64,000 nucleotides of DNA. It comes from Candidatus Aminicenantes bacterium. GTDB taxonomy: Bacteria > Acidobacteriota > Aminicenantia > Aminicenantales > UBA4085. The notes under the pieces were generated by a model. The model ran no database searches, was not told where the DNA came from, and was given only the letters and a program-made list of their open reading frames with translations. The translations under genes and the position numbers were made by a program. Of the stretch, positions 1-64,000 are shown piece after piece. Where the stretch lies: positions 971,701-1,035,700 of the forward strand of contig CAWANZ010000002.1 of assembly GCA_963783665.1 (NCBI GenBank). The letters run 5' to 3'. The first letter of the stretch is position 1, and every line of letters starts with the position of its first letter.

Positions 1-294
1 GCGGACCACGACGCCGTGATCAAAGAAATTCACCGGGTTCTCCGGCCGGGCGGACGGTTGTTGATCTGGGACGTCATTTTTCCGGCGAAAACCGAAGCCG
101 CGGCGCCCGGCGTTTCGTACCCCATCCACATCAAGCTTCCCGGAAAAGACATTAATACCGGATACGGCGTAACCTGCCGCGAAGGCCAGGGTTCGGCCCA
201 TTTCGTCGAGACGGCCAAGGCCGCCGGATTCGAGGTTGTCGCGGTCAAGGACGAGACCGGCTGGTTTTATCTGGAATTGAGGAAACCGGTCTGA
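1..294 (+). CDS. SAM-dependent methyltransferase, C-terminal fragment; the gene starts upstream of the window
   Basis: The frame is open from base 1 to a stop at 292-294. The segment VLRPGGRLLIWDV is typical of the C-terminal part of class I (Methyltransf_11-like) methyltransferases. Confidence 0.55.
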   Translation, partial: ADHDAVIKEIHRVLRPGGRLLIWDVIFPAKTEAAAPGVSYPIHIKLPGKDINTGYGVTCREGQGSAHFVETAKAAGFEVVAVKDETGWFYLELRKPV

Positions 295-355
295 AGCTCC
301 GGGCTCTCCGCCGACTCCATTTCTTCGCGGCACTTGTGGTATTCTTTTTTCAGCC

Positions 356-2315
356 ATGGACGAAGCCTCCGTTCTCACCACCCTCGTCCTGATCCTGGGC
401 GTCGCCCTGGTCGTCGTGGCCCTCAGCCAGCGCCTGAAGGTCATGTCCGTCGTCGGATTCATGGTCACGGGCATCCTGCTCGGGCCGACGGGAATCGGCC
501 TGGTTAAAAACGACGCCACGATCACCCTCCTCGCCGATATCGGGGTGATCATGCTCCTTTTCGTCATCGGCTTGGAGTTCTCCCTCCGGAAAATCATGGA
601 AATCCGGAAAGATTTTCTCCTGGGAGGGATTCTCCAGGTCGGCCTGACCACGACCGCGGCCACGCTTCTGCTCGTTTGGCTTGGGCTGGGCCTGCCCGAG
701 GCCCTGGCCATCGGATTCATCATCTCCAACAACTCCATGGCCGTCCTGATCAAGGTGCTGGCCGAACGCGGGGAAACGGACGCCCCCCACGGCCGCTCCG
801 TCATGGCCCTTTCCCTATTCAATGACCTGGCCGCCATCCCCATGATCGCCCTGATTCCGCTGCTTCGCGGCGGCCGGGGAGGCGTCGGGCCGGTCGCCCT
901 GAAATTCGGCTGGAGCATCGCCGGTATCGCCGCCGCTTTCATCGTCTTCCGCATCCTCGTTCCCCGGGCCCTCGATTGGGTGATGCGGACCCGGGTCAGG
1001 GAGCTCTTCATCCTCGCCTCGCTCTTTACCTGCCTGGGACTGGCCTTGATATCCTCTGCCCTGGGCTTGTCGATGGCTCTGGGGGCATTCCTCGCCGGTT
1101 TGATCGTCGCCGATTCGCCATATGCCCATCAATCGGCGGCCGACATCTTGCCCTTTCGAGATGTCTTCATCAGCCTTTTCTTCGTTTCCATCGGGCTTCT
1201 GCTCGACCTGCGGGTTCTCAGCGGGATGGTCTGGATCGCGGCGGCCATGGCCGCAGGCGTGTTCGTTCTCAAGGCCTTGGTCAATTTCCTCACGCTGAGG
1301 ATCCTCGGCCGGAGGCCGCGGGGTGCGCTCATCGGGGCGATCGGATTGGCCCAAGTCGGCGAATTCTCCTTCGTCCTGGCCGGAGCGGCCCGGGCCCAGG
1401 GTTTCATGGCCGGGCCGGGATTCCAACTGTTCCTGTCATCGGCCATCCTGACCATGATCGCCACGCCATTTCTCCTCCGGGCGGCCGACGCGGCAACCGA
1501 CAGGCTGAGCCGGACTTCGGCAAAGCGTTCCGGCGCCAAGCCTATGGAGAGCGACGTTTCGGCCGGATTGAAAGATCACGTCGTGATCGCCGGCTTCGGC
1601 CTGAATGGGCAGAATCTCGGCCGCGTTCTCCGAACGGCCGGAATCCCCCACCTGGTCATCGACCTCGACCCGAATCTGATCCGGAAAGCCGCCGAAGACG
1701 GCGAGACATGCCTCTTTGGCGACGTCTGCCGGGCGGATATCCTCCGGCGGGCCGGGGTGAAACGGGCCAAGATCATCGTTTTTGCCATTTCCGACGCGAC
1801 GGCCACAAGGCGCGGCGTCCGGGCCGTCCGGTTCCTCGGCTCTTCCGCGCAAATCCTCGTCCGCACCAGGTACGTCTCGGAAATCGACGAGCTGTACGCG
1901 TCCGGGGCCGACATCGTCATCCCCGAAGAATTCGAAACCTCGATCGAGATCTTTTCCCGGGTTCTCGAGGCTTACCATATCCCCAAGAATGTCGTCGACG
2001 CCGAGGTCAAGGTCATCCGGGCGGAGCGATACGGCGTACTGCGGGCGACGGGCTCGATCCGGCCATCGATGGAAAAGATCGCCGACCTTCTGACGGCCGG
2101 AACGGCCGAGACGTTTTATATCGGTACAGGATTGTCCGGTCGCGGGACTGACCCTGGCCCAGATCGATTTGCGGGCCAGAACCGGGGCGACGGTCATCGC
2201 CGTCGTCCGGGGCGACGATTCGTTCACCGGTCCGGCCGCCGATTTCGTGATCGAAGCGGGTGACACGCTCGTCCTCGTCGCAAGCCACGCCGCCATGGAC
2301 GCGCCTTCCGAATAG
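356..2315 (+). CDS. kefB: Kef-type monovalent cation:proton antiporter (CPA2) with TrkA-N and TrkA-C (RCK) domains; the reading frame changes near 2118-2140
   Basis: The N-terminus has about 12 predicted TM helices and a Na_H-exchanger-like sequence. A Rossmann TrkA-N motif (VVIAGFGLNGQNLGRVL) follows. After a frame change, the C-terminal RCK_C-like segment (GLTLAQIDLRARTGATVIAVVRGDD...GDTLVLVAS) reads cleanly to a stop at 2313-2315. The listed ORF 356..2263 runs out of frame after about 2120. Confidence 0.8.
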
Positions 2316-2371
2316 GGCTCATGCGCCGCGCGGGCGACCGCCGCTCGCGCGGATCCGATCAAAACGGCTGA

Positions 2372-3272
2372 TCACTCGTAAAAGGCGCCGGTATCGATCC
2401 AGTCCTTTTTCAGCACGGACCAGAAATCCTCGGCCAGGCCCCGCCGGACATATTCGTAGGGCAGCCAGCCATATCCTTTTTCGCCCCAGCCCTCCCCCCA
2501 GGAATTGCGGATGAGGAGGCGCCCCGGTCGCTCGGCTTTCTCCCGGTCTTTCCCCGTATTTGATTTTGATTCGGTCGTCATAGCCCACGGCGACAACGGC
2601 ATGTCCGCCCAGAATGCGCTCCTTCGGGCCGGGGAACGGGATCGCCCCCCGGGCGTCCGCCGTTTCGATCGAGCTGTAAACAGTGAACCCGAACATCGAC
2701 GGATGCCCGGAGACAAGGTGGGCTTTGATCCGGTCGAGGGTCTCCGCCGCGGGATTCCCGGGGAGATCGTGGCGGAAGTATTGGATCGTCTTGAAGTTCT
2801 GGGCGAACGCATAGCAGAAGGACGGCGGCTCGCGGTCGAACGCGTCCGGGCCGTCGTCGTACGGCCAGTGCTCCTCGGGCGGCACGCCGAACAGGACCAT
2901 GGCTCCGATCGTCGTCCGGAGGTAGGCCCCGGTATCGCCTTCGACCTTCATCAGGTTGCGGGCCGCCTTGTAGAGAAAGAGCCGGGAGGCGTCCAGGTGC
3001 CGACCGAAGGCCCGGCGCTCATAGTATTCGATGACCCCGATGCCGGCGTTGGCCGTGCACGAGCCGAGACCGCCCTGGTCCTCGACGGGCGGGCAAGCGG
3101 CCCGGAGGTCGACCGAAGCCGGCGCGGGCTTCCCGCCTTCCGACGGCCCGCAAATTTTCCGCCCCGGTGGCCGCCCGGGTATCAACACGCCGCGAACGAC
3201 GGCGTGATCCTGCGAGATAATCCCGGAAATCCGGGAATGTCCGGAATCCAGCCAAAACATGCGACGGGACAT
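2372..3272 (-). CDS. papain-like cysteine peptidase (family C1); frame change near 2520-2545
   Basis: All three catalytic-region motifs are present: QGGLGSCTANAG (Cys), GGHAVVAVGYDD (His) and NSWGEGWGEKGYGWLPYEYV (Asn/Trp). The first two lie in ORF 2319..3419 and the last in ORF 2372..2812, so a single frame change joins them. The start is chosen at MSRRMFW (3272); an alternative start is at 3260. Confidence 0.65.
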
Positions 3273-3371
3273 CAGAGATCTCCTTCTTCCTGAACGCGGT
3301 CTTCGCCAAATGAGTCGGGGATCGTCGGCGAAAAATGGAAACCGGCCGGCGGATGTGATAAAATCGAGTCC

Positions 3372-4139
3372 ATGGAAATCGAAGAATACCGGCGCCATTT
3401 CGAGCTCGAGGAATCCCACTGGTGGTTCCGGTCGCGCCGGGCCCTGGCTTTCCGGCTGATCGGCCGCCGGGTCCGGTCTTTACTCCCTTCGTCTCCGCGG
3501 CTCCTCGACGCCGGTTGCGGGACGGGCCTCAACCTCGCCCGCCTCGGCCAGTTCGGCCGGGCGTTCGGCTGCGACCTTGCGGCCGACGCCCTCGCCTTCT
3601 CCCGGGAACGGGGTTTGCGGCTCCTCGCCCGAGGGGACGTCAACCGGCTCCCCTACCTTTCCGGAAGCTTCGACCTCGTGACGTTCTTCGACGTCCTGTA
3701 TCACCGGGACATCCCCGACGATCTTGCGGTGCTGCGGGAGGCCGGGCGGGTCCTTCGCGACGGAGGATTCTGCCTGATTACCGACAGCGCCTTGGAAAAG
3801 CTCCGTGGGCCCCACGATGAAGCCCATCACGGCGCCCGCCGTTACGACAAGGCCGCGCTCCGGGCTAAGCTCGAAGCGGCCGGATTCGAGGTCGTCCATC
3901 TCACATATTTTTTCATGTCCACATATCCGGCGGTGTCCCTCCGCCGGCGGTTCGAGCGGCGGCGGGCCGCCCGCCGGCCGGAATATTCCGCCAAATCCGA
4001 TCTCGCCCTCAATCCGCGCTGGCTCGACGCGATGATGGCCGGTATCCTCAACCTGGAAGCCCGGCTGGCCGCCCGCCGGCCGCTTCCTGTCGGAAGCTCG
4101 ATCGTCGCCCTGGCGGTCAAGCGCCGGGGCCCGGATTGA
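3372..4139 (+). CDS. class I SAM-dependent methyltransferase (Methyltransf_11/25-like)
   Basis: Intact 255-aa ORF. Motif I is LLDAGCGTGLNLARL, with an acidic residue after beta-2 (GCDLA) and a later VLRDGGFCLI segment. Confidence 0.7.
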   Translation: MEIEEYRRHFELEESHWWFRSRRALAFRLIGRRVRSLLPSSPRLLDAGCGTGLNLARLGQFGRAFGCDLAADALAFSRERGLRLLARGDVNRLPYLSGSFDLVTFFDVLYHRDIPDDLAVLREAGRVLRDGGFCLITDSALEKLRGPHDEAHHGARRYDKAALRAKLEAAGFEVVHLTYFFMSTYPAVSLRRRFERRRAARRPEYSAKSDLALNPRWLDAMMAGILNLEARLAARRPLPVGSSIVALAVKRRGPD

Positions 4140-4212
4140 GAAATTTCTTAATCGAAACCTCCGTTTCTCGTATAATAGCGCCGGTTTTCATTTCAAGCGT
4201 AGGAGGGACGGC

Positions 4213-4932
4213 ATGAACATCTCCCGGTTCCGGTCGGCGGCCTTCGTCGGGCTTTGCGGAATCTTGCTCGCGGCGGCGCCGCTTTCGGCGCAATTCGAGT
4301 TCCAGGCGGACGTCATGTCCAAATATATCTGGCGCGGATTCGATCTTTATTCGAACAATAACCCCGCCTTCCAGCCGTCGCTGACCTATAGCTTCGGGGA
4401 ATCCGGTTTCTCGGTGAACGTCTGGACAAGCTTCGCCCTCGGAGAGCGGGAGTATTATAAAGACTATGACGAGATCGACCTGACCCTGGATTATGCCTTT
4501 TCCCTTTCGGACAATGTCGACATGTCCGTTGGCTTCATCCAATACGGTTATTATTTCGGAGGGAAGGACGTTTATAAGGAAGCCACGACCCAGGAGTTCT
4601 ACCTCTCGGCCGGGCTTCCGAACGCCTTCCTGGCTCCCAATCTCACGGTCTTTTATGACGTGAACGTGGGTTCGGGGCTCTACGTGATGCTTCAGGGAAC
4701 GCACTCCATCCCGTTGTCGGAAACGATCGGGCTGGATCTGACCGCCTGTCTCGGCTATAACGGAAAACAATTTATCGAAGAAAGCGGCTTCTCCGACCTG
4801 ATGTTCAAAGCGTCATTCCCGATCAAGATCGGAGACTGGACGATCGCCCCGCAAATCAACTATACGTTTGTTTTCCTCGAAGCGATCAACGACGAAAACG
4901 AGTTCTGGTTCGGGATCTCCGTGATCCGCTAG
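4213..4932 (+). CDS. putative outer-membrane beta-barrel protein with a signal peptide
   Basis: Intact ORF. N-terminal signal (AFVGLCGILLAAAPLSAQ). Alternating aromatic/polar pattern. RBS AGGAGGGA lies at 4200-4207. A -10-like TATAAT lies at 4172-4177. Confidence 0.45.
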   Translation: MNISRFRSAAFVGLCGILLAAAPLSAQFEFQADVMSKYIWRGFDLYSNNNPAFQPSLTYSFGESGFSVNVWTSFALGEREYYKDYDEIDLTLDYAFSLSDNVDMSVGFIQYGYYFGGKDVYKEATTQEFYLSAGLPNAFLAPNLTVFYDVNVGSGLYVMLQGTHSIPLSETIGLDLTACLGYNGKQFIEESGFSDLMFKASFPIKIGDWTIAPQINYTFVFLEAINDENEFWFGISVIR

Positions 4933-4944
4933 AAACCGGACGGG

Positions 4945-5970
4945 TCAGAACTTCACCTCTTCGAACTTGGCCTTGGTTTTCAAGCCGTTGATGTATTCGT
5001 CGTAAGCGCCGGCTTGCTTGGCCTGCTTGAGCTGGGTTTCGAGCTGGGCCTTAACCGTCTCGAAGGGCTCGGTTTCCTTGGCCCGGCTTTCGATCTTGAG
5101 GACATGGAAGCCGAACCGCGTTTGGACGATGTCGCTGATCTGCCCGACCGGGCACGGTGAAGGCGGCGTCTTCGAACTCCTTGACCATCGTGCCCCGGGG
5201 GAAGTTCTCATAAAGGCCGCCGTTATCCTTGGAGCCGGTGTCCTCGGTGAATTCCTTGGCCAGGGCGGCGAAATCCTCGCCCTTTTTGGCCCGGGCCAGG
5301 ATGCTCCTCCATCTTCTTCCGGATCGCCGGATCTCTTCGGCCGGCTTGTCCTGGGTCATGAGGAGGATGTGGCGGACGGTGGCCGTTTTGTCCTCGGCAT
5401 AAGCTTTCTTCAGCTCGTCGTCGCCGATTTGAATCGCATTGAGGACTTTCGCTTCGAGGAAGCCGCGGATCTGCTGGTCCTCGCCGATCGTCCTCTTGAC
5501 GAAGGCGATGTCGACGTTGTTGGTCTTCAGCATGTTCAGGAAGGCTTCCTCGCCGCCGGCCTGGGCGTACTGCTCGGCCAAGGCTTTCTCGATGTCCTCG
5601 GGCGTGACGGCGAATTTGGCCGCTTCGGCTTCGGCCGCCAGGAGGAGCCGGCGCTCGCCGATCTGGACGGCGGTCTGGGAGACGGCGGTCTTCAGAGTTT
5701 CCGGCGTCCCGGTCCTTGAGCCCGGCGGCCGCGCTGCCCATGGTTTCTGGATGACTTCGACCACGTCGCCGACCGTGACCGTGAACTTCTTGGCCGTGAA
5801 AAGGACCGCGTTCTTGTCCGGGTCGAAAGCCGGAACGACGGCCGCGAGATCCTTGGCCAGTGTATAGGCCGGGGTGCCTGCGACAAGCTTCGTCCCTCCG
5901 GTCTTCTTGGGGGCACAGGAAACGGCGGCCAGGGCCGCCAGGATCAGGAGCAAAACGAGATTTTTTTCAT
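4945..5970 (-). CDS. parvulin-type peptidyl-prolyl cis-trans isomerase (PpiC/SurA/PrsA-like) lipoprotein; two frame changes
   Basis: Parvulin core ATVRHILL...KGEDFAALAKEFTEDTGSKDNGGLYENFPRGTMVKEFEDAAF, then after a shift near 5150-5200 ISDIVQTRFGFHVLKIE. The ATG at 5970 is followed by a run of 7 T (5961-5967). An eighth T would give MKKNLVLLLILAALAAVSC, a lipoprotein signal with a lipobox-like AVSC. Confidence 0.75.
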
Positions 5971-6095
5971 GATGATCTCCTCGGTGGAAATCGTTCGGAA
6001 GGGGTAGTAAACCACATTCCGGCAAAAACAAAGAGGATCTTTGCCGAGAGCGGCGGCCATGGCGCGCCCCAATCCTTGTGATATAATCGCGCGGC

Positions 6096-8054
6096 CATGC
6101 TCACCCTGAAAGAGACCACTCTCGCGCCCGTGCTCGACGAACGGCCTCGAGGACCCTATCCGATCGCGCCCCGAAGACATCGACTTTCTCTACCCGCCGC
6201 AGGCCAAAATTCGGCGACATCGCCCTGTCCCTGCCCGATGCCGCCTGGCCAAGAAGCCTAGGAAAACCCGCGCAAGATCGCCCAGAAGATGATGGCCGAA
6301 ATCGGGGCGACTTCCCGGTGTCGCTCCGGATGGAAGTCGCCGGGGCCGGGCTTCATCAACTTGTTCCTGGACCGGGACGCCTTTTTCGCGGACCGCCTGG
6401 CCGCGCCGGACGGACCGCCCTCCGGCCCGACGAGCGAAAAATCATCGTCGAGCACACCAACATCAATCCCAATAAGGCCGCCCATATCGGCCATCTCCGC
6501 AACGCCTGCCTGGGCGACACCCTGGTCCGCTGCCTGCGCTTCAAGGGCGAGACCGTCGAAGTCCAGAACTACCTCGACGATACCGGCGTGCAGGTCGTGG
6601 ACGTCGTCTTCGGCTTGATGGAGCTCGAAGAGAAAACCGCTCGCCGACCTGGACGGCATCGAGCGGTTCGACTACTACTGCTGGGATCTTTATGCCCGGA
6701 CGGCCGCCTAGCTGGAATCGCCACGCCGCGAGAGCCAGGCCCGCAAAGCCGAGATTCTCAAGGGCATCGAGCACGGCCGGAAGCCGAGGCCGGAGCCATG
6801 GCCTTCGCCGTCTCGCGCCGGATCGCCCGGGCCCATCTGCGACCATGAAGCGGATCGGCGCGACCTATGACGTCCTGCCCTGCGAGAGCGAGCATCCTCG
6901 GCCTCAAGTTCTGGGAGCGGGCCTTCGCCCTGCTAAAGAGCGCCAGGCGCCATCACCCTGGCCGGGGAAGGCCCCAACGCCGGCTGCTGGGTCATGAAGT
7001 GGAGGACGAGGAGGACCGGGAAAAAATCATCGTCCGGAGCGACGGCACGGTGACCTATGTCGGCAAGGATATCGCCTACCAGATGTGGAAATTCGGCCTC
7101 CTCGGCCGGGACTTCTACTACGAGCCGTTCGCCGAGGACGAACGGCCGGACGCTCTGGATCCGACCGCGGAGCCCAACGACCGGACGATCGGGTTCGGCG
7201 GCGGCAGCCGGGTCTACAACGTGATCGACACCCGCCAGGCCTATCTCCAGAAGGTCGTCGTCCAGGGCCTGCGGGCCCTCCAGCTTCGAGGCCCAGGCCG
7301 CCAAGTCCATCCACTTTTCCTACGAGATGGTCGCCCTCTCGCTGCGGAGCCTTCAAATAGCTCGGGCTCGAAGCCGACGGCCGAGGAAGGCGAAGGGCTT
7401 CGTCGAGGTCTCCGGGCGGAAAGGGCTCGGCGTCAAGGCCGACGACCTCCTCGACCTCCTGGAACGGAAAGCCGGGGCCGAGGTGGACAAGCGCAATCCC
7501 GGAGATGCCGGAGGACGTCCGGCGGCGGACGGCCGCGGCAATCGCCCGCGGCGCGCTGCGGTATTTCATGCTGAAATTCGCCCGGAACTCCCTGATCGTC
7601 TTCGATGTCGACGACGCCTTGAGCTTCGAAGGCGAGACCGGGCCTTATCTCGATGTATACCGTCGTCCGGCTCAACAGCATCTTCCGCAAGCTCGGGGAG
7701 CGCGAAGGCCGCGGACGCGGCCGACCTCGGAGCCCGGAGCCGCCGCCGGCGCTGGCCGGCGTTCGGCCTCGTCACGGAGGCCGAGGGCGACGAGCTCTGG
7801 GACCTCGTCGGGACCGCGGCCGAAGATTCGAGGAGGAAGTCCTGCACTCCGTCGGCTCGCTCGAGTTTTCCCACCTGGCCAAGTTCGCCTTCCTCCTGTC
7901 CCAGAAAGCCAACGCCTATTACCACCGCCGCCCGGTCCTGGCCGAGGAGAACGCGGATATTAAAAACGTGAGGATTTGGGTGCTTGATTACGTTCGCGGA
8001 ATCCTCGCCAAAGCCCTTGGGTTGATGGGCCTCGACGTGCCCGAGAGGATGTGA
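6096..8054 (+). CDS. argS: arginyl-tRNA synthetase, split over at least five reading frames
   Basis: N-terminal additional-domain-like sequence, then NINPNKAAHIGHLRNA (the HIGH motif). The catalytic core in ORF 6867..7574 includes VRSDGTVTYVGKDIAYQ and FGGGSRVYNVIDTRQAYLQ. Anticodon-binding/DALR-like parts lie in ORFs 7505..7963 and 7653..8054, ending ...VPERM at the stop 8052-8054. Confidence 0.8.
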
Positions 8055-8065
8055 GGGAGGCCCGC

Positions 8066-10302
8066 ATGACCCAGAACCGCGTCCGCACGCTTCTCCTGGT
8101 CGAAGACGAGGTGATTGTCGCGCGCGTCGAAGCCAAACAGCTGACCGACCAGGGATACAAGGTCATCATCGTCTCACTCAGGGGAGGAAGCCCTCGATTT
8201 TATTCGGGAAAAAGCCGGGGACATCGACCTCATCCTGATGGACATCAACCTCGGCCGGGGCATGGACGGAACCCAGGCGGCCCGGGAGATCCTCAAGGAC
8301 CACGATATCCCGATCCTCTTCCTTTCGCCCACACGGAAAAGGAAATCGTCGAAAAAACCAGGGAAATCACCTCCTACGGATATGTCATCAAGGATTCCGG
8401 AATCACCGTCCTCCAGGCCTCCGTCGACATGGCCTTCAAGCTCCACAAAGCCCACCAGGAAACCCGGAAAGCGGAAGAACGGCTCCGGACAATGGAGCTC
8501 TTCAACTTCACTCTCTTTCAATACAATCCGATCCAAACCGTCATCGTCGACCGGGAAGGCCGGGTGGTGAAATCCAATCTGGCCAAAATGCACTCGGGCG
8601 ACCGCCTCCCGAAAATCGGCGATCTCATGTACCGGGACTATGCCGGGAAGCACACGATCGACATGCACGAGGCGCTGATGGCCTGCCTCACATCCGGGAA
8701 GCCGGCTCGCTTCTCCGCTCTTCCCTACGCCGGGAAAATCCTCGACATCGCCATCGCCCCGTTCACCGAAGGGGCGATCATCACCTCCGAGGATATTACC
8801 GAAAAGGCCAACGCCCAGGAAAAAATCCGCCTGAGCGAACAACGGCTGACCTTGGCCCAGCAGGCGGCGGGAGCCGGCGTCTGGAACTGGGACCGGCTCA
8901 CCAGCCGCTTGGTCATGTCTCCCGAGCTCTATGCCCTCCTCGGGCGAAGCCCGGAGACCGACGAAGACGCCCTCTTCGATCTGGACCAAATCCGTCCACC
9001 CCGAAGACCGGAAAGCCCTGGCCCGGAGCTTCGATGACGCGGCCCGGAACAAGATCCCGATCGATACCGAGTACCGGATCATCCGGCCCGACGGCCGAAC
9101 CCGCTGGATGCGGGCGATGGGGAACGCCGCTTACGATGCGTCCGGCAAGGCGACCCGGCTGGACGGCATCAGCCTCGACATCACGGACTTCAAATTCCGG
9201 GAAAACCTCCGGACCGCGGTTTACGAGATATCCGAGGTCGCCCTCCAGGCGGAAACGCTGGAGGAGATTTTCCGGTCCCTTCACCAGATCGTCAGCACCC
9301 TGATGTCGGCGGAAAATTTCTACATCGCCCTGTACGACCCGGAAAAGAAGCTGATCAGCTTCCCCTATTTCGTCGACGAATACGACGAGCCGCCGCAACC
9401 GCAGCCCGTCGGCCGGGGCTTGACCGAATACGTGCTGTTCCGCGGCGAGCCGCTCCACGTCAACGCCCAGCAGAGCGATAAGCTGGAGCGAGCCGGGGAG
9501 GTCGTCCTGGTCGGAGCCCCTTCGGCCGACTGGTTGGGCGTTCCCTTGAAAATCCGCAGCCAGACAATCGGGGTCATGGCCGTTCAGACCTATGTCGCCG
9601 GGGCCTTTTTCGAAGAAGAGGACCAGGACATGCTGATGTTCGTCTCCGGCCAGGCGGCCGCGGCCATCGAGCGGAAACGGCATGAACAGGCCCTCCAGAA
9701 GCTCGTGAAGCAGAAAGAGGTCCTGATGCGGGAGCTCCAGCACCGGACCAAGAACAGCCTCGCTCTCGTTTCCAGCCTGCTCGGATTGGAGAAGGAGAAC
9801 CTGTCCGATCCCCGGTCCCGGGAGATCTTTTCCAAAACCCGCTCGCGGATCGGCTCGATCGCCTCGATGTACGAACGGCTGATCCGATGCCGTCGATTAC
9901 AGGAACATCCATCTCCATCTCTATGTCCAGGAGATCTCCGAAACCGTGTTCCGGTCCTTCGCCCCGGAAACCGGAAGAATCAAGCTGAAAACCAAGCTTG
10001 AGGAGATGACCCTCGACCCCAAACGGGCGGTCTCCGTCGGGTCTGATCCTCAACGAGCTGGTGATGAATTCCCTCAAATACGGCTTCCCGGCCGACAGCA
10101 CCGGGGAGATCTCGATCGAGCTGAAGAGAGCCGGACAACCGGATCGTCCTCGTCGTCGAAGACTACGGGCGTCGGATTCCCCAAGGATTTCGACATCAAG
10201 AACGCCACGAGCACGGGCTTGAGCATCATCCGGATCTTGACCGAACAGCTCGACGGGCGAAATGAAATTCCAGGCCGGGACCCGGTTCCCGGACGGAGCT
10301 GA
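8066..10302 (+). CDS. hybrid sensor histidine kinase: receiver, PAS/PAC, GAF, HisKA_2 and HATPase_c domains; at least three frame changes
   Basis: GAGGGAGG RBS at 8054-8061, then ATG 8066. Receiver: RTLLLVEDEVIVARVE ... LILMDINLGRGMDG (in ORF 8238..8570). PAS/PAC: EYRIIRPDGRTRWMRAMG. GAF: WLGVPLKIRSQTIGVMAVQT. HisKA_2: LQHRTKNSLALVSSLLGLE. HATPase_c: GLILNELVMNSLKYGF ... GVGFPKDFDIKNATSTGLSIIRIL, ending at 10302. Confidence 0.75.
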
Positions 10303-10334
10303 GCTTCGACGCTTGAGAGGGGCGCGGCGCTGAC

Positions 10335-11574
10335 GTGACCGACCCTTTCCCGGCCCGGCTTCTTCGCTGGTATGCCTCCCATAAACGCGACCTGCCCTGG
10401 CGGAGGACCAAAGATCCCTATCGCGTCTGGGTTTCGGAGATCATGCTCCAACAGACCACGGTCGGAGCGGTGATCCCCTATTACCGAAAATGGCTGACCG
10501 CCTACCCCAACCCGGCGTCTCTGGCCCGAGCGCCCCTCCACGACATTCTGAAATCATGGGAAGGGCTGGGATACTATCAACGCGCCCGGAACATGCGGCT
10601 GACCGCCGGCCGGCTCGTCCGGGACTTCGGCGGCCGCTTTCCCGGGATCCGGAAATCCTGGCCGGGCTCCCGGGCTTCGGGCCGTACACGACGGCCGCCG
10701 TCGCCAGCATTTGTTTCGACCGTCCCCTTCCGGTCGTCGAGGCCAATGTCCGCCGGGTCATGATGCGCCTGCGCGGCATCCGTGGCCGGGGCGGGCCGGC
10801 CGTCGATTCCCGCATCCTCCGGACGTTCTGGAACGGGTTATCTCCCGGCGGTCGCCGGGGAACTTCAACCAGGCGATGATGGAATGGGGGGCGCTGGTCT
10901 GCCGGCCGAAATCCGCTCTGCCTCCGCTGCCCCGGACGGACGGTTTGCCGGGCCTATGCCCGCGGGGAGCAGGAGGTCATCCCGGCGCCGAAAACGCTCC
11001 GCGCCGCGACATGTCGAAGCCGTCGTCGCCGTCCTCCGGGACGGCGACCGCGTTCTTATCCAACAGCGGCCGGCGGAAGGGTTATTGGCCGGGCTTTGGG
11101 AATTCCCGGGGGAAAAGTCGAACCCGGGGAAACGCTGCGAGCGGCCCTCGCCCGGGAAATTCGGGAGGAGCTCGGCCTGGAATCGAATCGGTCCGGCCCT
11201 TGATCACCGTCCGGCACGCCTATACCCGCTACGCGGTCACCCTGCACGCTTTCGAAGCGAAACCCGCCGGCGGCCCGAAGGCCGTCTGTCCGGCAAACCG
11301 GCCCGTCCGCTGGGTCGCCGTAAAATCGCTGGATCGATATCCCTTCCCCTCGGGCAGCCTAAAAATCCTCCGCTTCCTCCAAACCCACGATTTTCCGGAA
11401 CCTGAGTCCGCCAATCAGAATTTTTCTAAGGAATCGAGTTCCGATGTTTGTTTTCGGCTCGGCGCATTCGGTCGGATACCTGTAACCGGAACGAACATCG
11501 TCCGGATCAGGCTTTTCTCTGATGCCGGGTTGGCAGAGCCTGGCTCGAGAAGCCGGCCGAGCGAAGATGTTTGA
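10335..11574 (+). CDS. mutY: A/G-specific adenine DNA glycosylase; multiple frame changes; the 3' end is uncertain (a stop at 11405 is also possible)
   Basis: HhH-GPD N-terminus: LLRWYASHKRDLPWRRTKDPYRVWVSEIMLQQTTVGAVIPYY ... LGYYQRARN. FeS-cluster region: NFNQAMMEWGALVCRPKS. NUDIX-like C-terminal domain: VEAVVAVLRDGDRVLIQQRPAEGLLAGLWEFPGGK ... VRWVAVKSLDRYPFPSGSLKILRFLQ. The parts lie in ORFs 10335..10763, 10490..10879, 10711..11574 and 10782..11405. Confidence 0.7.
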
Positions 11575-11733
11575 GCGTCCCGCCGCCTCGAACCGTAAGA
11601 AGGTCTCCCGGGACGCGAGTTCTTCGCCGCCAATCCAGGCCAATCAAGAAAAGCCGTTGAGATCCGGGCGCGTGAGCGAAGGTTGCAGTGACGGCCGATA
11701 AGCCGAGCCGCAATCAACTTACGGTCAGGAAAA

Positions 11734-12060
11734 TTACCCGATCTGGACGGCGGTTCCGGAAACCGAAACCATCAGCATGCCGTTGGTCTGCCCGAGGACT
11801 TCGTAATCCAGGTCGACTCCGACCACGGCGTTGGCCCCGATCTGGGCGGCCCGCTGGCTCATTTCCTGGAGGGCGATATCGCGGGCGTTCTGGAGCTCGC
11901 GCTCATAGGTCGCCGAGCGGCCGCCGACCATGTCCCGGATGCCGGCAAAAAGGTCCTTGAACAGATTGGCCCCCATGATGGCCTCTCCGGTGACGATCCC
12001 CAGGTATTCGGCGATCGATTTGCCTTCCACCGACGGTGTCGTCGTGACAATCATGGACAA
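11734..12060 (-). CDS. YbjQ/UPF0145 (DUF74) family protein
   Basis: Intact 108-aa ORF with family-typical length and sequence ([34 protein letters not shown] ... [14 protein letters not shown]). Confidence 0.75.
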
Positions 12061-12230
12061 TCTCCTTTCCCTTCGCGGGAATGACCTCCCCCGATATACG
12101 AAAATCGCGACGGGTTTGTTTATGCCGCGGTCTTATGCTATCTTCAAGGCCGTGAACGTCCGGTACGAATTCGTCGGCTTCGGGACGCGATGTCGCTCCG
12201 CAGCCGGGCCGCCTCGTCCTCGACGTCGGG

Positions 12231-13201
12231 ATGGCCCAGGCCCCCGGCATCCTCGACCATCATTTCCCCGAAGCCGAAAACGAATGCGCGGCCTCGCTCG
12301 TCGTCAAACACCCGGAACTCGTCCTGGACCACCTCCGTCCCGGCGGCCGTCCGGCCGACGCGTTCGGCCCGGTCACGATCGTCACCCATGTCCTGCCCGA
12401 CTTCGACGCCCTGGCCGCGATCTTTCTTTCGCTTCCGGCTTCTCGAGACCGGCGAAGTGGACGAGGGGATGCGGCGGCTGGCCGCTTACACCCGGACCGT
12501 CGATGCCTCGCTTCTCCCTCCGACGATCGACCTCGGCGGCCACGCCCTACGCCGTCCTCCGGGCGTTGTTTGCCGGCGTCGAAGAAACCGCTGGACGAAA
12601 TCAACGCCGACCGGATCGCCGAGGGGATGAAATTCATGAAGATGCTTCATGCCCGGGCGGCCGAAGGCGGGGACATCTCGAGGACCGGACTCTCTTTTCC
12701 GGAATCGACCGCTACGAGCAGGCCGTCCGCAAAGTCGAGGGGGACAACGCCTGGTACCAGGGCGACGCGCATCATGCCCGGAAAATCATGCTGAACCTGC
12801 CCAAAGTCCGGGGGCGGGCCGGACGCTCGTCGACGGGCTGATCGTCGTCGACGCCCACAGCTTTCTCCTCAAGGAATGGGCCAGGCGGGACCGGGACGGT
12901 TCGCCCCTCGGACGGGGATTCAGCTTCGTGTATTCGAACTATCAGGGACTGCGCCACAGCCTCGGCGTCGATCCGGCCGCCGGGGTCAATCTTCGCGGGT
13001 CTGGCCGAGAGCCTCAACAGCTTGGAAGCGAGGAAAGCCGAGGCCAGGGGGAAAACAGACCGGGTCCGCTGGTACGGAGGGGAATGCCCGTTTTTCAATT
13101 ATCGGCTGGTCGTTTCCCCCCACGAAGGGACGCGCCTCTCCTTCGAGGAAATCTCCGGAGCGGTGCATGAGATTCGGGGCGGTCGTCCCCACGACCGCTG
13201 A
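12231..13201 (+). CDS. hypothetical protein, fragmented over three frames; function unknown
   Basis: Protein-like stretches in successive frames: MAQAPGILDHHFPEAENECAASLVVKHPELVLDHL ... VTIVTHVLPDFDALAAIF; FSGIDRYEQAVRKVEGDNAWYQGDAHHARKIMLNLPK; VDGLIVVDAHSFLLKEWARRD ... GFSFVYSNYQGLRHSLGVDPAAGVNL; and SLNSLEARKAEARGKTDRVRWYGGECPFFNYRLVVSPHEGTRLSFEEISGAVHEI before the stop at 13199-13201. No family could be assigned. Confidence 0.3.
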
Positions 13202-13216
13202 GTCCGGATCCGGATT

Positions 13217-14401
13217 TCAAGCCAGCCGGCGTCCTTGATGTTTCCGGGAGATGGTTTCCGCCAGCTCGTCGATCGCCTGGAAATCGGTTTCCTTCGGCAC
13301 TTCCCTTGACGAGGAACGGCGGCAGGATTTCGGCCTTGAGATTCGGCAGGAGGCCAAGGACCTGCTCGGCCATCTTCTGTCCCCAGCCGTAGGAGCCGAT
13401 CAGGGTCGCAAACTTCGCCTTCGGCCGGAGGGCGTTGGCCAGGAAGGCCGCATGCGCGACGTTGGGATGGAGGCCGACAAGGACCGCCGGTGAGCCGAGG
13501 ACGATCGTGCGCCGCATCCACCAGGGATGAGAGCCAGCTTCCCGAGGTCGACATTCGCCAGGTTGAATTGAGGACGGTCACGCCCCGTTCGGCCAGAGCG
13601 GCGACCAGACGTCCGACCAGCAGTCTCCGTGCTCCCGTGCATCGAAACATAAGCGATCACCGCTTCGTTTTTCGGAGTTTCGGAAATCCAATCGCGGTAG
13701 GCGTCGAGGATGAGGGCCGGCCGGTTGTAGACCGGGCCATGGCTCGGGGCGATGAAGTCGATCGGCCAGACCTCCGATCCGCTCCAGGTTTTTCTGGATG
13801 GCCGTCCGGAACGGCATCATGATCTCGGCGAAATAGCGCTTGGCCGCAAGGTAGATTTCGCTTCTCGTCCCGGACGAAGATCTCCGACTGGGCAAGATGC
13901 GAGCCGAAGAAATCGCAGGAGAACAGGATCCGGTCTTCCCGCAGGTACGTGCACATCGTCTCCGGCCAGTGGACCCAGGGCGTATGGACGAACTCGAGGG
14001 TTTTATCGCCGAGCGACAGAGTTTCCCCGTCGGCGACCGTGACGATCCGCTCGGCGGAATCCCGAGGTGGTCCATCAGGATGCCCTTGGCCTTGGGCGAG
14101 CAGACCAGGATGGCCTGCGGATATTTGGCCAGGATGACCGGGATGCGAACCGCTGTGGTCCTGTTCGCCGTGATGGGCGACGAGGTAATCCACGACCGTG
14201 GACATTCCCGAGATACTCCAGCAGGATCTCGATTTTGGCCGGATCGACTGTGTCCAGCAGGGCGGTTTTTTCGCTTCCCCGGACGAGGTAGGAGTTGTAG
14301 CTGGTTCCGTCGGGGAGGGGGATCAGGGAATCGAATAGCCGCCGGTCCCAGTCCACGGCCCCCACATATTCGACCGAATCGACGATGCGGCGGGGTTTCA
14401 T
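13217..14401 (-). CDS. flavodiiron protein (FprA / flavorubredoxin family: metallo-beta-lactamase-like domain plus flavodoxin domain); several frame changes
   Basis: MBL-like N-terminus: [54 protein letters not shown]. Diiron site region: [13 protein letters not shown] ... [32 protein letters not shown]. The flavodoxin-like C-terminus follows: [20 protein letters not shown] ... LPPFLVKGS. The parts are spread over ORFs 14075..14500, 13657..14205, 13578..14075 and 13095..13517. Confidence 0.8.
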
Positions 14402-14468
14402 GCGAAGTCCTTTCCGGCCCTGGGCCGAATCAATTCCTACTAATTCTATAGGATTAAAATTCGCTTTG

Positions 14469-14970
14469 TCAACGGGACAGCCGGCGAACGATCGCGGCAT
14501 GGTTCGGGAAGCGGGCGATCAGGTCGTCACGGCGGCCCAGCTCGAAATCGGAAAAGTCGAAGCCGGGAGCGACCATACAGCCGAAGAGAGCCCAATCGTC
14601 CGGCCCAGCCCCCTCCGCTCCGAACCAGCAGCCTCCGGGGATCACCGCCTGGAACAGCTCCCCGGCCTCGAAATTCCGGCCCAGCGGAATGATCCGGTGG
14701 GTTAAGTCGTCGAAAAAACAATGGATGTTGAGCCCCGTCCCGTCGTAGAAATGCCAGATCTCGTCGGCCTTGATCCGGTGAAGGTTCGAGCGCTCGCCCG
14801 GGGCCAGGCAAAAATAAACCGATGTCGCTGCGGCCCGCGGGCCGACGAACCGCGCCGGCAGGGCTCCCGCCGGGATCAAATCGTTGGACCGGTAAATTTC
14901 CCGGTAATGGCCCCCTTCGGGATGGGTCTGCAAGTCGAGAAGGCGGATCCAATCGGCCGCTGTTTTCATG
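14469..14970 (-). CDS. cupin-fold protein of the DUF985 family
   Basis: About 166 aa from [34 protein letters not shown] lies 4 nt upstream of the ATG at 14970. Confidence 0.55.
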
Positions 14971-16251
14971 CATCCTCCTTGACTGTCGGCCGATTGTTTT
15001 GGTCGTGGATCGTTCCCCGGGCCAGCGAGGCGAAGAGGCCGGCCAGGCACAGGCCGCGCACAAAAAGAAGATGATCCGGGCAGCGGAGAGGAACCCGGGA
15101 TGAACTTCCGGGGTGATGGGGACCCGGCCGATCTGGAGAGCGAAGATCAGCGTGGCCAGGCCCATGCTGATCATTCTCGCCGGTGAGCCGCATCGTCGCC
15201 AGCAGGGCCGAGGCGACGCCATAGGCCCGTTTGTCCACGGCGCCCATGACCGCATTCGTATTGGGCGAGGAAAACAGGGCGAAGCCGAATCCCAGGACGA
15301 GCAGCACGATGACAATGAAAGCCGACGAAGTCCCCGCTCCGCATCCGGCCAGCAGGAGCAACCCGACCGTCAGGATGCCCATCCCCGAGGACGCCAGAAT
15401 CCGGGGTTCGACCCGGTCGGACAGCCGCCCGGCCAGGGGGGAAAACATAACCATCATCGCCGGCTGGGCCAGAAGAATCAGCCCGGCCGTTTGCGGCGTC
15501 ATGCCCTTGATATATTGAAGGTAAAGGCTCAGGACGAAGCCGATGGCCATCGTCGCACTGTAATTGATCAGGGCGGCCAGCCGTTCCCGAAAGCGTAAAG
15601 GAAAAACCGGGCCTTCCCCAGCCCAGAAAAGCTTCAGAGTCAAGTCAGCGGGCCGATCCGCCTTTCACCGAGGTCCACTTCCTCGCTCTTTAATTTCCAG
15701 GCGACCAGCAGGACAACGACGAATTCGAGGAAGGCGATGACGGCAAAAATGCTCCTCCAGCCCACGGTGCTGGGTCATCGCCCCGCCCAGGACGGGCCCG
15801 AGGGAAAGCCCAGGTACGTGAAGGAGACGTTGATCCCCAGAACGCGGCCCCGCTCGCCCGGCGGGTAGACCGAGGTCAACATGGCCATGCCCGTGCTCAT
15901 GACCATGGCCCCGCCGATTCCCTGGAACGCCCGCCCGATCAGGAAGGCGGCCGTCGATCCGGAAAAGATCACGCCCGTCGAGGCAACGCCGAAAATCAAG
16001 CTGCCCCAGCCGAAGATCTTTTTTCGCCCGGTGACGTCGGCGATCTTCCCGAAGGGGACAAGACAGACGGCCGCGGCCAGAAGGTAGGCGTTGGCGATCC
16101 AACCGAGGGCGACGGATGACATGCCGAATTCCCGGCCGATGACCGGAATCGCCACGTTCAAGGCCGCGGCCATGAACGGCGTGATAAAGGCGGCGATGGT
16201 GGCCAGGACCAGGACGATCCGGCGCTCTCCAAGAGTGATTTCGTGAGGCAT
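14966..16251 (-). CDS. MFS transporter (DHA-type); frame changes in the central region
   Basis: N-terminal half in ORF 15775..16293 (from MPHEITLGERRIVLVLATIAAFITPFMAAALNVAIPVIGREFG; GRAFQGIGGAMVMSTGMAMLTSVYPPGERGRVLG). C-terminal half in ORF 14966..15643 (LSLYLQYIKGMTPQTAGLILLAQPAMMVMFSPLAGRLSDR). Total length about 428 aa. Confidence 0.7.
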
Positions 16252-16261
16252 CTCGTTTCGG

Positions 16262-16888
16262 TCAGCGGATCGCGAAACCGACGATCCAGGCAAACAGGCC
16301 GGCGGCGAACAAGCCCGAGAGAACCGCCGGGACCAGCTTGAGGGCCCGGCCGACGGACGCCGCCTTGACCGAGCCGACGATAAGGAGAAGCAACGCCAGA
16401 CCCTGGTAGGCGAAGAATCCCGTCCGCCAGATGCCGGGATCGGCCGTGTACGACATGAACTCCTTCTGGGACATCCCCAGGGTCAGGAATCCGGAGAAAA
16501 CGGCGTGCGGCAGCCACAGGAGAAACGCCGGGACGGCGAAGGCAAAGGCCCAAGCCCCGGCCGCGGTCTTGGCCGATCCCCGCCCGCCCAAGATCCGGGC
16601 CAGGATATTACCGCCGCCGGCTCCGATCAGCCACGCCGCGCAAAACACGGGCAGGGCGAAAAACATTTCGAAAAAATAATAATTATGGGGAGAAAGCGGA
16701 AGGAAAACCGGAGCCGGGAGCAGCGCCCCGGCGGCGGCCAGACCGGCGGCCGAAATCGCATAGAGAAGGCCGATAAAAACGATGACCCGAAGGCCCTTGA
16801 CGAATTTTTTCGGCTCCCGGTCCAATCGCCGAAACGCCCGGCCGGGAACAACCGCCGCCGCCCCCAGGTAATAGATAAATGAAGCCAT
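16262..16888 (-). CDS. Yip1-domain family membrane protein
   Basis: Intact 208-aa ORF with five predicted TM segments, and the size and topology typical of the Yip1/DUF1282 family. Confidence 0.5.
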   Translation of the reverse strand: MASFIYYLGAAAVVPGRAFRRLDREPKKFVKGLRVIVFIGLLYAISAAGLAAAGALLPAPVFLPLSPHNYYFFEMFFALPVFCAAWLIGAGGGNILARILGGRGSAKTAAGAWAFAFAVPAFLLWLPHAVFSGFLTLGMSQKEFMSYTADPGIWRTGFFAYQGLALLLLIVGSVKAASVGRALKLVPAVLSGLFAAGLFAWIVGFAIR

Positions 16889-16897
16889 TTCGATTCA

Positions 16898-18414
16898 CTA
16901 GGCGACGAACAGATTTTTGCTCGAAAAATTCGGGTCCGAGGTCAAGTGGAGGCCCAGGCGGCGCAGTCCGGCCTCGTCTCCCGGCGTCGGCATATGGGTC
17001 ATGTGCACCTCCGAGCCGCGCAGATCCTTGAGCTTCTCCAGGGCGAGCTGAGCCATCGGGTTGGCTGCGGCGTTCAGGCTCAGGCAAATCAAGACTTCGT
17101 CCACGTTCAAGCTGGCCGATTTCAATCCCAGAATATCCTGCTTCAACCGGCCGATCGCTTCCAGCGTCGAGGACGACAGAAGAGGGATGGCGTCGGGAAT
17201 CCCGGCCACCGTCTTGGCCGCATTCAGGAGGAGGCTGGAAGCGGCATGGAGAAGCGGGGAATTCAACCCGGTCACCACCGCTCCGCCGGGGATTTCGATG
17301 GCCGCCCCGACGAACACGCCCTTATGGCCCTTTCCTTTCGCCCGGGCCTCTTCGGCCGCGGCCCGGGCCGGGCCGACGACGTTCCGGTCTTCCGGCCGGG
17401 CGTTCATTTCCTTCATGATCAGCTCGGCCCGCTCCACCGTCTCCCGGTCGACGAAACCGAGGGCGTATTCGCACGAGTACCGGAAATAGCGCCGGATGAG
17501 CTCCTGGAGGGCCGCCCGGCGGCAGACGTCATCGTTGATGATCGCAAATCCCGCCCGATTGACGCCCATGTCCGTCGGCGAACGATACAGCGCTTCGCCT
17601 CCGGTGATTTTCTCCAGGATCCGTCTAAGGACCGGGAAGACCTCGACGTCGCGGTTGTAGTTGACGGTCGGGATCCCGTAGGCTTCGAGATGAAACGGAT
17701 CGACCTGGTTGAAATCCCGGATGTCGGCCGTGGCCGCTTCGTAGGCGACATTGACCGGGTGCTTGAGGGGAAGATTCCAGATCGGGAACGTCTCGAACTT
17801 GGCGTAGCCCGGTTTCCGGCCCCGCCGGTACTCATGGTAGAGCTGGGACAGGCAGGTCGCCAGCTTGCCGCTGTTCGGCCCCGGCCCGGTGACCACGACG
17901 AGCGGCTTCTTGGTCTCGATATACTCGTTGGCCCCATACCCGCGTCGCTGACGATGAGGTCGACATCGGTCGGGTAGCCGCGGGTGAATCCATGGGTATA
18001 AACCGGGACGCCGCGGCGCTCGAGCTTGCTCCGGAAGATCTTGGCCGACGGCTGGTCGGCGTACCGGGTGATGACCACGCCTCGAACATCCAGGCCGTGC
18101 TCGGACAAGTCGTCGATGAGCTTCATGGCATCGACGTCATAGGTGATCCCGAAGTCGGCCCGGACTTTCTTCCGCTCGATATCGCCGGCGAAAATGCAGA
18201 GAAGGATGTCGGCCCTGTCCCGGAGCTTCTGGAGCAGGCGCATCTTGACGTTCGGATCGAATCCCGGCAGAACCCGCGAGGCGTGCATGTCGAAGAGAAT
18301 TTTTCCGCCGAACTCAAGATACAGCTTATCGCCGAACCGGTTGACCCGTTTGAGGATCTCGGCTTCCTGCTGGGCAAGGTACAGTTCGCTGTCGAATCCT
18401 ATCGGGGACGGCAT
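16898..18414 (-). CDS. DUF1846 / UPF0371 family protein; one or two frame changes near 17420-17900
   Basis: N-terminal part in ORF 17419..18630 from [61 protein letters not shown] ... [16 protein letters not shown], a sequence recognisable as UPF0371. C-terminal part in ORF 16898..17896. Total about 505 aa. Confidence 0.75.
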
Positions 18415-18541
18415 CGGGTTCTCCTTATCAGTCGCGGGGGTAAGGCCGCCGTCCTTTATAGAACGAGTCGGGTTCGCTGTCAATCGGACAACACTAATCC
18501 TCATCCGGGATAGAGAGCTTTTCGCTGCGAGACGATCGTCG

Positions 18542-20335
18542 TTACGGGTCGCGGCGGAGGAGGACCCGGCGGCGGGGATAATCGGCGTAACAGACCTGGT
18601 AGAACTCGCCCGACAGGCTTTCGACGACATAGGGATGGGTCAGGTAGGTGTCGATGACCATCTGTTTTCCGGGAACCAGGTCGTGAACCCAGCGGCGGGC
18701 GCCGTCAGCATCGATTTCATAGACCGTGACTTCCTCCCCCAGCTCGTTGATCAGTTCCAGCTCCACCCGGAGGTCGGAGCTCTGGGCGGCCAACAAGGCC
18801 GGGCCCCGCCGGGGCCGGACCGGGCACGTCTTGCGGAGGAGGGCCCGCATCTCTTCCAGCGTCTTCCCGTTGTCCGGGAAGTCGGCGACATTCGCATTTT
18901 CCTGGGGGTCCCGGATTTCATCGTAGAGCTCCTCCCCCAGGACGTTTCCGGTATCCATGTACCGCCATTCCACGTACCGGTGGCTCAGGGTTCTGGCGGA
19001 ATAGCCCATCAACGGGGCGCTCACGTGGCGCCGATAGAACTGGCTGAAGACCGCGATCTTGCCGGCCCGATTCGGCTCGTCAAGGAGGGATCCCAGATTG
19101 CTTCCCTCCAGATGATCAGGCCGGGGCAGGCCGGCCAGGCCGCAGACGGTGGGATAGATATCGACCAACTCGACCAGGCCCTCGGCCTTCCGGCCGTTGC
19201 CTCCGACGCCCGGAGCCCGGATGATTAACGGGCATCGGGTATCGTCCTCGAAGTTGGTCATTTTTGTCCAAGCCGCGTGCTCGCCCAGCTTGTAACCGTT
19301 GTCGCCCAGAAAGACGACGATCGTATTATCGGCTAGTCCCAGTCGCTCGAGGAAGCCCAGGATCCGGCCGATCTGGGCGTCGATGAAGCTGACGGAGGCA
19401 TAATAGCCGTGTTTCAGCCGGCGCCGCTTCTCTTCCGATAGACGGCCTTTCCAGGGAGGCGCCGTTTCCGCAAAATCCTCGTAATCCCGGAGCTCGTCGT
19501 TGGCGTTCAGCGAAAGCATCAAGGCGTTCTTGGGCGGAAAAGGATTCGGCGCTTCGGGAATCTCCTTCGGATTGTATAAATCCCAGTAGCGTTTCGGGGG
19601 AACGAAGGGAAGATGGGGAAGGATGAATCCGACGGCCAGGAAAAACGGCTCCCGGGCGGCGGCCAGGCGGTAGAGGGCTCGGATCGCCATCTCGGCGATT
19701 TCTCCGTCCCAGCGGTCCTGATCCCGGCAATCCTCGATCTCCGTGGCCGGACCGCGGACGTGATCGCGGATGAAATCCTCCGTCTTTCCCTCGGCCCGCG
19801 CTCTCAGGATAAGGTAGTCGAGGTGCTCGAGGGTTCCTTTCGAATAGAGGCGCGACGTCTGGGGGAAAGCGTTGGGGATGTCCCAGGATTTCCGGTCGGG
19901 CAGGTTGTTGTGAAAGATCTTGCCGTAGGCCTCGGCTCGGTAGCCGCTTTTCCGGAAATATTGAGGCAGAGTGACGACTTCCGGAGCCGTCTCCCGGAAA
20001 TGGACGCGGAGATCCCAGACCTTGACCGAGTCGGGCCGGAGTCCGGTCAGGAGGCTGGCCCGGGAGGGATTGCAGAGGGCTTGCTGGCAGTACGCCCGGG
20101 TGAACGAGACGCCCGTCGAGGCCAGGCGGTCGATGGACGGCGTTTTGATGACCTGATTGCCGTAGCAGCCGAGCTCGGGTCGGAGGTCGTCAACGGTGAT
20201 GAAAAGGACGTTTTGCCGGCCCGAGCCGGACACGGACTGGGCCCGGCCGGCCGGAGGGAAGGCCGACACCGCCCAGGCCCCGGCCGCTCCGGCCCCGAGG
20301 CGATGAAGGAAATCGCGCCGACGCATCGCGGACAT
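18542..20335 (-). CDS. Cys-type sulfatase (formylglycine-dependent) with a twin-arginine signal peptide
   Basis: Intact 597 aa. Tat motif [19 protein letters not shown]. Sulfatase signature [16 protein letters not shown] (C-x-P-x-R). Downstream GDNGY and DHG-type metal-binding segments. Confidence 0.85.
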
Positions 20336-20492
20336 GGTGGAAATAAAATGTCCGGACGACGGGAAAGCCGCCCGGAAATTCTCTCCCTTTCATATTTCGG
20401 ACGGTCTTATTCTATCGAAGGGAGAGGAGTCAATGACTCCGACCGGCCTGGTTCTTTCGCCTTGGCGCTTCGGCTGCCGGCAGCCTTGCCCT

Positions 20493-22327
20493 TCAGGGCG
20501 GACTCGAGTCTGGGATTATGGGCCAGGCTTTATCGAAATTCGCCACCGCGGCTTCGTAGAATTTCGCTTCCTTTCGCTGAACATAACGAATCAGGTTCAG
20601 GTAGCCGAGGTTGTTGAAGGCCTCGACCATGTCCGGATCAAGGGCCAGGGCTTTTTTAAAATGCGTCTTCGGCCTGGGTCGATGGCTCCGGATTCCATAT
20701 AGGCCCGCCCGAGATAGTTCTGGTATTCCGGGTTGTTTTGGTCCCGGTCGACGACAGACTTCGAGAAGCTCGGCCGCTTCGGCCGGCTTTTTCGCCTGGA
20801 TCAGGGTGACGCCGAGATCGCTCAGGAACAGGAGGTTGTCGGGATTCTTGTCCAGTCCATTCCGGAGAACGGCCATGGCCTGATCGAACTTTCCGAGATT
20901 GCGATTGATGATCGCGGCCGCGGAGTAGGCCGTGGTATAGGAGGGCCGGATCCGGATGATGTTCCTGATTTTCGCCAGGGCCGGATCGGGTTTTCCGGAC
21001 TTGAATTCGTTGACGGCGATATGCATCTGGGCGATCAGCGGCAGGAGCGTTTTCAGGTCGTCCGCCTGGGTATAGTTTTTTCTCGATTTCGCCTTTCCGG
21101 AGAGATAGCCGAGGCTTTCCATCAGCGGACGGATGTCCTTGCCCTCGAGGTCCTGTTTGGTCCCCTTGCCCTTGAGGTCCTTGCGCAGCCGGTCCAGGGT
21201 TGCGCTCAGGGAGGCCAGATTCGTCGTCGAGGCCAGGTTCCTCTCTTCGTCGGGATCGGCGGTCACATCGTAGACTTCCTTGATGGGCAGGTCGATGAAT
21301 TTCGTCTTCCCCTCGACGAATCCCTGGAGCGGGGCGGCTTCCAGGAAAAAGCTGGGCGACAGGGATTCGAAATAGATCGCCGGTTCGCGCCGGGCCCGGC
21401 CGCCGGTGATCGGCAGGAGCGATTCGCCCTGGACGCTTTCCGGGATCGGGACGCCGGCCAGGGCGCAAACCGTCGGAAAAATGTCGAAGTGGCCGACGTT
21501 GGCCGCGACCGTTTTGTTCCCGACGCCGGGATAATAAACGAACAGCGGGATATGGATGACCGGGTTATAAGCGAAAAAGCCGTGCGTTTCTTCGCCCTTG
21601 TCGCCCAGGGCCTCGCCGTGGTCGGAGGTCAGGACGATGACCGTCTTTTCCATGAGCCCGCGCTTTTCCAGGGTGTCGATCAGAATGCCGAGCTGGGCGT
21701 CGACGAAGGCGACTTCGCCGGAATACGGATCTTTGCGTAGAGGGACTTGAAAGGCTCGGGCGGATCGTAGGGATCATGAGGGTCGAAGAGGTGGATCCAG
21801 CCGAACCATTTTTCCGTTCGGTCCGGAGATCCAATTGAGAGCCGAAGCGACCACCTGGTCGGCCCGCCGCTCAGCGATGGCCGACTGTCCGTGCATGTCG
21901 TCGTAGAAATCGAAACCCCGGTCCAGGCCGAACTGGGAATCGAGGATGAAGGCGCCGATAAACGCCCCGGTCGCAAAACCGCGCCCTTGAACGATTCGGC
22001 CATTGTCGGGTAGCGTTTTTCCAGGCGGAAGCCGGGATTGTCGCTGACGCCATGGTTCAAAGGCGTCGTTCCGGTCATGATATTGGCATGGGACGGACGG
22101 GTCAGGGTGCTGTGGGCATAGGCGTTGGCGAAAACGAGCGATTTGCCGGCCAGGGCGTCCAGGTTCGGCGTCTTGACAAACCGGGACGACAGGGCGGAAA
22201 TCCGGTCATAACGGAGCGTGTCGACCGTGACCAGGAGAACGTTGAATCCCTCGGCCGCCATCCCTTGGACCGACAAAAATAGGATCATGGCCCATCCCGC
22301 CGCCGCGGCCGTTCTTGTGTGACGCAT
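20493..22327 (-). CDS. sulfatase-like hydrolase/transferase (alkaline-phosphatase superfamily, Ser/Thr-type active site) fused to C-terminal TPR repeats; at least two frame changes
   Basis: Signal peptide MRHTRTAAAAGWAMILFLSVQGMAA. NVLLVTVDTLRYDRIS ... AYAHSTLTRPSHANIMTG in ORF 21680..22396. YAKDPYSGEVAFVDAQLGILIDTLEKRGL is found by re-translation near 21700. MEKTVIVLTSDHGEALG plus TPR-like repeats lie in ORF 20493..21653. Confidence 0.65.
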
Positions 22328-22506
22328 GCCTGTCCTCGTTCCTCTTTTTGACGCTCGTAAGGGGGGAAAACTTCCCTCCGGCACCTGATGCTCCATCTCC
22401 TATATTAACATGAGTTCCGTCGTCTTTTGTTTCCGCCGCCCCTCCGTTTGCGCCGGGGGCCCGGGATTCCTATACTGTCACTGCCGGGAGCCGGCGGAGG
22501 TTTGCG

Positions 22507-23272
22507 ATGAATGACGCGGTGCATCCGAAAGATTTCGAGGTCCGGGCCGTGGATATCGACCAGAGCGGCCGCATTCAGCCGGTCATTTTCATCGACTACC
22601 TTCTCGAGTCGGCCTCGGAACAGGCCGGCCGATTCAAGGTCGGGGTTACGGATCTCTTTCAAAAAGGGCGGACCTGGGTCCTGTCCCGGTTCCATGTCGA
22701 ATTTGAACGATTTCCGGCCTGGGGCGAGCGAGGTCGAAATCAGGACCTGGCCTTCGGCCAAATTCCCGTTGTACGCGGTCCGCGATTTCGAGGTGACGAC
22801 CGGCCGCGGCCTGGCCGCTCGGGCGACATCGTCCTGGCTGATCATCGACTTAAAAACCCGGCGGCCGGCCAAGACCGCCGAACACCTGGAGACGTTTCCG
22901 CTGCTGGGACGGAGGGCGGTCGAAGACGATTTTTCTCCCCTGCCGGCCCCGGCCCGGGAAGACGTCCGGAGGGAATTTCCCGTATTCTTCTCCGACCTGG
23001 ACATCAACCGTCATTTCACGGCCACGGCTTATATTCACCGAGCCCTGGAAACCGTCCCGAGGGAGGTCCTGTTCGACCGTCGGCCGGTTTCCGTCGAGGT
23101 CAATTTCCGGTCCGAAGCGTTTTACGGCGACACGATCGTCTCGCGGCTCGAACGCCTCCCGGATTCCGCCGACGGCGCCCGGCCGGTCTTTCTTCACCGC
23201 CTCTCCCGGGCGTCCGACGACAAGGAGCTGACCCTCCTCCGAACCGCCTGGTCGGCTCCTCCGGAAGCCTGA
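22507..23272 (+). CDS. acyl-ACP thioesterase (FatA/FatB-like); one frame change near 22720
   Basis: The two overlapping listed ORFs (22507 and 22511) combine into one protein: MNDAVHPKDFEVRAVDIDQSGRIQPVIFIDYLLESA ... VEIRTWPSAKFPLYAVRDFEV ... DLDINRHFTATAYIHRALETVP. This is a double hot-dog fold of about 250 aa. Confidence 0.65.
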
Positions 23273-23283
23273 GTCCCCCAAGG

Positions 23284-26200
23284 CTATCTTTTTAAAATTT
23301 GGAAATCCTCGAACAATCCGTAATCAACCTGGCTGTATTTCGATCCGGACGGACGGCCGCCTTCGGCGCCCCGCTGAAATTGTCCCGGCCAGGCTTGACC
23401 GAGCCGCGGGTCGTTATGGAACGGCCCAAGGGTGTTTTTCAGCGTCCCGCAGACGACAACCTCGATCCGATTCTCTCCGGCCGACAACCGATCGGTGATG
23501 TCGAGCCTGAACGGGGCGAAGGCGGCTAATCCGGCGGATTTTCCGTTGACCCGGACCTCGGCCAGAGCTCCCGTCCAACGGCCCAGGGCGACTTCGTACC
23601 GCTCGCCGGAAGCCGGAACGGCCGGAAGACTCAGGATTTTAACGTAACCGACGGTCTGCCCGTAAAACGGCATTCCCTGGCTTTTCCAGCTTCCGGTCGA
23701 AAGCGGAACCGCCGGAATCAGGCGGAATCCCTTCGCCGCCGGTTCGAGGCCGAATTCGCCCCGAAGGTAAACCGGCTCCAGCTCCGAGTGGATGGTAAAC
23801 GGTGCCGCCGCGAGGACGATCGTATTCCGGCCGGGCGCGAGGAGCGAGCCGATGGGGAAAACGCCGAAAGCCTTGTCCAGCCACCATTGGCCGGCCGCCG
23901 GGTCGACGATACGGCCGTTGACGGAAACGCGGAACAGGGAAGGCCGCTCGACGACGGCTTGGATCGAAGACGGGTCCGTGCCCGGAGCGATGTCGAAATG
24001 AAACGCCGCCGAAAATCCGCTGCCGGCCGGGAAGCGGTCCTTGTCCAGGATGTTTGTTTTGTACTGGACGGCGCTGTCCCAGGGATTGCGCTCGAGGCCA
24101 TGGGCTTTGAACGTTTTAAGCTGCGCCTCATAAAAATAGAGTTCCCTGTCCGTCCGGCCGCCGACCGTCAGGTCGCAGTAATCGAGAGTGAGAACGTTCG
24201 ACTCGAGCCGCGAGACGGTGCTCGCTCCCGCGTCGACGGAAACCGATGCCTCTTCGGCGGAGGGAGAAGACCCCTTAACCTGCCGTCCCGGTCTTCAAGC
24301 ACAGAAGCAGGCTTCCGCCCGGGCGGCAAGGTCGTAGGCTACGACCGGAATCCCTTCCTTCTTTGGCCGCCGGGAACGGAGTCGCCGTCCCCGTGAACGG
24401 GTCCCAGGCTTCGGCCGACGCCGAACCGCGGACGAAACGATCCGCCCGGAAACGGAGTTCGCCGGGTCGGTGTTGGCCAGAAAGAGGAGATCCCCGTCGG
24501 AAAGCGTCCGGCGGTGATGGAAGAGGAGATTTTCGGCTCCCGCGGCCGGCTTGACGGTAAAGGCGATAGGCCGGCGGAAGGATCTCGAATATTTTTTCCG
24601 GGCCGGTTCCCTCGGGAACGACCGTCAGGCCTTCGCCTCTTTTTCCGCGGGCGTCCGGAAGTCGCCGGACGGGCGGCCGTCGACGAATTCCGGAGGGGCG
24701 CCGAAGCCAAAACCCGGCCGCCGGCGGCGAGGAATTGCTTCAGCAGGCGGGCCGTGGCCGTCTCGACATTTTTCATCCCCGGGGGGAGGACGACGAGGTC
24801 GATAGACCTGCTGCCCCAATTGCAAAGTCCGGCCTTCGATCCGGCCGTGGTTTTTCAGGGTATCCTCGCTTCCGAGGTCGTACTCGACCTGGGCGGCTTC
24901 CAGCCCGTTGACGAAATCCTGGAATTCATTCCCGACCTCCTCCCAACCGGCCCGGTCCCCCGTCGGAGAGAAGGCCATCCAGGCGGTCGTCGTCGGTTCG
25001 AGGACCAGGACGCGGTTGTCCTGGCGTCCGGCAGACATCACCGATGGACAGGCGGCCGAGGTAGTCCCCCATCGCCCCGTAATACGGCCACCATGGCTCA
25101 TGGTAAGAAAACGACTGGGGGTGGTCGCGTTTCCGGGCGCCCATGATCGTCACGTAGGACAGATGCTGGTTGACGAAATTCACGCCCAGGGCGAACTGCC
25201 AGTCGGCGATCCGTTTCTGGTCGAAAAAAGTCAGATCCCAGCCGCCCGCGCCGTAGGTCTCCGACATCGTCCGGGCCCGGCCCATCTGGTTGGCCGCGCT
25301 GCGGATTTCCTTGACCGCCCGGGCGTTCCCGAACTGGGCCGAGCGGTTGCGGGCGAAATCGTTCATCAGGATGTCGATCCCGGGCATATGGGACCAGGCG
25401 GCAAAGGCCAGGTTATCCGGATTGACGACCGGCCGCGGCCATTCGTGCTCCCAATAGTGGCCGGTGAAGGCCAGCCCGTATTTCTCGCAATATTCGAAAT
25501 ACGGCTTCGCCCAGCCTTCGACGAACAGGTCGAGAAGGGTCGCGTAGAAATCATGGCGGACATGCCGCTCCCTCGCCCGTGTCCGTCGAAAAGCGCCGGC
25601 AGAAGCGGCCGAAGGTCGTAACCCCATTTGGCGGTGAAGGCCTCGAACAGGCGCGGGCGTCCAATTCACGGTCGGCAATCCGTCGCCGCCCGGCGGATTG
25701 ATCTCGGCTTCGTCCTGAAAAACGCCGGGCACGACGCCGCCGAAATCGGCGCCGAAAGCCTTGCGGTACGGCTCCAAGGTGACTTCGAGGAATTTCGCCG
25801 TGACCTCGGGCCGCATGAGGTCGACATACGTGAAGCCGCCGTACCAGGGGCTTGGTTTTTGAGGGACGATGTCGAAGACGCGGTAGTCGCCTTTGCCGAA
25901 CGTCTCCGTCTTCGATTTTCGAAGTGATGTCCTCGAATCCGCTCTCGGTTTTGCGCAGGACGAGGATCGGCTCCGGCTCAGTCGGACCCGGGAAGCGCCT
26001 CGGCTTTTTTCATTCGCAATCCGGAGCGGACGGCCTCGGGCATGGCCGCGGGGACATGGCCGCCGGCAAAGCCCGAGGGATAGGAGTTCTCGTCGTAGAT
26101 CCAGACCTTCATCCCGAGCTTCCGGCCCGTCTCGACGGCCCGGGTGAAGAGCGAAATCCACTCCTCGGAAAGGTAGGGCGTGATCAGGCCCGGGCGGGGG

Positions 26201-26440
26201 TGGACGAACAAGCCGCCGATCCCCTTGGCCTTGAAGTCGGCCATCTGCTCGTCGATCTGGGCTTCGGTCACCCGGTCGTTCCAAACCCAGAGCGGGGCGC
26301 TCCGGAATTCCGCCGGAGGGGCCGCGAAATCCCGGAAAACGGCCGCGGATGTCGGACCTTCGACGGCCCGCGGGCCGCACGACGGCGGCCAGGATGACGA
26401 CGCCGAGAGAAACCAAGACGGGGAATCGGGACGGTTTCAT
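23284..26440 (-). CDS. large secreted glycoside hydrolase (about 1050 aa; possibly alpha-L-rhamnosidase-like, GH106-type; family not certain); many frame changes
   Basis: Signal peptide MKPSRFPVLVSLGVVILAAVV. TEAQIDEQMADFKAKGIGGLFVHPRPGLITPYLSEEW ... MKVWIYDENSYPSGFAGGHVP in ORF 25978..26271. Central KPYFEYCEKYGLAFTGHYWEHEWP ... SETYGAGGWDLTFFDQKRIADWQFALGVNFVNQHLSY in ORF 24926..26512. C-terminal domain YEVALGRWTGALAEVRVNGKSAGLAAFAPFRLDITDRLSAGENRIEVVVCGTLKNTLGPFH in ORF 23284..23673. Confidence 0.55.
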
Positions 26441-26602
26441 GAATCCTCCTCCTGCGTCCCGGATCTCCGGGACGCCGGAGTTCAACCTATCGGATTTTTC
26501 GGGTAAAATCAAATCTTCGAGGTCCGTTTTGACAGGCAGGCCCCGGGTGTGGGATAGTGGCCCATCCTGGGTCCTATGAGGCCGGGAAAAGGAGTATTTT
26601 CG

Positions 26603-28768
<2,166 letters not shown>

Positions 28769-28782
28769 GGAATTTTTTTATT

Positions 28783-29045
28783 CTCTACCCCTCCTACCGC
28801 CCCTAGGACTCGGGGCGGACGGCACGTCAGCCTATTAACAGGAATTCATTTTAGTTCCGAGGAGGCGTAACAAGATCGTTCCTTAGATCTTATCCCCCCT
28901 TCCCCCCTTCCAAGAAGGGGGGCCCCGAAATGTCCGCCTACAAAAAGGAATTTATTTTAATTCCGAGGAGGCGTGACAAGATCAATCGATCTTATCCCTC
29001 CCCCTTCCAAGAAGGGGGCCCCGAAACACGTCCGCCTCCTCGTAA
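28783..29045. repeat. cluster of composite GC-hairpin repeat units (two alpha hairpins, one beta hairpin and two AT-hairpin linker segments) directly 3' of tRNA-Ser(GCT)
   Basis: Beta unit: ctaccgcccctaggactcggggcgg (28793-28820), stem ccgcccc/ggggcgg. Linker ggaattcattttagttccgaggaggcgtaacaagatc is repeated as ggaatttattttaattccgaggaggcgtgacaagatc. Alpha units: cttatccccccttccccccttccaagaaggggggccccgaaa (28880-28920; stem ccccccttc/gaagggggg, loop caa) and cttatccctcccccttccaagaagggggccccgaaa (28994-29029). Homologous copies lie at 60318-60470 and 62205-62630. Confidence 0.6.
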
Positions 29046-29052
29046 TAAGGTA

Positions 29053-29143
29053 CGGAGAGGGCGGGATTCGAACCCGCGGTCCCGGTTTTAGCCGAGACAA
29101 GCGCTTAGCAGGCGCTCCTGTTCGGCCACTCCAGCACCTCTCC
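29053..29143 (-). tRNA. tRNA-Ser (anticodon GCT), class II with a long variable arm
   Basis: Reverse complement reads GGAGAGG-TG-CTG-GAGTGGCCGAA-CAG-G-AGCGC-CTGCTAA-GCGCT-(22-nt variable arm)-GCGGG-TTCGAAT-CCCGC-CCTCTCC-G. The 7-bp acceptor, 3-bp D stem, U33, anticodon GCT and A37 are all consistent with Ser. CCA is not encoded. Confidence 0.85.
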
Positions 29144-29479
29144 GCGGCTGCGAAGTCCCGGCTATTCTACCATTTGCCGGAAGGCGGAAACAACCGGAAC
29201 CATCTTAGCGTATTTCCATCCGTCGTTTTTTCCCCTTTTTGCCTGTCGAAGAACGACCCTACATTTGGGATTTTTGAAAACACTTGGCTCGTCTTCGCAT
29301 ATTGTTCTTCGCCGCAATCCAGGATCGGAAAGCCGGTACAAATTACCGGCCTCGAATTAGAGACCGACCGAATAGGCCGCCATATTCTCGTAACTACGAC
29401 CCACACAAATCCGGACATGAGTACCAAAAATAGTTCTATTAATTGGATAATTTCACTTGAGAAAAATCAACAAAACCCC

Positions 29480-29509
29480 TTGACAAACTAAATATCATAA
29501 TGATATCAT
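29480..29509 (+). promoter_or_regulatory. putative sigma70-type promoter with an overlapping palindromic operator, upstream of the SPFH gene
   Basis: TTGACA (29480-29485), 18-nt spacer, extended -10 TGaTATCAT (29501-29509). Palindrome atatcat-a-atgatat at 29492-29506. AGGAGGA RBS at 29521-29527, then ATG 29532. The local GC is well below the window average. Confidence 0.35.
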
Positions 29510-29531
29510 TTCGATATCTCAGGAGGATCAC

Positions 29532-30408
29532 ATGATCAATATCAAGGAAAAAAAGGTATTTCAGATCAGCGGATGGGCCGTTCTGGCGATCGACATCGTC
29601 GTCGTCGCTTTCGCCCTGTCGTTCTTCATCAACATCACCGATCCGCCGATCGACGTCGCTTTTCTCCTCCGCGTGGGCTGCATGCTTCTCGTCGGCTTGA
29701 CCGTACCGGGCTTTTTCATCCTTAATCCCAACGAAGCCATGGTTTTCACCTTTGTCGGCCGGTACATCGGCTCGGCCCGGACGGCCGGATTCCACTGGAC
29801 CAATCCGTTCTGCGCCAAACACCGGGTGACCCTCCGCGTCTCCAACCTCGTCAGCGAAAAGATCAAGGTCAACGACGCCTGCGGCAATCCGATCGAAATC
29901 GCCGCCGTCATCGTCTGGCACGTCATCGATACGGCCAAAGCGAAGTTCAACGTCGATAACTACAAGAACTTCGTCGCCATCCAGAGCGAAACGGCCGTCC
30001 GCCAGCTGGCCAGCCATTATCCTTATGACTCCCACGAAACCGACCATGGAGTCGCTCCGGACCAATCCCGACCAGATCTCCGAAAAATTGCGGGATCAGG
30101 TCCAGGAACGCCTGGAAGTCTCGGGCGTCAACGTCGTCGAGGCCCGGCTGATGCACTTGGCCTATGCTCCCGAAATCGCCCAGGTCATGCTCCGTCGCCA
30201 GCAGGCCGAAGCCATCATCGCCGCCCGGCGGCAAATCGTCGACGGCGCCGTCGGCATGGTCGAAATGGCCCTGAAAAATCTCGAAGTCTCGGGCATGGTC
30301 CAACTCGATAACGATAAAAAGGCGGCCATGGTCAACAACCTCCTGGTCGCCCTGGTTTCCGAGAACGAAGCGACCCCCGTCATCAACACCGGCACCCTGT
30401 ACGCTTGA
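29532..30408 (+). CDS. SPFH / band-7 (stomatin-prohibitin-like) membrane protein; one frame change near 30040
   Basis: N-terminal TM ([20 protein letters not shown]). SPFH core: [29 protein letters not shown] ... [48 protein letters not shown]. The C-terminal coiled-coil part lies in ORF 30025..30408. Confidence 0.75.
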
Positions 30409-30414
30409 CCTCCG

Positions 30415-30624
30415 ATGGCCGATAAAAAGAAATTCCTGTTGCGGCTCGACGGCGAGCTCTACGACGCCCTGGAGAAATGGGCGGCCGATGAGCTCCGCAG
30501 CGTCAACGCCGAGATGGAATTTCTGCTGAAAGAAGCGGTCCGCAAGTCCGGCCGCTTCAAGGCTTCAAGCCCGGCTCCGACGCCGGGCTCGAAGCCCTCC
30601 CCCGATATGCAGGAACAACCTTAG
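30415..30624 (+). CDS. small ribbon-helix-helix (Arc/MetJ-like) DNA-binding protein
   Basis: 69 aa starting 7 nt after the SPFH stop. MADKKKFLLRLDGELYDALEKWAADELRSVNAEMEFLLKEAVRK has the RHH beta-alpha-alpha pattern. Confidence 0.45.
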   Translation: MADKKKFLLRLDGELYDALEKWAADELRSVNAEMEFLLKEAVRKSGRFKASSPAPTPGSKPSPDMQEQP

Positions 30625-30687
30625 AAATCGAAAAAGATAACGGGATCGAACGGGCGTTCCGAGGACCGAACGCCGAGGAGAGGGACA

Positions 30688-32096
30688 ATGAGTCTCAAGA
30701 AGCTGGCCATTCTCATCATCGTGATCGTCCTGACGATCATCGTGGCCATCTCATGCAAAACGCAAAACATCATGCGGGGGGCCCATCGGGAAGACCGGGC
30801 CGGATGGACGTTGGTCCACCTGGAAGGCGCCTCCCGGGAGATCGGCTACCAGCACGGCCGGTTGCTTGCGGCCGAGATCGACGACCTTTTAAAAGCGATG
30901 GCGGTCAACCTGGAAAAGACCACCGGGCGCGACTGGCCGTTCTTCCGCAAGGCGGCCGAAACCATCCTCTGGCCGAAGATCGATCGGCCGGTTCAAATGG
31001 AGATCGAAGGCATCGCCGAGGGGCTTGCAGGCCGGGATCCCCGGATTGAAGTATGATCGATTCGATATCGCCGCCCTCAACGGCTGGATGGAGCTGGCCT
31101 GGTACTACGTCCCCGTCCTCGAGGCCGAAAATAAAGGGACGGCGGTCGAATCGAAGGCCCCCCCGTCCTGCAGCGCCTTCATCGCCACCGGGAGCTATAC
31201 CGCGGACGGCCGGATCGTCATCGCCCACAATATCTGGATGGATTACCTTACGGGCGAGCGGTGGAACGTGATCCTGGACATCGTCCCGGACACCGGGCGG
31301 CGGATGCTCATGGACGCCCTGCCGGGATTCGTCCACAGCGGCTCGGACTTCGCCTTTAACGACGCCGGTCTCCTGTTCACGGAGACGACGATCGCCAAGT
31401 ACGCCGGCTTCAATAAGGACGGCGTCCCCAGCTTCTCCCGCTCCCGCACGGCCGCCCAGTACGCCGCTTCCATCGACGATTTCATCCGCATCATGACGAC
31501 GAACGGAAACGGGGCGATGGCGAATTCCTGGCTGATCGGCGATCTGAACGCCAACGAAATCGCCCGGCTCGAGCTCGGGCTGAAAAACCACCGGGTCTGG
31601 CGGACGGGCGACGGGTATTTCGTCGGATCCAATTTCCCCTCCGACGAGAAGCTGATCGCCGAGGAAACAACCTTCGACCCGGGCGACGGGAGCCAATCGG
31701 TCTTCGTCCGGCGGGACCGCTGGGAGCAGCTCATGGCCGAAAATAAAGGGAAAATCGACATCGAAAAAGCCATGGCCTTCCTCGGCGACCATATCGATCC
31801 GAGAACGGGCGAAACCGCCGCGGGCGCCGACGCGACTCTGCGGGCATGTCGACCGGGATCCCAAAGGCGCGCCGGAATTCTTTTATCCGCCCTTCTGCCC
31901 GGCCGGCTCGACTCAGGGCAAGGCCACTTCGGCCGCCTTGGCCGAACAGATGAAATTCTGGGCCCGGATGGGCCACGCCTGCGGCGAGGATTTTGCGGCC
32001 GAGCCGTTTGCCGCCGCCCATCCCGAATTCGCCTGGCAGCTTCCTTACTTGAAAGACATGAAAGCCCATCCCTGGACCCTCTTCCAGGGGAAATGA
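30688..32096 (+). CDS. peptidase C45 / acyl-CoA:6-APA acyltransferase-like Ntn-hydrolase lipoprotein; two frame changes
   Basis: Lipoprotein signal MSLKKLAILIIVIVLTIIVAISC. Putative N-terminal nucleophile context PPSCSAFIATGSYTADGRIVIAHNIWMDY. The family-typical length and motifs are spread over ORFs 30688..31056 and 31025..32107 plus a third frame that ends ...HPWTLFQGK at the stop 32094-32096. Confidence 0.6.
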
Positions 32097-32109
32097 ATTC
32101 GGAATAATT

Positions 32110-32167
32110 CGGGGCCAGGTTACTCAACTCCCGAACCCGAGATCGGGAGTTGAGTAACCTGGCCCCG
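32110..32167. repeat. perfect palindromic element (MITE/REP-like): 25-bp arms cggggccaggttactcaactcccga with a 7-nt spacer
   Basis: Left arm 32110-32134, spacer acccgag, right arm 32143-32167 is the exact reverse complement, followed by atctttt. It lies 14 nt after the C45 stop. The same arms recur at 37861-37919 (full), 37297-37321 (half) and a diverged relative at 33892-33976. It also creates two artefactual ORFs that start MSNLAP on both strands. Confidence 0.8.
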
Positions 32168-32234
32168 ATCTTTTACCGATCTATTATGGAATATCGGCTT
32201 CCGCTGATCGTCTTTTTATTGGAGAATAAAGACG

Positions 32235-32748
32235 ATGGCTGGACCGGCGACCACCCCGCGCATCGAAGACCTTCTCCCCTTGCGGGAGGAGGTTTTCCTG
32301 TTATGCCTGGGATTTTCCCGGAATGCCGCCGTCGCCGAAGACCTCTGCCAGGACGTTTACCTCAAGGCCTGCCGAAAGCTCGATTCGGTCCGTCATCCGG
32401 AGGCGGTCCGGTTCTGGCTTTTCCGGCTGGCCCGGAACGTCTGCCGCGACCACTATCGCCGGAGCCGCCTGGTCGGTTTCGACCCGCTCGATTCCCGGGC
32501 TGACCTCGCCGCCGCCTCGAACGGGGGCGAGCCGGACGATTTCGAGGATCGTCTCGTCCGCCTGAAATCGTCGGTCGAAATCCTGCCCCAGAAAGCTCCG
32601 CGAAGTCTTCATTCTCCGCACCTACGCCCGTCTCTCCTACGAAGACGTGGCCCGGACCTTGCGGATCAAGGAAGGAACGGTCATGTCCCGGCTCCACCGG
32701 GCCCGGGCGGCCGTCGCCCGGACGATGAGCGAGGAACACCATGGATGA
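32235..32748 (+). CDS. ECF-type RNA polymerase sigma factor (sigma-70 regions 2 and 4); one frame change near 32590-32620
   Basis: Region 2: AEDLCQDVYLKACRKLDSVRHPEAVRFWLFRLARNVCRDHYRR. Region 4 is found by re-translation: LREVFILRTYARLSYEDVARTLRIKEGTVMSRLHRARAAV. GGAGA RBS at 32218. The stop at 32746-32748 overlaps the next start by 8 nt. Confidence 0.8.
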
Positions 32749-33295
32749 ACGCAAAGGGGAAAAGCCAATCGTGACGGCCGAAGAGGAAATCGAGGCCGTC
32801 GTTCAGAGGGAGTCGGCGGAAGCACTCGAGCGGTTCCGTTCCGGCGATTTCGCCGCCCGCTTGAAATCCCGGCTTGAGGGTCCCCTTCCCCGGCAACCGT
32901 TTTTCCTGTTCCGCAGGCCGGTCCTTATCCCTGCCGTCGGCCTTCTCGTGCTGGCCGCCGCGGCTCTCATCATCGTCTTTCCGCCGGACGGGGGGAACGG
33001 GCGTTTGGAGGCCGGCTTCCGTTTCATGACCGAGGTCCTGGCCCAAACGGATCTGTTACGCGATGACGGCCGCTTGCCGTTCGCTGGCCGACCTTCCACG
33101 CTCCCGTCCGAACGGCCCGCCTCGACGTTCACCGAAGCCCTGATCTGGATCGCGTCCCAAAAGGAAACCAGCTCGCCGGAGGGAAGCGCTCCGCTCCGCC
33201 CCCTCTTCACCCCAAATGAACGGTTCAAGATTCTCTTCGGGGATCAAGCCATCCTCAGGGTTCTCACGATGCTTTCAACTCAAAAGGAGGGTTGA
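32741..33295 (+). CDS. putative anti-sigma factor (single-pass membrane protein cotranslated with the ECF sigma)
   Basis: Start overlaps the sigma stop (ATGGATGA). One TM segment (VLIPAVGLLVLAAAALIIVF) separates an N-terminal cytoplasmic part from a C-terminal part. No conserved motif was recognised. Confidence 0.45.
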   Translation: MDERKGEKPIVTAEEEIEAVVQRESAEALERFRSGDFAARLKSRLEGPLPRQPFFLFRRPVLIPAVGLLVLAAAALIIVFPPDGGNGRLEAGFRFMTEVLAQTDLLRDDGRLPFAGRPSTLPSERPASTFTEALIWIASQKETSSPEGSAPLRPLFTPNERFKILFGDQAILRVLTMLSTQKEG

Positions 33296-33296
33296 C

Positions 33297-33817
33297 ATGC
33301 TGCGCAAATCCGTCGGATTGATTCTTCTCTGCGTCTTGGCCTCCGGCCTGATCGCCGGCGGCCGAGGGGCCCGCCCCGGTTTCAAAAAAGGCGGGCTATG
33401 CCCTGCTCGACCTGTACATCACCATGTTCAAAATCATGGCCCTGACGGGTTCCGGATCGAGCGAAGCGGTTCAATCGGAACTCGACAAAATGGTGGCTGA
33501 AGCTAAAAAATCGAAAGCCGCCGGCGAAATCGACGCGCGTCTACTATGCCCGCTACACCCGAATGATCGGAATCACGAAGCTGATCATGCTCAAGGATCC
33601 GCAGAAAGCGATCGAGGCGTTCATTAATAATGAGCTTAGCCGGTTCGTAATGGAGAACGTCGGCGAGGAGCTAAAAACTGAAGGGCCCGGCGCAATCGGT
33701 CAGATGGCCAATGCCATGGCCTTTGCCATCGTCGACCTCCAGATCTACCTGGACACGCTCGACAGCCGCCAAGCCCGCTATGACAAATTCGTGAAAGGCG
33801 TTTCCCCGGCTAAATAA
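33297..33817 (+). CDS. small secreted hypothetical protein in the sigma/anti-sigma operon; two frame changes
   Basis: AAAAGGAGG RBS at 33282-33290, ATG 33297. Signal peptide MLRKSVGLILLCVLASGLIA. The remainder is assembled from ORFs 33424..33627 and 33563..33817 (KIMALTGSGSSEAVQSELDKMVAEAKKS ... LIMLKDPQKAIEAFINNELSRF ... ARYDKFVKGVSPAK). Confidence 0.45.
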
Positions 33818-33846
33818 TCCCGGACCGCGGTTTCTTTCGTCCTCCG

Positions 33847-33889
33847 CCCCGGACCGGTTTCCCCACGAAAACCGGCCCGGGGCTTTTTA
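33847..33889 (+). terminator. rho-independent terminator-like hairpin followed by a T run
   Basis: ccccggaccggttt-ccccacg-aaaccggcccgggg, followed by cttttta. It lies immediately after the 33817 stop. Confidence 0.55.
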
Positions 33890-33891
33890 TT

Positions 33892-33976
33892 GGTGCCAGG
33901 TTAACCATTCCCCGATTAATTCAAATCTCCGGCGTTCGCGAAATAGGAGAATGGTTAACCTGGCACCGATTAAATA
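33892..33976. repeat. second palindromic element related to the 32110 family: 20-bp terminal inverted repeats around a 44-bp core
   Basis: tggtgccaggttaaccattc (33892-33911) and its exact reverse complement gaatggttaacctggcacca. The arms align with cggggccaggttactcaactcccga (shared gccaggtta-c-c...tcccga). The right flank cgattaaatac is tandemly duplicated. Confidence 0.7.
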
Positions 33977-34015
33977 CCGATTAAATACCAACGCCGGCCA
34001 GCGAAAAAAAATCGC

Positions 34016-34053
34016 TTGACATTTCGCCGCTCTGTATTATATTATTAATACAG
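34016..34053 (+). promoter_or_regulatory. sigma70-like promoter with an overlapping GntR-type operator palindrome, upstream of the GntR gene
   Basis: TTGACA (34016-34021), 16 nt, TATATT (34038-34043). Palindrome ctgtatta-tattat-taatacag (34032-34053) of the t-GT-N-AC-a type. GGAGG at 34059-34063, then GTG 34070. Confidence 0.5.
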
Positions 34054-34069
34054 TGATACGGAGGCGAAC

Positions 34070-34471
34070 GTGATCAACATCGATCCGGCAAGTTTTATTC
34101 CCCTTTACGAACAGGTCAAATCCGGCCTCCGGCGCGAAATCGCCCTCGGGTCTCTCAAGCCCGGCGGTCCCCTTCCCTCGATCCGCGACTTGGCCGCCGC
34201 CCTCCTCATCAATCCCAACACGGTGGCCCGGGCTTACACCGAGCTCGAGCGGGACGGACTGATCACGACCCGGAAGGGTCGCGGCTGTTTCGTATCGGAG
34301 GATTCCGGGGCCCTCCCCGGAAAGGAACAAGCCCAGCGCCTCGACGGAATCTTCGAGGCGGCCATCCAGGAAGCCCGAAAAACCGGGGCCGACCCGAACG
34401 AAATCCGCAAGGTCTTCGAGGACCGGCTGCGGTTTGTTTTCGCGGAACCCGGCAAAAGGAGGACGTCATGA
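34070..34471 (+). CDS. GntR-family transcriptional regulator, YtrA-like short subfamily
   Basis: Winged-helix PLYEQVKSGLRREIALGSLKPGGPLPSIRDLAAALLINPNTVARAYTELERDGLITTRKGRGCFV, plus a short (about 60 aa) C-terminal region. The stop overlaps the ABC ATPase start. Confidence 0.8.
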   Translation: MINIDPASFIPLYEQVKSGLRREIALGSLKPGGPLPSIRDLAAALLINPNTVARAYTELERDGLITTRKGRGCFVSEDSGALPGKEQAQRLDGIFEAAIQEARKTGADPNEIRKVFEDRLRFVFAEPGKRRTS

Positions 34472-35372
34472 GCGACCTGTTGAAAATCTCAGGACTCGGC
34501 AAGGACTTCGGCCGGAAGAAGGTCCTGCGCGACGTAACGCTCACCCTCGAGCCCGGCCGCGTGTACGGTTTATTGGGGCGCAACGGCGAAGGCAAAACAA
34601 CCCTGGCCCGGATCCTGATGGGCGTCATCCCCGCTTCCCGGGGCGTCGTGGTGTTCAAAGGCGAAAAAATCGACTTCCGCTCCGCCTCTTACAAGCGGGA
34701 GATCGGCTACATCCCGGAGGACCCGTTCTTTTACAGCGAGATGAAAACCGGGGAATTCCTCAAGTTCAACAGCCGTTTCTATCCCCGGTGGGACGCAGCC
34801 CGGGTTCGTTCCAACGTTCGAATCGCTCGGTCTTGACCCGAAGGCTCGCATCAGCGACATGTCCCGCGGCCAGAAGCTCCAGCTCGGATTCGTGGCCGCC
34901 GTCGGAGCGGCTCCGGACGTCCTCCTCCTCGACGACCCGACCTCCGGCCTTGACGTCCCGACCCGGCATGATTTCCTCCGCAACATCATCCGCGACCTGG
35001 CCGAACGCGGAACGGCGATCCTCTTCGCCACCCACATGGTCCACGAGCTGGAGCGGGTCGTCGACCACCTGTTTATCCTCCAGGGCGGCCGGATCACGCT
35101 CGACCGGAGCTTCGAGGACGTTAAAACCCTCGCCCGGCGCATCCGCCTTCGCTTCGACGGCGCTCCGCCGGATAAGCTCCCGATCGAAGGCGTCCTATCG
35201 CTCAAAAGGGAACCGGGCCTGCTCGAAGCGATTGTCTTTCCCTGGGACGAGAAAGCCCGAAAATCAAATTCGCTCCCTTTCTCTGACCCATTTCGAAATC
35301 GAGCCGCTTTCGCTCGAAGAGATTTTCACGGGATTCGTCGGTTCCGGTCCGGGCCGCCCGGACGCAAAATAA
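34468..35372 (+). CDS. ABC transporter ATP-binding protein; two frame changes
   Basis: Walker A GRNGEGKTTLARIL. Signature/Walker B region MSRGQKLQLGFVAAVGAAPDVLLLDDPTSGLDV and H-loop FATHMVHELE lie in the frame of ORF 34859..37294. The C-terminus ...LSLEEIFTGF reads to a stop at 35370-35372 in a third frame. Confidence 0.75.
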
Positions 35373-35383
35373 GGGATAAAGCC

Positions 35384-37294
35384 ATGAATAAAAACCTGAT
35401 ATTGAAGGAATGGAAGGAAAAGCTCTGGGTTCCGATTTTCGCCCTGGTTTTTCTCGTCCTGTTCGCGATCGCCGCCGTCGCTTTTGCCAAGCACGGAGAC
35501 ATCCTCGATTATCTGACCGGCGGGATCCAGATTTTCTTCCTCCCGCTCATCGGCGTCCTCCTCGGGGCGAGCGCCTTCAGTGCCGAATTCAAGGACGGCT
35601 CCTGGGCTTATCTCTTTTCCCGGCCGATTAAAAAATCCTCGATCTGGATTTCGAAATTCGCCGCCCTGGCCGGCCTGCTGGCCGCAATCGTCGCCTTCAC
35701 GTATCTCATCCTTCCCCTCATCCCCGGCTTCAAAGAACGCCTGGCCGAAGCGCCGCTCTGGGGACTCAGCCTTTTTATTTCGTTCAGCGTGTATATCGCT
35801 TCCTTCTCCCTGGCCTATCTCTCTGAAAAGCCGGTCCTCACTTTTTTTCTGACGCTCTTTATCTTCACCGCCTTTGCCGTTCTCGCGGTACTCCTTATAA
35901 AAGCCCTCGACTTTTCTTCTTTCAGGTCCCGCTCCCTTCAGGACGTGCCGTTTCTTGTGATTCTATTCACCTTTCTGGGCATTTTCGCCCTCGGTGCGGC
36001 TTCGCTTTACGCCTTCTGCCGGACGGATTTTTCCCGCCCACAGTCCAAGATCTCCGGATTCCTGAAATCCCTCGTCGTCTTCCTGGCCATCGGGACGGTT
36101 ACCGGCGGCGCTGGATGGCTCATCGCCCGGCAATTCCCGCGCCCAACGTTTATTCGCATGATTTCCGACGGAGAAGGTTCCATACTGCATCTCAACCGGG
36201 GAGTCTTCCGTTATGATTCCCAGCGCAATCGGTTGGAGAAATTGATCCGTTTCCAAAGACAATACTGGCTTGCCAGCCCCGCAGTCGGCGGCGGAAAAAT
36301 CACATGGGCCAAGGAATCAGTCAAAGGTTCAAGGCAGCGGCTAACTTGGGACCAAGAGCTCTGGATCATGGATATCGATGGCCGCAACAAACGGGCTATT
36401 TTTCATACCTCAGACAAGCCCGATTCCCCGCTTGCCGGAGACATGATTTATCATCTCAGTGTCTCACCCGATGGGAAACGGCTGATTCTGGTTTCCGATC
36501 CGGGATCACGATCGGGACATAAAAGAATTTGTAGCCTCAACAACGATGGGACGGGTCTTCGCTTCTACAGCACCGATCTTACTTACCTCGACTGGATCAA
36601 CGGCCTGTGCTGGTCATCAGACAGTCGAAGGATCGTGTTCGCGGCGACGATCAGACCGTCTGAAAGAGCTTCAAACAAACAAACGATCCGATATTTTCTC
36701 CTGGACCTGGAGGCCGGAGAATGGACCATGCCGCCCGAAGACCTCAGAGGATTCTCTGTCTATGGCGCGTCGCCAGATGGCAAATTGCTGGGTTACTTCG
36801 GGACCGACACGGCCGATGCCGCCTCCCCGAAAGAGATGCTCCGCTATTACAATATCGATACAAACGCAATTTCCGACATCGTCGCCGTTTCGCGCATCCA
36901 GTTGGCTAAATGGAGCCCGGCGGGTGATCGGATCGCTTTCCTTGCCGACTCCGGCCGCCGCCTGGGAATCATATCCGTTTCTGAAAAAACGCTTCTTGCG
37001 GAAACAGCCCTTGAAAAAGCCGAAATTGAAGCCCGCATTCCGAGGTCCATGGCCTGGACCTTGGACGGACAGAAGATCATTCTGGCCGATTTCCGCAATT
37101 CCGTACACGTCCTGCGGATCTTCGATCAGGCTCTCCGCGAAATCAAATCATTCCCCATTCCTCGGGAAGATATCCCTCTCGAGCATCTCCCGCAGCTTTA
37201 CTCGACCGGGGATAAGATCCTCGTTATGGATTTCACCGCCTCCCGGCTCTGGTCCTTCGACCCGGCCACGGAGAAGTGGAAGAAGCTGCTTTGA
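35384..37294 (+). CDS. ABC-2-type permease (6 TM) fused to a C-terminal TolB-like beta-propeller (PD40/WD40-like repeats)
   Basis: Intact 636 aa within the frame of ORF 34859..37294, from MNKNLILKEWKEKLWVPIFALVFLVLF. Six hydrophobic segments up to about aa 290. Then repeated HLSVSPDGKRLILVSD / YGASPDGKLLGYF / AKWSPAGDRIAFLADS motifs typical of TolB/PD40 blades. Confidence 0.65.
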   Translation: MNKNLILKEWKEKLWVPIFALVFLVLFAIAAVAFAKHGDILDYLTGGIQIFFLPLIGVLLGASAFSAEFKDGSWAYLFSRPIKKSSIWISKFAALAGLLAAIVAFTYLILPLIPGFKERLAEAPLWGLSLFISFSVYIASFSLAYLSEKPVLTFFLTLFIFTAFAVLAVLLIKALDFSSFRSRSLQDVPFLVILFTFLGIFALGAASLYAFCRTDFSRPQSKISGFLKSLVVFLAIGTVTGGAGWLIARQFPRPTFIRMISDGEGSILHLNRGVFRYDSQRNRLEKLIRFQRQYWLASPAVGGGKITWAKESVKGSRQRLTWDQELWIMDIDGRNKRAIFHTSDKPDSPLAGDMIYHLSVSPDGKRLILVSDPGSRSGHKRICSLNNDGTGLRFYSTDLTYLDWINGLCWSSDSRRIVFAATIRPSERASNKQTIRYFLLDLEAGEWTMPPEDLRGFSVYGASPDGKLLGYFGTDTADAASPKEMLRYYNIDTNAISDIVAVSRIQLAKWSPAGDRIAFLADSGRRLGIISVSEKTLLAETALEKAEIEARIPRSMAWTLDGQKIILADFRNSVHVLRIFDQALREIKSFPIPREDIPLEHLPQLYSTGDKILVMDFTASRLWSFDPATEKWKKLL

Positions 37295-37296
37295 AT

Positions 37297-37321
37297 TCGG
37301 GAGTTGAGTAACCTGGCCCCG
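37297..37321. repeat. solo half-copy (one arm) of the 32110-type palindromic element
   Basis: tcgggagttgagtaacctggccccg begins 3 nt after the permease stop (tga 37292-37294). The flanks gaat...gaatta match the full copy at 37861. Confidence 0.6.
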
Positions 37322-37341
37322 AATTATCGGAATGCGGAAGA

Positions 37342-37839
37342 CTAAAAGAACACGGCGACGGCGATGCCGACGAGCCAGCCGGCTAAAACGTCCGAAAAAT
37401 AATGCATCCCTAGGATGATCCGGGAAACCCCGACGGCCAACGCCCAAAGAACGACCGCCGCTCCAATAGCCGGCGACAAGTAAATGACCGCTAGCACGGC
37501 GAGAATCGCCGCCCGATTGGCATGTCCTGAGGGGAAGGAATGCGGGTCGACCAGGCGGTCAAACGCGCCCCAGCGCCCGTCAGGCCGGCGCCGTTTGAAC
37601 GCGAGCTTTAGCAAGCCGGTCAAAAACGTCCCAATCACCAGGGCTAACCCCGCTTTCCAGGCTCCGGCTTTCCATGGATCTTTGGTGAACAACCAGATCA
37701 ATCCGGCCGCCGGAAAAAGAATAGTCGTGTCGGCCGTATGGGCTAGGACGGCGAAAATCCACCGCCCCCTCCCCTCCCCCATTTTATGCAGCCGGGCGCT
37801 CCCTTCCGCGTCCCGGCGAATCAAACTTTCGAATATCAT
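37342..37839 (-). CDS. PAP2-superfamily phosphatase (membrane, acid-phosphatase / undecaprenyl-PP-phosphatase-like)
   Basis: Intact 165 aa. PAP2 motifs KLAFKRRRP, PSGH and SRIILGMHYFSD. Confidence 0.75.
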   Translation of the reverse strand: MIFESLIRRDAEGSARLHKMGEGRGRWIFAVLAHTADTTILFPAAGLIWLFTKDPWKAGAWKAGLALVIGTFLTGLLKLAFKRRRPDGRWGAFDRLVDPHSFPSGHANRAAILAVLAVIYLSPAIGAAVVLWALAVGVSRIILGMHYFSDVLAGWLVGIAVAVFF

Positions 37840-37860
37840 TCACCGGTATTATAACGAAAT

Positions 37861-37919
37861 CGGGGCCAGGTTACTCAACTCCCGAATTCGAATTCGGGAG
37901 TTGAGTAACCTGGCCCCGA
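37861..37919. repeat. second full copy of the palindromic element; a perfect 59-bp palindrome
   Basis: cggggccaggttactcaactcccga-attcgaat-tcgggagttgagtaacctggccccg. The spacer completes the palindrome (cccgaattcgaattcggg). It lies in the divergent region between the PAP2 (minus) and kbl (plus) starts. Confidence 0.8.
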
Positions 37920-37996
37920 ATTACTTTCCTTGTGGTATCATGATGTCAGACGGCTGCCCGGACGGCCGGGCCTGACCGGGCACGAGGAGGATTCCC

Positions 37997-39259
37997 ATGT
38001 ATCAGCGCATTAAATACGACTTCGCCCAGGAACTGGTCAAGATCAAGAGCTCGGGGCTGTATAAAGAGGAGCGGACCATTCTGTCCGAGCAGAAGCCCAA
38101 CATCCGGGTGGAGTTTCCGACCGGAAGCGAACCGCGCGACGTCTTGAACTTCTGCGCCAACAACTACCTCGGATTGGCCAACCATCCGAAGATCATCGAG
38201 GCCGCCCGCAAAGCCCTGGACGAGCACGGCTTCGGCATGGCCTCGGTCCGGTTCATCTGCGGAACGCAGGACCTCCACAAAACCCTCGAGCAGAAAATCG
38301 CCGCGTTCTTCCATATGGAAGACACGATCCTCTATTCCTCCTGCTTCGACGCCAACGGCGGCCTGTTCGAAACCCTCCTCGGCGTGGAGGACGCGGTCGT
38401 CACCGACTCTCTCAACCACGCCTCGATCATCGACGGCATCCGCCTGTGCAAAGCCAAGCGCTTCATCTACGACCACGCCGATATGGCCTCGCTCGAGAAA
38501 GCCCTGAAGAAAGCCCGCGAAGGCATGGACGTCTGGGACGGGCCCGGCCTGGACAAGGAGCCCGTTCCGGCCCGGAACATCATGATCGTCACCGACGGCG
38601 TTTTTTCCATGGACGGCGACATCGCCGACATCCGCCGGATCGTCGAGCTGGGCAACACCTACGACACCCTCGTCGTCGTCGACGATTCCCACGGCACCGG
38701 CGTCCTCGGGGCCACCGGCCGCGGCTCGGTCGAGGAAGCGGGCATGCTCGGCCAGGTCGACGTCATCACCTCGACCCTGGGCAAGGCCATGGGCGGGGCG
38801 ACCGGCGGCTTCATCACCGGCCGCCGCGAGATCATCGAGATCCTCCGCCAGAAATCCCGGCCTTACCTTTTCTCCAACACCGTCGCCCCGGTCATCGTCG
38901 CCGCCGGCATCGCCGCCTTCGACCTCCTCGCCCAGGGCCAGGGGCTGCGGGAGAAGCTCAAGGAAAACACCCTCTACTTCCGCGGCGCGATGAAATCCCT
39001 CGGGTTCGACATCATCGACGGCGTCCACCCGATCGTCCCGGTTCTTTTCCGCAAATTCGAAAACGACGCCAAGCTGGCTCAGCAGATGGCCCGGGCGCTG
39101 TACGAGGAAGGGATTTATGTCGTCGGATTCGTTTTCCCGGTCGTGCCCAAGGGCCAGTCCCGGATCCGCGTCCAGGTTTCCGCCGCCCATACCCGGGAGC
39201 AGATGGACCAGGCGATCCGGGCCTTCGAAAAAGTCGGCCGCAATCTCGGCGTGATCTGA
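37997..39259 (+). CDS. kbl: glycine C-acetyltransferase (2-amino-3-ketobutyrate CoA ligase), PLP-dependent
   Basis: Intact 420 aa. Near-collinear with E. coli Kbl: NFCANNYLGLANHP ... HGFGMASVRFICGTQDLHKTLEQKIAAFFHMEDTILYSSCFDANGGLFETLLG ... LNHASIIDGIRLCKAKR. The PLP-lysine region is STLGKAMGGATGG. Confidence 0.85.
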   Translation: MYQRIKYDFAQELVKIKSSGLYKEERTILSEQKPNIRVEFPTGSEPRDVLNFCANNYLGLANHPKIIEAARKALDEHGFGMASVRFICGTQDLHKTLEQKIAAFFHMEDTILYSSCFDANGGLFETLLGVEDAVVTDSLNHASIIDGIRLCKAKRFIYDHADMASLEKALKKAREGMDVWDGPGLDKEPVPARNIMIVTDGVFSMDGDIADIRRIVELGNTYDTLVVVDDSHGTGVLGATGRGSVEEAGMLGQVDVITSTLGKAMGGATGGFITGRREIIEILRQKSRPYLFSNTVAPVIVAAGIAAFDLLAQGQGLREKLKENTLYFRGAMKSLGFDIIDGVHPIVPVLFRKFENDAKLAQQMARALYEEGIYVVGFVFPVVPKGQSRIRVQVSAAHTREQMDQAIRAFEKVGRNLGVI

Positions 39260-39260
39260 T

Positions 39261-41288
39261 TTACTTGAGTGATATCGAGGCGGCGGCATTCGCGTCGAAG
39301 CGCCAGATGAGAGCGGCTCCGAAGCGGGCCTCCTCGATGAAATAGGGATTGGTACGGAACCACGATTCCGGCAACAGCTCGACGCCCTCGTAGGCGGCAC
39401 TCCCCCGTTTCTCCGCAAGATAAACGTAATCCAGCCGTTCCCGAAGGAAAATCAGGGCCAGCGCTTCGGGATTCCCCTGCGTCGCCTGAATGTCCGCAAC
39501 CAGCCGCGTGGCCCGGCGCGGATCGATGTCCGAAGGCAGCCTTTCCGTGGCAAACTGGAGGGGGAGAAAAGGAATCCAGCGTCGGGTGAAATAGGGCATC
39601 CACCAGCCCGCGTCCGAACCCACCGCCGCCGTGTTGTTGAAGGCCAGGGTTGCATTCGTCAGAAATCGGGCTTTCTTCGGCGTATGCAACCGGATCCAGC
39701 GAAAGGCGTCGACGTCGTTTTTCTCAACCATTTGATAAAACGGATCGACCATCCGGGCCTGGCGTCCGAATCCGAAAGCCAGGGACGCGGCGATCGCCGC
39801 CGCAACCGCGATCCGACCGATCTTGATCCGGTCGAGCCGCACGGCCGCTTCGCCGACCGCGGAACCGGCCAGCCAGGCGATCGGAACGTAGAGCATGACG
39901 AGGAGGACGAAATTGCTTTCAATCCCGGTCCCGGGGAGGCGGAAGAGATAGGGATTGGCCGCGATGAAGGCGATCCCGATCCAGAGAACGAGGTCGGCGG
40001 CCAGCTTCCGATTCCGAAAGAGGGAAACGGCCAAAGAGACCGCGCCCGCGATCCAGAACCGCGGCCCGATATAAAATCCAAGCCGGGTCCACAGCCCGAT
40101 GTCCGTAACCCGCGGCCCCACGTCGGTCCGCATCGAAATCTTGATCCTTTGGGGCGTCCCGCCGCCTAAAATGGCGGGGATCCAGGGCGAAACCAGGGCC
40201 AAGGCCCCCAGGCCGGCCGCGACAAGCCGCCACATCCGGGCCCACCATTCGGCGAGCGATTTGCGGAATTCCCAGAGCGCGCGAAGCGACCAGGCGGCCG
40301 CAGCGCAGAGGGCGATGATCGTGACGCGATAATGGGCCATGAACATCCCGGTAAAAAGAAGAGACAAAAGTCCGATCGTTCCCGCTTTCGGCCGACGCGT
40401 GTCCCGCCAGAAAACGTCGAGAAACCAGATCAACGCCGGCAGAACGACCAGCGCGGTCAGCTGCGTGTACCGGCCCCAGTTGACGGAGAATCCAGGCATA
40501 ACCGAAAAAAGGCCGGCCGTCGCAACCGCCCCGAGCCCGGCCCAAACCGAACGTCCCAACCTCACGCCGACCGGGTAGAGCGTCAGTACGGCGAGGGCGT
40601 TCAAAGCCTGCCCCGCGGCCAGGACGGCCTGGATCGCCGGAACTCCGGCCGTAACCGCCCAGGCCGCGGAAGCAGAATGAAAGCCGAAGTGATACGTGAA
40701 CGTCGTCATCGGGGCATACGGCGCCCAGGAAGAAAACAGCCCCTTATTTTCGACCAGGAGACGGACGATCATCGTATGATGGACGGAATCGCCCCATAAG
40801 GGGGCGACGAGCCCGCGGACCGCGATCATCCGGGCGACGAACACCGCGGCCAGGAGGACGACGAAATAAACGGAATCGAGGGCCGGGCGCTTTTTTATCG
40901 CCGCGACGATTTTCGTTTTCCAGCCCTTCCCCCCGATGAAGACATTCCGATTCATCCAAACCAGGCCGATCGCGCCCAGGAAACCCGGGAGGACGAGAAG
41001 CGTTCCGGTCACGGGGATATGAACCAGCCGGGCGGCCAGATACAGAAACGGATAAACGGGAACGCTTAAGGCCGGCGCCAGCCCGGCTTTCATCTTCCAG
41101 GAGAGGCCGGCCGAAGGTCCGACCGCCCGAAGAAGCGCCCATCCGGGAAGGAGATAAAGAAATCCGCCGACGGCCAAATCGCGGAAAAGGGACAGGGCGA
41201 AATTCACGAACCCTATTGTGTCCGAAGACCGGGAGCCGGTCAACTCCGCGGCTCGCGGTTCCAAACTTATTTTCTCCGAAGTTGTCAT
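39261..41288 (-). CDS. large polytopic membrane protein (675 aa); possibly a GT-C-type glycosyltransferase or related membrane protein
   Basis: Intact ORF with more than 12 predicted TM helices and a C-terminal soluble domain of about 170 aa. No diagnostic motif was recognised. Confidence 0.45.
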   Translation of the reverse strand: MTTSEKISLEPRAAELTGSRSSDTIGFVNFALSLFRDLAVGGFLYLLPGWALLRAVGPSAGLSWKMKAGLAPALSVPVYPFLYLAARLVHIPVTGTLLVLPGFLGAIGLVWMNRNVFIGGKGWKTKIVAAIKKRPALDSVYFVVLLAAVFVARMIAVRGLVAPLWGDSVHHTMIVRLLVENKGLFSSWAPYAPMTTFTYHFGFHSASAAWAVTAGVPAIQAVLAAGQALNALAVLTLYPVGVRLGRSVWAGLGAVATAGLFSVMPGFSVNWGRYTQLTALVVLPALIWFLDVFWRDTRRPKAGTIGLLSLLFTGMFMAHYRVTIIALCAAAAWSLRALWEFRKSLAEWWARMWRLVAAGLGALALVSPWIPAILGGGTPQRIKISMRTDVGPRVTDIGLWTRLGFYIGPRFWIAGAVSLAVSLFRNRKLAADLVLWIGIAFIAANPYLFRLPGTGIESNFVLLVMLYVPIAWLAGSAVGEAAVRLDRIKIGRIAVAAAIAASLAFGFGRQARMVDPFYQMVEKNDVDAFRWIRLHTPKKARFLTNATLAFNNTAAVGSDAGWWMPYFTRRWIPFLPLQFATERLPSDIDPRRATRLVADIQATQGNPEALALIFLRERLDYVYLAEKRGSAAYEGVELLPESWFRTNPYFIEEARFGAALIWRFDANAAASISLK

Positions 41289-41375
41289 TTACATGAGCCC
41301 GGAATAAAATGGGCCTCAAAGGTACCCGTCTCGTGCCCCGATTGAATACGGGTTATGATTTCGCAAGGAGGGAAA

Positions 41376-42284
41376 ATGAAATCTTTGAAGCAGACCCTGG
41401 TGTTCGTGTCGTTGGCCGCATTCCTTGCCGGGCTGCCGGCGGCGGCGGATTACGGCGGAAAGAAAATCGAGTTCACCCTGTACGGGGGATACTCGCTCTC
41501 CTCCGGCACGGGAACGGCTTCAGGCAATCCTGCCGACCTGTATATCGGTAACTGGTCGCCGTTCTTCGGGGGCGGCTACGACGAATTCGGGTGGCTCATC
41601 GACATGGCCAATCTCGATTCGGTCATCGGGAAAAGCATCCTGGAGAGAAAGAGCGGTCCGCAATTCGGCTTCAAAGTCGGATTCAGGGTCAACCCGAGCA
41701 TCCAGGTCGAAGGCTTTTTCGAGTTCTGCCTGAGCAAATTCCGATTCACGGACGCGGCCTGGGGCCAGTACGAGGAGACGATCACGGCGGGCATGGACTT
41801 GCTGGAATCGATAGACCGGAATCCCAACGCAACCAATCTTTCCATGAGGGAAGAGGGCAAGGCCATGACCTTCGGACTGAACATCAATTTCGACCTGGCC
41901 ATGGACGGAATGGTCATTCCCTATGTCTCCGTGGGAGGCGTCGTCTCCCTGCTCCAGGGTTTCCCTTCGCTCGATTATGCCCTTGAACAATCCTTGGGGT
42001 CGAGTTCGGCCACATACGGCTTCATGCTGGATTACGCCGACGTCACGGCCATCGGCTTTGGCGGGGGGATCGGGGCTCGGATCTACATGGGCGAAAATAT
42101 GGGGATCAAGATCGAGGCCCGGGGAACCTACCTGCCGATCAAGGTCGAACAGCGCTATGCGGCGACGTTTGACCGGGTCGGCACGGCATTCTTCATTTTT
42201 CCGGAGTATGAGGCCATCGCCGCTGTGGAGAAAATCAACTCGTTCGTCATCACCCTGAACGCGGGATTTTTCTTCGGCCTGTAA
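41376..42284 (+). CDS. outer-membrane beta-barrel protein (OmpA-like barrel / porin family) with a signal peptide
   Basis: AAGGAGGGA RBS, then ATG 41376. Signal MKSLKQTLVFVSLAAFLAGLPAAA. Alternating beta-strand pattern. C-terminal ...LNAGFFFGL ending in aromatic-x-hydrophobic, as expected for OMP insertion. Confidence 0.5.
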   Translation: MKSLKQTLVFVSLAAFLAGLPAAADYGGKKIEFTLYGGYSLSSGTGTASGNPADLYIGNWSPFFGGGYDEFGWLIDMANLDSVIGKSILERKSGPQFGFKVGFRVNPSIQVEGFFEFCLSKFRFTDAAWGQYEETITAGMDLLESIDRNPNATNLSMREEGKAMTFGLNINFDLAMDGMVIPYVSVGGVVSLLQGFPSLDYALEQSLGSSSATYGFMLDYADVTAIGFGGGIGARIYMGENMGIKIEARGTYLPIKVEQRYAATFDRVGTAFFIFPEYEAIAAVEKINSFVITLNAGFFFGL

Positions 42285-42309
42285 GGCCTTCGCGGGAGAC
42301 GCCGTGATT

Positions 42310-42349
42310 CCGGGGGAAACCCGGGGCTGACGTCCCCGGGTTTCCCCGG
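42310..42349. terminator. GC-rich hairpin between convergent genes (possible bidirectional terminator)
   Basis: ccgggggaaacccgggg-ctgacgt-ccccgggtttccccgg, with a 16-17-bp stem and one bulge, between the OMP stop (42284) and the M56 stop (42370). No T run. Confidence 0.4.
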
Positions 42350-42369
42350 AACACTCGATTAAGAGGGCT

Positions 42370-43850
42370 TCACTTCACCGTTTTTTCCGACTTCGCCTTT
42401 CCGGCCAATGACTTTTCGTATTCCGCCATCATCTCGGTCGTCTTGGCCTGGATCTGCTTGAGTTTTTTTTCGAGATCGGCCTTCTCGGCGGGATCGGTCG
42501 TCTCACCGATTTTGGCCTTAAGGTCGGACTGCTTCGCTTTCAGCTCGCCGAGCATCTTTTTCATCTCGTCGGCCGAAAATCCGGACGAATCCCCGGCCAT
42601 GGATTTCATCTGAATCCCCTTCAGGGCTTCCTCTTTCTGCCGCAGCTTGACCATCTGGTCTTTCAGCTTGGCCTTCTCGTTCTCGTCCGCCGACTTCTCG
42701 TAAGCCGCCTTGATCGCCGCCTCCTTTTCCTTGAGCTCCGAGGCCATCGCTTTCAGCTCGGCCGGAGTCAATTCGGAAGGGGCGCCGTTTTTCAGGGAAA
42801 GCTCTTTCCGCTTCTGGGCGATCTTTTCGAGCTTCATTTTCAGCTCTTTTTTCGCGCCTTCATCGGACGTCGATTCCATCTGCTTGAGGACATCCGCTTC
42901 CATGGCCTGGAGCTTTTTCAGCTCTTCCTTGGCCTGGACGCTTTTTTCGTGAGACGGATCGGCGGCCTGGACTTTATCCAGGGCGGCCGGAGAGCCGGCG
43001 ACGAGGCGCGGCTGGGCGAAGGCCAGAACCAACCCGGCCACCAGGGGCAGGGCCAACAGAAACTTGAGCCGGGCCACGCCCGGCGATTTTATCCGAGACA
43101 ACATGATGATTCTCCTTTTGATCTGGGACTTCTTGAAATTGTTGCCGAACTCGAACAAACTGGCGCCCACGTTCTGCTCGAACATGTGCAGCTGGTACCG
43201 GACCGAGCTGAAGCCCTGCGCAATGACTCCCGAATCGGCCAGGTACTCGTGGGTTTCCTGAAGCGCTTTTTTGTATGGCCATACAAACGGATTGAACCAT
43301 TGAAGACTGAGGACGACCTCCATCAGGAGGACGTCGAGGGTGTGCTGCTGCCGGATATGGACGTGTTCATGAGCCAGGATCCGGCGGAGGTTCGCGTCGA
43401 GGGAGGGGCCCGGGTTGAGGAAGATGATGTCGAAAAAGGAGAAAGGGGAAAACAATCGCTCGACGGCGACGATCTTCACCCCGCGCAGGCGGCGGACCCC
43501 GTGGGTGCGGACGACGCGGCGAAGCTTGCGAAGCTGGAGGCCGAAGCCGCAGAAGGAAGAACAGGCCGCGCCCGCGCCATAGAGGATGACGAGGAGCTCG
43601 GCCAGACCGAAACCGCCTCCGGACACGGCCGAAGCCTGAGGAATTGCGCCCGAGGCCGGGACGATCAGGGTCTTGAAAGGGCGAGGTGATGGGAAAAGCG
43701 GGGATGAGGAGGGAAAGCCACAAGCCCGGAGACGAGGAAAATCCGGTTGAGCTGAAAGAACGTCTCCCGTTTCAGGAACAGCTCATAGATCAAGAAAAAA
43801 ACGGCCAGGCAGAGGCCGGATTGGACCAGGTAGAGGAGGAACGGTTTCAT
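42370..43850 (-). CDS. BlaR1/MecR1-like M56 zinc metallopeptidase transducer with an atypical Lys/Glu-rich coiled-coil C-terminal domain
   Basis: Four N-terminal TM helices (MKPFLLYLVQSGLCLAVFFLIY...). HEXXH motif ILAHEHVHIRQQH and downstream EYLADSGV. The C-terminal 230 aa are low-complexity (KEELKKLQAMEADVLKQ ... KAKLKDQMVKLRQKEEALK) rather than a penicillin-binding sensor domain. Confidence 0.75.
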
Positions 43851-44232
43851 TGGCTTCGCTCCCTTTTGCTTCTCGATCTCTTCGTTCAGGCGCTTCCGGA
43901 TTTCCTCCAATTCCTCCAGGCTGAGGTCCCGCCCGCCGGCGAAAAAGGACACCATGTCCGGGAAGGAGTCTCCGAAGTAGCGCGAGAGGAAGGATTTGAA
44001 GAATTTCTTCTTGTACTCGTCCTTCGTGATCAGGGGGTAATATTCGTACGTGTTGCCGTAGGCCTTGATGGGAGACAACGCCCTTCTTCTCCAGAATGCG
44101 GATGATCGTGGAGACCGTGTTATAGGCCGGCTTCGGATCGGGGAGCTCGTCGACAATGTCCTTGACGAACGCCTTTTCCAGCTTCCAGAGGATCTGCATG
44201 ACTTGTTCTTCGGCTCGGGTGAGTTCTTTCAT
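43847..44232 (-). CDS. BlaI/MecI/CopY-family transcriptional repressor; one frame change near 44060
   Basis: MKELTRAEEQVMQILWKLEKAFVKDIVDELPDPKPAYNTVSTIIRILEKKGVVSH in ORF 43783..44232. The dimerisation part YEYYPLITKDEYKKKFFKSFLSRYFGDSFPDMVSFFAGGRDLSLEELEEIRKRL is in ORF 43665..44156. In the assembled sequence this frame runs without a stop into the M56 start; one base fewer in an aaaa run would give a stop overlapping the ATG (ATGA). Confidence 0.7.
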
Positions 44233-44435
44233 GGCGATTACAATGTAAAACTAAATATATTAGTTTGTCAACTATTATTTTCGTTTTCATGGCGAAACCT
44301 CCCCCAAATCGCCTCAACTCCTGTAATAGAAACGCTATGAATCGCTATTTTGGTGCAGAGGTCCGGGCTATTTCTTGACACTTGCCGGGTGCCCCCGGCT
44401 ATGCTTTCCCCCAAGCCGGCTCGGACGGCCCAGAA

Positions 44436-44966
44436 ATGAAAATTGCCTGGAAACCCGTTTCGAAACCCGCGCTTTATCGCCGGCGCCGGCGCCGCGGCCG
44501 CCTTCCTGATCTATGCCGCCGTGTCGAAAAGCGGTTTTCTTCTCCTCGATTATGTCAACCTCCCGATCCACGAAGCCGGCCACCTGGTCTTCTCCCCTTT
44601 CGGCCGGACCTTGAGCATTTGGGGCGGAACACTCCTCCAGTTGATTTTTCCGGCCGTTTTCTGCGGATATTTCGTCCTTCGCGGGGAAACGACGGGAACG
44701 GCGTTCACCGCTTTCTGGTTCGGCGAAAGCCTCCGCTATTCATCCGTCTATATCGGCGACGCTCGGGCGATGATTTTGCCGCTCGTCGGCGGCGGGGAGC
44801 ACGATTGGAACACCATTCTGTGGGATCTGGGTTTGCTCGGTTCGGACCGGACGATCGCCGACCTCGTCGGTTTCTTCGGCTGGGCGGCGATGGTCTTTCG
44901 GTCCTCTGGTTCGTCAAAAAAGCCCGGGAGAATCCCGCGGAAACCCCGGTCGGCTCAACCGAATAG
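44436..44966 (+). CDS. small polytopic membrane protein with an HEXXH motif (hypothetical); two frame changes
   Basis: MKIAWKPVSKP, then RFIAGAGAAAAFLIYAAVSKSGFLLLDYVNLPIHEAGHLVFSPFGRTLSIWGGTLLQLIFPAVFCGYFVL ... and a C-terminus in ORF 44382..44966 (...WFVKKARENPAETPVGSTE). The HEAGH motif lies between hydrophobic segments. Confidence 0.35.
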   Translation: MKIAWKPVSKPALYRRRRRRGRLPDLCRRVEKRFSSPRLCQPPDPRSRPPGLLPFRPDLEHLGRNTPPVDFSGRFLRIFRPSRGNDGNGVHRFLVRRKPPLFIRLYRRRSGDDFAARRRRGARLEHHSVGSGFARFGPDDRRPRRFLRLGGDGLSVLWFVKKARENPAETPVGSTE

Positions 44967-44969
44967 AGT

Positions 44970-47223
44970 CTACCGCCCTCCGGCCGGCAAATATTCCATC
45001 AAGAATCCGTACCGCAGCGTCTCCAGGTGCGGCCCGCCGATCCCGTGCCGCCGGTTGGGATATTCCATGAAGTGAAACTGTTTGTTGAGCTCGATCAGGC
45101 GGTTGAGCAGCCTCTGCGTTCCCTGGAAATGGACGTTGTCGTCCCCCGTGCCGTGGATGATGAGAAGCTTTCCGTGAGAGTCCCTCGGCGAACTGAATCG
45201 GCGACCCGTCATGGTATCCTTTGGCGTTTTCGGCCGGCAAGCCCATATACCGTTCCTGGTAGATCGAATCGTAGAGCGTCTGGTCCGGAACCGGCGCTCC
45301 GGCGACGCCGACTTTGTACAGCTCCGGGCGAGCGGAACATCAGATTGAGGGTCATCGACCCGCCGCCGCTCCAGCCATAAACGCCGACCCGAGTCCAGGT
45401 CGACATACGGATGCGAGGCCGCCAAAGCCCGAAGAGCCGCGGCCTGTTCTTTCGAAGCCAGGACGCCGACCGAGCCATAAATGACTTTGCGCCAGGCCCG
45501 GCCTTTGGGCGCCGGCGTGCCGCGATTGTCGAAGCTGGCGATGAGGTAGCCCTCGTCGGCCAGGGCGGCGCTCAGGAGGCGCCCGTTTCCGCCCCAGCTG
45601 TCGGTCACCGTCGTTCCGGCCGGTTCGCCGTAAACGTAGACGATGATCGGATATTTTTTGGCCGGATCGAATTTCGCTCGGCCGGATGAGCCAGCCGTCG
45701 ATTTTGACCCCGTCGTCGACCGTCACCTGGAACATCTCCGTCCGGCCGGCCAGAATCGGCCCGACCTTCGCCTTGCAGCGCCGCGTTATCGGTGAAAACG
45801 CCGGACCGCCTTGTGGTCCGGAAGACGGATCATTTCCGAAATGTTCGGCACGGCGAAGGCCGAATAGCCATGGAAGGCCCAGCGGCAATCGGGCGAGAGG
45901 TTATAGGTATGCGACCCCGGATCCCGGCCGGCGTCACCCGCTCGGTCTTGCTCCCGTCGAGGCGCGAGCGATAGAGATACCGCTGGGTGGCGTTTTCCGG
46001 CGAGGCGTTGTAATATAGCCAGCCGCCCGCCTCGTCGATTCCGGCGATGGAGATCAGGTCGAAGGGCTCGCGTCGTGATGAGCCGGGTCTGGCCGTCGCG
46101 TGAGACGGCGTAGGCGTGGCGCCAGCCGTCCCGCTCGCTGACGAAAAGGAGCGCCTTCCCCTTTTCCAGCCAGATGAATTCGATCGTTGACATCCACCCA
46201 GGCTTCGTCTTGGTCCGCGATGCATCAACCGCGATTTCCCCGTCTCGGCGTCGGCCAGGAAGACGCTGTTTCGTATTCTGCAGCCGGTTGAGGTGCTGAA
46301 AAATCACCTCCCGGGAATTTTCCGCCCAGGCCATCCGGGGGATGTAGATATTCCGGGGATCGCCCGGCGCTTCGATCCAGCGGGTCGGACCGCCCGCGGC
46401 CTCGACCACGCCGATCCGGACCGCGGCGTTTTGCTGTCCGGCCTTGGGATAAGGATATTTGGTGATCGACCGGATAGAGGGCATCGGTATAATTGATCAG
46501 GGCGAATTCCGGAACGCCGCTCTGATCGAACTGAAAGTAGGCGATCCGGCGGCCGTCCGGGCTCCATTCGAATCCATCGCGCAGGCCGAATTCCTCCTCA
46601 TAAACCCAATCGGAGGTGCCGTTGATGATCATCGGCGAGCCGTCCGAGGTCAGCCGGATCGCGGCGCCGCTTTGGATATCTTCGACATAAAGGTCGTTGT
46701 CGCGGACATAAGCGGCCTTCGTTCCATCGGGCGACAGCTTGGCGTAAAGAACCCCGGCCGGGGCGGATCGCGGCCAGCTTGCGCCAGGAACCGTCGGTCA
46801 TATCGAGAACCCAGTAATCGAAGGCGGTTTTCCGGATCATGGTCGGGCGCGGATTGACGGAAAACAGCATCTTCTTCCCGTCGAGGGACGTTTCATACTC
46901 GCCGAACGGAGAGCGGTTTCCCAAGCTGGGGCGGCGTCAACCGGTCGGCCGCCATCCAGACCTCCCGTTTCCCGGTCGCGGTATCGTATCGGACGATTTC
47001 GGCGGCACCGGCTGCGTTCCGTTCGATCGCCGTATAGGCGGCTCCGTTTTCGATCCAGCGGCCCGACCCGCCGCGGGCGGCGGCGAATTCCGAAGTGCCG
47101 AGCCGGCGCATCCATTCCTGCAAGGTGGGCGTGACCTGGGCTGAAGCCGAAAGCGCGCCGAAAGAGAACGGCGACAATCCCGACCGCTCGCACGATGACC
47201 GAATGAAACGTCTTGTTTTTCAT
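44970..47223 (-). CDS. S9-family serine peptidase (DPP-IV / prolyl oligopeptidase-like: N-terminal beta-propeller plus alpha/beta-hydrolase); many frame changes
   Basis: Signal MKNKTFHSVIVRAVGIVAVLF. Propeller-region pieces in ORFs 46893..47177, 46598..46924, 46225..46632 and 45786..46484 (e.g. IINGTSDWVYEEEFGLRDGFEWSPDGRRIAYFQFDQSGVPEFALINY). Catalytic domain: RVGVYGWSGGGSMT (GxSxGG), LLIIHGTGDDNVHFQ and FMEYPNRRHGIG. Confidence 0.75.
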
Positions 47224-47434
47224 GAGGAATCCTCTCCCAGAGAAGCGGTGATATGAAATGTATCACCCGGGCTAATAACTGTCAACGAAACGAACGGAGC
47301 CAAGTCTGGAATCACAGTCGATTGACATCCCGGAAGGCGACGGGTAAAATCCATTCCCGAAACAGCGGAAATCGCCCGGTCTTCCGCGGAAGACACCGGT
47401 CATTAGCGTTCCAGAAAAGGAAATCGTCCGTCTG

Positions 47435-48040
47435 ATGCAAGGGAATCGTGTGAGGGAATTCCGCCGCCGGCATCCGCAGAAATTCGATCCGGCCGCAAGC
47501 GCCTTGCTGGTTCTCGACATGCAGGAATATTTCCTGCGGCCCGACTCCCATGCCTTCATTCCCGGCGCGCCGGGCCTTCTCCCCCGCTTGAAAAAACTCC
47601 AGGATCGCTTTCTTGAGGCCGGCCGGCCGGTCCTCCAAACGCGCCACCTGAATCGACCCGGTCGGGCAGGGATGATGGAAAAATGGTGGCGTGGCCTGAT
47701 CCGGGAGAACGACCCGCTCTCGGCCATCTCCCCCGCCCTCACGGATCCCAGGATCACCGTCTTCACAAAAAGCCGCTACGACGCTTTCTATCGGACGCGT
47801 CTCGAAGCCTGGCTTAAAAAACATGGAATCCGCCGCCTGGTTGTCGCCGGCGTCGCAACCCATCTCTGCGTCGAAACGACCATCCGGTCCGCCTTCGTCA
47901 GGGATTTCGAATGCTTCCTGCCCTTGGACGGGACGGCGACCTGGAATGACGCCTTTTTCCGCGGGTCCGTCCGCAATCTCGGTCACGGCTTTGCGGTTCC
48001 GGTCCGGATCGCCGAAATTCTCAGGGCGTTTTCCGCATGA
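47435..48040 (+). CDS. isochorismatase-family cysteine hydrolase
   Basis: Intact 201 aa. ALLVLDMQEYF ... RLVVAGVATHLCVETTIRSAF, with the catalytic Cys in the HLC context. Confidence 0.8.
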   Translation: MQGNRVREFRRRHPQKFDPAASALLVLDMQEYFLRPDSHAFIPGAPGLLPRLKKLQDRFLEAGRPVLQTRHLNRPGRAGMMEKWWRGLIRENDPLSAISPALTDPRITVFTKSRYDAFYRTRLEAWLKKHGIRRLVVAGVATHLCVETTIRSAFVRDFECFLPLDGTATWNDAFFRGSVRNLGHGFAVPVRIAEILRAFSA

Positions 48041-48946
48041 AGCCGATTCCGGTCGTCATCATCGGCGGCGGCCCGGCCGGGATCGCCGCGGCCGGGCAGC
48101 TTTACCGGATGGGAATCGAAGCCGTCCTGTTCGAGCAGGAAACGCTCGGCGGATTGATGCGCCAGGCGGATTGGATCGAGAATTACCCGGGTTTTCCCTC
48201 CGGGATCAAGGGCGAGGACTTGGCCCGGCGGTTTTGCGAAGGCCTCGAACACCGGGCCGTCGACGCCCGGAAGGAACAAGTCCTCGCCCTCGACTTCACA
48301 CCCGCCGATCGGGCCTTCGCGGTCACAACCGACCACGGACGTCTCTCGGCCGACCGGGTCATCGTCGCTTCCGGGACCAAACCGAAATCGCTCCCCTTGT
48401 TTGACGAGATGGACGCCGCGGGCCGGTCGCGGATTTTTTTTGACCGGACGAAAATCCCTGCCGACGGAAGGCGGCGGGTGGCCGTCATCGGGGCCGGCGA
48501 CATCGCCCTGGATTACGCCCTGAGCCTGAGCTTGAATCCGGGACACGAGGTGTCCATCCTCTGTCGCGGAGAGAAATGCCGGCGCTCTCCCGCTCCTCCA
48601 GGAGAGGATCGCCCGGATCCGGACGATCAGCCTCCGATTGCGATGCGAGCTGGACGGGGTGAGTTCCCTCCCGTCCGGCGCGTTTCGGCTTTCGGGGAAA
48701 AACGCCACGGGCCGCTTTTCCCTTGAGGTTGATGATATCCTGGTCGCGATCGGCCGGGAACCGCGCAAGGATTTCTACACGCCGCGGCTCCTCGACCTTG
48801 AGGCGAATGTGATCGCGACGGGGCGACTTCTTCCGGCCGGGGACGTGAAAAACGGGCTCCGCCGCCAAATCGGAATCGCCGTCGGGGACGGATTGGCCGC
48901 GGCCATGTCAGCCGCCGGAATCCCCCGGGACGGTGAATGCGGATGA
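48037..48946 (+). CDS. FAD/NAD(P)-binding oxidoreductase (thioredoxin-reductase-like, pyridine nucleotide-disulfide family); one frame change near 48590
   Basis: VVIIGGGPAGIAAAGQL FAD motif. Second Rossmann motif RVAVIGAGDIALDYA. C-terminal GRLLPAGDV is in ORF 48638..48946. The start overlaps the isochorismatase stop (ATGA). Confidence 0.65.
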
Positions 48947-49905
48947 AGATCATCGCCAAAACCGCCGCCTCGGACTTGGCCACGGTCTTCGTGGCAGAGT
49001 CGCCCGACGGCCGCCGGATCGAATTCGTCGAATCCCGGCAGCCGCCCCGGTCACGGCTCGAAAAATGGGTCGCCATCCTTTCGGTCTCGTTCGGTTGTCC
49101 CATCCGCTGCCCGATGTGCGACGCCGGCGGCGATTACCGAGGCCCTCTTGCGGCCGAACAGATTTGGTTCCAGCTGGATACGCTCCGTCGCCATTTCTTT
49201 CCCGAACCGTTTCTTCCCGTGCATCTTTTCAAAGTCCAGTTCGCCCGGATGGGCGAGCCGGCGCTCAATCCCGCCGTCCTCGACGTCCTGACCGAGCTGC
49301 CCCTGCGGTTGAAAGCCCGGAACATCACGCCTTGCGTCTCGACGGTCGCCCCGCGGGGAAGCGAGCACTTTTTCTCCGGCCTGATCGACATCAAGGAAAG
49401 GCTCTACCGGGACGGCCGGTTCCAAATGCAGTTTTCCATCCACGATACCGATCCCGCCCGCCGCGACCGCTGGATCCCTGCGGCCAAATGGGGCCTGGCC
49501 GAAATCGCCGCCTTCGGCGAGCAGTTCGTCCGGCCGGGCGACCGAAAAATCACGTTGAACTTCGCCCTGGCGGAGGAAAATCAGTTGAATCCGGAGATCA
49601 TCGGCCGGATGTTCGATCCGGCTCTCTTTCTGATCAAGATCACGCCAGTGAATCCGACGTTCCGGGCCGGACAAAACCGGATCTTCAGCTGGACCGATGA
49701 CGCGGAGAAGATCCTGGCCCTGCCCGCCTGCCGGCAGCTCACGTCCGAAGGCTACGAAATCATCGCCAGCATCGGGGAGCTCGAGGAAAACCGGATCGGG
49801 AGCAATTGCGGCCAATACATCCGGAGGATGGACGGCGAGGCGGATTCCGTCCTTTCCGGCCCGGCGTATTCCTATCCCCTGGTCGAAATGAGCGAAGAAG
49901 CTTAG
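48937..49905 (+). CDS. radical SAM enzyme of unknown specificity
   Basis: Intact 322 aa. CxxxCxxC cluster-binding motif SFGCPIRCPMCDAGG. Glycine-rich SAM region FARMGEPALN. The start overlaps the preceding gene's end by 10 nt. Confidence 0.75.
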   Translation: MRMKIIAKTAASDLATVFVAESPDGRRIEFVESRQPPRSRLEKWVAILSVSFGCPIRCPMCDAGGDYRGPLAAEQIWFQLDTLRRHFFPEPFLPVHLFKVQFARMGEPALNPAVLDVLTELPLRLKARNITPCVSTVAPRGSEHFFSGLIDIKERLYRDGRFQMQFSIHDTDPARRDRWIPAAKWGLAEIAAFGEQFVRPGDRKITLNFALAEENQLNPEIIGRMFDPALFLIKITPVNPTFRAGQNRIFSWTDDAEKILALPACRQLTSEGYEIIASIGELEENRIGSNCGQYIRRMDGEADSVLSGPAYSYPLVEMSEEA

Positions 49906-50765
49906 TCCACGATTTTTCCGTTGGCGTAGGTGAACTGCTGGCCCATCCTCATCGGGACGTGAACGGCTTGGCCCGGGATCTCGGCCTGAACGGCTTTTTT
50001 AAAATCGAGGTATCTCGCATCGCCGGCGGTCGCGTGCATGGGAAAAGACGCATTCACCCGGAATTTCCGATAGAAATCGCGGTTCTGAACGCCATATTTC
50101 TCCGTTTTTTCGAAGACGGTAAAAACGAAGGCCAGGTCGATGCGGTCCGTTTTTGTCTTCAAGTATTGATTCTCGGCGATGGGATCGTCAGGCAGGCAGT
50201 CGCCGTTGTGATAGATGACGAGCCCATCGACCTTGATGAGCCAGCCCGACTCGGGAACCCCGGAATGATGGGAATTGATTGTCGCGATTTCCAATCCGCC
50301 GGACTTCAGTTCGGTCCGCGGCCCGGGAAACGCATACACGCCCCGTTCCTCCGGGACCTGCCAGCCGAAAAAGTACTCGATGTCGGGAATCGTCTTCTTC
50401 CATTCGGAAATGAGCGCCGCGTAGTGATCACTGTGGGAATGGGAGACGAACACCCGGACTTTCAGATCCTTGATCTCGTTCGGGTCGATCCAGCCGGAGT
50501 TGAGCGAAGGAAATTCCGGGCGCGTTTTGATTTGCCGGCCGTCCCGCTCCTCCTGGTAATCGAAAATGAGAAAATGGGTCTGCGTCCGGACGGCATACCC
50601 GCAATGGCCGAGATACCAGACGACGGCCTCGCCGGACGGGGGATTGATATCCTCGGGATTCAAATCGGACAGCGACGTTTCGAAAACGGACGGGTCCGCA
50701 AACGCGCCGGTCAAAAAGAAAAGCGTCATCACGGACACAACGGCAAGGATTTTCATAAGTTTCAT
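49902..50765 (-). CDS. secreted metallo-beta-lactamase-fold hydrolase
   Basis: Intact 287 aa. Signal MKLMKILAVVSVMTLFFLTGAFA. MBL motif VSHSHSDHYAAL plus downstream H and D ligand residues (YHNGD). Confidence 0.7.
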   Translation of the reverse strand: MKLMKILAVVSVMTLFFLTGAFADPSVFETSLSDLNPEDINPPSGEAVVWYLGHCGYAVRTQTHFLIFDYQEERDGRQIKTRPEFPSLNSGWIDPNEIKDLKVRVFVSHSHSDHYAALISEWKKTIPDIEYFFGWQVPEERGVYAFPGPRTELKSGGLEIATINSHHSGVPESGWLIKVDGLVIYHNGDCLPDDPIAENQYLKTKTDRIDLAFVFTVFEKTEKYGVQNRDFYRKFRVNASFPMHATAGDARYLDFKKAVQAEIPGQAVHVPMRMGQQFTYANGKIVD

Positions 50766-50886
50766 CCGAAAGCTCTCCTCAAGTCATACCAAAACATCGC
50801 CTTCTCTCCTGCAAAAATCGGGCCATGATTTTCCTTGGGAAACCATCCTTCCTCCTGTAAAATCGGTTTACAAGGTATAAAAAAAA

Positions 50887-51660
50887 ATGAGAACCGTCGA
50901 AGAAAGCGTCGTCCTGGCCATGGACGGGACGGACCCCGCCCTTTACCCCTTTCTCCCCTACATCCTTCAGGACATCTGGGAGATCGGCGCCTCTCCCGAC
51001 GTCATCGTTCACCTGCTTCACAACCACTGCCGGGATCATGCCCATCTTCGGCTTCTCGACCTGGGCTGCGGCAAGGGCGTCGTCTCGATCCAGGCGGCGG
51101 CCGAGCTCGGGATCTCCTGCCTGGGGATCGATGCGGTCGAGGCTTTCGTAGCCGAAGCCCGGGCCCGGGCCGCCGAGCATAAAGTCGATTCCCTCTGCCG
51201 GTTTGAAGTCGGCGATATCCGCAACCGGATCAAGGGACTCGCGGGCTTCGACGTGATCGTCCTCGGGGCCATCGGGCCGGTTTTCGGCGATTACCGGGAA
51301 ACGCTTACGGCTCTGTCCCCCTGTCTGAAAACGGACGGAATATTCATCATCGATGAGGGCTATTTCCCCGATAACAGCCCCTGCACGCACCCGATCATCC
51401 GGGAAAAAAGCGTGCTCTTCGGGGAGATCGCGGCCGCCGGGATGGAGCTGATCGACGAAGTCATCATCGGGGAGGAAGATATCCGGGATGCCGACGCCGA
51501 TATCTTTGAGAGCCTAAAAACCCGCTGTCTCGAGCTGGCCGAAGCTCACCCGGATCGGAAGGATTTATTCCTGGACTACATCCGTCGGCAAGTGGAAGAA
51601 AACGTCGTTCTCGAGGACGAAGCCGTCTGCTCGACGATGGTCATCCGGCGGAAGAAATAG
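50887..51660 (+). CDS. class I SAM-dependent methyltransferase
   Basis: Intact 257 aa. Motif I LLDLGCGKGVVSIQAA; acidic post-I motif GIDAVE; post-II VGDI. Confidence 0.7.
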   Translation: MRTVEESVVLAMDGTDPALYPFLPYILQDIWEIGASPDVIVHLLHNHCRDHAHLRLLDLGCGKGVVSIQAAAELGISCLGIDAVEAFVAEARARAAEHKVDSLCRFEVGDIRNRIKGLAGFDVIVLGAIGPVFGDYRETLTALSPCLKTDGIFIIDEGYFPDNSPCTHPIIREKSVLFGEIAAAGMELIDEVIIGEEDIRDADADIFESLKTRCLELAEAHPDRKDLFLDYIRRQVEENVVLEDEAVCSTMVIRRKK

Positions 51661-51665
51661 GAATA

Positions 51666-52891
51666 TTATTTTCCCCGGGCGGCGAGCAAGGCCGCGTAGG
51701 CATCGACCATTCCCTCGCAGCCGATTTTTCCGGACAGGCCCGGGAGCGGCACGGCCGTGTCCATTAGGATCTTCTTCAGCCCGACCGCGTCCAACCGCGG
51801 ATTGACCGACAGGACCAGAGCGGCGATTCCGGCGACGAGGGGAGAACTACTGGAGGTGCCCGCCGAAAGCCGATAAGTGCTCCGGGCATTTTCCACATCC
51901 GTGGTGAAGGTTTCATCCTGGGCGGCAATGTCCACGTTCTTCGGCCCGAAATTCGATCCCAGAACCCGGTCCCCGGCCGTATAGCGGACCATCTCGCCCT
52001 TGAAATCGATCATGGCCACGGTCAGGATGTTATCGAGGTCAAAGCAGACCGGGAAGATGGCGTTTTCGGTTTTATCGACATCAACACCCGAGTTTCCCGC
52101 TCCGACCACAAGGAGAACGCCTTTCGTCCCGGCATATGCGATGGCCGACTTGAGCTCGGCAAGCTCCTCCGGCGTCGGGTTTGAAACATAGCCGCTCCAG
52201 TTGATAATCCGGGCCCCGTTGTCGGCGGCGTAACGGATGGCCTTGGCCGCCCGGGGCGCGCGCAGGGTGTCTCTCTCTCCGTTTCCGATCCCCTGGGCTC
52301 CCATCTTGAGGAGCATCAGGGACACGTCCCAGTTTACTCCGGCGACGCCGATCCCGTTGTTCCCGCGGGCGCCGATAATCCCCATCGCCGAAATGCTGTG
52401 CCAGTAGGGCTGGATGCGGTCGCGGCGCTTTCCATCATAAATATAACAGTCGGGGTCCGGATCGTCGAAGGCGAAGTCCCAGCCCATGACATCGTCCACG
52501 TAGCCGTTCCCGTCATCGTCGACACGGTTGGTTTCCTTCGCGTGGCCGGTCGCATCCGTCCCGACTCGCCGGGATTGGCCCAGATATTTCCCTGCAGATC
52601 TTCGTGATTGTAGAAAAATCCATCGTCCAATATGGCCACGACGACCTTTCGGTTCCCGGTTGAAATCGTCCAGGCCTTGGTGACGTTGCAGTCGATCCCG
52701 GCCTTGGCTTCAAGGGTGACCGGCGAGGATTTAATCGACGTCCGTTCGACCGAAATCGTTCCTCCGGGATTCAGGAACGTCACCTGATATTTAAAGAACG
52801 GGTCATTCGGGACGACGTTCTTAACCTGGGCCTGACCGGCCGACATAACGGCGGCCGCGAGGACCGGGACGAGAGCAAACATTTTGTTCAT
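51666..52891 (-). CDS. subtilisin-like serine peptidase (S8 family) with a signal peptide; one frame change near 52520
   Basis: Signal MNKMFALVPVLAAAVMSAGQA, AGGAG RBS. Asp region VAILDDG (ORF 52334..52915). His region and GTSSSSPLVAGIAALV (Ser) in ORF 51666..52499. Confidence 0.8.
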
Positions 52892-52989
52892 GGCGATATT
52901 CTCCTGTCGAATCATCCGATTGTACCCCCGGCGGTCGGGAAATGTTAACTGTAGATGACCCGGCCGGCCCTTTCCGGTACAATTCGGGC

Positions 52990-53808
52990 ATGAGCAAAGT
53001 CAAGCCGGCATTGAGCGCTTTAGGAATCATCGTTCTGCTTCTGGCGGGTATCGTCCCGGCCTTCTCCCAGGACTCCCGCGAGGTCGGGAAGGAATACGTT
53101 ACGGCCAGCGGCCTCAAGTACAAGATCGTGGTCAAGGGAACCGGTGCGCCGGCCGAACCGGGCAAGGAAATCGGGCTCCACGGCATCGGGTCGTTTCCGG
53201 ACGGCAAGGTGTTCTGGAATTCCCGGGAACCGAACGACCCGTTCTATTTTGTCCTCGGAAAAGACCGGGTCATCAAGGGTTGCTCCGAGGGCGTCGCCCT
53301 GATGCGGGTCGGAGACCGGTTCATTTTCACCCTGCCTCCCGAGCTCGGCTATGGCGAGCGCGGTTCGCGCGATGTCATCCCTCCCAACGCAACCCTTATC
53401 TTCGATTACGAGATCCTCTCAGTGGAATTTCCGAAAATCTCCCTGACCGAAACGCTTTATAAGGAAATCCAGGAAAAAGGGATCGCTCCGGCCCGGGAGC
53501 TCTACGAGAAGCTCAAAACCGAAAAAAGCGCGGAATACAATTTCCGGGAAGACCAGCTGAACAGCCTCGGCTATAGGCTTTTGCGCGAGAAGAAGATCAA
53601 GGAAGCCGTCGCCGTTCTCGAATGGAATGTCGCGGCAAATCCGAAATCCGCAAACGCCTATGATTCCCTGGCCGAGGCTTATCTCGCCGACAGCCAAACG
53701 GACAAAGCAATAAAAAGCTACGAGAAATCTTTGGAGCTGAATCCCAAAAACGAAAACGCCGCCGCCGCCCTTAAAAAAATCAAGTGGCGTCCCGTTCGCT
53801 TGACTTAG
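52990..53808 (+). CDS. FKBP-type peptidyl-prolyl isomerase fused to C-terminal TPR repeats; secreted
   Basis: Start at MSKVKPALSALGIIVLLLAGIVPAFSQ. FKBP domain: GLKYKIVVKGTGAPAEPGKEIGLHGIGSFPDGKVFWNSRE ... GYGERGSRDVIPPNATLIFDYEILSV. TPR-like helices: NAYDSLAEAYLADSQTDKAIKSYEKSLELNPKNENA. Confidence 0.75.
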   Translation: MSKVKPALSALGIIVLLLAGIVPAFSQDSREVGKEYVTASGLKYKIVVKGTGAPAEPGKEIGLHGIGSFPDGKVFWNSREPNDPFYFVLGKDRVIKGCSEGVALMRVGDRFIFTLPPELGYGERGSRDVIPPNATLIFDYEILSVEFPKISLTETLYKEIQEKGIAPARELYEKLKTEKSAEYNFREDQLNSLGYRLLREKKIKEAVAVLEWNVAANPKSANAYDSLAEAYLADSQTDKAIKSYEKSLELNPKNENAAAALKKIKWRPVRLT

Positions 53809-53867
53809 CCGGCGGTTGACTTATTATCCTATAGTATTAGTAGTAATTAAGCCCTAAGGACTCTTCC

Positions 53868-54344
53868 ATGCATTATCGTCTGATTCCGACTCTGGCCCTT
53901 TTCGCCGTCGTTTCCTTGATCCCCGTCTCCGGGACGGCTACCTCGTCTGCCGCCTCCCTCTCCCTCGAACAAACCGCGGCGACGAAAGCCCCCGAAATCG
54001 CCTGGACTCAGGTTCCCGGGCCAAACAAAAAATGTCAAATCAACGACGATTACTATTTTAAATACGAGTTCTCGGAAAAGCCCAAGATGGGCATGGTCAT
54101 CCTTAAAATCCAGGTCTTCGACAAGAAGAACGACCAGGTCGTCCCCTTCAAGGCCACCGGCCGCTCCGACATGCCCTCGATGCGCGGCGCTCACGACTCC
54201 GGCGACGTGGAATTTAAAGTCAACAAGGTCAACAACTACCTCCTCCCGATCAACATCGTCATGCCCGGCGATTGGGAAATCCGGGTCGTCTTTTCGCTGA
54301 ACGACAAGCCCGTCTTCCACGGGAGCATCAAGTTCGACGTTTGA
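53868..54344 (+). CDS. small secreted hypothetical protein
   Basis: Intact 158 aa. Signal MHYRLIPTLALFAVVSLIPVSGTA. Predicted beta-rich. No motif recognised. Confidence 0.4.
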   Translation: MHYRLIPTLALFAVVSLIPVSGTATSSAASLSLEQTAATKAPEIAWTQVPGPNKKCQINDDYYFKYEFSEKPKMGMVILKIQVFDKKNDQVVPFKATGRSDMPSMRGAHDSGDVEFKVNKVNNYLLPINIVMPGDWEIRVVFSLNDKPVFHGSIKFDV

Positions 54345-54391
54345 GCGGGCGTTTCGTCCGGCGTAATGCGGGGAAAGAATACCCGAAAGCA

Positions 54392-55436
54392 ATGAATCAA
54401 AAGACGATGCGTAATGAGCGGGCAAATCCGGGGAAAGCCTGTCGCTTTTTCGCCGTTCTTGCCTTCGCGACTCTTTTCTCGTTTTTCGTCCCTGCCCTCC
54501 CCCTTCGGGCTTCCACTTCCCTCTTTTTCCTTGAGATTCAAGGAGTCGCCGGGTACTCCACGGCCGCCCGCAAGGCCATCGCCTATTCGATGAGCTCGAT
54601 GGAGACGATGCAGAAACCCAGCTTGGGATTCGATTTCGTTCAACGCTTTTCCGGGCGGAGCGGCGACATCGCCGTCCTGTCCGTCCAGGCCCGCCTCGCC
54701 TGGAATCCCGACGGTGACAAGGAATTCGAGCCCCAGCTCTATAACGCCTTCCTGAAATTCAAGCTGCGCCCGTTCGATCTCTGGGTCGGCCATAACCGCC
54801 CGGCCTTCGGGCTGGCTTCGATCTTCGATAACCACGCCCTCCTCCTTCATTCGCTCAACATGATGGGCTTTGGTTTCGACCGGGACTGGGGCGCCGGGAT
54901 CGAAAAAGACACCCCCCGCGGCCGGTATGCGCTGTCCCTTACCGACGGGCTCGGGCATGGGCCTGAAGATGGACGGAAATTATTTTCTTTCCGGCCGATA
55001 CGGCTTCGGCGTTTTAAACGAGGACAATTTCGCCGCCGGGCTTTCCTTCGGCTACGGGCAGCTTCGCGACGTCGCCGGTTATCACGAGCTGAGCGCCGAC
55101 CTGATCGACTTTGCCATGGCCGCGGCCGACGTCACCTGGCTTCGGAACAACTTGGAAAACCGGGTCGAGGTCATGGCCGGACGGCGCGGCGGGCACGGAA
55201 CCCTGGCCGCTTTCTGGAGAATCGGCCTGGGCTTGCTCGAGGAAAACCGGTTGAGGATCGAGCTTCAACCGACCGCCATCATCACCTCCGGACACAGCGA
55301 GTTCGAATACGCCGCCGGTTTGACGTATCTCCTTCATCCCGATTGGACGCTTCGGACCGTGGTCACCCATTCTCCGGCCATGAACGACACCCGCGTCGTT
55401 TTCCAGGTTTACTATTACAAAGGAATCGATTTCTAA
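54392..55436 (+). CDS. hypothetical outer-membrane beta-barrel-like protein; one frame change near 54960
   Basis: Signal after MNQKTMRNE (ACRFFAVLAFATLFSFFVPALPLRA). Alternating strand pattern. Ends ...VFQVYYYKGIDF with a C-terminal aromatic. Assembled from ORFs 54272..55456 and 54870..55436. Confidence 0.4.
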
Positions 55437-55452
55437 TCCGGGAGAACCATCC

Positions 55453-56101
55453 GTGACGAGAAAACCTGCTCCCTTCCGCTTCTTGATTCTGCTCGTCCTC
55501 TTCGCCCGCCTCGCCCTGGCGCCCCTGCTGGCGGCGGTCGGCTGCGAGCTCAACGACCCGGACCGCGACGTCAAGCGCCTCTTCCCCGAATCGACGGGAT
55601 ACAAAACCGAGTATGTCTCGATCGCCCGCCAGGGCGGCGAACCCCTGCTGCGAAAAATCGAAGCCCGCCTGGGCGACACATTCAAGGGTTTATACGAAAC
55701 GATCGACGTGTCTTACACCATGTACCGGATCTACAAGGGGACCGAACTCATCGGCTACATCCACGGCGTCAACCAGAAAGGCCGCTACGGCGGAATCCAG
55801 GTCTTCCTGGCCCTCGACCTCGACGGCAAAATCCGAAGCTTTTATTTCCAGAAGCTGACCAACCAATCGGCCGGGCTTCTTCGCGATCCGGCATTCGGCA
55901 AGCAATTCGTCGGCCTCGACCCTGGAGGATTTCGACGCCTACGATCCGGCGACGGCTACGGCCGACGCCGGCAGCAAGGTCGCGGCCATCCGCAATCCCG
56001 CTCCGTCCGCGGAAGACGATTTCCAGGCCGCCCTCCGCGGGGCCAAGAAAAATCTCATCCTCTGCGACGTCTTCCTTTTCGGCGGAAAGCTCGTGAAATA
56101 A
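55453..56101 (+). CDS. secreted hypothetical protein (possibly FMN-binding-domain-like); one frame change near 55925
   Basis: Signal/TM MTRKPAPFRFLILLVLFARLALAPLLAAVGC. Core YIHGVNQKGRYGGIQVFLALDLDGKIRSFYFQKL. C-terminus ...NLILCDVFLFGGKLVK is in another frame, reading to a stop at 56099-56101. Confidence 0.35.
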
Positions 56102-56110
56102 GGATCTCCC

Positions 56111-57311
56111 ATGAAAGACCGCATCTCCATCTACCAAATCGCGGCCAAAAACCTGCTGCGGAAAAAGACCCGCACCCTCGCTGACCATCCTCGGGATCGG
56201 CCTGTCGGCCTGGGTCCTGACCAGCCTGTTCGGCTTCAACCGAGGCTACGAGGAAGCCCTGAACAAGGACATCGACAACATGGGCTTCCAGGTCCTTCTG
56301 ACGGCCAAGGGCTGCCCGTACGAAGCGGCCACCCTGATGCTCAAGGGCGGGACCGGCCTCCGCTACATGCCCGAGGCGGTCTTTGCCGACATCCTGAAGA
56401 ATCCGGAAGTCGAGAAGATCACCCCCATGCTGATGCAGGCCGTCTTCGACCCGAACAAGGGCGAAAGCGGCGGGATCAGCGCCTACCTCGGCGTCGACCC
56501 GGCCACCTATCCGGCGATGAAATCGTTCCTCGAGTTCCGGCAGGGCGCCTGGTTCACCGACCCGGACAGCCACGAAGCCGTCCTGGGGTACGAGGCGGCC
56601 GAGCTCGAGCAGCGCGAGGTCGGCGACAAGATCCTGGTCACCGAGAAGAACATCGAATACACCGTCGTCGGCATCCTCGGCCGCTCGGGAACCCAGGACG
56701 ACGGGACGATCTTCGTCCCGATCCGGACCCTCCAGAAGGATTTCGCCCAGGAAGGGAAGGTCACGGCCGTCGGGATCAAGGTGAAAAAAGAGGCCAACAT
56801 CGTCGAATTCGAGAACAAGCTCTACGACCTGCCCGACGTCCAGGTCGTCTCCATGGCCCAGGTCAAGACGACCATCATGTCGCTCGTCTCGACGGCCAAG
56901 GTCATGGTCTTCTCCATCGCCCTGATCGCCATCCTCATCGCCATGCTCGGGGTCATCAACACCATCCTGATGTCGGTCTTCGAGCGCTTTCAGGAGATCG
57001 GGATCATCAAGAGCATGGGGGCCATGCCCTGGGACGTCTTCCGGATGATCTGGACCGAGACGGTCATCCTGTGCCTGCTGGGCGGGACGATCGGCGTCGG
57101 CTTCTCCTTCGGCATGGCCAAGCTGACCGACCTTCTCATCCGCCGGCTCCTGCCCTACACGCCGACCGGGAGCCTGATCATCGTCAACGGCCGCCTGGCC
57201 CTGATGACCCTGGGCATCGTCCTCGTCGTCGGCCTCGTTTCGGGCTTGTACCCGGCCTGGCGGGCCGCCCGGGTCCGGCCCCTTGAATCCATCCGGAGCG
57301 AAGGAGAATGA
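56111..57311 (+). CDS. MacB/FtsX-type ABC transporter permease; one frame change near 56180
   Basis: N-terminal TM (corrected: RTLLTILGIGLSAWVLTSLFGF). Large periplasmic domain. FtsX C-terminal module: IALIAILIAMLGVINTILMSVFERFQEIGIIKSMGAMPWDVFRMIWTETV ... VSGLYPAWRAARVRPLESIRSEGE. Confidence 0.8.
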
Positions 57312-57313
57312 CC

Positions 57314-58009
57314 ATGGCGACCCAAAGCGTCCCGCCCTCGAAGCCCAATCCCTGCGGAAAGTCTATCATCGCGGCGCCGAAGACATCGTCGCCGTCGACG
57401 ACATTTCCCTGTCCGTGGCCAAAGGCGAATTCGTCTCGTTCATCGGCCCCTCGGGCTCCGGGAAGACGACCCTGATCAACCTCCTCGGCTGCCTGGACAA
57501 TCCCACCTCCGGCACGCTTGCCCTTTCGGGAGAGACCGTTTTTTCCGCCTCCAAGTGCCTCTCGGAATCCGATCTGACCCGGATCCGGCGCCGCGTTTTC
57601 GGCTACATTTTCCAGAAGTTCTATCTCGTCCCGACTCTGACCGTCATGGAAAACGTCCTCCTCCCCTTCGCTTTCTTATAAAAAGCCGAATATCGTCGCC
57701 GACCCGCATGGACATCCTGCCGGTCTCTCGGGATGGAGAAGCGCTTCGACCACAGACCCGGCGGAGCTTTCCGGCGGTGAGATGCAGCGGGTGGCCATCG
57801 CCCGGGCCCTCATCAACAAACCCGAGATCCTCCTGGCCGACGAGCCGACCGGAAACCTCGATTCCAAGCGGAGCGAGGAGATCGGCCAGGTCCTCAAGAC
57901 GCTCAACGAGCGGGACGGCCTGACGATTCTCCTCGTCACCCACAACCCGATGCTGGCCGGCTTCGCCCACCGGACGATCGCCCTCCGTGACGGCAAGGTG
58001 GAGGGATAA
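57314..58009 (+). CDS. ABC transporter ATP-binding protein (MacB/LolD-like); one frame change near 57335
   Basis: AAGGAGA RBS, ATG 57314. Walker [12 protein letters not shown]-loop [17 protein letters not shown]. Signature [15 protein letters not shown]. Walker [14 protein letters not shown]-loop LLVTHN. The stop is at 58007-58009. Confidence 0.8.
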
Positions 58010-58105
58010 GGCCGAATTTCTTCGCCGCCTGCCGGAACGCCGGGTCCGGTTTTCCCGGGAATTTTTTGATAGAATGACGGCGGAAAACCGCCTAAGGACC
58101 GCGTC

Positions 58106-59164
58106 ATGCTCCATCGCCTGAAATCCTCCATCGCAAGGGCCGGGTCCGTTGTGCTTTTTGCGGCGGCAATCTTCCCCGCGGCCGCCTCAAACGCCCAGAC
58201 CAATGACGTCTTCGCCGGTTCGCCGGCCGTCCTTCTCAAGCACCCGGGGACGATCATCGTCGGCGGCGAAGTCGAACGCGAAACCGTCGTCACCCTGGCC
58301 GGCCTGCCGCTTCGCAGCGTGGCGGTGAAAGAAACCGTCTTTGACGGCGAGAAAACCGTTTTTCGGGGCGCCTACCGTTACGATGGGTATTCACTGGCTG
58401 ACATCCTCGACCGCATCGTCGTGAAGAAAAAGAACGCCGCAGAATACCCGCGAAAGATCGATCTCTTTGTCGAAATCTCAAACGACGCCGGCGAGAAAGC
58501 GCTCTTTTCCTGGGGCGAAATTTTTTATCCGAATCAACCGCACCGGATCCTCTTGGCGACAGCGGTCTCGCGGTTTGTACCCCAACTGACCAAGGATCTC
58601 TGGCCGATTCCGGGAGAGTGCAAGCTTATTGCCGGGACGGACCGTTTGACCGCCCGCGGCCTCAGGAATCCGACGCGGATCACGGTGAAATCGTTTGACT
58701 TCAAGCCGGCAGGCCCAAGCGATGCGGCGGCCGGAGCCGCAAAAGCCGCGGCGAAGATGCGGTTGAAAATCAACGAATCCGTGGTCGCGGAATACGATCA
58801 GCTCCCTGAGGATCTCCTAAAATTGACCTACCCTTCGACACTCTACGGCCAGGGCAAGGGTTTTCTCGGCACTCGCGACCTGACGGGGGTGCCAATGTCC
58901 AGCTTTCTAACCGGAAAAGTCCCGGTGACGAATGAGTCCCTGAGCGAAGGCCTGGTCGCCTTTATCGCCGCCGATGGTTATCGCGCGGTCTTCAGCCTGA
59001 GCGAACTCGTCAACCGGAACGACCGCCAGGAGATGCTCCTGATCGAGACCGAAGACGACGGCGGCTTGGCCGGATTCTCGATTTTCCCTAGCGGCGATTT
59101 TTATTATGACCGGGCGGTGAGCCGGATCGTAAGCCTCAACGTCTTGATATCGCATATAAAATAA
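58106..59164 (+). CDS. secreted hypothetical protein (352 aa) with two tandem internal domains
   Basis: Intact. Signal MLHRLKSSIARAGSVVLFAAAIFPAAASNAQ. Two internally similar halves (VKETVFDGEKTVFRGAYRYDGYSLADIL... and ...TGKVPVTNESLSEGLVAFIAADGYRAVFSL...). Any resemblance to a molybdopterin-oxidoreductase-like fold is speculative. Confidence 0.4.
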   Translation: MLHRLKSSIARAGSVVLFAAAIFPAAASNAQTNDVFAGSPAVLLKHPGTIIVGGEVERETVVTLAGLPLRSVAVKETVFDGEKTVFRGAYRYDGYSLADILDRIVVKKKNAAEYPRKIDLFVEISNDAGEKALFSWGEIFYPNQPHRILLATAVSRFVPQLTKDLWPIPGECKLIAGTDRLTARGLRNPTRITVKSFDFKPAGPSDAAAGAAKAAAKMRLKINESVVAEYDQLPEDLLKLTYPSTLYGQGKGFLGTRDLTGVPMSSFLTGKVPVTNESLSEGLVAFIAADGYRAVFSLSELVNRNDRQEMLLIETEDDGGLAGFSIFPSGDFYYDRAVSRIVSLNVLISHIK

Positions 59165-60317
59165 TCTCTCCGCGACACGGTTTCTCTTTTCCTTGACAGG
59201 CTCTTTAAGGCCGCGTTATATTCAGTTCATCGAACTGATAGGGCGGGGCATGAAACGCAAACGCGGAATTCGGGCGGCGGTGATGGTCGGCTTGGCGAAA
59301 ACGATACCCTCCGGAGCTCTTCGCCAATGATATCCAACGGCTAATCGTGGATGCGGGCATCAACCTGGCGGTTGTGGCAGGCGCAGGTAGAATTGTTCGA
59401 CACGCCTTCCACCGATCGCTGCCAGGTTTCCTACGCCACGAATGCGTTCAATGCCATTGTGGAAATCCGAAGCCGGCTCATCGGCCCCATGGACAATATC
59501 AACCTGCAGTCCGATCTCGATCAAATCAGCATGTACCCGGCCGCCACGGAAAGTCAGAGCGCCGTCACCGGGCGAGCAATGTCCACGGCATTTACTGGCT
59601 GTTGCGAAGCCGGCTGTCCGTGCTCTTCCTTTCGACCCGCGGGATTTACGCCAGCCCGAATTGCGACAGCTCCTTTCTGGACGTCGGCTATTACTTAGGC
59701 CGGGGGCGGATAGGAGCCTTTGCAAACAACGAATACGTGATGTCGAACGCTCCCGCGCCATGATGCTCGAGGCCATCGGGGCTGGAAAAGACTTGGCTGT
59801 GCGCTGCCCCTGCACCTACAACGTGGAAAACGCGGTGGGGAGCGATTCCATGGTCAACGCCAGAACCTTGGAGGATTTGAGAAGCTCGTCGAACCGAGCA
59901 AGGGGACCGCGGCCGTAGCTTAACTGGTTTTCCCGAGGGATCTCCGATTTCGCCCTGGTCCCCGCTCAGTTCCACTCCCCCTCCGCCTGCGCCGAATCCT
60001 TCGGCTTCCCTCCTCGGGACGTGGAGGATAGGAGACCGGGTCGACCACGATTTTCGCCCAGGCGGGGAATATGAATATCGGGACAGCACAAAACCTGGCG
60101 TCTGTCTTAATTAATCTCGGCTACCGAGAAGGGATGAACATTCCGAATTCACGGGCGGTTCCCAGGGCGTTTATACGGGCCAGATGAACATACGTGGCTG
60201 CAGACGGCAATTTCCTTGCAAAAATTGGCGCGTCACGGTGAGCGGGAACACGGCCACGTTAAGCGATATGTTCGAAGGGGGCCGGGCCACGTATACCGCC
60301 ACAGAATCCAGTGATAT

Positions 60318-60470
60318 TCCCCCCTTACTGATAAAGGGGAATTCGTGAGAGTAGGACGAGGGCGCCTCGCAAGACTCAACCATAAATTCTCTACCCCACC
60401 TACCGCCCCTAATACAGGGGCGGACGGCAGGACGGCGCCCCTCAGTGAAAGTACGAGGGGGGGGGGATTA
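60318..60470. repeat. third locus of the composite GC-hairpin repeat family (one alpha-like and one beta unit) at the border of the AT-rich islet
   Basis: ccccccttactgataaagggg hairpin (60319-60340). ctaccccacctaccgcccctaatacaggggcggacggcagg (60395-60435; stem ccgcccc/ggggcgg), followed by a G10 homopolymer (60457-60466). Confidence 0.55.
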
Positions 60471-60822
60471 GAATAATCACGGCCGCCTGCCTGATAATAG
60501 TCATTTCTCGGGGAAATATGCCGCGGACAGACCGTCATTGAGCGCCACAAATAGACACTCTCTGTTACATTTTGAGGGACATTATTTCCGTTCAAATATT
60601 CCCTTCGAAAATAGTCTCTGCGGACCGCAATGAGGTTCGTGGCGCGTCAGTCTACCCTACCGTCTATATCACTCTCCTGGACGCAGAAATATATCAAGGC
60701 GTACTTTATTAAAAAGAGATTCTCGGCATTCAAAGAGAAAATATATGTTGATATATATTATTTTCGCTTCTCAAGCATTAAATCGGATTATTATTCAACC
60801 TTACCGTTATATTCGATAATTC

Positions 60823-61943
60823 TCATTCATATATACCTTTGATTAAGTTGTAATTATTAATTTTCACTATTACTAATTTACTTTTTTCTTCATCATCACT
60901 ATTATTTTTTATTATTGCATATATCATTCCTTCCTTAATTACCTTCGGAAATACTGGAAATTGCACTTTATATAAATAAAGCGCATCTTTCCCAATAATA
61001 TCAATCTCCTCTTGAATATCGTCATCGATTATCGATTTTTTTCTCTAATAACATATATTAGTCCTTTTTCATCGGATAGCAAACCACTTATAAAAGGACG
61101 ATTTTCAGGAATATTAGGAGTAATTTTTATTTGTACTCCAGATATTTTAGTATTATTCACTATCTTTTCTATTGCGTTTTTCTCTTCGATGCTAACTTTT
61201 TGGGGTTTTTGTTTTATCGAAATAGATTCTTTCATCGTCCCGTCTTCATCATATGAAAACACTTGATAATTTGTATTATCTGCGTACAACAAACCATTTT
61301 CATTTATTATTGAATAAAAGGCTCGTTTTTTATAAGGGTGACTAATAGATATATTTATCTCACTTATTTTTGTGCTATTTTCATCAATACTCAATGAAAC
61401 GATTTGCCTTTCAGCCTTTCCATTTGAATTTATTTTATATAATGCAAGCTCATTATTATTGCTCACATCTCTTCTCATCGTATACATTAAACACATTTTA
61501 TTAATACATACATCGTATTCTGGAAGTAATAATAAATTAATATTTTTTTGAAACGTTAGATTTTTGTCAAATAAGACAATTTTATATCTATCAAATATAT
61601 AAATGTTTCCCAAATAATCACAAGATACTTTATTGGGTATTTGTTGAAACTCTCCAGGCTCTTGCCCGAATATGAATTTTTTACTAACGATTATTTCACT
61701 ATCTTTGCTAATTTTTAATATATAAGCATTCGTAATCGCAATAATATTTTCCTCAATATCTACATCAAAATCATATGCCTCATAGTTTTCAGTATTATTA
61801 ATAAATATTGGAAATTCAAGTACAGTTTTTTGCTCATACTCAAGAAGAAATTCTCCATATATTGGCTTTGGCATATTAATAATACTTTTAATATTATCGA
61901 ACGAAGCAATAATAATATTAAATAACAATATTAGAGAAATCAT
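60823..61943 (-). CDS. low-GC lipoprotein-like beta-propeller protein (resembles Bacteroidetes 6-bladed beta-propeller / BF3164-type lipoproteins); one frame change at a T7 run
   Basis: About 30% GC versus about 65% for the window. AGGAGGA RBS, then ATG 61943. N-terminal hydrophobic MISLILLFNIIIASF. Repeated blade-like IYIFDRYKIVLFD / GLLYADNTNYQVFSYDEDG motifs. The ORF stops at 61029, but one extra T in the T7 run (61036-61042) continues it for 69 codons (KKSIIDDDIQEEIDIIGKDALYLYKV ... NYNLIKGIYE) to a stop at 60823-60825. Confidence 0.55.
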
Positions 61944-62204
61944 ACTTTCCTCCTAATAATGGCAGTGTTAGGAAATCTGTGTAAACCGCTTATTTCCATT
62001 TACGCTTGTCCCCCCATCCGATCATCGAAATATATCATTAACTGGGAATATATCAGTAGCGCAGTCTCTCTGCCGAAAGGTCCATTATTTCTGCAGCATC
62101 TTCCACGGTGAGGAAGACTTGTTTGAGGCTCTGGATCGGATTCATTGTATAGACCATGATCCGGATTTCCGGAGGATATTTAAAAACAGACTAGGAGCGG
62201 TTGG

Positions 62205-62630
62205 CCGGAACTGCAGGAAATATTTTATTCCGAAGACGCGTGCCAAGATTTTTCTTTCCTAACTCCCAAGGGTCGTGAAGGACCGGCAAAGCCTCGAGAT
62301 CTTATCCCCCCTTCCCCCCTTACTAATAAGGGTGGAGTTTGTCAGCGCTAAGACCGGGGTGCTTTTAAGACTTTTCTTATTGGTATCTACCTATCCTACC
62401 TTCCCTAGGACTAGGGAGAGGACGGCTAAAGCCGGCAGGAAGTATTTTATTCCGAAGACGCGTGCCAAGATTTTTCTTAGACCTTATCCCCCCTCCCCCC
62501 TTCCAAGAAGGGGGGCCCAGAAAACTGAAAGTTAGCGCCCCTTTTGCCCGGAGCGCTCACAATTTTCCTTAGGTCTTATCCCCCCTTCCCCCCTTACTAA
62601 TAAGGGGGGAATTCGTCAGCGCTCCGGGAG
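62205..62630. repeat. array of composite GC-hairpin repeat units (three alpha hairpins, one beta-like unit and two AT-hairpin linker segments) directly 3' of tRNA-Ser(TGA)
   Basis: Linker ggaaatattttattccgaagacgcgtgccaagattttt occurs twice (62218-62255 and 62441-62478). Alpha units: cttatccccccttccccccttactaataagggtgg (62293-62330), cttatcccccctccccccttccaagaaggggggccc (62484-62520) and cttatccccccttccccccttactaataagggggg (62571-62607). Beta-like unit: cctaccttccctaggactagggagagg (62393-62420). The last unit ends 7 nt before the tRNA 3' end. Confidence 0.6.
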
Positions 62631-62636
62631 AGGTTT

Positions 62637-62724
62637 CGGAGGGAGGGGGATTCGAACCCCCGTTCCGGGGATACCGGAAAGCGGTTTTCAAGACCGCCGC
62701 CTTCAACCACTCGGCCATCCCTCC
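62637..62724 (-). tRNA. tRNA-Ser (anticodon TGA), class II
   Basis: Reverse complement reads GGAGGGA-TG-GCC-GAGTGGTTGAA-GGC-G-GCGGT-CTTGAAA-ACCGC-(long variable arm)-GGGGG-TTCGAAT-CCCCC-TCCCTCC-G. It has U33, anticodon UGA and A37. The listed ORF 62569..62778 on this strand is an artefact of it. Confidence 0.85.
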
Positions 62725-62734
62725 GATACTCATA

Positions 62735-64000
62735 TCAAATCGACATGGGACAAGATGAACGCCATCGTGGCCGGCCAAGAAAAGATCGTTCCTTCCCGCT
62801 ATCCCCCCGTTTCGGGGAGCTTTTATGATCGGGTAATCCGGGCAACCCGTTCATGTAGGGGCGCAAAGCCTGGGGAATGTCGATCGCCCCGCTTTCGTCC
62901 TGATAATTCTCGAAGATCGCGGCCACGGTCCGGCCGACGGCCAGGCCGGATCCGTTGAGCGTATGGACGAATTCCGGCTTGGCCTTGGGATCCCGGCGGA
63001 AGCGGATATTGGCCCGGCGGGCCTGGAAATCGCCGCAATTGGAGCAGGAGGAAATCTCCATGAAGCCCCGACGCGTCGGCATCCAGACTTCCAGGTCGTA
63101 GGTCTTCCGGCTGGCAAAACCCATGTCCCCGGTGCAAAGGGCCATGACCCGGTATGTCAGGCCGAGGCGCTTGAGGACCTCCTCGGCGCCCGCGGTCATG
63201 TATTCGAGCTCCTCCATCGATTTTTCGGGGAGGGAGAAGATCATCATCTCGACCTTGTTGAACTGGTGCTGGCGGATGAGCCCGCGGATATCCTTGCCGT
63301 AGGAGCCCGCTTCCGACCGGAAGCACGGAGTATAGGCGGCAAACCGCCTCGGCAAGGCCCCGTCCATAATCTCGTCGCGGTAGAGGTTCGTCAGCGGCAC
63401 TTCGGCCGTCGGGACGAGATACCAGGGCAGACCCTCCAGCTTGAACAGGTCCTGGGCGAATTTCGGGAGGTTTCCCGTCCCGGTCAGGCTCGCCTCGTTG
63501 GCGATGAACGGCGGAACGACTTCGGTGAATCCCCGCTCCCGGGTGTGGATATCGAGCATAAAATTGATCAGGGCTCGTTCCATCCGGGCTGCCGCGGCCA
63601 TGTAGACCGTGAAGCGTGAGCCGGTGATTTTCGCCGCCCGGTCGAAATCCAGGATCCCGAGGGTCGTTCCGAGATCCCAATGGGCTTGTGGCTCGAAATC
63701 GAAACTCCGGGGCTCCCCGAGCCGCCGAACCTCGACGTTTCCCCCGGCGTCAAATCCCACCGGGACGGAGTCGTCGGGCAGATTGGGGATATTGAGAAGC
63801 GTCATCCGGATCTGATCGTCTAAGGGCTTCAGCTCCTCTTCCAGCACCTTGATCCGGTCGCCGACCAGCTTGGTTTCGGAAATGAGGGCGGACGCGTCGC
63901 CGCCCGAGCGCTTGAGTTTGGCGACCTCTTCGGAGGCCTTGTTCCGCTGGGCCCTGAGGTCCTCGACCTTGTGCAAGGCAACTTTCTTGGCCTCGGACAG
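62735..64000 (-). CDS. serS: seryl-tRNA synthetase; the 5' end lies beyond the window; a C-terminal extension is possible from a late frame change
   Basis: N-terminal coiled-coil ...[20 protein letters not shown]. Class II core: [56 protein letters not shown] and [22 protein letters not shown]. The usual C-terminus [11 protein letters not shown] is followed by about 35 extra residues before the stop at 62735-62737. Confidence 0.85.

Follow-up and report, generated by a model that had tools for sequence, protein, structure and literature searches.

A lineage-specific repeat family with a candidate triplex motif behind tRNA genes of Candidatus Aminicenantes

A 64-kb stretch of DNA from Candidatus Aminicenantes (Acidobacteriota), hereafter the window, carries compound repeats directly behind two tRNA-Ser genes and again at a third site, which raises the question of what these repeats are and why they stand where they do. 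Our analysis indicates that they belong to a lineage-specific extragenic family of Aminicenantes with units of ~80-100 nt, a structural and family assignment in which we have good confidence. The explanation that we favor overall, with a probability of roughly 60%, is a triplex-motif repeat family whose fold would form in single-stranded DNA at the ends of tRNA transcription units. Any particular function for the units is doubtful and is proposed here only tentatively.

The repeats span positions 28770-29042, 60317-60440 and 62216-62628 and share one orientation (Table 1). Each of the module patterns had 0 matches in 100 shuffles of the window. A covariance model built on alpha-1 units from relatives, and run on the whole window with filters off, gave matches at E<0.01 at these three loci only. 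This bears out a previous sequence-only reading, which had reported repeats at three loci, two of them behind the tRNA-Ser genes; the window has no family members outside these loci. The alpha-1-based model also recovers copies of the alpha-2 and beta sub-types. What had been described as separate alpha, beta and linker modules are components of a single type of unit. Consecutive units adjoin directly, at a period of 81-110 nt and without unique spacers, and we rejected a CRISPR array, as had been done before, on the absence of its defining features. Exact-motif scans located further copies of the family in Aminicenantes metagenome-assembled genomes and in metagenomes, and the serS gene of the window is 73-95% identical to serS of Aminicenantes. 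A literature search for repeats in Aminicenantes returned nothing.

Table 1. Repeat units and neighboring features in the 64-kb window; relatives are cited by L numbers.
Feature	Position	Strand	Basis	Structure and context
tRNA-Ser(GCT), anchor of locus 1	29052-29144	-	ARAGORN; Rfam tRNA, 54.2 bits	
Unit 1c, alpha-2, nearest the tRNA	28964-29042	-	Model match 28963-29052, 27.3 bits	Closing stem CGAGGAGGCG 28964-28973 / CGCCTCCTCG 29033-29042, plus GAC/GTC; AAGATC/GATCTT hairpin 28978-28993; mirror strand of the G+C hairpin decayed; fold -46.7 kcal/mol, z -5.0
Small AT hairpin GGAATTtattttAATTCC between units	28947-28964	.		TTTTT next in the tRNA sense; too weak for a terminator
Unit 1b, alpha-2	28858-28939	-	Model match 28859-28952, 46 bits; triplex finder	Strict triplex motif 28891-28922; AAGATC/GATCTT hairpin 28872-28891; closing stem just partial
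Small AT hairpin GGAATTcattttAGTTCC	28841-28858	.		
Unit 1a, beta	28770-28824	-	Model match 28770-28818	Hairpin 28793-28822; without distal closing-stem arm; abuts the tex stop codon at 28768
Decayed alpha remnant	60317-60339	-	Counterpart unit complete in relative L168 (12455-12540)	
Unit 2b, complete beta	60360-60440	-	Model match; fold z -3.6	Closing stem GGGCGCC 60360-60366 / GGCGCCC 60434-60440; hairpin 60399-60427
tRNA-Ser(TGA) last-22-nt remnant, decayed	60453-60474	-	By-eye alignment with L168 and L017	
Inserted islet, remnant to unit array	60475-62215	.		27-45% G+C; one ORFan gene, 61029-61943 (-)
Unit 3a, distal half of alpha-2	62216-62256	-	Repeat family D18	AT hairpin 62216-62231; closing-stem arm GAAGACGCGTGCC 62232-62244
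Unit 3b, alpha core	62298-62349	-	Model match 62298-62335, 29.3 bits	Arm mutated (GGGTGG); closing-stem arm without 5' partner
Unit 3c, beta-like	62354-62435	-	Model match 62354-62444, 22.5 bits	Hairpin 62395-62425; closing stem CCGG(ggt)GCTTT 62354-62365 pairs with AAAGCCGG 62428-62435
Unit 3d, alpha-2	62438-62524	-	Model match 62465-62515, 34.9 bits; triplex finder	Triplex motif 62485-62515; AT hairpin 62438-62453; tRNA-side closing-stem arm absent
Unit 3e, complete alpha-1	62547-62628	-	Model match 86.8 bits, E 4.6e-22; triplex finder	Closing stem CCCGGAGCGCT 62547-62557 pairs with AGCGCTCCGGG 62618-62628; perfect 8-triad triplex motif 62578-62609; fold -49.4 kcal/mol, z -5.8
tRNA-Ser(TGA), anchor of locus 3	62636-62725	-	ARAGORN; Rfam	Downstream of serS (62735-63976, -); serS-tRNA-Ser order conserved in relatives

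The architecture of a unit is given here along the G-rich strand, the folding strand, which is the sense strand of the neighboring tRNA. A pyrimidine spacer of ~7 nt is followed by the 5' arm of a closing stem (P1, 10-13 bp), ~7 nt of further sequence and a G+C hairpin, CCCCCCTT-loop-AAGGGGGG. Next come a 2-nt linker, the sequence GGGGGGAT, which is the mirror image of the purine arm of the hairpin, an A-rich spacer of 20-30 nt that in one sub-type holds an extra AAGATC/GATCTT hairpin, and finally the 3' arm of the closing stem. The alpha stem had previously been read as nine base pairs, all G:C, with a 3-nt loop; it is actually CCCCCCTT/AAGGGGGG, with six G:C and two A:T pairs, and its loop length is 3-6 nt. 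The small AT hairpin that had been recognized in the linker is present, while the rest of the linker is an arm of the closing stem (unit 1c in Table 1). The nearest closing stems stop 7-9 nt from the tRNA ends, in agreement with the reported proximity of the repeats to the tRNA-Ser 3' ends. About half of the alpha-1 units also carry GACGA on the G-rich strand (CGTC opposite), 3 nt from the hairpin, and this element varies.

The closing stem changes in sequence while retaining its pairing. Among 22 seed units, which were picked for intact closing stems, both-sided changes occur at 8 of the 11 pairs. The unselected model matches include ~25 different, fully complementary closing-stem sequences; in their 64 distinct full-length rows we counted 637 Watson-Crick pairs, 35 other pairs and 21 G.T versus 11 A.C pairs, the last two forming a weak strand asymmetry in an alignment that was fitted to the G-rich strand. 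New complementary stems were also present at loci fetched through SerS, where the motif was not used (L177, CCCGAAACGGT/ACCGTTTCGGG; L179, CCCCAAGCGCC/GGCGCTTGGGG), and the closing stem of unit 2b covaries in L020 (GGGACGCC/GGCGTCCC). At one stem position in tRNA-Asp loci the G-C, G.T and A-T states are all found. This covariation fits either DNA or RNA.

Together, the hairpin and the mirror strand behind it have the sequence features of a class II purine-motif intrastrand triplex motif of the BoxC/PIT/TMECO kind. The order CCCCCCTT-loop(3-7)-AAGGGGGG-NA-GGGGGGAT is found on the minus strand in units 3e, 3d and 1b, and the same order recurs in all model matches. Under ITxF-type class II criteria, which call for at least 6-8 triads, only of the C-G-G, T-A-A and T-A-T types, with at most one mismatch (PMC4666352), the stems have 8-9 triads with 0-1 mismatch. 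A general triplex finder returned three strict motifs in the window, all within minus-strand units, and 0 in 20 shuffles. The earlier suggestion of a REP/BIME-like family was thus apt in kind, since the repeats are structured, extragenic and built on a BoxC/PIT-type triplex motif.

To what extent does the third strand follow the hairpin? Variants with interrupted G runs were grouped into 14 classes and compared with the code G*G-C, A*A-T, T*A-T and T*C-G. With a linker length of 2 the code is obeyed at 6.86 of 8 positions, against 3.5-4.6 in other registers; permutation of the tails among the variants gave 5.35 +/- 0.25, and 0 of 10,000 permutations reached 6.86, the classes compared being phylogenetically non-independent. 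Opposite A in the arm the third strand has A 47 times and T 52 times, each of which makes a valid triad on the G-rich strand. For a pyrimidine-motif triplex formed by the C-rich strand, about half of the A-T triads would be invalid, and we rejected it. We also rejected an alternative hairpin, in which the second G tract pairs with the C arm, because the variants are mirrored and are not direct repeats: the mirrored identity is 5.9/8 versus 5.0/8 in the best direct register, and T is found opposite T. The mirror strand of unit 2b reads AGGGGCGG-TA-GGTGGGGT on the minus strand. Mirror-strand covariation fits a purine-motif triplex, and maintenance of the code across many natural variants is comparative evidence for selection on the three-stranded fold.

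The two G tracts might instead form a G-quadruplex, as at mitochondrial CSB-II, either within DNA or in an RNA:DNA hybrid. One variant (L006 and L177), TAGGGAGGGCAGGGTGGGTAAG, does contain four G3 runs with 1-2-nt loops, and CCCCCCTACCCCCC is reported from vertebrate mitochondrial control regions. Most units, however, have just two uninterrupted G6 runs, one of which is paired in the hairpin, and variants such as GGAGAGGGGA-TA-AGGGGAGT do not have four G runs. Nor would a quadruplex predict mirrored interruptions, A or T opposite A, or T opposite C. We consider this explanation highly improbable.

Surveying Rfam 15 at gathering thresholds returned tRNAs only, and relaxed scans gave matches at chance level. 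A match to sX4 (Rfam, 30 bits) stems largely from its tRNA part. A hammerhead was rejected, since CUGACGA and GAAAC are present in some units but neither is conserved and their order is wrong. An HDV-like double pseudoknot between the pyrimidine spacer and the second G tract was set aside: it has a possible topology, but the 8-bp hairpin does not resemble P3 and covariation is absent. Integron attC sites, which we rejected too, carry an inverse core, RYYYAAC, and a core, GTTRRRY, at either end of an imperfect palindrome, with one site to each gene cassette; the closing-stem arms CCCGAAACGCT/AGCGTTTCGGG and their variants are without GTTRRRY, and the units leave no room for cassettes between them.

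The repeats are anchored to tRNA genes in general. In related Aminicenantes sequences units start ~7 nt after tRNA-Ser, Asp, Val, Glu, Cys and SeC genes, and the tropism for tRNA-Ser that had been proposed therefore does not hold: the recommended check of other tRNA genes found the same units behind many specificities, with Val represented by both TAC and CAC and Ser by three tRNA species. The sense-strand motif occurs within 130 nt downstream of 28 of 48 distinct tRNAs and the antisense motif downstream of 0 of 48. Approximately 40 model matches score at least 75 bits; tallied by hand, 24 of these are preceded by an intact tRNA and 7 by a tRNA 3' fragment, 6 belong to tRNA-started arrays and 3 are elsewhere. 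An even scatter of the motifs without enrichment near tRNAs, which had been named at the outset as the outcome that would count against the proposal, is not what we observed. These loci were mostly ascertained through the motif itself. In an unbiased sample of eight serS-tRNA-Ser loci, units are present in five, absent from two and an IS200-like element is present in one. Within tRNA clusters, units follow Glu in Lys-Glu clusters and Cys in Gly-Cys clusters, and never lie between clustered tRNAs.

A co-transcribed RNA element would just as much be expected to show the fixed ~7-nt spacing, sense orientation and operon-end location. The main rival to a single-stranded DNA fold is one in which the unit acts as RNA in the 3' trailer of the tRNA precursor. 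Its closing stem and G+C hairpin would then be a non-canonical terminator, a barrier to processing or to RNases, or a stable small RNA derived from the trailer. Units always have the tRNA sense (28 versus 0) and are found solely after the last tRNA of a cluster, the closing stem begins ~7 nt after the tRNA behind a conserved pyrimidine spacer, stem changes are compensatory with G.U-type intermediates, and the folds are strong, with z down to -5.8. Canonical terminators are absent downstream of the tRNAs: neither tRNA in the window is followed by one, and neither array has a terminator-like site on the tRNA strand. There is also a precedent in Methanopyrus kandleri, where a palindrome ~10 bp after tRNA genes has been proposed as a 3' maturation signal (PMC5217627). 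However, an RNA role leaves the invariant mirror strand and its covariation unexplained, as purine-motif triplexes have been reported not to form with RNA (PMC4666352). The hairpin continues into NAGGGGGGATAAG and not, as in an intrinsic terminator, into a T run; there is no U tract, and no Rfam family matches the units. At orthologous tRNAs units can be missing, decayed or replaced by a different sub-type, intergenic arrays without tRNAs contain alpha-2 units in both orientations (L063), and no unit follows tmRNA or SRP RNA (one case of each). Small structured RNAs had been among the earlier candidates; nothing that we tested favors RNA over DNA, and we regard the trailer role as unlikely.

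The DNA behind unit-bearing tRNAs is unstable. Units form short tandem arrays, decay and are replaced at orthologous sites. At some orthologous tRNAs they are absent or decayed, so any function they have is dispensable. The comparison of orthologous loci among relatives that had been advised thus uncovered presence/absence polymorphism, together with sub-type swaps behind the same tRNA; Glu is followed by alpha-1 in L079 and by alpha-2 in L080, and the Ser(TGA) sites differ too. The genes downstream of serS-tRNA-Ser are different in every relative.

Several of these flanks contain inserted DNA. The repeats at 60317-60440 do adjoin an AT-rich islet, as had been stated, and we measured 27% G+C there. 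The ORF of the islet has no Pfam match, and its sole database match is itself. It had also been said that the repeats contain no tRNA 3'-end sequence, which is true of the units; however, the decayed 22-nt 3' end of a tRNA-Ser(TGA) adjoins the beta unit 2b (Table 1) and forms an att-type direct repeat with 62636-62657, located in the flank and not in the units. The 22-mer is intact in L168 and L017 (acggagggagggggattcgaac) and is followed there by aatcacgg, and in the window the island junction AATCACGG starts at 60475, directly after the remnant. The third window locus shares with L008, L016, L069, L083 and L109 an order in which an intact tRNA is followed by an insert and then by a displaced tRNA 3' fragment. 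The island scar of L109 retains a Phage_integrase fragment and a ~135-bp repeat made up of the tRNA 3' part plus a unit. Units are co-duplicated with tRNA 3' ends bordering integrated islands. Of the proposal that the repeats are mobile-element footprints or att-like sites, this co-duplication and the hypervariability of unit-bearing tRNA flanks survive, whereas the units are not themselves att duplications.

The same core motif was also encountered within phage replication-initiator genes, after iteron-like repeats and an A-rich tract. The iterons of two phage clusters read CCCGAACGCC, resembling the closing-stem arm CCCGAAACGCT. Megablast of the viral motif regions returned no match to named phages. 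If the occurrence in initiator genes holds up, the motif would be linked to replication origins.

Could the units be pieces of tRNA-integrating elements, such as attP-arm or origin-like modules, left by integration and decay? Units occur at intact tRNAs, on the side facing the island, and also beside displaced fragments (the window, L069 and L109), the flanking repeat of L109 spans both tRNA 3' part and unit, and the core motif and closing-stem-like iterons of phages would also suit such an origin. Nonetheless, in L001 and L132, where no island is present, the units occupy the conserved interval that separates tRNA-Ser from a convergent phospholipase-B-like gene. The full unit model fits no viral locus at E<0.001, tRNA core repeats are absent between arrayed units, and elements of many tRNA specificities would all need the same module. 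We find this origin very improbable.

A miniature mobile element of MITE- or REP-like type would have the closing stem as its terminal inverted repeats and would be inserted in trans at tRNA 3' ends by an IS200/RAYT-type Y1 transposase or an integrase. The different sub-types behind the same tRNA across genomes (Glu in L079 versus L080; Ser(TGA)) and the presence/absence polymorphism are consistent with insertion, and in L173 an IS200-like element (Y1_Tnp) stands directly behind tRNA-Ser. By GC skew the fold would also lie on the lagging-strand template, which is the substrate of Y1 transposases. However, target-site duplications are not visible at unit borders, and we rejected a MITE with such duplications on flanks like those of L004, which read TTCCTTT and CAATTAA. 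The end hairpins of the L173 element are unrelated to the units and L173 has no model match, no transposase gene flanked by units was found, and the tRNA ends share no common target sequence. Closing stems of units in the same genome differ, and from genome to genome they go with the tRNA species, which looks more like in-place evolution than transposition bursts. We consider a mobile element of this type quite improbable.

We return to the triplex-motif repeat family, whose fold, as our best guess from the sequences, would stall polymerases at the ends of tRNA transcription units and drive local instability. The selected fold would form in single-stranded DNA, because purine-motif triplexes have been reported in DNA and not in RNA (PMC4666352). 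The folding strand is probably the non-template strand of the tRNA unit and, with a GC skew that is negative on the plus strand of the window, also the lagging-strand template. Hindrance of polymerases by the fold at tRNA flanks may then give rise to slippage-type tandem arrays and to instability of the flanks. Units might also serve as boundary elements, through an R-loop or termination, behind heavily transcribed tRNA genes without canonical terminators. For this class of motif, triplex formation in vitro, a block to DNA polymerase and a link to instability have been reported, with a triplex in the isolated strand demonstrated (CD, NMR) for TMECO only and no stable triplex detected by in vivo footprinting of E. 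coli TMECO (PMC4666352).

In a more specific and improbable version, the displaced G-rich non-template strand would fold through closing stem and triplex, lock the RNA:DNA hybrid and act as a functional DNA signal at tRNA ends and phage origins alike. If this were true, the locked hybrid would end transcription or provide a replication primer or barrier, depending on context, and in these repeats bacteria and phages would have their own counterpart of mitochondrial CSB-II. The natural covariation of the repeats would in that case be the first evidence from selection in vivo for a purine-motif triple helix. The precise address of the units, in one orientation and ~7 nt after the last tRNA, makes hypotheses of termination, R-loops, replication-transcription conflict and tRNA 3' processing directly testable. 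As markers of hypervariable, island-prone tRNA flanks, the units are also useful for annotating genomes of the uncultured Aminicenantes and for explaining contig breaks.

Comparison with known systems places the family as follows. The G/C tracts of CSB-II and of the ColE1 G-run/C-run promote persistent RNA:DNA hybrids, termination and priming, the last two being quadruplex-mediated at CSB-II. The core of the Aminicenantes units is nearly identical to CCCCCCTACCCCCC and likewise lies downstream of a strong promoter or, in the phage copies, by a replication origin; unlike CSB-II, the units have a hairpin partner and a closing stem, and we take the resemblance as a lead only. Islands that integrate at tRNAs, with tyrosine integrases or as CIMEs, leave direct repeats of the tRNA 3' end at their borders, and integrase-less elements can accrete in tandem. 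The Aminicenantes units resemble these in being duplicated together with part of a tRNA, but unlike att repeats they carry no tRNA sequence, occur where no island exists (L001, L132) and have no att cores between them.

REP/BIME and GTAG- or CGTC-tagged palindromic repeats (PMC3733652) are likewise small extragenic G+C hairpins that are clustered, vary between relatives and are possibly active as single-stranded DNA. In REP/BIME elements mobilized by RAYT the tetranucleotide stands directly at one foot of the hairpin, and CGTC is found at a distance of 3 nt from the hairpin in roughly half of the alpha-1 units. The Aminicenantes unit differs in being larger and asymmetric, with a mirror strand, in having no GTAG at the stem foot and a CGTC that is neither stem-adjacent nor invariant, and in that no unit-flanked RAYT gene was seen. 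To our knowledge, REPs are not anchored to tRNAs. M. kandleri also has a lineage-specific inverted repeat, CGTTA(N)9TAACG, which follows about half of its tRNA genes at a short and fixed distance of ~10 bp (PMC5217627). That motif differs in belonging to an archaeon and in being a simple 19-nt palindrome, for which no triplex motif, arrays or island link have been reported.

The closest relatives in structure are BoxC, PIT and TMECO, which are class II intrastrand triplex motifs rich in G/C and known from Enterobacteria and cyanobacteria (Holder et al. 2015, PMC4666352, with reference to previous work of the Maher laboratory). Like these, the Aminicenantes motif comprises a pyrimidine arm, a loop, a purine arm, a short second loop and a reverse-Hoogsteen G-rich strand on one strand, with C-G-G, T-A-A and T-A-T triads in stems of 8-9, and is extragenic, multi-copy and linked to variable DNA; Microcystis-type copies of the identical core were recovered as well (L003, L095, L139 and L161). 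The TMECO consensus, CCCTCNCCC N3-6 GGGNGAGGG N3 GGGNGAGGG, has 0 matches in the window, and the variants closest to it are those of L006 and L177, CCCTCCCTA/TAGGGAGGG-NA-GGGTGGG, with a 2-nt second loop. TMECO has no strand or gene bias and no tie to tRNAs (PMC4666352), whereas the Aminicenantes units are fixed in orientation, anchored ~7 nt after tRNA ends and arranged in short tandem arrays, and their motif is only one part of a longer structure that also comprises a covarying closing stem and an A-rich spacer. All copies in the window are at loci linked to a tRNA. The kind of triplex motif is thus already known from BoxC, while its anchoring in one orientation behind many kinds of tRNA is unusual.

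The modular repeats of the window lie at three loci, as the sequence-only reading had noted, and in a single orientation throughout. Each module pattern gave 0 matches in 100 shuffles of the window, and a covariance model built from relatives, applied unfiltered to the whole 64 kb, returned E<0.01 at these loci only, the rest of the window being free of matches at that threshold. The architecture had to be redrawn. Alpha and beta, first described as separate modules, belong to one unit type. The alpha stem is not an all-G:C helix of 9 bp with a 3-nt loop but CCCCCCTT/AAGGGGGG, with six G:C and two A:T pairs and loops of 3-6 nt. The supposed linker does contain its small AT hairpin, but its remainder is one arm of the unit's closing stem, P1. 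Both tex and an ABC ATPase gene run through two or three reading frames, making them either pseudogenes or sites of assembly indel errors; given these frameshifts, the homopolymer lengths of the repeats may carry errors as well.

Coordinates of features in the window and in comparison loci
Feature	Contig	Position	Strand	Remark
tRNA-Ser(GCT)	window	29052-29144	-	one of the window's two tRNA genes
tRNA-Ser(TGA)	window	62636-62725	-	the second; just downstream of serS
Model matches, E<0.01	window	28770-29052; 60392-60423; 62298-62637		
Unit adjoining tRNA-Ser(GCT)	window	28964-29042		
Beta unit	window	60360-60440		
Best-preserved unit	window	62547-62628	-	
tRNA-unit spacer	window	62629-62635		
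Promoter-like matches	window	62468-62441; 62246-62219	-	9/12 positions
tRNA-Ser(TGA) remnant	window	60453-60474	-	22 nt, decayed
Array at tRNA-Ser(TGA)	window	62216-62628		
Islet ORF	window	61029-61943	-	304 aa
tex	window	26576-28768		
ABC ATPase gene	window	57283-58009		
Phospholipase-B-like gene	window	31025-32107		
Region apparently inserted or rearranged	window	about 32100-60300		~28 kb
Unrelated palindromes	window	32092-32185; 33885-33974; 37290-37327; 37857-37923		
IS200-like element	L173	7420-8000		
Unit with foreign tRNA end	L009; L146	4767-4854; 706-767		
Phage 19-mer (examples)	L024; L028; L029	3665-3683; 5160-5178; 4473-4491		viral contigs

Read on the minus strand, the best-preserved copy consists of a spacer (ACCTCT), the 5' arm of P1 (CCCGGAGCGCT), GACGAAT, the hairpin TCCCCCCTT-attag-TAAGGGGGG, the linker AA, a tract that we call the mirror strand (GGGGGGAT), an A-rich spacer (AAGACCTAAGGAAAATTGTG) and the 3' arm of P1 (AGCGCTCCGGG). 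Its predicted fold has an energy of -49.4 kcal/mol (z -5.8). The copy adjoining tRNA-Ser(GCT) follows the same plan, with closing stem CGAGGAGGCG/CGCCTCCTCG and an extra AAGATC/GATCTT hairpin, and in the beta unit a closing stem GGGCGCC/GGCGCCC encloses the hairpin CCGCCCC/GGGGCGG. Truncated or decayed versions make up the rest of the arrays. The 7-nt spacer between tRNA and unit (for example in the window and in loci L004 and L108) always carries CC(A/T), placed two bases ahead of P1; at tRNA-Cys this CC is that of the tRNA's own CCA. Ser tRNAs that adjoin units do not encode CCA, and the unit-free relative L180 does. The closing-stem arm and small AT hairpin of the alpha-2 sub-type resemble a sigma-70-like promoter (TTGGCA, 16 nt, AATACT or AATATT), and the two such matches in the window, which are consensus matches only, are directed away from the tRNA.

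P1 covaries. In 22 seed units, selected for intact stems, 8 of 11 pairs have changed on both sides. Among unselected model matches (64 distinct full-length rows) P1 comprises 637 Watson-Crick, 21 G.T, 11 A.C and 35 other pairs, and about 25 distinct, fully complementary stems occur, for instance CCCGGAGCGCT/AGCGCTCCGGG, CCCGGGATGCT/AGCATCCCGGG, CCCTCGATGCT/AGCATCGAGGG, CCCAACGCGCT/AGCGCGTTGGG and CCGAAGACGCC/GGCGTCTTCGG. Two new complementary stems, CCCGAAACGGT/ACCGTTTCGGG and CCCCAAGCGCC/GGCGCTTGGGG, came from loci fetched via SerS rather than via the motif. The distance between the arms differs among sub-types, a variation that would be easier to reconcile with base pairing than with recognition by a dimeric protein.

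All well-preserved units share a further feature: two bases after the hairpin's purine arm comes a tract that resembles this arm in reversed order. The standard alpha arm AAGGGGGG is followed, after a linker NA, by GGGGGGAT; TAGGGAGGG by CA and GGGTGGGT (L006, L069, L177); GGAGAGGGGA by TA and AGGGGAGT (L105); AGAGGGGAGG by TA and GGTGGGGTGA (L080); and the beta arm AGGGGCGG by TA and GGTGGGGT. Opposite G the mirror strand has G, opposite A it has A or T, and opposite C it has T. This substitution rule is the code of an antiparallel purine-motif triple helix. Across 14 variant classes with interrupted G runs, in which at least six different interruption patterns are mirrored, the code is obeyed at 6.86 of 8 positions with a linker of two, and at 3.5-4.6 in other registers. 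Permuting the tails among the 14 variants gave 5.35 +/- 0.25, with the observed value reached in 0 of 10,000 permutations, a figure that is not a clean probability because the classes are interrelated. Reading the second G tract as a direct repeat or an alternative hairpin fitted the variants less well. For a pyrimidine-motif triplex on the C-rich strand, roughly every second A-T triad would be invalid (A 47, T 52), which argues that the folding strand is the G-rich one. A general finder returned three strict triplex motifs in the window, all on the minus strand and within units, and 0 in 20 shuffles. Folding of the units into a quadruplex is a weaker rival.

Units occur in Candidatus Aminicenantes assemblies (exact-motif scan, one genome per species), and a corresponding metagenome scan gave at least 120 loci; the SerS of the window is 73-95% identical to serine-tRNA ligases named Aminicenantes or Acidobacteriota, and the window is accordingly assigned to an Aminicenantes genome. 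Of about 40 model matches of at least 75 bits, 24 directly follow an intact tRNA gene, 7 follow a tRNA 3' fragment, 6 lie inside arrays that begin at a tRNA and 3 lie elsewhere. The proposed tropism for tRNA-Ser proved too narrow, since the preceding tRNAs include Asp(GTC), Val(TAC, CAC), Glu(TTC), Cys(GCA) and SeC besides Ser(GCT, TGA, CGA). In the fetched non-viral loci the motif lies within 130 nt downstream of 28 of 48 distinct tRNAs on the sense strand and of 0/48 on the antisense strand, and upstream in 1/44; most of these loci were ascertained through the motif itself. In Lys-Glu and Gly-Cys clusters only the last tRNA is followed by a unit, and the one tmRNA and one SRP RNA gene seen had none. 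As a control for ascertainment, eight serS-tRNA-Ser(TGA) loci were fetched via SerS homologues (76-95% identity). In five, units follow the tRNA (L177, L178 and L179, with two beta units in L175 and a decayed unit in L174), two have none (L176; L180, 76% identity), and L173 has an IS200-like element at the unit position. The association with tRNAs is thus strong, neither obligatory nor tRNA-Ser-specific, with alpha-2 units of tRNA-free intergenic arrays in both orientations (L063) as an exception. The main rival explanation is that the unit may act as a trailer RNA. Position, orientation and spacing fit it equally well, and for Methanopyrus a palindromic motif that follows tRNA genes has been put forward as a signal for maturation (PMC5217627), but a trailer RNA leaves the mirror strand unexplained.

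Comparison of loci showed turnover of the units: in different genomes the same tRNA is followed by another sub-type, a remnant or nothing, as at tRNA-Glu, which has alpha-1 in L079, alpha-2 in L080 and a remnant in L069, and lacks any unit in L068 and L103. Tandem copies have a period of 81-87 nt. The units had been said to contain no tRNA 3'-end sequence, which needs qualification, as at the third locus a decayed tRNA-Ser end adjoins the beta unit. The last 22 nt of tRNA-Ser(TGA) likewise come after the beta unit in L168 and L017; the window copy is 17/22 identical, and the junction AATCACGG after the remnant is common to all three. Between this displaced end and the intact tRNA of the window sit an islet of 27% G+C and the unit array. 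The islet ORF has no Pfam match, and its sole match among 5.8 billion proteins is itself.

L069 and L109 share the layout of the third locus; in L109 the array is followed by a Phage_integrase fragment, and the flanking repeat consists of a tRNA 3' part plus a unit. That units are modules of islands is a weaker rival, and they are not simply island cargo, since in L001 and L132, which have no island, they occupy the conserved interval that separates tRNA-Ser from a convergent phospholipase-B-like gene. A reading of the units as mobile elements is also weaker. In one unit (L009, L146) the 3' end of another tRNA (TTCGAGTCTCTCCAGGCGCGCACCA), in opposite orientation, takes the place of the tRNA-side closing-stem arm, which suggests recombination or integration within a unit. 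Genes upstream of serS-tRNA-Ser are conserved, and those downstream differ in every relative. The two tRNA-Ser genes lie 2-9 kb apart in relatives (L001, L132, L179), with the phospholipase-B-like gene between them, and 33 kb apart in the window, so that ~28 kb seems inserted or rearranged behind tRNA-Ser(TGA); this region is common to the window and L168. In L173, the closest relative (SerS 95% identical), the IS200-like element directly follows tRNA-Ser(TGA) and carries a Y1_Tnp gene, with end hairpins of its own (CCCCAGGC...GCCTGGGG); no unit was detected between it and the contig end. Long, near-perfect palindromes of another family, unrelated to the units (AATTCGGGGCCAGGTTACTCAACTCCCGAA and complement), also occur in the window; two copies, 5.7 kb apart, form a 65-nt inverted pair (94% complementary).

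These comparisons show a conserved predicted fold of the tRNA-sense strand, a closing stem with a triplex-coded hairpin, at the ends of tRNA transcription units, and evolution of the units by compensatory change, duplication, decay and replacement. The most invariant part of the units is the mirror strand, and purine-motif triplexes are DNA structures, which RNA does not form (PMC4666352); we therefore infer that selection probably acts on single-stranded DNA. In the tRNA transcription unit the G-rich strand is the non-template one. The plus strand of the window has a negative GC skew, which makes the minus strand also the likely lagging-strand template, exposed at each replication. A fold that hinders polymerase would account for slippage-type arrays and instability, and might also act as a boundary behind tRNA genes; no canonical terminators were found behind those of the window.

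Intrastrand triplex motifs have been described across thousands of prokaryotic genomes (Holder et al. 2015, PMC4666352). TMECO (formerly BoxC or PIT; 5'-CCCTCNCCC N3-6 GGGNGAGGG N3 GGGNGAGGG), the G/C-rich example of class II in that study, adopts a stable triplex when isolated as DNA and acts as a block to DNA polymerase in vitro; it is linked to locus instability, and has neither promoter or terminator activity nor strand or gene bias (PMC4666352). The TMECO consensus has no match in the window, so the Aminicenantes units share the structural type of TMECO and differ from it as a sequence family. G/C triplex motifs are very abundant in Microcystis (PMC4666352), and Microcystis-type copies of the unit core were recovered in our motif scans. 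A full two-step palindrome, TATCCCCCC-TN-CCCCCCTT-loop-AAGGGGGG-N2-7-GGGGGGATA, contains the core in cyanobacteria, Chloroflexi and other lineages (L003, L007, L014, L018, L056, L071, L089 and many more), where pairing of the outer C tract with the second G tract is possible.

The same core recurs in phages. The 19-mer TATCCCCCCTNCCCCCCTT is present in 28 viral contigs, and its reversed control in 3. Iteron-like direct repeats and an A-rich tract precede it in at least six unrelated phage groups, often with a short G run after it. The genes that contain it carry the PHROGs names replication protein, replication initiation O-like or primosomal protein, and one such gene adjoins an ORF that we read by eye as DnaB-like. 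The 19-mer is translated in three different frames (IPPTPL, LSPLPPL, YPPSPPF), so what is conserved is the DNA. The full unit model has no match in these loci. In two phage groups (L026/L028/L043/L046 and L022/L041) the upstream direct repeats read CCCGAACGCC, close to the closing-stem arm CCCGAAACGCT of tRNA-linked units, by chance or common descent. Judged by its setting, the phage 19-mer looks like an origin component, and its arrangement recalls that of lambda, whose origin lies inside gene O. Vertebrate mitochondrial CSB-II also resembles this core.

Follow-up and report, generated by a model that had tools for sequence, protein, structure and literature searches.

A REP/REPIN-like family of short inverted repeats in an Aminicenantes-type lineage, with a Y1 transposase as its likely generator

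The palindromic elements in the window (the whole 64-kb stretch of DNA that was analysed) very probably belong to a REP/REPIN-like, TIRYT-type family of short non-autonomous repeats of an Aminicenantes-type (Acidobacteriota) lineage, with a RAYT/TIRYT Y1 transposase as the likely generator. The same repeat flanks a REP-associated transposase in relatives, and the family is therefore a new example of an already known class of miniature bacterial mobile DNA, being neither a set of locus-specific terminators nor a classical MITE. An earlier note, made from the sequence of the window, had proposed dispersed, polymorphic REP- or MITE-like inverted repeats in place of local terminators. This proposal was borne out, as two or more other genomes and numerous metagenome contigs contain identical units at dozens of unrelated intergenic sites, and orthologous sites varied in presence, type and spacer. 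A literature search, confined to the library consulted, returned no paper on REPs in Aminicenantes. Coordinates of the features in the window are provided in Table 1.

Table 1. Repeat elements and adjoining features in the window.
Feature	Position	Strand	Description
Type-A doublet (REPIN-like)	32107-32170		units 32107-32136 (+) and 32141-32170 (-)
Outer-flank partial reiteration of unit terminus, GAATTCGGAAT	32096-32106	+	
Type-B doublet	33889-33971		units TTGGTGCCAGGTTAACCATTCCCCGA 33890-33915 (+) and TCGGTGCCAGGTTAACCATTCTCCTA 33944-33969 (-)
Tandem 11-nt reiteration, CGATTAAATAC x2	33967-33988	+	starts in terminal CCGA of type-B unit
50-nt insert relative to relatives' empty sites	37293-37342	-	type-A singlet plus outer stub ATCGGAATGCGGAAGAC
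Type-A doublet	37858-37921	.	core 37860-37919, perfect 60-nt palindrome

Type A is a 30-nt unit, ATTCGGGGCCAGGTTACTCAACTCCCGAAT, with five occurrences in the window, arranged as doublet, singlet and doublet. Its 22-mer core, GGCCAGGTTACTCAACTCCCGA, was located at 32113+, 32143-, 37297-, 37864+ and 37894-, against an expected count of 0 (100 shuffles). A profile of all unit variants yielded seven units and no more across the 64 kb, confined to 32.1-37.9 kb (P ~0.003 for four random sites inside such a span). The first doublet has perfect 26-nt arms (32109-32134 and 32143-32168) around an 8-nt non-palindromic spacer, ACCCGAGA; it had been described as a perfect 58-bp palindrome with a 7-nt spacer, which is accurate for the arms but not for the whole or for the spacer. 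Two + strand genes border the doublet: one is phospholipase-B-like (ORF 31025-32107), its stop codon preceding the doublet, and the other, on the far side, encodes an ECF sigma factor (32235-32774). The reiteration in the outer flank of the doublet differs in length among orthologues (gaattcgg-aataat in the window, gaattcgggccgataattgataat in L013 and agttcggggccaagaat in L021). The other type-A doublet is situated, as had been stated, between divergent gene starts, namely those of PAP2 (37839, -) and an aminotransferase (37997, +), and its flawless palindrome is one base longer than previously given (37861-37919).

The copy reported as a diverged relative is a genuine type-B doublet, whose two units differ at 3/26 positions. 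Its perfect arms comprise 19 nt (33893-33911 and 33949-33967) around a 37-nt core, instead of 20 nt around 44 bp, and extend to 33 nt at 88% if mismatches are allowed. It is found directly 3' of an intrinsic-terminator-like hairpin (~33848-33890) and upstream of a gntR promoter-like site (TTGACA, 34016). The solo arm placed immediately after a stop codon was confirmed as a singlet unit in the - orientation (37295-37324), the GAATTC of which is overlapped by the TGA stop (37292-37294) of the upstream gene. The insert that contains it provides the TGA with which the ABC-permease-fusion ORF (+ strand) ends, as well as the first base of the PAP2 TAG stop. The element likewise gives rise to the two mirror ORFs attributed to it, which begin with TTG and read (M)SNLAP. 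For annotation, the repeat itself provides several stop and start codons.

The 11-bp tandem repeat beside the type-B doublet, which had been likened to a target-site footprint, is present and reiterates the unit's own terminus. The target-site reading was rejected because the repeat has its start within the unit, many copies show similar terminal reiterations (e.g. CGAATTAT x3 in L004 and CGATCTAT in L013) and a clean insertion lacks a duplication. Among 74 units, 20 had a stub, TCGGGGCC(A/G)A, in the 40 nt beyond them, mostly 5-7 nt away, compared with a background expectation of 0.012 per flank.

Across genomes, the family is dispersed, biased towards extragenic positions, organised in doublets and polymorphic at orthologous sites in both presence and type. 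Two Aminicenantes-type MAGs contain the exact 22-mer core at 16 loci, with 12 copies in one and 20 in the other, these copy numbers being lower bounds because the MAG assemblies are fragmented. It was also identified on 15 metagenome contigs, and a scan of viral contigs gave 0 matches. Whereas 77.5% of bases fall inside ORFs of >=200 aa, 74 of the 78 units are located away from the deep interior of such ORFs (P ~6e-43). All 26 doublets have the + unit followed by the - unit (head-to-head), with a spacer of 8 nt in 11 and of 15-93 nt in the others, and ~26 units are singlets.

The insertion polymorphism that the earlier note had suggested seeking in related strains was encountered at the singlet. 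In L033, L034 and L035, the convergent genes overlap at cttTTAAaag and hold no unit, as opposed to the 50-nt insert in the window. The companion check was negative: no target-site duplication flanks the insert on comparison with these three empty sites, or adjoins the window doublets. The same ABC-permease-fusion/PAP2 junction holds a 1.3-kb gene (401 aa) instead in L041, L042 and L032. At the phospholipase-B/sigma site, which is also filled in L013, L021 and L034, the last of these carries identical lineage-specific changes in both arms, GGGGACAGGTTACTCAATCCCCGA, which represents concerted change. Upstream of gntR, the window has type B, compared with a type-A' doublet with an 8-nt spacer in L013. 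The PAP2/aminotransferase site is occupied by a type-A doublet in the window versus a 3-unit, mostly type-B array (~135 nt) in L032, L041 and L042, the flanks of which are conserved between the window and these close relatives. A and B types are reciprocally exchanged between the window and a syntenic MAG (CAYPKX010000033), and L008 and L010 differ in a spacer (93 vs 28 nt) and in one singlet that is missing in L010. The candidate reading of the gntR-ABC genes as a unit-bounded mobile cassette was rejected as stated: L034 is devoid of the cassette, but on the PAP2 side the deletion ends ~87 nt within the adjacent gene instead of at the unit.

Folding calculations, which had also been proposed, returned highly stable hairpins for the type-A doublets as single-stranded DNA (-35.1 kcal/mol, z -12.9, for 32107-32170; -37.3 kcal/mol, z -13.8, for 37858-37921) and a less stable one for the type-B doublet (-24.7 kcal/mol, z -6.7). 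The lone unit folds weakly (-4.6 to -6.1 kcal/mol, z -1.6 to -2.5) and is a poor palindrome, with a terminal (foot) stem of 7-8 bp and a loop of 13-14 nt. This stem is kept or improved in the common T-to-C variant and in the L009 variant (GGTG...CACC). As a predicted conserved feature, the intra-unit hairpin is only partly supported, with compensatory changes in some variants and no terminal stem in the type-B and L039 units. The motifs GTAG, GTGG and CGTC were absent from either strand of the unit and its conserved flanks. A search of Rfam 15 at permissive thresholds retrieved only generic miRNA-precursor hairpin models below threshold (<=37 bits, against cutoffs of 58-116).

The units are physically associated with a transposase gene in six related lineages, and their sequence co-varies with the orthologue in a lineage-specific manner. 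L004:2442-3110 encodes a 222-aa Y1 (HUH) transposase, which scored 52.4 bits with Pfam Y1_Tnp (cutoff 23). Its best NCBIfam model was REP_Tyr_transpos (70.5 bits, E 1.3e-19; below the cutoff of 80), compared with 18 bits for the IS200 model, and the closest PDB structure was 4ER8, E. coli TnpA-REP. Across 10 homologues, little or no variation was seen in NHIH (HUH), WQ, RYVENNPVRAG (with the catalytic Tyr), WSS (SS motif) and the C-terminal TGRPxG..F...LE, and relatives carry NHVH and YIELNP. The stop codon of the L004 gene falls within a repeat unit, and orthologues at 77% (L018) and 72% (L023, L027) identity are also bordered by units. In L004, L023 and L027, trxB, lpxD and the transposase gene are found together with type-A units alongside; the L018 locus is cut within lpxD. 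The orthologues in L037 (64%), L038 (63%) and L039 (55% identity) have doublets of lineage-specific variants on both sides, namely TCGGGGACAGATCACTCAATCCCCGA, type B and CGGGGGACACAATACTCATTCACC, respectively. Further copies in these 20-kb loci comprise one doublet in L037 and four units in L038, and none was found in L039 beyond the flanks of the gene. Where flanks were recovered, the transposase gene lies beside lpxD, with trxB adjacent, in L004, L018, L023/L027, L037 and L038 (63-100% identity); in L039, it lies between other genes. A tblastn search found no RAYT gene in the 64-kb window, and none of the best 120 transposase homologues was attributable to the window's own assembly; the association between units and transposase is therefore one observed in relatives. 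The suggestion that the arms could be inverted repeats of an unseen transposase element was right in that units flank a transposase in relatives, but that gene is apparently not a multicopy IS.

Among known systems, TIRtrons were described as having inverted repeats with the GGGGWSAS motif and as forming moderately abundant families whose copies are single, dimeric or grouped, and the Acidobacteria constitute a sharply defined TIRYT group (Di Nocera et al. 2013, PMC3733652). TIRtron/TIRYT corresponds to TnpA-Y1 subclass 2.1 (PMC6006769) and to RAYT Group 1 (PMC5581495). Quentin et al. (2018, PMC6006769) tabulated the motifs of the TnpA-Y1 subclasses in their Table 1 and reported no REPs near subclass 2.1 genes, and Group 1 RAYTs have been regarded as not REPIN-associated (Bertels et al. 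2017, PMC5581495). The transposases here resemble this group in length (222-246 aa, longer than canonical RAYTs), in possessing HUH, Y...NP, SS and a C-terminal tail, and in the NHVH and YIELNP of the homologues, which match the subclass 2.1 list. The enzyme is a member of class 2 of the TnpA-Y1 superfamily and, by motif comparison, not phylogeny, probably of subclass 2.1. Further likenesses are the inverted units that flank the gene and overlap its 3' end, the moderate number of dispersed copies, which are single, dimeric or grouped, a host that belongs to the Acidobacteriota, and a unit start that matches GGGGWSAS exactly in L034 and L037 (GGGGACAG) and L039 (GGGGACAC). In contrast, type A (GGGGCCAG) and type B (GGTGCCAG) of the window deviate from this motif by one and two mismatches, respectively, and the REP-like repeats depart from the finding of Quentin et al. 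for subclass 2.1. In addition, neither a lpxD-adjacent locus conserved at 63-100% protein identity (L039, at 55%, being elsewhere) nor in-situ type replacement at fixed intergenic sites has been described for TIRtrons.

With the gammaproteobacterial REP/REPIN-RAYT systems (Nunvar 2010; Bertels and Rainey 2011, PMC3116915; 4ER8, PMC3479197), the family shares short, extragenic, over-represented repeats, which form inverted doublets with long hairpins, as REPINs do, in addition to singlets. The repeat sequence is specific to each transposase lineage and flanks the cognate HUH/Y1 gene in a REPtron-like manner; the gene is apparently single-copy and inherited at a fixed locus, and there is no target-site duplication. 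Differences are the lack of the GT[AG]G tag at the 5' foot of the REP hairpin and of a CGTC tag, a lone unit that is apparently only weakly palindromic, tens rather than hundreds of copies seen, a C-terminal domain missing in E. coli TnpA-REP, and the host phylum. The sub-cutoff REP_Tyr_transpos score, the unit without the canonical tag that is weakly self-complementary when alone, and the exact core counts in the MAGs, few for REPs, count against the REP/REPIN-like reading, as do the missing RAYT gene in the window, the published statements on subclass 2.1 and Group 1, and the fact that the sole clean insertion is a singlet plus stub and no doublet. IS200/IS605 elements belong to the same catalytic family (Pfam Y1_Tnp), likewise produce no target-site duplication and would be expected to use DNA hairpins as recognition elements; TTAC, the IS608 target, occurs in the loop of the unit, and two copies elsewhere carry a 20-nt insert placed precisely between CCAGG and TTAC, which is a resemblance only. 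However, the transposase gene here is apparently not multicopy but at one conserved locus in most lineages, it scores poorly with the IS200 model and is accompanied by no tnpB, and the dispersed item is a 30-60 nt repeat rather than the gene.

In single-stranded form, whether DNA or RNA, the doublets can form very stable hairpins. A Y1 HUH transposase (RAYT/TIRYT) that resides in the host and is apparently single-copy most likely produces the family and maintains its homogeneity. If this enzyme works like E. coli TnpA-REP and the IS200/IS605 transposases, it would recognise units in single-stranded DNA, cut and rejoin them. As a result, units would spread to intergenic sites without target-site duplication, and occupied sites would undergo unit replacement or conversion. 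We infer catalysis by the Y1 protein, single-stranded intermediates and effects on neighbouring genes; as for the latter, hairpins could form at the 3' ends of the phospholipase-B-like and ABC mRNAs, or a cruciform in the promoter region between PAP2 and the aminotransferase.

A more specific version of this scheme is tentative, and we hold it as somewhat doubtful. A subclass-2.1/Group-1 RAYT (TIRYT), vertically inherited beside lpxD, may maintain a true REPIN-like population in Aminicenantia, with successive masters (type B, then type A) overwriting the same sites. Three observations are in keeping with it: types A and B are swapped reciprocally between the window and CAYPKX010000033, both arms changed in concert in L034, and the PAP2 junction occurs in three states. 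If true, overwriting masters would imply repeat-targeted insertion or transposase-driven gene conversion and not random intergenic insertion.

The rival that survives best, though we consider it unlikely, is that the units are host-selected structural or protein-binding sites, kept homogeneous by gene conversion and selection instead of transposition. The host factor in need of the units could be a nucleoid protein or gyrase, the need could lie in an RNase-protection hairpin, or the Y1 protein could itself serve as a nuclease or regulator that does not transpose. Every lineage examined has a unit at some sites, such as the phospholipase-B/sigma spacer (window, L013, L021 and L034) and the site upstream of gntR (window, L013 and L033), which points to long residence over new insertion. 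The transposase gene also stays at one chromosomal locus, as a domesticated gene would, and Group 1 RAYTs have been viewed as co-opted single-copy genes (Bertels and Rainey, bioRxiv 10.1101/2021.07.10.451892). Against such selection stand the clean 50-nt presence/absence difference at a place where the relatives' genes overlap, the type swaps at fixed sites and the singlet of L008 that is missing in L010. Spacer lengths are moreover variable and stubs irregular, and units overlap stop and start codons, with no regular position relative to promoters.

A classical MITE, i.e. a deletion derivative of an IS with a DDE transposase, trans-mobilised through 25-nt arms as terminal inverted repeats and creating target-site duplications, is very improbable. 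The long perfect inverted arms, variable interior, solo arms and intergenic placement would suit it, and the 11-bp tandem repeat adjoining one copy would do so at first sight, but that repeat begins within the unit and is one among many terminal reiterations. Furthermore, target-site duplications are missing from the clean insertion and the window doublets alike, the sole transposase found adjoining units is a Y1 HUH enzyme, and no DDE gene lies between the unit pairs in L004 or L016, where the ORFs are of ordinary housekeeping type. Rho-independent terminators or attenuators evolved in place, which would agree with the very stable hairpins, with copy 1 and the singlet just past stop codons and with the ATCTTTTA that follows copy 1, are effectively refuted by the dispersal data, other genomes having the identical 22-mer at dozens of unrelated loci, and face a copy between divergent gene starts, a consensus terminator scan that called no terminator-like site at any unit, a type-B doublet right after a separate conventional terminator-like hairpin, and stems of 26-30 bp, far beyond intrinsic terminator lengths.

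The REP/REPIN-like family extends REP/RAYT-like systems to an uncultured, little-studied lineage and to the TIRYT/subclass 2.1 transposases, whose tie to dispersed repeats is disputed. In Aminicenantes-type assemblies, its elements account for odd palindromes, for spurious ORFs in mirror image and for some of the contig breaks, and they mark places where close relatives differ in gene order and sequence identity. The paired orthologous sites (empty/filled and A/B) constitute concrete substrates for how the enzymes move or convert repeats.

The 22-mer GGCCAGGTTACTCAACTCCCGA, for which the chance expectation in the window is 0, occurs there five times (32113+, 32143-, 37297-, 37864+ and 37894-). 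Alignment of copies yielded a type-A repeat unit of ~30 nt, ATTCGGGGCCAGGTTACTCAACTCCCGAAT, which stands either alone (singlet) or as an inverted pair (doublet) and to which type B is related. A profile of every unit variant located seven units and no others in the 64 kb; all fall within 32.1–37.9 kb (P ~0.003 for four random sites inside such a span). The arms of copy 1 (32109–32134 and 32143–32168) are perfect over 26 nt each and enclose a non-palindromic 8-nt spacer, the promoter-region copy is a 60-nt perfect palindrome (37860–37919), and the arms of the diverged relative are perfect over 19 nt, or 88% matched over 33 nt once extended. The sequence was thus as described in the earlier note, with small differences in coordinates. 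As that note had also reported, the solo arm abuts a stop codon, overlapping the TGA of the upstream ORF, and the two mirror-image MSNLAP ORFs arise from the element, beginning at TTG codons within the arms to give (M)SNLAP.

Repeat sites and neighbouring features in the window, with gene content assigned by Pfam
Feature	Position	Strand	Basis
Phospholipase-B-like gene	31025–32107	+	Pfam
Type-A doublet (copy 1)	32107–32170	.	
ECF sigma factor gene, then two small ORFs	32235–32774	+	Pfam
Conventional terminator-like hairpin	~33848–33890	+	
Type-B doublet (diverged relative)	33889–33971	.	
Strong promoter-like site	34016	+	
gntR, ABC ATPase, ABC-2 permease	34070–37294	+	Pfam
Singlet (solo arm)	37295–37324	-	
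PAP2 phosphatase gene	37342–37839	-	Pfam
Type-A doublet, perfect (promoter-region copy)	37858–37921	.	
Aminotransferase gene	37997–39259	+	Pfam
Hairpin repeat CTTATCCCCCCTTCCCCCCTTACTAATAAGGGGGGA, first copy	~62300–62336		
Hairpin repeat CTTATCCCCCCTTCCCCCCTTACTAATAAGGGGGGA, second copy	~62484–62520		
Hairpin repeat CTTATCCCCCCTTCCCCCCTTACTAATAAGGGGGGA, third copy	~62577–62611		

From gene order and strands, the first two of the four repeat sites separate co-directional genes, the third convergent and the fourth divergent ones. Several genes within 32235–37294 appear frameshifted or fused: 33298–33817 holds nine in-frame stops, the sigma ORF matches region 2 only, and the ABC ATPase and permease reading frames overlap (34434–35372 and 34859–37294). 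In the related locus L033 the genes are separate and intact (300, 302 and 306 aa), and the appearance in the window may reflect assembly indels or pseudogenes.

Outside the window, exact-match scans retrieved the 22-mer from 16 stretches of two metagenome-assembled genomes (MAGs), with 12 copies in JAFGEN01 ("Candidatus Aminicenantes") and 20 in CAYPKX01 (labelled "uncultured Eubacteriales"), and from 15 metagenome contigs, which answers the question of its wider occurrence in favour of a dispersed repeat; the viral contigs scanned gave no exact match. CAYPKX01 and the window are syntenic, with 80–94% identity. Across 32 sequences, 78 units were counted, arranged as 26 doublets of constant head-to-head orientation and ~26 singlets, with doublet spacers of 8 nt in 11 cases and 15–93 nt in the remainder. 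The dispersal is extragenic: long ORFs cover 77.5% of bases, yet 74 of the 78 units avoid their deep interior (P ~6e-43).

Folded as single-stranded DNA, the two type-A doublets of the window reach -35 and -37 kcal/mol, and a lone unit forms only a weak foot stem of 7–8 bp. This stem is kept in the commonest variant (T to C, giving TCGGGG...CCCCGA) and in one variant from locus L009 (GGTG...CACC); other unit variants do not keep it. A stub repeating part of the unit terminus, TCGGGGCC(A/G)A, was present in the outer 40-nt flank of 20 of 74 units, usually at a distance of 5–7 nt, against a background expectation of 0.012 per flank. Short tandem repeats of the terminus are likewise common beside units. 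The 11-bp duplication after the diverged relative (CGATTAAATAC twice, 33967–33988), formerly likened to a target-site or slippage footprint, is one of many such reiterations.

Several further observations concern the units and their sources. Two units (L016:5534–5580 and L009:4010–4055) bear a ~20-nt GC-rich, hairpin-forming insert exactly between CCAGG and TTAC (GCGTCGTCCCCCTTAGGGAC and GTGCCGCCCCCCTTTGGGGC, respectively), which could represent a mini-insertion nested in the unit or else an alternative unit form with a long loop. At L016:5635–5660, a type-B unit forms the start-codon region and first ~10 codons of a cytochrome-c-like ORF (MREWLTWHRFF...), and the orthologous position in L014 (~3085–3110) holds a degenerate version. 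The Eubacteriales label of CAYPKX01 ("uncultured Eubacteriales bacterium binchicken_co66_1"; loci L001–L003, L005, L006, L010–L013, L015, L016 and L041) looks wrong, judging from its 80–94% nucleotide identity and common gene order with the window and Aminicenantes-labelled MAGs.

Orthologous sites in relatives are polymorphic, as the earlier note had anticipated for a mobile family. At the singlet site, three related loci (L033, L034 and L035) have no insert and their convergent genes overlap (cttTTAAaag). Relative to these empty sites, the window carries a 50-nt insert (37293–37342) consisting of unit plus stub, which provides new stop codons for both convergent genes and shows no target-site duplication. 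Three other relatives (L041, L042 and L032) have a 1.3-kb gene at this junction instead. The promoter-region site is taken up in the window by a compact, perfect type-A doublet; in three close relatives, whose PAP2 is at least 90% identical, a three-unit, mostly type-B array of ~135 nt stands there between conserved flanks. Upstream of gntR the types are reversed, with type B in the window and a type-A' doublet in CAYPKX01. The copy 1 site is filled in the window, L013, L021 and L034, and in L034 both arms carry identical lineage-specific substitutions, GGGGACAGGTTACTCAATCCCCGA. Finally, L008 and L010 differ by one singlet and by a spacer of 93 versus 28 nt. Taken together, these five site comparisons show that the units undergo turnover and within-genome homogenisation and are not static hairpins.

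The 401-aa ORF at the PAP2 3' junction (L041:3495–4700; also in L042 and L032) has no Pfam match and, being absent from the window and L033–L035, gives this junction three states. Nucleotide identity between window 29476–37184 and L013 (MAG contig CAYPKX010000033) is 71–80% in the left part and 94% in the right, and the step falls exactly across the type-B doublet at ~33.9 kb, which is suggestive of a recombination boundary there. Further on, identity is 89% in the PAP2 gene and 81% on the aminotransferase side.

A candidate enzyme gene accompanies the units in relatives. In L004, a JAFGEN01 locus, a 222-aa ORF (2442–3110) ending inside a unit matches Pfam Y1_Tnp above cutoff (52 bits). In NCBIfam it is best matched by the model for REP-associated tyrosine transposases (RAYT; 70.5 bits, E 1.3e-19, short of the curated cutoff of 80), the IS200 model scores only 18 bits, and the best PDB match is E. 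coli TnpA-REP (4ER8). Its homologues conserve the HUH (NHIH), Tyr (RYVENNPVRAG) and SS motifs together with a C-terminal tail. The two closest in a 5.8-billion-protein database are 77% and 72% identical and come from contigs L018 and, for the second, L023 and L027, all retrieved beforehand by the independent 22-mer scan, and units stand 0–135 nt from their transposase genes. In L004, L023 and L027, trxB, lpxD and the transposase gene occur together with adjoining type-A units; the L018 contig ends inside lpxD, and that of the second MAG breaks at lpxD.

Unit and transposase also co-vary. The more distant orthologues in L037, L038 and L039 (64%, 63% and 55% identity) have doublets of lineage-specific units on either side (TCGGGGACAGATCACTCAATCCCCGA, TCGGTGCCAGGTTTACTATTCCCCTA of type B and CGGGGGACACAATACTCATTCACC, respectively). 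The L037 and L038 genes again adjoin lpxD and trxB, and that of L039 lies between other genes. Elsewhere in the 20-kb loci, one more doublet was located in L037 and four more units in L038; in L039 no unit was found beyond the gene's flanks. Since type-B units flank the L038 transposase, the window's diverged relative belongs to type B, the sub-family cognate to the L038-lineage enzyme. The arms had been proposed as termini of an unseen transposase-bearing element; units do flank a transposase gene in relatives, but this appears to be a single-locus Y1 gene and not a multicopy IS. Transposase ORF 3' ends read into units in L004, L018 and L037. In L004, L023 and L027, trxB is upstream of both lpxD and the RAYT gene and shares their strand, and in L037 and L038 it is found downstream on the opposite strand; with units at the junctions, this indicates rearrangement around the transposase locus.

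The best-matching known class is TIRtron/TIRYT, described by Di Nocera et al. (PMC3733652) as RAYT-like genes bordered by inverted repeats that bear no relation to GTAG REPs. These repeats, many with a common GGGGWSAS motif, make up moderately abundant families whose copies are single, dimeric or grouped, and a sharply defined group occurs in Acidobacteria (PMC3733652). The L034 and L037 units (GGGGACAG) and the L039 unit (GGGGACAC) fit this motif exactly, and type A (GGGGCCAG) is one base off. By motif comparison, the protein fits TnpA-Y1 subclass 2.1 (Quentin et al., PMC6006769). Canonical REPs share the extragenic repeats, inverted doublets and flanked, apparently single-locus transposase, but the units here lack the GT[AG]G tag, and a single one is a poor palindrome. 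Dispersal and polymorphism uphold the earlier view of a mobile or recombining repeat family. The reading as a classical MITE fails its defining test in the lack of target-site duplication at the clean insertion. Intrinsic terminators fail theirs, and the earlier argument against evolved terminators holds: a consensus scan made no terminator call at any of the four repeat sites, which include a divergent gene pair, and the 22-mer is dispersed elsewhere. Rfam returned only sub-threshold generic hairpin matches at these sites.

For the TIRYT-like family, analogy with E. coli TnpA-REP and IS200/IS605 TnpA (PMC3479197, PMC6006769) suggests a Y1 enzyme that would act on units recognised in single-stranded DNA, cutting and rejoining them, so that units would spread without target-site duplication and those at occupied sites would be replaced. 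The sequences themselves show the association, co-variation, extragenic dispersal and polymorphism; catalysis by the Y1 protein, its intermediates and effects on gene regulation are inferred. As secondary roles, the hairpins may act as putative mRNA 3' structures at copy 1 and the singlet, and the promoter copy may form a putative cruciform. The window repeats and the Y1 gene of relatives are of an already known type, and we found no literature linking REPs with Aminicenantes. Dispersed repeats for subclass 2.1/Group 1 enzymes are disputed (PMC6006769 and PMC5581495 versus PMC3733652), and this disagreement among specialists lends the window locus some value.

Elsewhere in the window (60000–62725), a ~2-kb block of 36% GC, against ~60% elsewhere, holds two ORFs without Pfam match (61029–61943 and 60233–60595, both on the minus strand) and adjoins tRNA-Ser(tga) (62636–62725, minus strand) and serS. 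Between block and tRNA lie the three copies of a second hairpin repeat, unrelated to types A and B. Integration of a small island at tRNA-Ser may account for the block.

Follow-up and report, generated by a model that had tools for sequence, protein, structure and literature searches.

Within the 64,000-nt window analysed, which is the whole stretch of Candidatus Aminicenantes DNA under study, three genes lie in tandem on the forward strand: gntR (34070–34471), an ABC ATPase gene (34468–35372), and a gene for a permease-propeller fusion (35384–37294). The gntR stop and the ATPase start share 4 nt (ATGA, 34468–34471), as a preliminary description of this DNA had noted, and 11 nt, not the 12 nt given there, separate the ATPase stop from the permease ATG. 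Its three-gene unit is mostly borne out, both by the ORFs read in the sequence and by relatives, where the gntR-abc-fusion order is kept in 31 non-redundant related loci, in unrelated contexts and down to ~25% permease identity. All named carriers of the cassette are Candidatus Aminicenantes, even at 25–30% permease identity. Values of dN/dS of 0.10–0.24 over gntR, the ATPase gene, and the fusion gene indicate purifying selection.

The unit is flanked by structured elements. Upstream on the forward strand, a GC hairpin (GCCCCGGACCGGTT...AACCGGCCCGGGGC) followed by TTTTT (33846–33888) was read directly from the sequence; it is terminator-like and would end the upstream 170-aa-type gene and insulate the operon. 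Locus L004 has a similar hairpin and T-run at the matching position. Between this putative terminator and the promoter lies a diverged copy of a REP-like palindromic hairpin element (33885–33974, inverted repeat I6) with a fold energy of -46.7 kcal/mol (z -7.4), to which no Rfam family corresponds at its gathering score. Analogous hairpins are found at the same place in L001 and L004. A half copy (37290–37327) abuts the fusion-gene stop codon, so the palindromic elements seen earlier as framing the unit are indeed present, and REP-like, on both sides. Two other statements about the surroundings find no such support. The neighbouring gene first called a C45 Ntn-hydrolase has Phospholip_B as its Pfam match, and the proposed envelope-focused accessory block with an ECF sigma factor is syntenic in close relatives only (L001, L003, L004), being absent around the distant cassettes L006–L008.

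The first gene starts at a GTG codon, with GGAGG 5' of it at 34060–34064, and encodes a 133-aa protein. Its winged-helix DNA-binding domain (residues 12–75) matches Pfam GntR (PF00392) at 7.7e-18 and 64.4 bits, against a cut-off of 27. The protein aligns nearly end-to-end with the solved short GntR proteins 3neu (125 aa), 4ham (134 aa), 3by6, and 4r1h; with 6sbs and Cgl2947 (2du9), the alignment covers the N-terminal ~80 residues. The YtrA subfamily, as defined in PMC5080381 and PMC6746942, comprises short proteins of about 120–135 aa, and members are usually encoded first in an operon with an ABC transporter, repressing themselves and the transporter through long palindromes of ~24 bp (PMC6746942). 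In both length and position, leading a predicted ABC-transporter operon in an order kept across the 31 related loci, the product of gntR is the short YtrA-type regulator first proposed. Its dN/dS relative to L001 is 0.12.

A sigma-70-type promoter precedes gntR on the forward strand (34016–34043). It consists, as earlier reported, of TTGACA (34016–34021), a 16-nt spacer, and TATATT (34038–34043), matching the consensus at 11 of 12 positions, with TATTAT at 18 nt as an alternative -10. The TTGACA hexamer is invariant among related loci. Just 5' of it lies an A-tract (34004–34011, forward strand; 1.4–2.0 bits over 19 anchored loci) that is possibly UP-element-like. Overlapping the -10 hexamer is a perfect 22-bp palindrome (34032–34053), CTGTATTA (34032–34039)-N6-TAATACAG (34046–34053), which agrees with the GntR-type palindrome of the preliminary description and is a putative YtrA-type operator. 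This specific motif occurs once in the window, whereas perfect 8-N6-8 inverted repeats are not rare there as a class (n=7). Its significance therefore stems from position and from conservation in ~30 related loci, not from perfection itself.

The palindrome stands 5' of gntR in 30 related loci; in 29, at most two of its 16 positions are mismatched. Among aligned related loci its arms carry 1.3–2.0 bits, compared with 0.1–0.6 bits for the adjacent spacer, and the spacer from TTGACA to the palindrome varies in sequence with a length of 9–12 nt. Judged by this pattern, the palindrome behaves as the phylogenetic footprint of an operator across the -10 hexamer. It is followed by a conserved TGATACGG element (34054–34064, forward strand), which repeats the right half-site in direct orientation (consensus T[GA]ATAC[GA]G) and merges into the GGAGG ribosome-binding site. 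The T.ATAC columns of this element reach 2.0 bits, and several related loci have an exact second TAATACAG. Additional half-sites beside the core motif have been reported for a YtrA regulator of Sulfolobus (PMC6746942).

In about 30 loci the three genes are thus accompanied by a conserved promoter-operator region, in which a dimer-type palindromic site spans the -10 hexamer of what is here a strong sigma-70-type promoter. By analogy, we infer textbook YtrA autorepression, in which the regulator would bind the palindrome and keep its own gene and the transporter genes off until a signal releases it. The system shares with the YtrA subfamily at large, including YtrA-YtrBCDEF of Bacillus subtilis, a short regulator, a long palindromic operator (putatively 22 bp here, about 24 bp typically), and probably the pattern of self-repression jointly with an ABC system (PMC6746942). 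The ytr operon is tied to cell-envelope and antibiotic stress (PMC8060467, PMC12772383). It differs from the present operon in encoding two ATPases, two permeases, and the FtsX-like YtrF, with no beta-propeller.

Peptide-responsive YtrA-type examples include ClnRAB (PMC6117091) and PmtR/PmtABCD, the latter controlling the exporter of phenol-soluble modulins in Staphylococcus aureus, in which the exported amphipathic peptide relieves repression (PMC5080381). The Pmt operon likewise starts with a small YtrA-type GntR gene and an overlapping ATPase gene and is served by one promoter. The PmtR model (NCBIfam NF047563) aligns full-length, over residues 5–116 of the regulator, but the score of 64.5 bits lies far under the equivalog cut-off of 200. 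Pmt also has two ATPases and two permeases in place of one each, its permeases lack a propeller, and its host differs from Aminicenantes in phylum and cell-envelope type.

The ATPase gene (34468–35372, forward strand) was initially described as a single gene, and its ABC_tran domain is confirmed, but here it is not one ORF. Frame 1 is open as far as a stop at 34836, after which the reading passes to frame 2 and finally to frame 3, ending at the stop at 35372, with +1 insertions of a single C located at about 34811 and 35256 against a 94%-identical relative. Frame 2 is stop-free into the permease, which creates an 811-aa chimeric ORF, apparently annotated as a gene in the source record (P0161, 100% identical). 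Removing the two C bases restores a protein of 300 aa that matches Pfam ABC_tran (PF00005) with 82 bits (cut-off 25) and, around both sites, agrees residue for residue with the intact P0177 (97% identity). The ATPase is intact in L001, P0177, and nearly all related loci.

Real frameshifts would mean that this organism has no working system. The genes would then form a decaying pseudogene cluster, with a non-functional ATPase and hence transporter, and the two uncompensated insertions, the five consecutive upstream genes that are likewise frameshifted, and the clean 6 kb that follow, which make the damage clustered, are compatible with this. Such decay is nonetheless unlikely. All nine lesions in the 5.3 kb over five genes are single-base insertions (two in the ATPase, seven in neighbouring genes) with zero single-base deletions, a pattern typical of read or consensus error. 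The dN/dS of the ATPase is 0.10 and still low 3' of the first frameshift, neither gntR nor the 1.9-kb fusion gene is broken, and homologues of 94–97% identity in other samples have an unbroken ATPase. Many additional same-strand frame switches are also picked up by a crude frame-tracking model in the rest of the window. Because seven further +1 insertions fall in neighbouring genes and relatives have an intact 300-aa gene, the two ATPase frameshifts most probably reflect assembly error rather than biology.

The repaired ATPase has a Walker A motif (GRNGEGKT) and several departures from the canonical pattern. Its Walker B reads LDDPTSGLD, with Asp where ABCA3 has the Glu; in the Q-loop, Glu (IGYIPE) aligns with the Gln of ABCA3; and the signature is MSRGQK here and LSRGxK across the family. 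The canonical catalytic Glu, Q-loop Gln, and LSGGQ signature are therefore all absent. An Asp follows the Walker B Asp in all family sequences with a located Walker B pattern (106 of 120 homologues). This family-wide Asp for Glu, together with LSRGxK, may mean that ATP is turned over slowly or atypically, as would be more in keeping with a switch or mechanotransducer than with a high-flux pump. A Glu in the Q-loop, termed the 'E-loop', has been described as a hallmark of LanFEG lantibiotic-immunity transporters (bioRxiv 10.1101/2025.10.09.681468) and links the enzyme to transporters that expel peptides. Its matches to subfamily models include PmtA (5e-37; 127.6 against an equivalog cut-off of 350) and the lantibiotic-protection subfamily TIGR03740 (4e-34; 118 bits, below the cut-off of 309.75), and sequence similarity to NosF (7o0y) reaches 1.2e-27.

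The third ORF is intact and encodes 636 aa. Pfam matches, hydrophobicity, and an AlphaFold2 (AF2) model define its membrane domain (aa 1–249; 35384–36130, forward strand) as a six-helix ABC-2 core with a seventh linker helix. Scores for ABC2_membrane_4 (31.3 bits, cut-off 27) and ABC2_membrane_5 (29.3 bits, cut-off 25) are above threshold, in keeping with the ABC-2-like permease half claimed at first. The 6-TM permease of that claim stands as regards the core but misses the seventh helix, as there are seven hydrophobic segments, which are helices in the AF2 model too. Predicted inside loops carry a mean of 10.4 K+R and outside loops 4.1. The segment EFKDGxWxYLFSRP after helix 2 would be the cytoplasmic coupling segment of the core. 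The permease fold class is inferred from relatives to be type V, and several family members are named by JGI after the NosY-type permease.

With six helices, canonical ABC-2 permeases keep both termini inside, and that number alone would leave the C-terminal half cytoplasmic. The seventh would return the chain across the membrane, so that each half-transporter is predicted to display its propeller on the outer face of the cytoplasmic membrane. Should this segment not span the membrane, the propeller would instead be an inner-face module beside the ATPase with a regulatory or substrate-recruiting role. Of the seven helices, helix 7 has the lowest hydrophobicity (mean Kyte-Doolittle 1.29), and the 16 residues past it contain a mean of 2.4 Arg/Lys over 14 aligned sequences, both of which, like the canonical topology, lean towards a cytoplasmic location. 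Such a location is nevertheless very unlikely, given that AF2 models residues 219–249 as a single long helix resembling the other six and that the conserved, positively charged DFSxP loop between helices 6 and 7 fits an inside position. PD40, TolB, and S9-type propellers in bacteria are also typically extracytoplasmic.

The remainder of the protein (aa 257–636; 36152–37294 including the stop codon, forward strand) is a predicted extracytoplasmic beta-propeller of the PD40 type. The AF2 model, built from a 14-sequence alignment and with a whole-model pLDDT of 81.7, consists of a helical domain followed by an all-beta domain with 32 strands in eight groups of four. Foldseek matches this domain with a probability of 1.00 to S9-peptidase propellers, TolB, tricorn, and a trilobed-protease propeller, the best hits being an S9 carboxypeptidase propeller (8wt1, 4e-11) and TolB (7mx5, 2w8b, and 2hqs, about 1e-10). 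SPDG-like repeat motifs occur at aa 359, 409, 461, 509, 557, and 605. Scores of the sequence models for PD40 (19.1 bits, cut-off 20.9), DPPIV_N (21.1 bits, cut-off 22), and TolB (TIGR02800, 21 bits, cut-off 343) are all below threshold, and for this reason the propeller call rests on predicted structure. At that level AF2 and Foldseek confirm a PD40/TolB/S9-peptidase-type propeller, as the earlier suggestion of a TolB-like domain had it. The two domain-level points on which that suggestion could have failed, the presence of a propeller and the ABC-2 character of the permease, were both checked, and a predicted propeller and an ABC-2 match were found.

Despite the structural matches and the SPDG-like PD40 repeats, the fusion lacks the N-terminal alpha/beta domain of TolB and the catalytic domain of S9 peptidases, and a transmembrane helix joins its propeller to an ABC permease. 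TolB has six blades, whereas about eight four-stranded groups are predicted here. TolB proper was ruled out because the N-terminus is a membrane permease and not the alpha/beta domain, and no tol or pal genes lie in the operon neighbourhood. The fusion was thought to be unusual, which holds, but it is not singular, with about 65–70 clusters at 50% identity in its family. It is a lineage-restricted, previously uncharacterised variant of a very common bacterial export module.

Taken together, the locus is probably a self-contained, autorepressed YtrA-type gntR-abc-permease operon for an ABC-2 machine with external propellers, its frameshifts being probable assembly errors. The complex would comprise two 300-aa ATPases beneath two 636-aa membrane proteins. 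Most likely, it would use ATP to expel an amphipathic, envelope-active compound, for instance a peptide, or to hand it over, with the propeller as an extracytoplasmic binding or hand-off module. LanFEG systems such as NisFEG, a type V ABC transporter (bioRxiv 10.1101/2025.10.09.681468), resemble it in the E-loop, the TIGR03740 match, and an ABC-2 permease, the fusion here matching ABC2_membrane_4. They differ in having a LanE/LanG permease pair instead of a single permease gene, neither of which bears an external propeller, and the Aminicenantes family has Asp for the catalytic Glu. No lantibiotic genes were found near the cassette in the neighbourhoods here and in relatives. Membership of the LanFEG immunity transporters was rejected on the single permease, the unrelated neighbours, and the TIGR03740 score.

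It is possible, though doubtful, that the proposed export machine is not a strict transporter but a mechanotransducing ABC system, in which ATP binding and hydrolysis move the external propellers to act on a periplasmic or outer-membrane partner, with a logic like that of NosDFY, FtsEX, or LolCDE. The large external domain predicted on each half-transporter and the non-canonical catalytic motifs found family-wide are consistent with this. So is the resemblance to NosDFY, which delivers copper to N2O reductase and likewise joins an ABC-2 permease and ATPase to a large periplasmic domain; NosF is one of the ATPase relatives with a solved structure, and the JGI names point the same way. However, NosD is a separate beta-helix protein and not a fused propeller, NosY has six helices, there is no nos gene context here, and no NosD-like, FtsX-like, or MacB-like domain was found. 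The analogy is one of architecture.

In many relatives the partner of such a mechanotransducer could be a lipoprotein of ~400 aa encoded downstream, as a gene for a secreted protein or lipoprotein of this size (DUF5128-type or other) lies directly 3' of the cassette in about 12 loci. This gene is absent here and in L002 and L003, which argues against an obligatory partner and suggests that the present copy of the cassette may lack one. In L001 and L004, the ~400-aa gene occupies the position at which the half REP-like element (37290–37327) sits here.

The three genes of the unit are arranged head to tail on the + strand of the window. gntR (34070–34471) encodes 133 aa from a GTG start with a GGAGG 5 nt upstream, and its stop overlaps the ATPase start in a shared ATGA at 34468–34471, as in the preliminary description. 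Read directly from the frames, the ATPase gene extends from this ATG to a TAA at 35370–35372, and the 636-aa permease-propeller ORF from an ATG at 35384 to 37294 (+ strand), leaving a spacing of 11 nt rather than the 12 nt first reported. The preceding gene ends in a terminator-like GC-rich hairpin followed by TTTTT (33846–33888), which indicates that the unit has its own promoter. The proposed near-consensus promoter consists of TTGACA (34016–34021), a 16-nt spacer, and TATATT (34038–34043), matching the sigma-70 consensus at 11 of 12 positions. No riboswitch or leader was found in the 5' UTR by an Rfam scan of 31.9–38.2 kb.

The regulator is a GntR protein, scoring 64.4 bits against the Pfam GntR model (cut-off 27). 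It also aligns to the NCBIfam PmtR model over almost its full length, with a score far under the cut-off of that model. The solved structures closest to it all belong to short GntR proteins (121–134 aa), including Cgl2947 and Sulfolobus YtrA. These matches and its length of 133 aa place it in the YtrA subfamily as defined at the sequence level (PMC5080381, PMC6746942), in agreement with its first assignment.

A perfect palindrome, CTGTATTA-N6-TAATACAG, spans the -10 hexamer at 34032–34053, as originally noted. Perfect 8-N6-8 inverted repeats occur seven times in the window, so such a repeat is not rare in itself; the specific operator motif occurs once. Thirty related loci carry it ahead of gntR, 29 of them with at most two mismatches over the 16 specified positions, and it always lies 9–12 variable nt past an invariant TTGACA and 16–19 nt before the start codon. 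The operator arms carry 1.3–2.0 bits of information and the spacer 0.1–0.6 bits, and an A-tract upstream of the -35 hexamer is also conserved. This pattern is a clear phylogenetic footprint, and because it recurs upstream of gntR across related loci, autorepression of the unit through predicted GntR-operator binding is well supported by inference. Immediately 3' of the right arm comes a third element, T[GA]ATAC[GA]G (34054–34064), which repeats that arm in direct orientation and runs into the Shine-Dalgarno sequence. It occupies the same position in ~30 loci, where its conservation matches that of the two arms. The regulator may make a second contact here, or the sequence may be constrained as part of the region first transcribed or translated. 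Extra half-sites around the core motif have been reported for Sulfolobus YtrA (PMC6746942).

The 636-aa protein has an N-terminal half above the Pfam thresholds for ABC2_membrane_4 and ABC2_membrane_5, consistent with the ABC-2-like permease first proposed. Its membrane part contains seven hydrophobic helices instead of the six originally counted, and a conserved segment, EFKDGxWxYLFSRP, follows helix 2. The AlphaFold2 model (pLDDT 81.7), built from a family alignment of 14 sequences, is helical up to residue 249 and then forms 32 strands, arranged as eight four-stranded groups. Foldseek matched this predicted all-strand half to propellers in the PDB, namely those of S9 peptidases (8wt1, 4e-11), TolB (several entries, ~1e-10), tricorn, and a trilobed protease. 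Six copies of an SPDG-like repeat motif are found in the propeller part, while the PD40, DPPIV_N, and TolB sequence models fall just under or far under threshold. Membership of TolB itself was ruled out on the defining features tested: the N-terminus is a membrane permease, and the neighbourhood contains no tol or pal genes. Propellers of this fold class bind peptides. With the N-terminus inside, seven helices place the propeller outside the cytoplasmic membrane, whereas six would leave it inside. Predicted inside loops contain a mean of 10.4 Lys+Arg compared to 4.1 in outside loops. A cytoplasmic propeller, as the earlier helix count would have it, is very improbable.

An exhaustive profile search recovered ~65–70 clusters of full-length fusions (600–670 aa) at 50% identity, below which only generic multi-propeller proteins were found. 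Among species-representative genomes, 32 MAGs contain the family; 17 of them are named Candidatus Aminicenantes or Aminicenantales, and the others have a placeholder name. The gene order gntR-abc-fusion is kept in 31 non-redundant loci with unrelated surroundings. In one relative (L013, 2032–5893) two tandem permease-propeller paralogues follow a single gntR-abc pair, a hint that the membrane domain of this lineage is a heterodimer. A distant cassette, found in two MAGs of the Isosphaeraceae (Planctomycetes; L041, 2619–8179, and L042), comprises a GntR regulator, an ABC ATPase, and two proteins, of 682 and 690 aa, encoded in tandem. The N-terminal KEWRE permease motif is shared, but the soluble domain in the centre is a different one, and the C-terminal part has additional helices and a tail rich in Cys (CPKCR...C.HCG); the 682-aa protein matches no Pfam family. 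Both loci carry a similar operator, CTGTACTA-N7-TAGTACAG, in the same place. Searched on its own, the membrane domain yielded a single homologous fragment, which was uninformative on unfused relatives or other fusion types. A full-text literature search found nothing on an ABC-2 permease fused to a β-propeller, nor on an Aminicenantes ABC transporter with a GntR regulator.

The ATPase gene, initially taken as a single intact ORF, is split over three frames in the window, with frame 1 stopping at 34836, the Walker B half in frame 2, and the C-terminus in frame 3. Alignment to L001, a 94% identical relative from MAG GCA_964411395.1, attributes this to two single-C insertions at ~34811 and ~35256. 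Deleting both restores a 300-aa ATPase that is identical to an intact homologue (P0177) around both sites and 97% identical to it overall. Its dN/dS against L001 is 0.10 and still low downstream of the first frameshift. Relative to the syntenic L001, nine +1 insertions and no single-base deletions were found over 30047–35256 (positions given: ~30047, 31027, 31834, 32586, 33360, 33537, 34811, 35256), splitting five consecutive genes. Seven lie upstream of the unit, in the Band_7, Phospholip_B (two), ECF sigma, and 170-aa-type (two) genes, and no frame errors occur in the 6 kb after 35256. The one-sided insertions, the match of the repaired ATPase to P0177, and the low dN/dS indicate that the insertions most probably arose as errors in the consensus of a patchy assembly. 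Genuine lesions, and with them a dead locus in this genome, are improbable. Programmed ribosomal frameshifting was rejected, as it would need two uncompensated +1 events, seven like insertions lie in unrelated neighbours, and the additional bases are absent from relatives. Frame tracking by codon usage, a crude method, points to many more same-strand frame switches elsewhere in the window, chiefly at 4–16 kb and 44–48 kb. As frame 2 remains open into the permease, a false 'ATPase-permease fusion' of 811 aa results, and an identical ORF is on record from a 1.14-Mb contig (P0161). The locus illustrates how indel errors in this assembly produce such a gene call.

Among solved structures the ATPase is nearest to ABCA-type nucleotide-binding domains, Rv1218c, and NosF; among curated families it comes closest to GldA, PmtA, lantibiotic protection, and DrrA, each below cut-off. 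A comparison of the window with 120 homologues shows three family-wide deviations: the Walker B motif reads LDDPTSGLD, with Asp replacing the catalytic Glu after the Walker B Asp, the signature is LSRGxK (MSRGQK in the window), and Glu replaces the Gln of the Q-loop. LDDP is also seen in the Isosphaeraceae cassette. The Q-loop Glu is the same change as the 'E-loop', which has been presented as a hallmark of the LanFEG immunity transporters, a group that expels amphipathic peptides (bioRxiv 10.1101/2025.10.09.681468). Membership of LanFEG was nonetheless ruled out on the defining features tested, with the lantibiotic-protection family below cut-off.

The regulatory design of the unit is textbook. 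The fusion family, with its seventh helix and altered ATPase motifs, is an uncharacterised, lineage-restricted variant. We infer that it most likely works, with somewhat better than even confidence, as a repressor-controlled ABC-2 complex. A regulator dimer on the palindrome would occlude the -10 hexamer until an envelope-related signal frees the site. The derepressed operon would then yield a complex with two external propellers, which may bind or hand on the compound expelled by the membrane domains. By analogy with PmtR/Pmt, ClnRAB, and LanFEG, and from the peptide-binding habit of the propeller class, the best guess for the substrate is a molecule active on the envelope, such as an amphipathic peptide. 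Action as a NosDFY-like mechanotransducer is a possible but distinctly less likely reading; NosF is among the solved relatives of the ATPase. It is unlikely that the family represents an unrecognised ABC-2 (type-V-like) class, so far found only in Aminicenantes. Such a class would combine an external propeller per half with an ATPase lacking the catalytic Glu and Q-loop Gln, often accompanied by a downstream propeller lipoprotein, for slow ATP-gated periplasmic capture or hand-off of peptides or envelope components rather than simple efflux.

YtrA-ABC cassettes are among the commonest small regulatory modules in bacteria, yet to our knowledge substrates have been established for very few of them. 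The fusion family brings together a built-in domain predicted to be extracytoplasmic, an unusually well-defined and deeply conserved promoter-operator, and an ATPase whose catalytic motifs are altered, making it a tractable model for the coupling of ABC-2 systems to periplasmic modules and for the signals sensed by YtrA regulators. Few lineage-specific envelope systems can so far be identified in the uncultured Aminicenantes, and this locus is one of them.

Directly 3' of the fusion gene, ~12 loci carry a secreted ~400-aa gene (DUF5128-type or other lipoprotein). A lipoprotein-like form lies between the fusion gene and PAP2 in two close relatives (L001, 8037–9242; L004, 6921–8111), the 401-aa L001 protein matching no Pfam family, and distant loci have DUF5128-type genes at this position. 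The gene is missing from the window (37294–37342), where the junction has half a REP-like element, and from two further relatives (L002 and L003). A low-GC island at 60600–62000 (26–32% GC, compared to 60% in the window) includes a single intact ORF of 304 aa (61029–61943, minus strand) without a Pfam match, which displays only faint pairwise similarity to these ~400-aa proteins (E ~3e-4 to 1e-3). Upstream, the ECF sigma, putative anti-sigma, and Phospholip_B genes of the suggested envelope block are syntenic in the closest relatives only. The ECF sigma block was set aside as a functional partner, since linkage is lost in distant family members. Neither the putative anti-sigma protein nor the 170-aa neighbour matches a Pfam family. 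Further downstream, ~3 kb of the window (41246–44352), between a DUF6541 gene and the next common gene, is missing from the syntenic L001. Palindromic REP-like hairpins with the core GGGGCCAGGTTACTCAACTCCCGAA occupy intergenic gaps at 32092–32185, 33885–33974, 37290–37327, and 37857–37923; in the Rfam scan of 31.9–38.2 kb they matched no family, with only sub-threshold miRNA-like hairpin matches. The PAP2 gene (37342–37839) lies between inverted copies, and in relatives the REP-like positions are occupied by their own sequence variants.

Follow-up and report, generated by a model that had tools for sequence, protein, structure and literature searches.

How a single AT-rich gene came to lie next to a serine tRNA in a GC-rich genome of Candidatus Aminicenantes is the question raised by this locus. 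The window, by which we mean the entire 64,000-nucleotide stretch of DNA that was analyzed, has a mean GC content of ~0.61 outside the islet (range 0.53–0.66 in 1-kb windows), and the islet is the sole region where the 1-kb value falls below 0.45. This AT-rich segment extends from 60,600 to 62,100. In 200-nt windows a GC content of 0.24–0.30 was found from ~60,700 to 61,999, with shoulders of 0.36–0.48 that reach ~60,600 and ~62,100; the core of the islet is placed at 60,700–61,960. The drop described in an earlier note on this DNA therefore stands, but the host value of 65% given there must be lowered to ~61%, because the 1-kb windows elsewhere average ~0.61. The patch is ~1.5 kb in length and holds one gene, for which the GC contents at the first, second, and third codon positions were determined to be 0.36, 0.22, and 0.20, respectively. 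The third-position value compares with 0.70–0.93 in the host genes, in agreement with the AT-biased codon usage noticed earlier. The islet thus departs from its host in both base composition and codon usage, as is expected of a tRNA-associated island. We consider it likely that the islet is a single gene acquired horizontally from a low-GC donor of the same phylum, now lodged within an array of tRNA-Ser trailer copies.

The gene is found on the minus strand at 60,823–61,943, as had been proposed, and this assignment was made from the open reading frames, the translation, and the homologues. It is predicted to encode a secreted, six-bladed propeller of the NHL/DUF5128-like type. As assembled, a 304-aa open reading frame (61,029–61,943, minus strand) is followed by an open frame at 60,823–61,044. 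The break occurs at a T7/A7 homopolymer (61,036–61,042), where the window reads AGAGAAAAAAATCG and the intact homologue in L081 (Logan SRR13394437) reads AGAAAAAAATCG. The addition of one base to the T7 run restores a protein of 373 aa. The frameshift call made previously is right, since homologues align over the junction through to the C-terminus. Relative to L081, the site is a 2-nt length difference and not a simple homopolymer change. The frame that follows the break is open for 73 codons without further stops, and the family-invariant residues are kept. The ratio dN/dS was determined to be 0.22 overall, 0.21 before the frameshift, and 0.28 after it. The relaxed constraint past a disabling mutation that would mark a pseudogene was not observed (0.28 vs 0.21), and the gene, including the part after the frameshift, has evolved under purifying selection.

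The N-terminus of the protein (MISLILLFNIIIASF) contains no cysteine, and the first cysteine is residue 108. There is no lipobox, because no cysteine precedes that residue, and the homologues also have no conserved lipobox. The lipoprotein-like signal of the earlier note was consequently not confirmed, and a lipobox as in the BF3164-type lipoproteins is missing from the window protein, which is secreted (Sec-exported) and is not a lipoprotein. The suggestion of a beta-propeller was borne out by an AF2 model, by Foldseek, and by a profile search against the PDB. The model is all-beta (pLDDT 83.9, pTM 0.82), and its best Foldseek matches are NHL propellers, with a probability of 1.00 to the NHL domains of Brat and TRIM proteins (E 6e-13, TM 0.6–0.67 on target). 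From sequence too, the family profile detects these propellers, with the TRIM2 NHL domain matched at E 1.9e-23. A predicted all-beta structure that matches solved NHL propellers is what is expected of a six-bladed NHL-type beta-propeller. The best structural matches include TRIM2/3/71, Brat, the PknD sensor domain, and peptidyl-alpha-hydroxyglycine alpha-amidating lyase, but the identity to the window protein is just 10–16%, and the window protein differs in being bacterial, secreted, and single-domain with an extra helix (residues 252–263); no residues for catalysis or binding were recognized in it.

The corrected 373-aa protein has no Pfam match at E up to 1 and no NCBIfam match, and the closest subfamily (P0153, P0004, P0005, and P0009) also falls below the Pfam PF17170 model. 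The window protein matches P0007 (E 2e-26) and P0010 (E 4e-18), both of which carry PF17170, and the relative P0002 matches PF17170 at E 1.2e-14. The gathering threshold of PF17170 is thus not reached by the window protein, but significant homology to members of the family is present. With PF17170 (DUF5128) and the BF3164-type lipoproteins of Bacteroidota it shares the predicted fold, a length of ~370–400 aa, the G-x-G-P-G-E-F motif, and relatives at E 1e-18 to 1e-26 that match PF17170. It differs from them in that it and its closest subfamily lie below the Pfam model, in the missing lipobox, and in its named relatives, which are Aminicenantes and not Bacteroidota. At the nearly invariant glycine of the family GQGPGEF motif the window protein has glutamate (G95E), and this change in the hallmark motif was counted against the view that the gene is intact.

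Two conserved genes of the host were inspected for similar frame breaks. These were targeted checks; an automated comparison of open reading frames was confounded by antisense frames in this GC-rich DNA. Gene X (30,772–32,093) contains two frame changes at G/C runs, and all three of its pieces are 54–63% identical to L002. The serS gene (62,735–64,000, minus strand, running off the window) has a 38-aa C-terminal extension as assembled; with one base added this extension is lost and the protein ends in ...MNGL(A/P)RITRS*, as in the relatives. The assembly clearly makes indel errors. The frameshift in the propeller gene is most likely an assembly error rather than gene decay, because indels of this kind are seen in further conserved genes of the window. 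A real frameshift is also conceivable, and the 2-nt length difference from L081 counts against the assembly-error reading. Given purifying selection and a frameshift most likely introduced by the assembly, the organism itself probably has an intact, functional gene.

If the frameshift is instead real, the islet would be what is left of an older insertion, a pseudogene fragment in decay, which we regard as possible but do not favor. The interrupted frame, the length difference from L081, and G95E are all consistent with such a relic, as are the missing partner genes of the propeller module (see below) and the adjacent sequence at 59,351–59,918, which looks broken too. It is opposed by the 73 open codons with their invariant residues and a dN/dS of 0.28, and by the equivalent frame breaks in conserved host genes, which point to assembly indels. 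For annotation, a single secreted propeller of 373 aa is the appropriate reading of the locus, not a 304-aa protein or a lipoprotein, and the frameshifts in this assembly are not to be read as pseudogenes.

The gene for tRNA-Ser(TGA) (62,636–62,725, minus strand) is 693 bp from the start codon of the propeller gene, in agreement with the ~700 bp estimated earlier, and serS lies upstream of it. The gene for tRNA-Ser(GCT) is found at 29,052–29,144 (minus strand) and has, at 28,780–29,030, copies of the trailer and of D9 (both described below) that belong to it. Among 79 serS loci, which include more than 20 from Aminicenantes with the order serS, tRNA-Ser(TGA), tRNA-Ser(GCT), none has a propeller gene after serS. 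The synteny comparison that had been proposed therefore finds the gene absent from this locus in more than 20 Aminicenantes relatives. The nearest relatives that could be read at the site have a SerS identity of 77–79%, and it is at this distance that the absence from the orthologous site, as expected for an island, applies; the contig of a relative with 92% identity ends inside serS. On the basis of these comparisons, the gene does not appear to be ancestral at the serS/tRNA-Ser locus.

The two tRNA-Ser genes are separated by a spacer of ~50 bp to 9 kb in the relatives and of 33.5 kb in the window, where ~30.5 kb (32,100–62,635) separates tRNA-Ser(TGA) from the conserved gene X. Locus L004, which is colinear with the window to either side of the tRNA pair, has none of the DNA from 32.1 to 62.6 kb; its trailer is followed directly by 330 nt of AT-rich inserted sequence with a direct repeat of 13 nt, AACGCTGACGATT. 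In L002 the place of 32,100–62,635 is taken by 7.3 kb of other DNA, and in L010 the spacer contains a 1,169-aa restriction-modification-like gene. Positions 1–29 kb of the window are syntenic with the relatives. The content and the size of the spacer differ among relatives. Across the genomes compared, the spacer that follows tRNA-Ser(TGA) is a variable hotspot in which DNA has landed repeatedly in this group, and the placement of the islet beside a tRNA in the earlier note is supported.

The islet had also been described as bounded by GC-rich hairpin repeats. Such repeats are present on both sides (60,317–60,440 and 62,189–62,628), but they are not specific to the islet and are also found after tRNA-Ser(GCT) at 28,780–29,030. 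Copy T1 (62,547–62,628, minus strand) is a complete, structured tRNA-Ser trailer, in which 62,547–62,557 and 62,618–62,628 form an outer stem and the inner part consists of a C6-loop-G6 hairpin and, after it, another run of G6. Over 63 nt, T1 shares 89% identity with the sequence flanking tRNA-Ser(TGA) in L004. Covariation was found for 9 of the 10 outer-stem pairs across 8 trailer copies, counted on hand-registered arms, a procedure that biases the percentage paired and not the two-sided changes; RNAalifold on a MAFFT alignment of the trailers missed the outer stem. Further trailer copies, partly degenerate, occupy 62,213–62,515 on the minus strand (T2, 62,435–62,515; T3, 62,213–62,349), and between T2 and T3 there is a hairpin module of another kind, D9 (62,382–62,416, minus strand). 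A truncated D9 at 62,189–62,209 (minus strand), read by comparison with an intact R44b-D9 junction, is the final piece of repeat sequence ahead of the unique DNA on the side that faces the tRNA. Across the islet (60,317–60,440, minus strand) a D9 (60,386–60,440) and a partial trailer (60,317–60,349) share the orientation of the copies near the tRNA. The direct repeats of 33–53 nt at the islet are trailer copies that contain no tRNA sequence, and they also occur without cargo; in L002 and L025 the trailers are in tandem with no cargo between the copies. An Rfam search of the hairpins returned the tRNA alone, with a sub-threshold match to sX4 that overlaps the tRNA, and the trailer motif was not found in viral contigs. 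The flanking hairpins have arisen by amplification of a tRNA-Ser trailer that is structured, conserved, and covarying, and they are not island-specific att sites. This trailer is worth a description of its own.

It is unlikely, in our judgment, that these trailers served as the att site of a site-specific integrative element, with the integrase now lost or supplied in trans. The copies at 62,297–62,349 and 60,317–60,349 would then be attL/attR-like repeats from one or more integrations. They are direct repeats of 33–53 nt in the same orientation with 87–92% identity, they bracket a 2-kb segment, and they match the conserved trailer copy proximal to the tRNA; the AT-rich insert of L004, with its 13-nt repeat, comes right after the same trailer, and the content of the site differs across relatives. 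Against this, the 3′ end of the tRNA is not part of the repeats, the trailers are also amplified after tRNA-Ser(GCT) and occur in tandem without cargo in L002 and L025, the AT-rich copies in L081 and L082 are not beside such elements, and the trailer has no match in viral contigs. A mobility gene is also not in evidence, in line with the earlier note. No integrase or transposase was found with Pfam in the coding-like reading frames from 29.5 to 59.2 kb or in the six frames of 59,165–60,330, and no excisionase domain in 29.5–60.3 kb, so that the integrase of a tRNA-associated island is not seen in the 29.5–60.3 kb scanned. Inspection by eye of the DNA upstream of serS in the relative with 92% SerS identity showed no mobility gene.

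Two candidate remnants of a mobility gene were rejected. A 34-aa HTH-like peptide (MVYTMNPIQSLKQVFLTVEDAAEIMDLSAERLRY, 62,060–62,165), considered as a remnant of an excisionase, has no Pfam match at E ≤ 5, whichever of the two frames it is continued in, and 59,165–60,330 has no Pfam domain in any of its six frames that would indicate a remnant of an integrase. The fragmented reading frames reported earlier for that region correspond to a coding-like, GC3-periodic stretch at 59,351–59,918 (plus strand) in which the frame changes twice, and for which there is no homologue and no domain; the stitched 182-aa peptide has no match among 5.8 billion proteins. A 14-nt direct repeat, AGGGACATTATTTC (60,575) and AGGTCCATTATTTC (62,078), was rejected as a target duplication; the pair brackets the AT-rich core, lies off the L081 boundary, and has a chance expectation of ~0.1–0.2 by our own estimate. 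Neither an att duplication derived from the tRNA nor a clear duplication of the target site was found at the islet. As a mobility gene was not found either, an insertion mechanism is unsupported.

Genomic islands associated with tRNA genes are characterized by a deviant composition, a variable site adjacent to the tRNA, direct repeats, accessory cargo, and an integrase. The islet has the first four of these properties. It differs in being only ~1.5–2 kb with one gene and no integrase found, in having repeats derived from a structured trailer downstream of the tRNA and not from the tRNA 3′ end, and in its position within a repeat array, at a distance of 693 bp from the tRNA.

An exhaustive phmmer search identified 177 relatives of the propeller protein. 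The designation of the gene as Bacteroidetes-type is not supported: every named relative is from Candidatus Aminicenantes, and the family is also native to low-GC, Aminicenantes-like contigs. Genomic contexts of the homologues were sampled one protein at a time. More distant members with native composition are found in L083–L094, on Aminicenantes-like contigs of 33–45% GC, and family members in low-GC hosts match the composition of the host; on one of these contigs (L094) the NDK is 70% identical to an Aminicenantes NDK. The family was not found in IMG/VR, and a phage origin was rejected on this result and on the lack of a match to the trailer motif in viral contigs. In native contexts the propeller gene is usually paired with a gene for a small, secreted, cysteine-rich peptide, and a thioredoxin-fold (AhpC/TSA-like) gene often adjoins it. 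Cysteine-rich peptide partners are seen in L082, L083, L087, and L094. The fold and these partner genes suggest an extracytoplasmic role in peptide binding or peptide processing. Only the propeller gene is present in the window, without the partner genes, and the islet is thus an orphaned fragment of the module. A low-GC organism from within the phylum is the probable donor, as judged from only a few contigs that are named or typed by context.

A second AT-rich copy is that of L081, which shares 60,708–61,956 (minus strand) with the window and is 84.4% identical over 1,259 nt. It has a GC content of 0.287 and a dS of 0.44 from the window copy, and it comes downstream of genes for PAP2 and a 185-aa protein in an Aminicenantes MAG with a GC content of 0.60–0.62. 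The same arrangement is present in GCA_016931595.1, and hence in two independent assemblies. The similarity begins 13 nt ahead of the ATG, at the ribosome-binding site, and continues more weakly to ~60,668, where the L081 contig ends; the flanks of the two copies are unrelated. Three distinct GC-rich settings (the window, L081/L090, and L082) contain AT-rich members of the subfamily. The earlier note had proposed a recent acquisition. The foreign composition is not in doubt, but the date is bounded only loosely, as the equally AT-rich L081 copy is at a dS of 0.44. AT-rich members in three GC-rich contexts and this divergence make a single very recent transfer insufficient, and the pattern needs repeated transfers or long persistence without amelioration.

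Persistence carried to its limit would make this a long-resident gene of the lineage, never transferred, with an AT-rich composition maintained by selection or by a mutational regime acting locally. The three GC-rich contexts, and two copies at a dS of 0.44 that keep a GC3 of 0.20–0.25, would fit such a history. It is very unlikely, since the three contexts are non-orthologous, the orthologous serS locus has no such gene in all relatives examined, and members in low-GC hosts match the composition of those hosts.

In the horizontal transfer that we favor, a small piece of DNA would have been moved that comprised the propeller gene, its own ribosome-binding site, and a 3′ flank. The donor would be a low-GC member of the same phylum, in which the propeller module sits at native composition, and the DNA would have landed inside the array of amplified trailer hairpins, within the hypervariable spacer that separates tRNA-Ser(TGA) from tRNA-Ser(GCT). 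The most likely route of entry would be recombination at one of the repeated trailers or between two of them. Horizontal cargo beside a tRNA is thus retained from the earlier note; the Bacteroidetes affiliation and the lipoprotein are not, and the recency is bounded only loosely.

A more elaborate form of transfer, in which AT-rich propeller genes are promoterless mobile cassettes that circulate among Aminicenantes over a 30-point GC gap and are captured at tRNA-Ser trailers by a recombinase encoded elsewhere, is highly improbable; if true, it would represent an integron-like capture system with a tRNA trailer as the recombination site. The islet resembles integron cassettes and CALIN elements in its single open reading frame, in shared DNA that starts 13 nt ahead of the start codon, and in the imperfect palindromic repeats of ~80 nt nearby. 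It differs in having no IntI, no ORF-attC array, and no evident R′′/R′ cores, and its palindromes are tRNA-Ser trailers that are free of cargo in relatives; by eye, the hairpin ends have no GTTRRRY/RYYYAAC, as would be found in an integron cassette. That the islet is an assembly chimera, with DNA of a low-GC organism joined into a GC-rich contig, is scarcely credible even for a clearly indel-prone assembly from metagenomic material that contains low-GC relatives, as it would require two junctions within 1.5 kb, host-specific repeats flank both sides, and two independent assemblies of another genome join the AT-rich gene to GC-rich Aminicenantes genes.

This is an ordinary small gene-transfer islet with relatives from the same phylum. 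As a case of gene transfer into the GC-rich genome of an uncultured member of Aminicenantes it is clean and well delimited, and the source was apparently low-GC members of the same phylum. A terminator-like hairpin followed by a T-run is found at 60,618–60,630 (minus strand), ~190 nt past the stop codon of the propeller gene, and was identified by a consensus match only.

The earlier note proposed that an AT-rich gene beside tRNA-Ser(TGA) was acquired horizontally from a low-GC donor, and this proposal proved to be largely right. Using 200-nt windows, the GC content was found to fall from 0.52–0.62 to 0.24–0.30 across approximately 60,700–61,999, with intermediate shoulders out to about 60,600 and 62,100. 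The remainder of the 64-kb window has a mean GC of about 0.61 and is below 0.45 in no other 1-kb window; the contrast is real, at about 33 points rather than the 35 first estimated. The trough is filled by a single minus-strand ORF of 304 aa (61,029–61,943), from which a second open frame runs on to 60,823. When the T7 run at 61,036–61,042 is lengthened by one base, both frames fuse into a protein of 373 aa. The GC contents at the three codon positions are 0.36, 0.22, and 0.20, respectively, and GC3 in host genes is 0.70–0.93. The start codon is 693 bp from tRNA-Ser(TGA) (62,636–62,725, minus strand; tRNA call and Rfam), upstream of which serS runs off the window end on the same strand.

The corrected protein had no match in Pfam or NCBIfam even at E = 1, and a word-indexed search returned, apart from the query, only the distant P0002 (23% identity). 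An exhaustive phmmer search returned 177 relatives, mostly 360–400 aa in length, of which the more distant P0007, P0010, and P0002 carry PF17170 (DUF5128, a six-bladed β-propeller). The 304-aa portion of the query always aligns with the first ~310 residues of the relatives, and the downstream frame aligns with their C-termini with the family-invariant residues kept; the frameshift called from the sequence alone is therefore correct, since homologues align across the junction. The AlphaFold model obtained with 12 family sequences is all-β (pLDDT 83.9, pTM 0.82), and its last blade is built by the post-frameshift part. The best PDB matches found with Foldseek are NHL six-bladed propellers (Brat, TRIM2/3/71, Thin, PAL, and virginiamycin B lyase), and the family profile reaches NHL domains by sequence alone (TRIM2, E = 1.9e-23), in agreement with the initial guess of a β-propeller. 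The label of lipoprotein was not sustained. Residue 108 is the first cysteine, the N-terminal segment is a simple hydrophobic signal or anchor, and the homologues have ordinary Sec-type signals with no lipobox. From these N-termini, the protein is predicted to be secreted and not lipidated.

The closest copy of the gene is found on contig L081 of a Logan assembly (SRR13394437), where the frameshift site of the window, AGAGAAAAAAATCG, corresponds to AGAAAAAAATCG. The comparison of the two copies gave a dS of 0.44 and a dN/dS of 0.22. Upstream of the frameshift the dN/dS was 0.21, and in the tail downstream of it, 0.28; purifying selection has therefore acted on the full length of the gene, out-of-frame tail included, during essentially the entire divergence. 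We consider it likely that the frameshift is an assembly error, composed of an extra in-frame codon and an under-called A8, because defects of this kind recur in other conserved genes of the window. Gene X, a conserved gene at 30,772–32,093, has two frame changes at short G/C runs, and its three pieces are each 54–63% identical to the L002 counterpart. The aberrant 38-aa tail of SerS (serS 3′ end, 62,840–62,860) becomes MNGL(A/P)RITRS-stop when one base is added, and relatives end in M[DN]GLERIS-stop. The gene for a DPP4-like dipeptidyl-peptidase (44,970–46,632) is spread over several frames, as judged by eye. A real 2-nt insertion is possible, and the AT-rich gene is probably intact. Many conserved genes of the window, including an ABC ATPase at 57,283–57,923, shift frame at short homopolymers and yet stay well conserved. 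Such changes are typical of an unpolished long-read assembly, and therefore apparent pseudogenes in the window are suspect. In the window copy (61,657–61,665, codons 93–95), the sequence G-Q-E-P-G-E-F stands in place of the family hallmark G-Q-G-P-G-E-F; this exchange of a near-invariant Gly for Glu may be genuine or may be a further error of the assembly.

Nothing indicates the Bacteroidetes source that was first suggested, and the relatives are from Aminicenantes. The closest, P0003/P0153 (81–82% protein identity), was found in the Candidatus Aminicenantes MAG GCA_016931595.1 and in the independent Logan assembly. Its DNA is 84.4% identical to window positions 61,956–60,708, and the GC content is 0.287 in the gene and 0.59–0.62 in the flanks. 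The locus differs from that of the window: an S41 peptidase, a 758-aa gene, PAP2, and a 185-aa gene precede the AT-rich gene, which starts 16 nt past the preceding stop codon, and the similarity to the window starts just 13 nt before the ATG. P0004 (37% identity) belongs to a tandem pair of AT-rich paralogues (GC 0.32 and 0.34) on a 0.60-GC contig, with an uncalled 74-aa cysteine-rich secreted ORF between them. The composition of the gene is in line with that of the host for P0005 and P0009 (0.33–0.35 GC contigs) and for P0007 and P0010 (0.43–0.44 GC contigs). The NDK beside P0009 shares 70% identity with an Aminicenantes NDK, with the next named match from Spirochaetes at 55%, and P0010 is annotated as a 6-bladed beta-propeller from a Candidatus Aminicenantes bacterium. 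Distant family members are found near serS in other Aminicenantes, such as Saccharicenans (L014), and the family is absent from IMG/VR. The simplest reading of these sequences would be a transfer from low-GC into high-GC Aminicenantes. A single very recent acquisition does not agree with the dS of 0.44 of the two copies, both of which still have a GC3 of 0.20–0.25 (codon-position GC of the L081 copy, 0.38/0.23/0.25). Either related donors independently supplied both genomes, or the gene has been kept for some time and has ameliorated little.

P0007 and P0010 belong to a conserved module of an AhpC/TSA-like gene, a DUF5128 gene, a cysteine-rich secreted peptide of 75–96 aa, and a second DUF5128 gene. 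This arrangement of a thioredoxin-fold protein, a propeller, a secreted peptide (74–96 aa overall), and a second propeller recurs at L083 7,528–12,811, L087 7,370–11,137, L082 8,548–11,134, and L094 701–2,178. The peptides have 8–12 cysteines each and matched no family in Pfam or NCBIfam. The module suggests a putative system for handling disulfide-rich peptides. Of this module, the propeller gene alone is retained in the window. Immediately upstream of the AT-rich propeller pair in L082 there are three consecutive pairs (2,826–8,278), in each of which a secreted peptide of ~50 aa (MKKAL...FKGTLDQAVAKAK...) precedes a TPR protein of ~400 aa.

The more unusual by-products of this analysis are a hotspot between two tRNA-Ser genes and a covarying trailer element. 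The window SerS is 92% identical to that of L001 and 77–79% identical to those of L002–L004, followed by dozens more Aminicenantes MAGs, and by this protein the host is assigned to Candidatus Aminicenantes. More than 20 Aminicenantes loci share the order serS, tRNA-Ser(TGA), spacer, and tRNA-Ser(GCT) (29,052–29,144, minus strand, in the window). The spacer is from ~50 bp to 9 kb in these relatives versus 33.5 kb in the window. By tblastx, both sides of the locus are colinear between L004 and the window (serS and tRNA-Ser(TGA); gene X, tRNA-Ser(GCT), and 26,344 downwards), 32.1–62.6 kb is wholly missing from L004, and a different 7.3 kb occupies the same place in L002. At the same hotspot L010 carries defence cargo between its two tRNA-Ser genes (11,266–15,345), with a 182-aa gene of low GC and a restriction-modification-like (type IIG-like) gene of 1,169 aa. 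In L004, the tRNA-Ser(TGA) trailer is followed directly by an AT-rich insert of 330 nt (3,993–4,400, GC ~0.42); the insert encodes a 69-aa ORF on the opposite strand, and a 13-nt direct repeat at its edges, AACGCTGACGATT, is a copy of the 5′ part of the trailer. No close relative of the AT-rich gene was found downstream of serS in the serS loci examined, a comparison without a species-level empty site because the contig of the closest relative (L001) ends inside serS. Because of the variable inserts and the missing gene, the site after tRNA-Ser(TGA) is a hotspot, and the AT-rich gene is not ancestral at this position.

The hairpin repeats described as bounding the islet do flank it on both sides; they are not specific to the island and represent a conserved tRNA-Ser trailer. 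The copy beside tRNA-Ser(TGA) (62,547–62,628) and the 3′ flank of tRNA-Ser(TGA) in L004 share 89% identity over 63 nt. Equivalents, sometimes in tandem, follow tRNA-Ser(TGA) and/or tRNA-Ser(GCT) in L002 (11,402–11,500 and 20,517–20,660), L004 (3,980–4,070 and 6,134–6,190), L005, L017, and L025, and at 28,885–29,040 in the window. The element of ~80–95 nt, which has no match in Rfam, is composed of a ~10-bp outer stem, an inner C6-loop-G6 hairpin, and a second G6 run. In eight copies with hand-registered arms, 9 of 10 outer-stem pairs are changed on both sides, and 95% of the cells are paired; picking the arms by eye favours the latter value and leaves the compensatory changes unaffected. The observed covariation was reached by 0 of 500 shuffles, and slid controls collapse. 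Within the window, the strict core motif is confined to the two tRNA-Ser flanks, with 9 nested matches versus 0.34 expected. The element may function either as an RNA (a trailer or terminator) or as a DNA site of recombination.

The minus-strand order is tRNA-Ser(TGA), T1 (a complete trailer), T2, D9 (a second hairpin module), T3, a truncated D9, unique DNA (60,450–62,187) that contains the AT-rich gene, D9, and a partial T4. The islet lies within an amplified trailer array because repeat copies precede and follow the unique DNA. It may have been inserted by recombination at the repeated trailer copies or, alternatively, by recurrent integrations into a trailer att site. No trailer elements accompany the gene in L081 or L082.

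The reported absence of an integrase or transposase was borne out for the part from 29.5 to 60.3 kb. The coding-like ORFs selected by GC3 from 29.5–59.2 kb have only housekeeping and regulatory domains (ECF sigma, GntR, ABC transporters, aminotransferase, BlaR/BlaI, isochorismatase, S8, FKBP, and MacB/FtsX), and no domain was found in the six frames of 59,165–60,330 or in an HTH-like peptide upstream of the AT-rich gene. The region at 59,351–59,918 has coding-like periodicity with two frame changes, and its reading has no homologue. In the 92% relative, serS is preceded by an OmpA-like gene, a GH2 β-galactosidase, and a DapA-like gene, with no recombinase seen by eye. The ~30.5 kb absent from L004 (32,100–62,635) contains housekeeping-type genes of normal GC, and mobility genes were not found there. 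A second repeat family is composed of long near-perfect palindromes with arms of 32–43 nt, AATTCGGGGCCAGGTTACTCAACTCCCGAA and its complement, at 32,092–32,185, 33,885–33,974, 37,290–37,327, and 37,857–37,923. The first of these lies exactly at the left boundary of the extra 30.5 kb.
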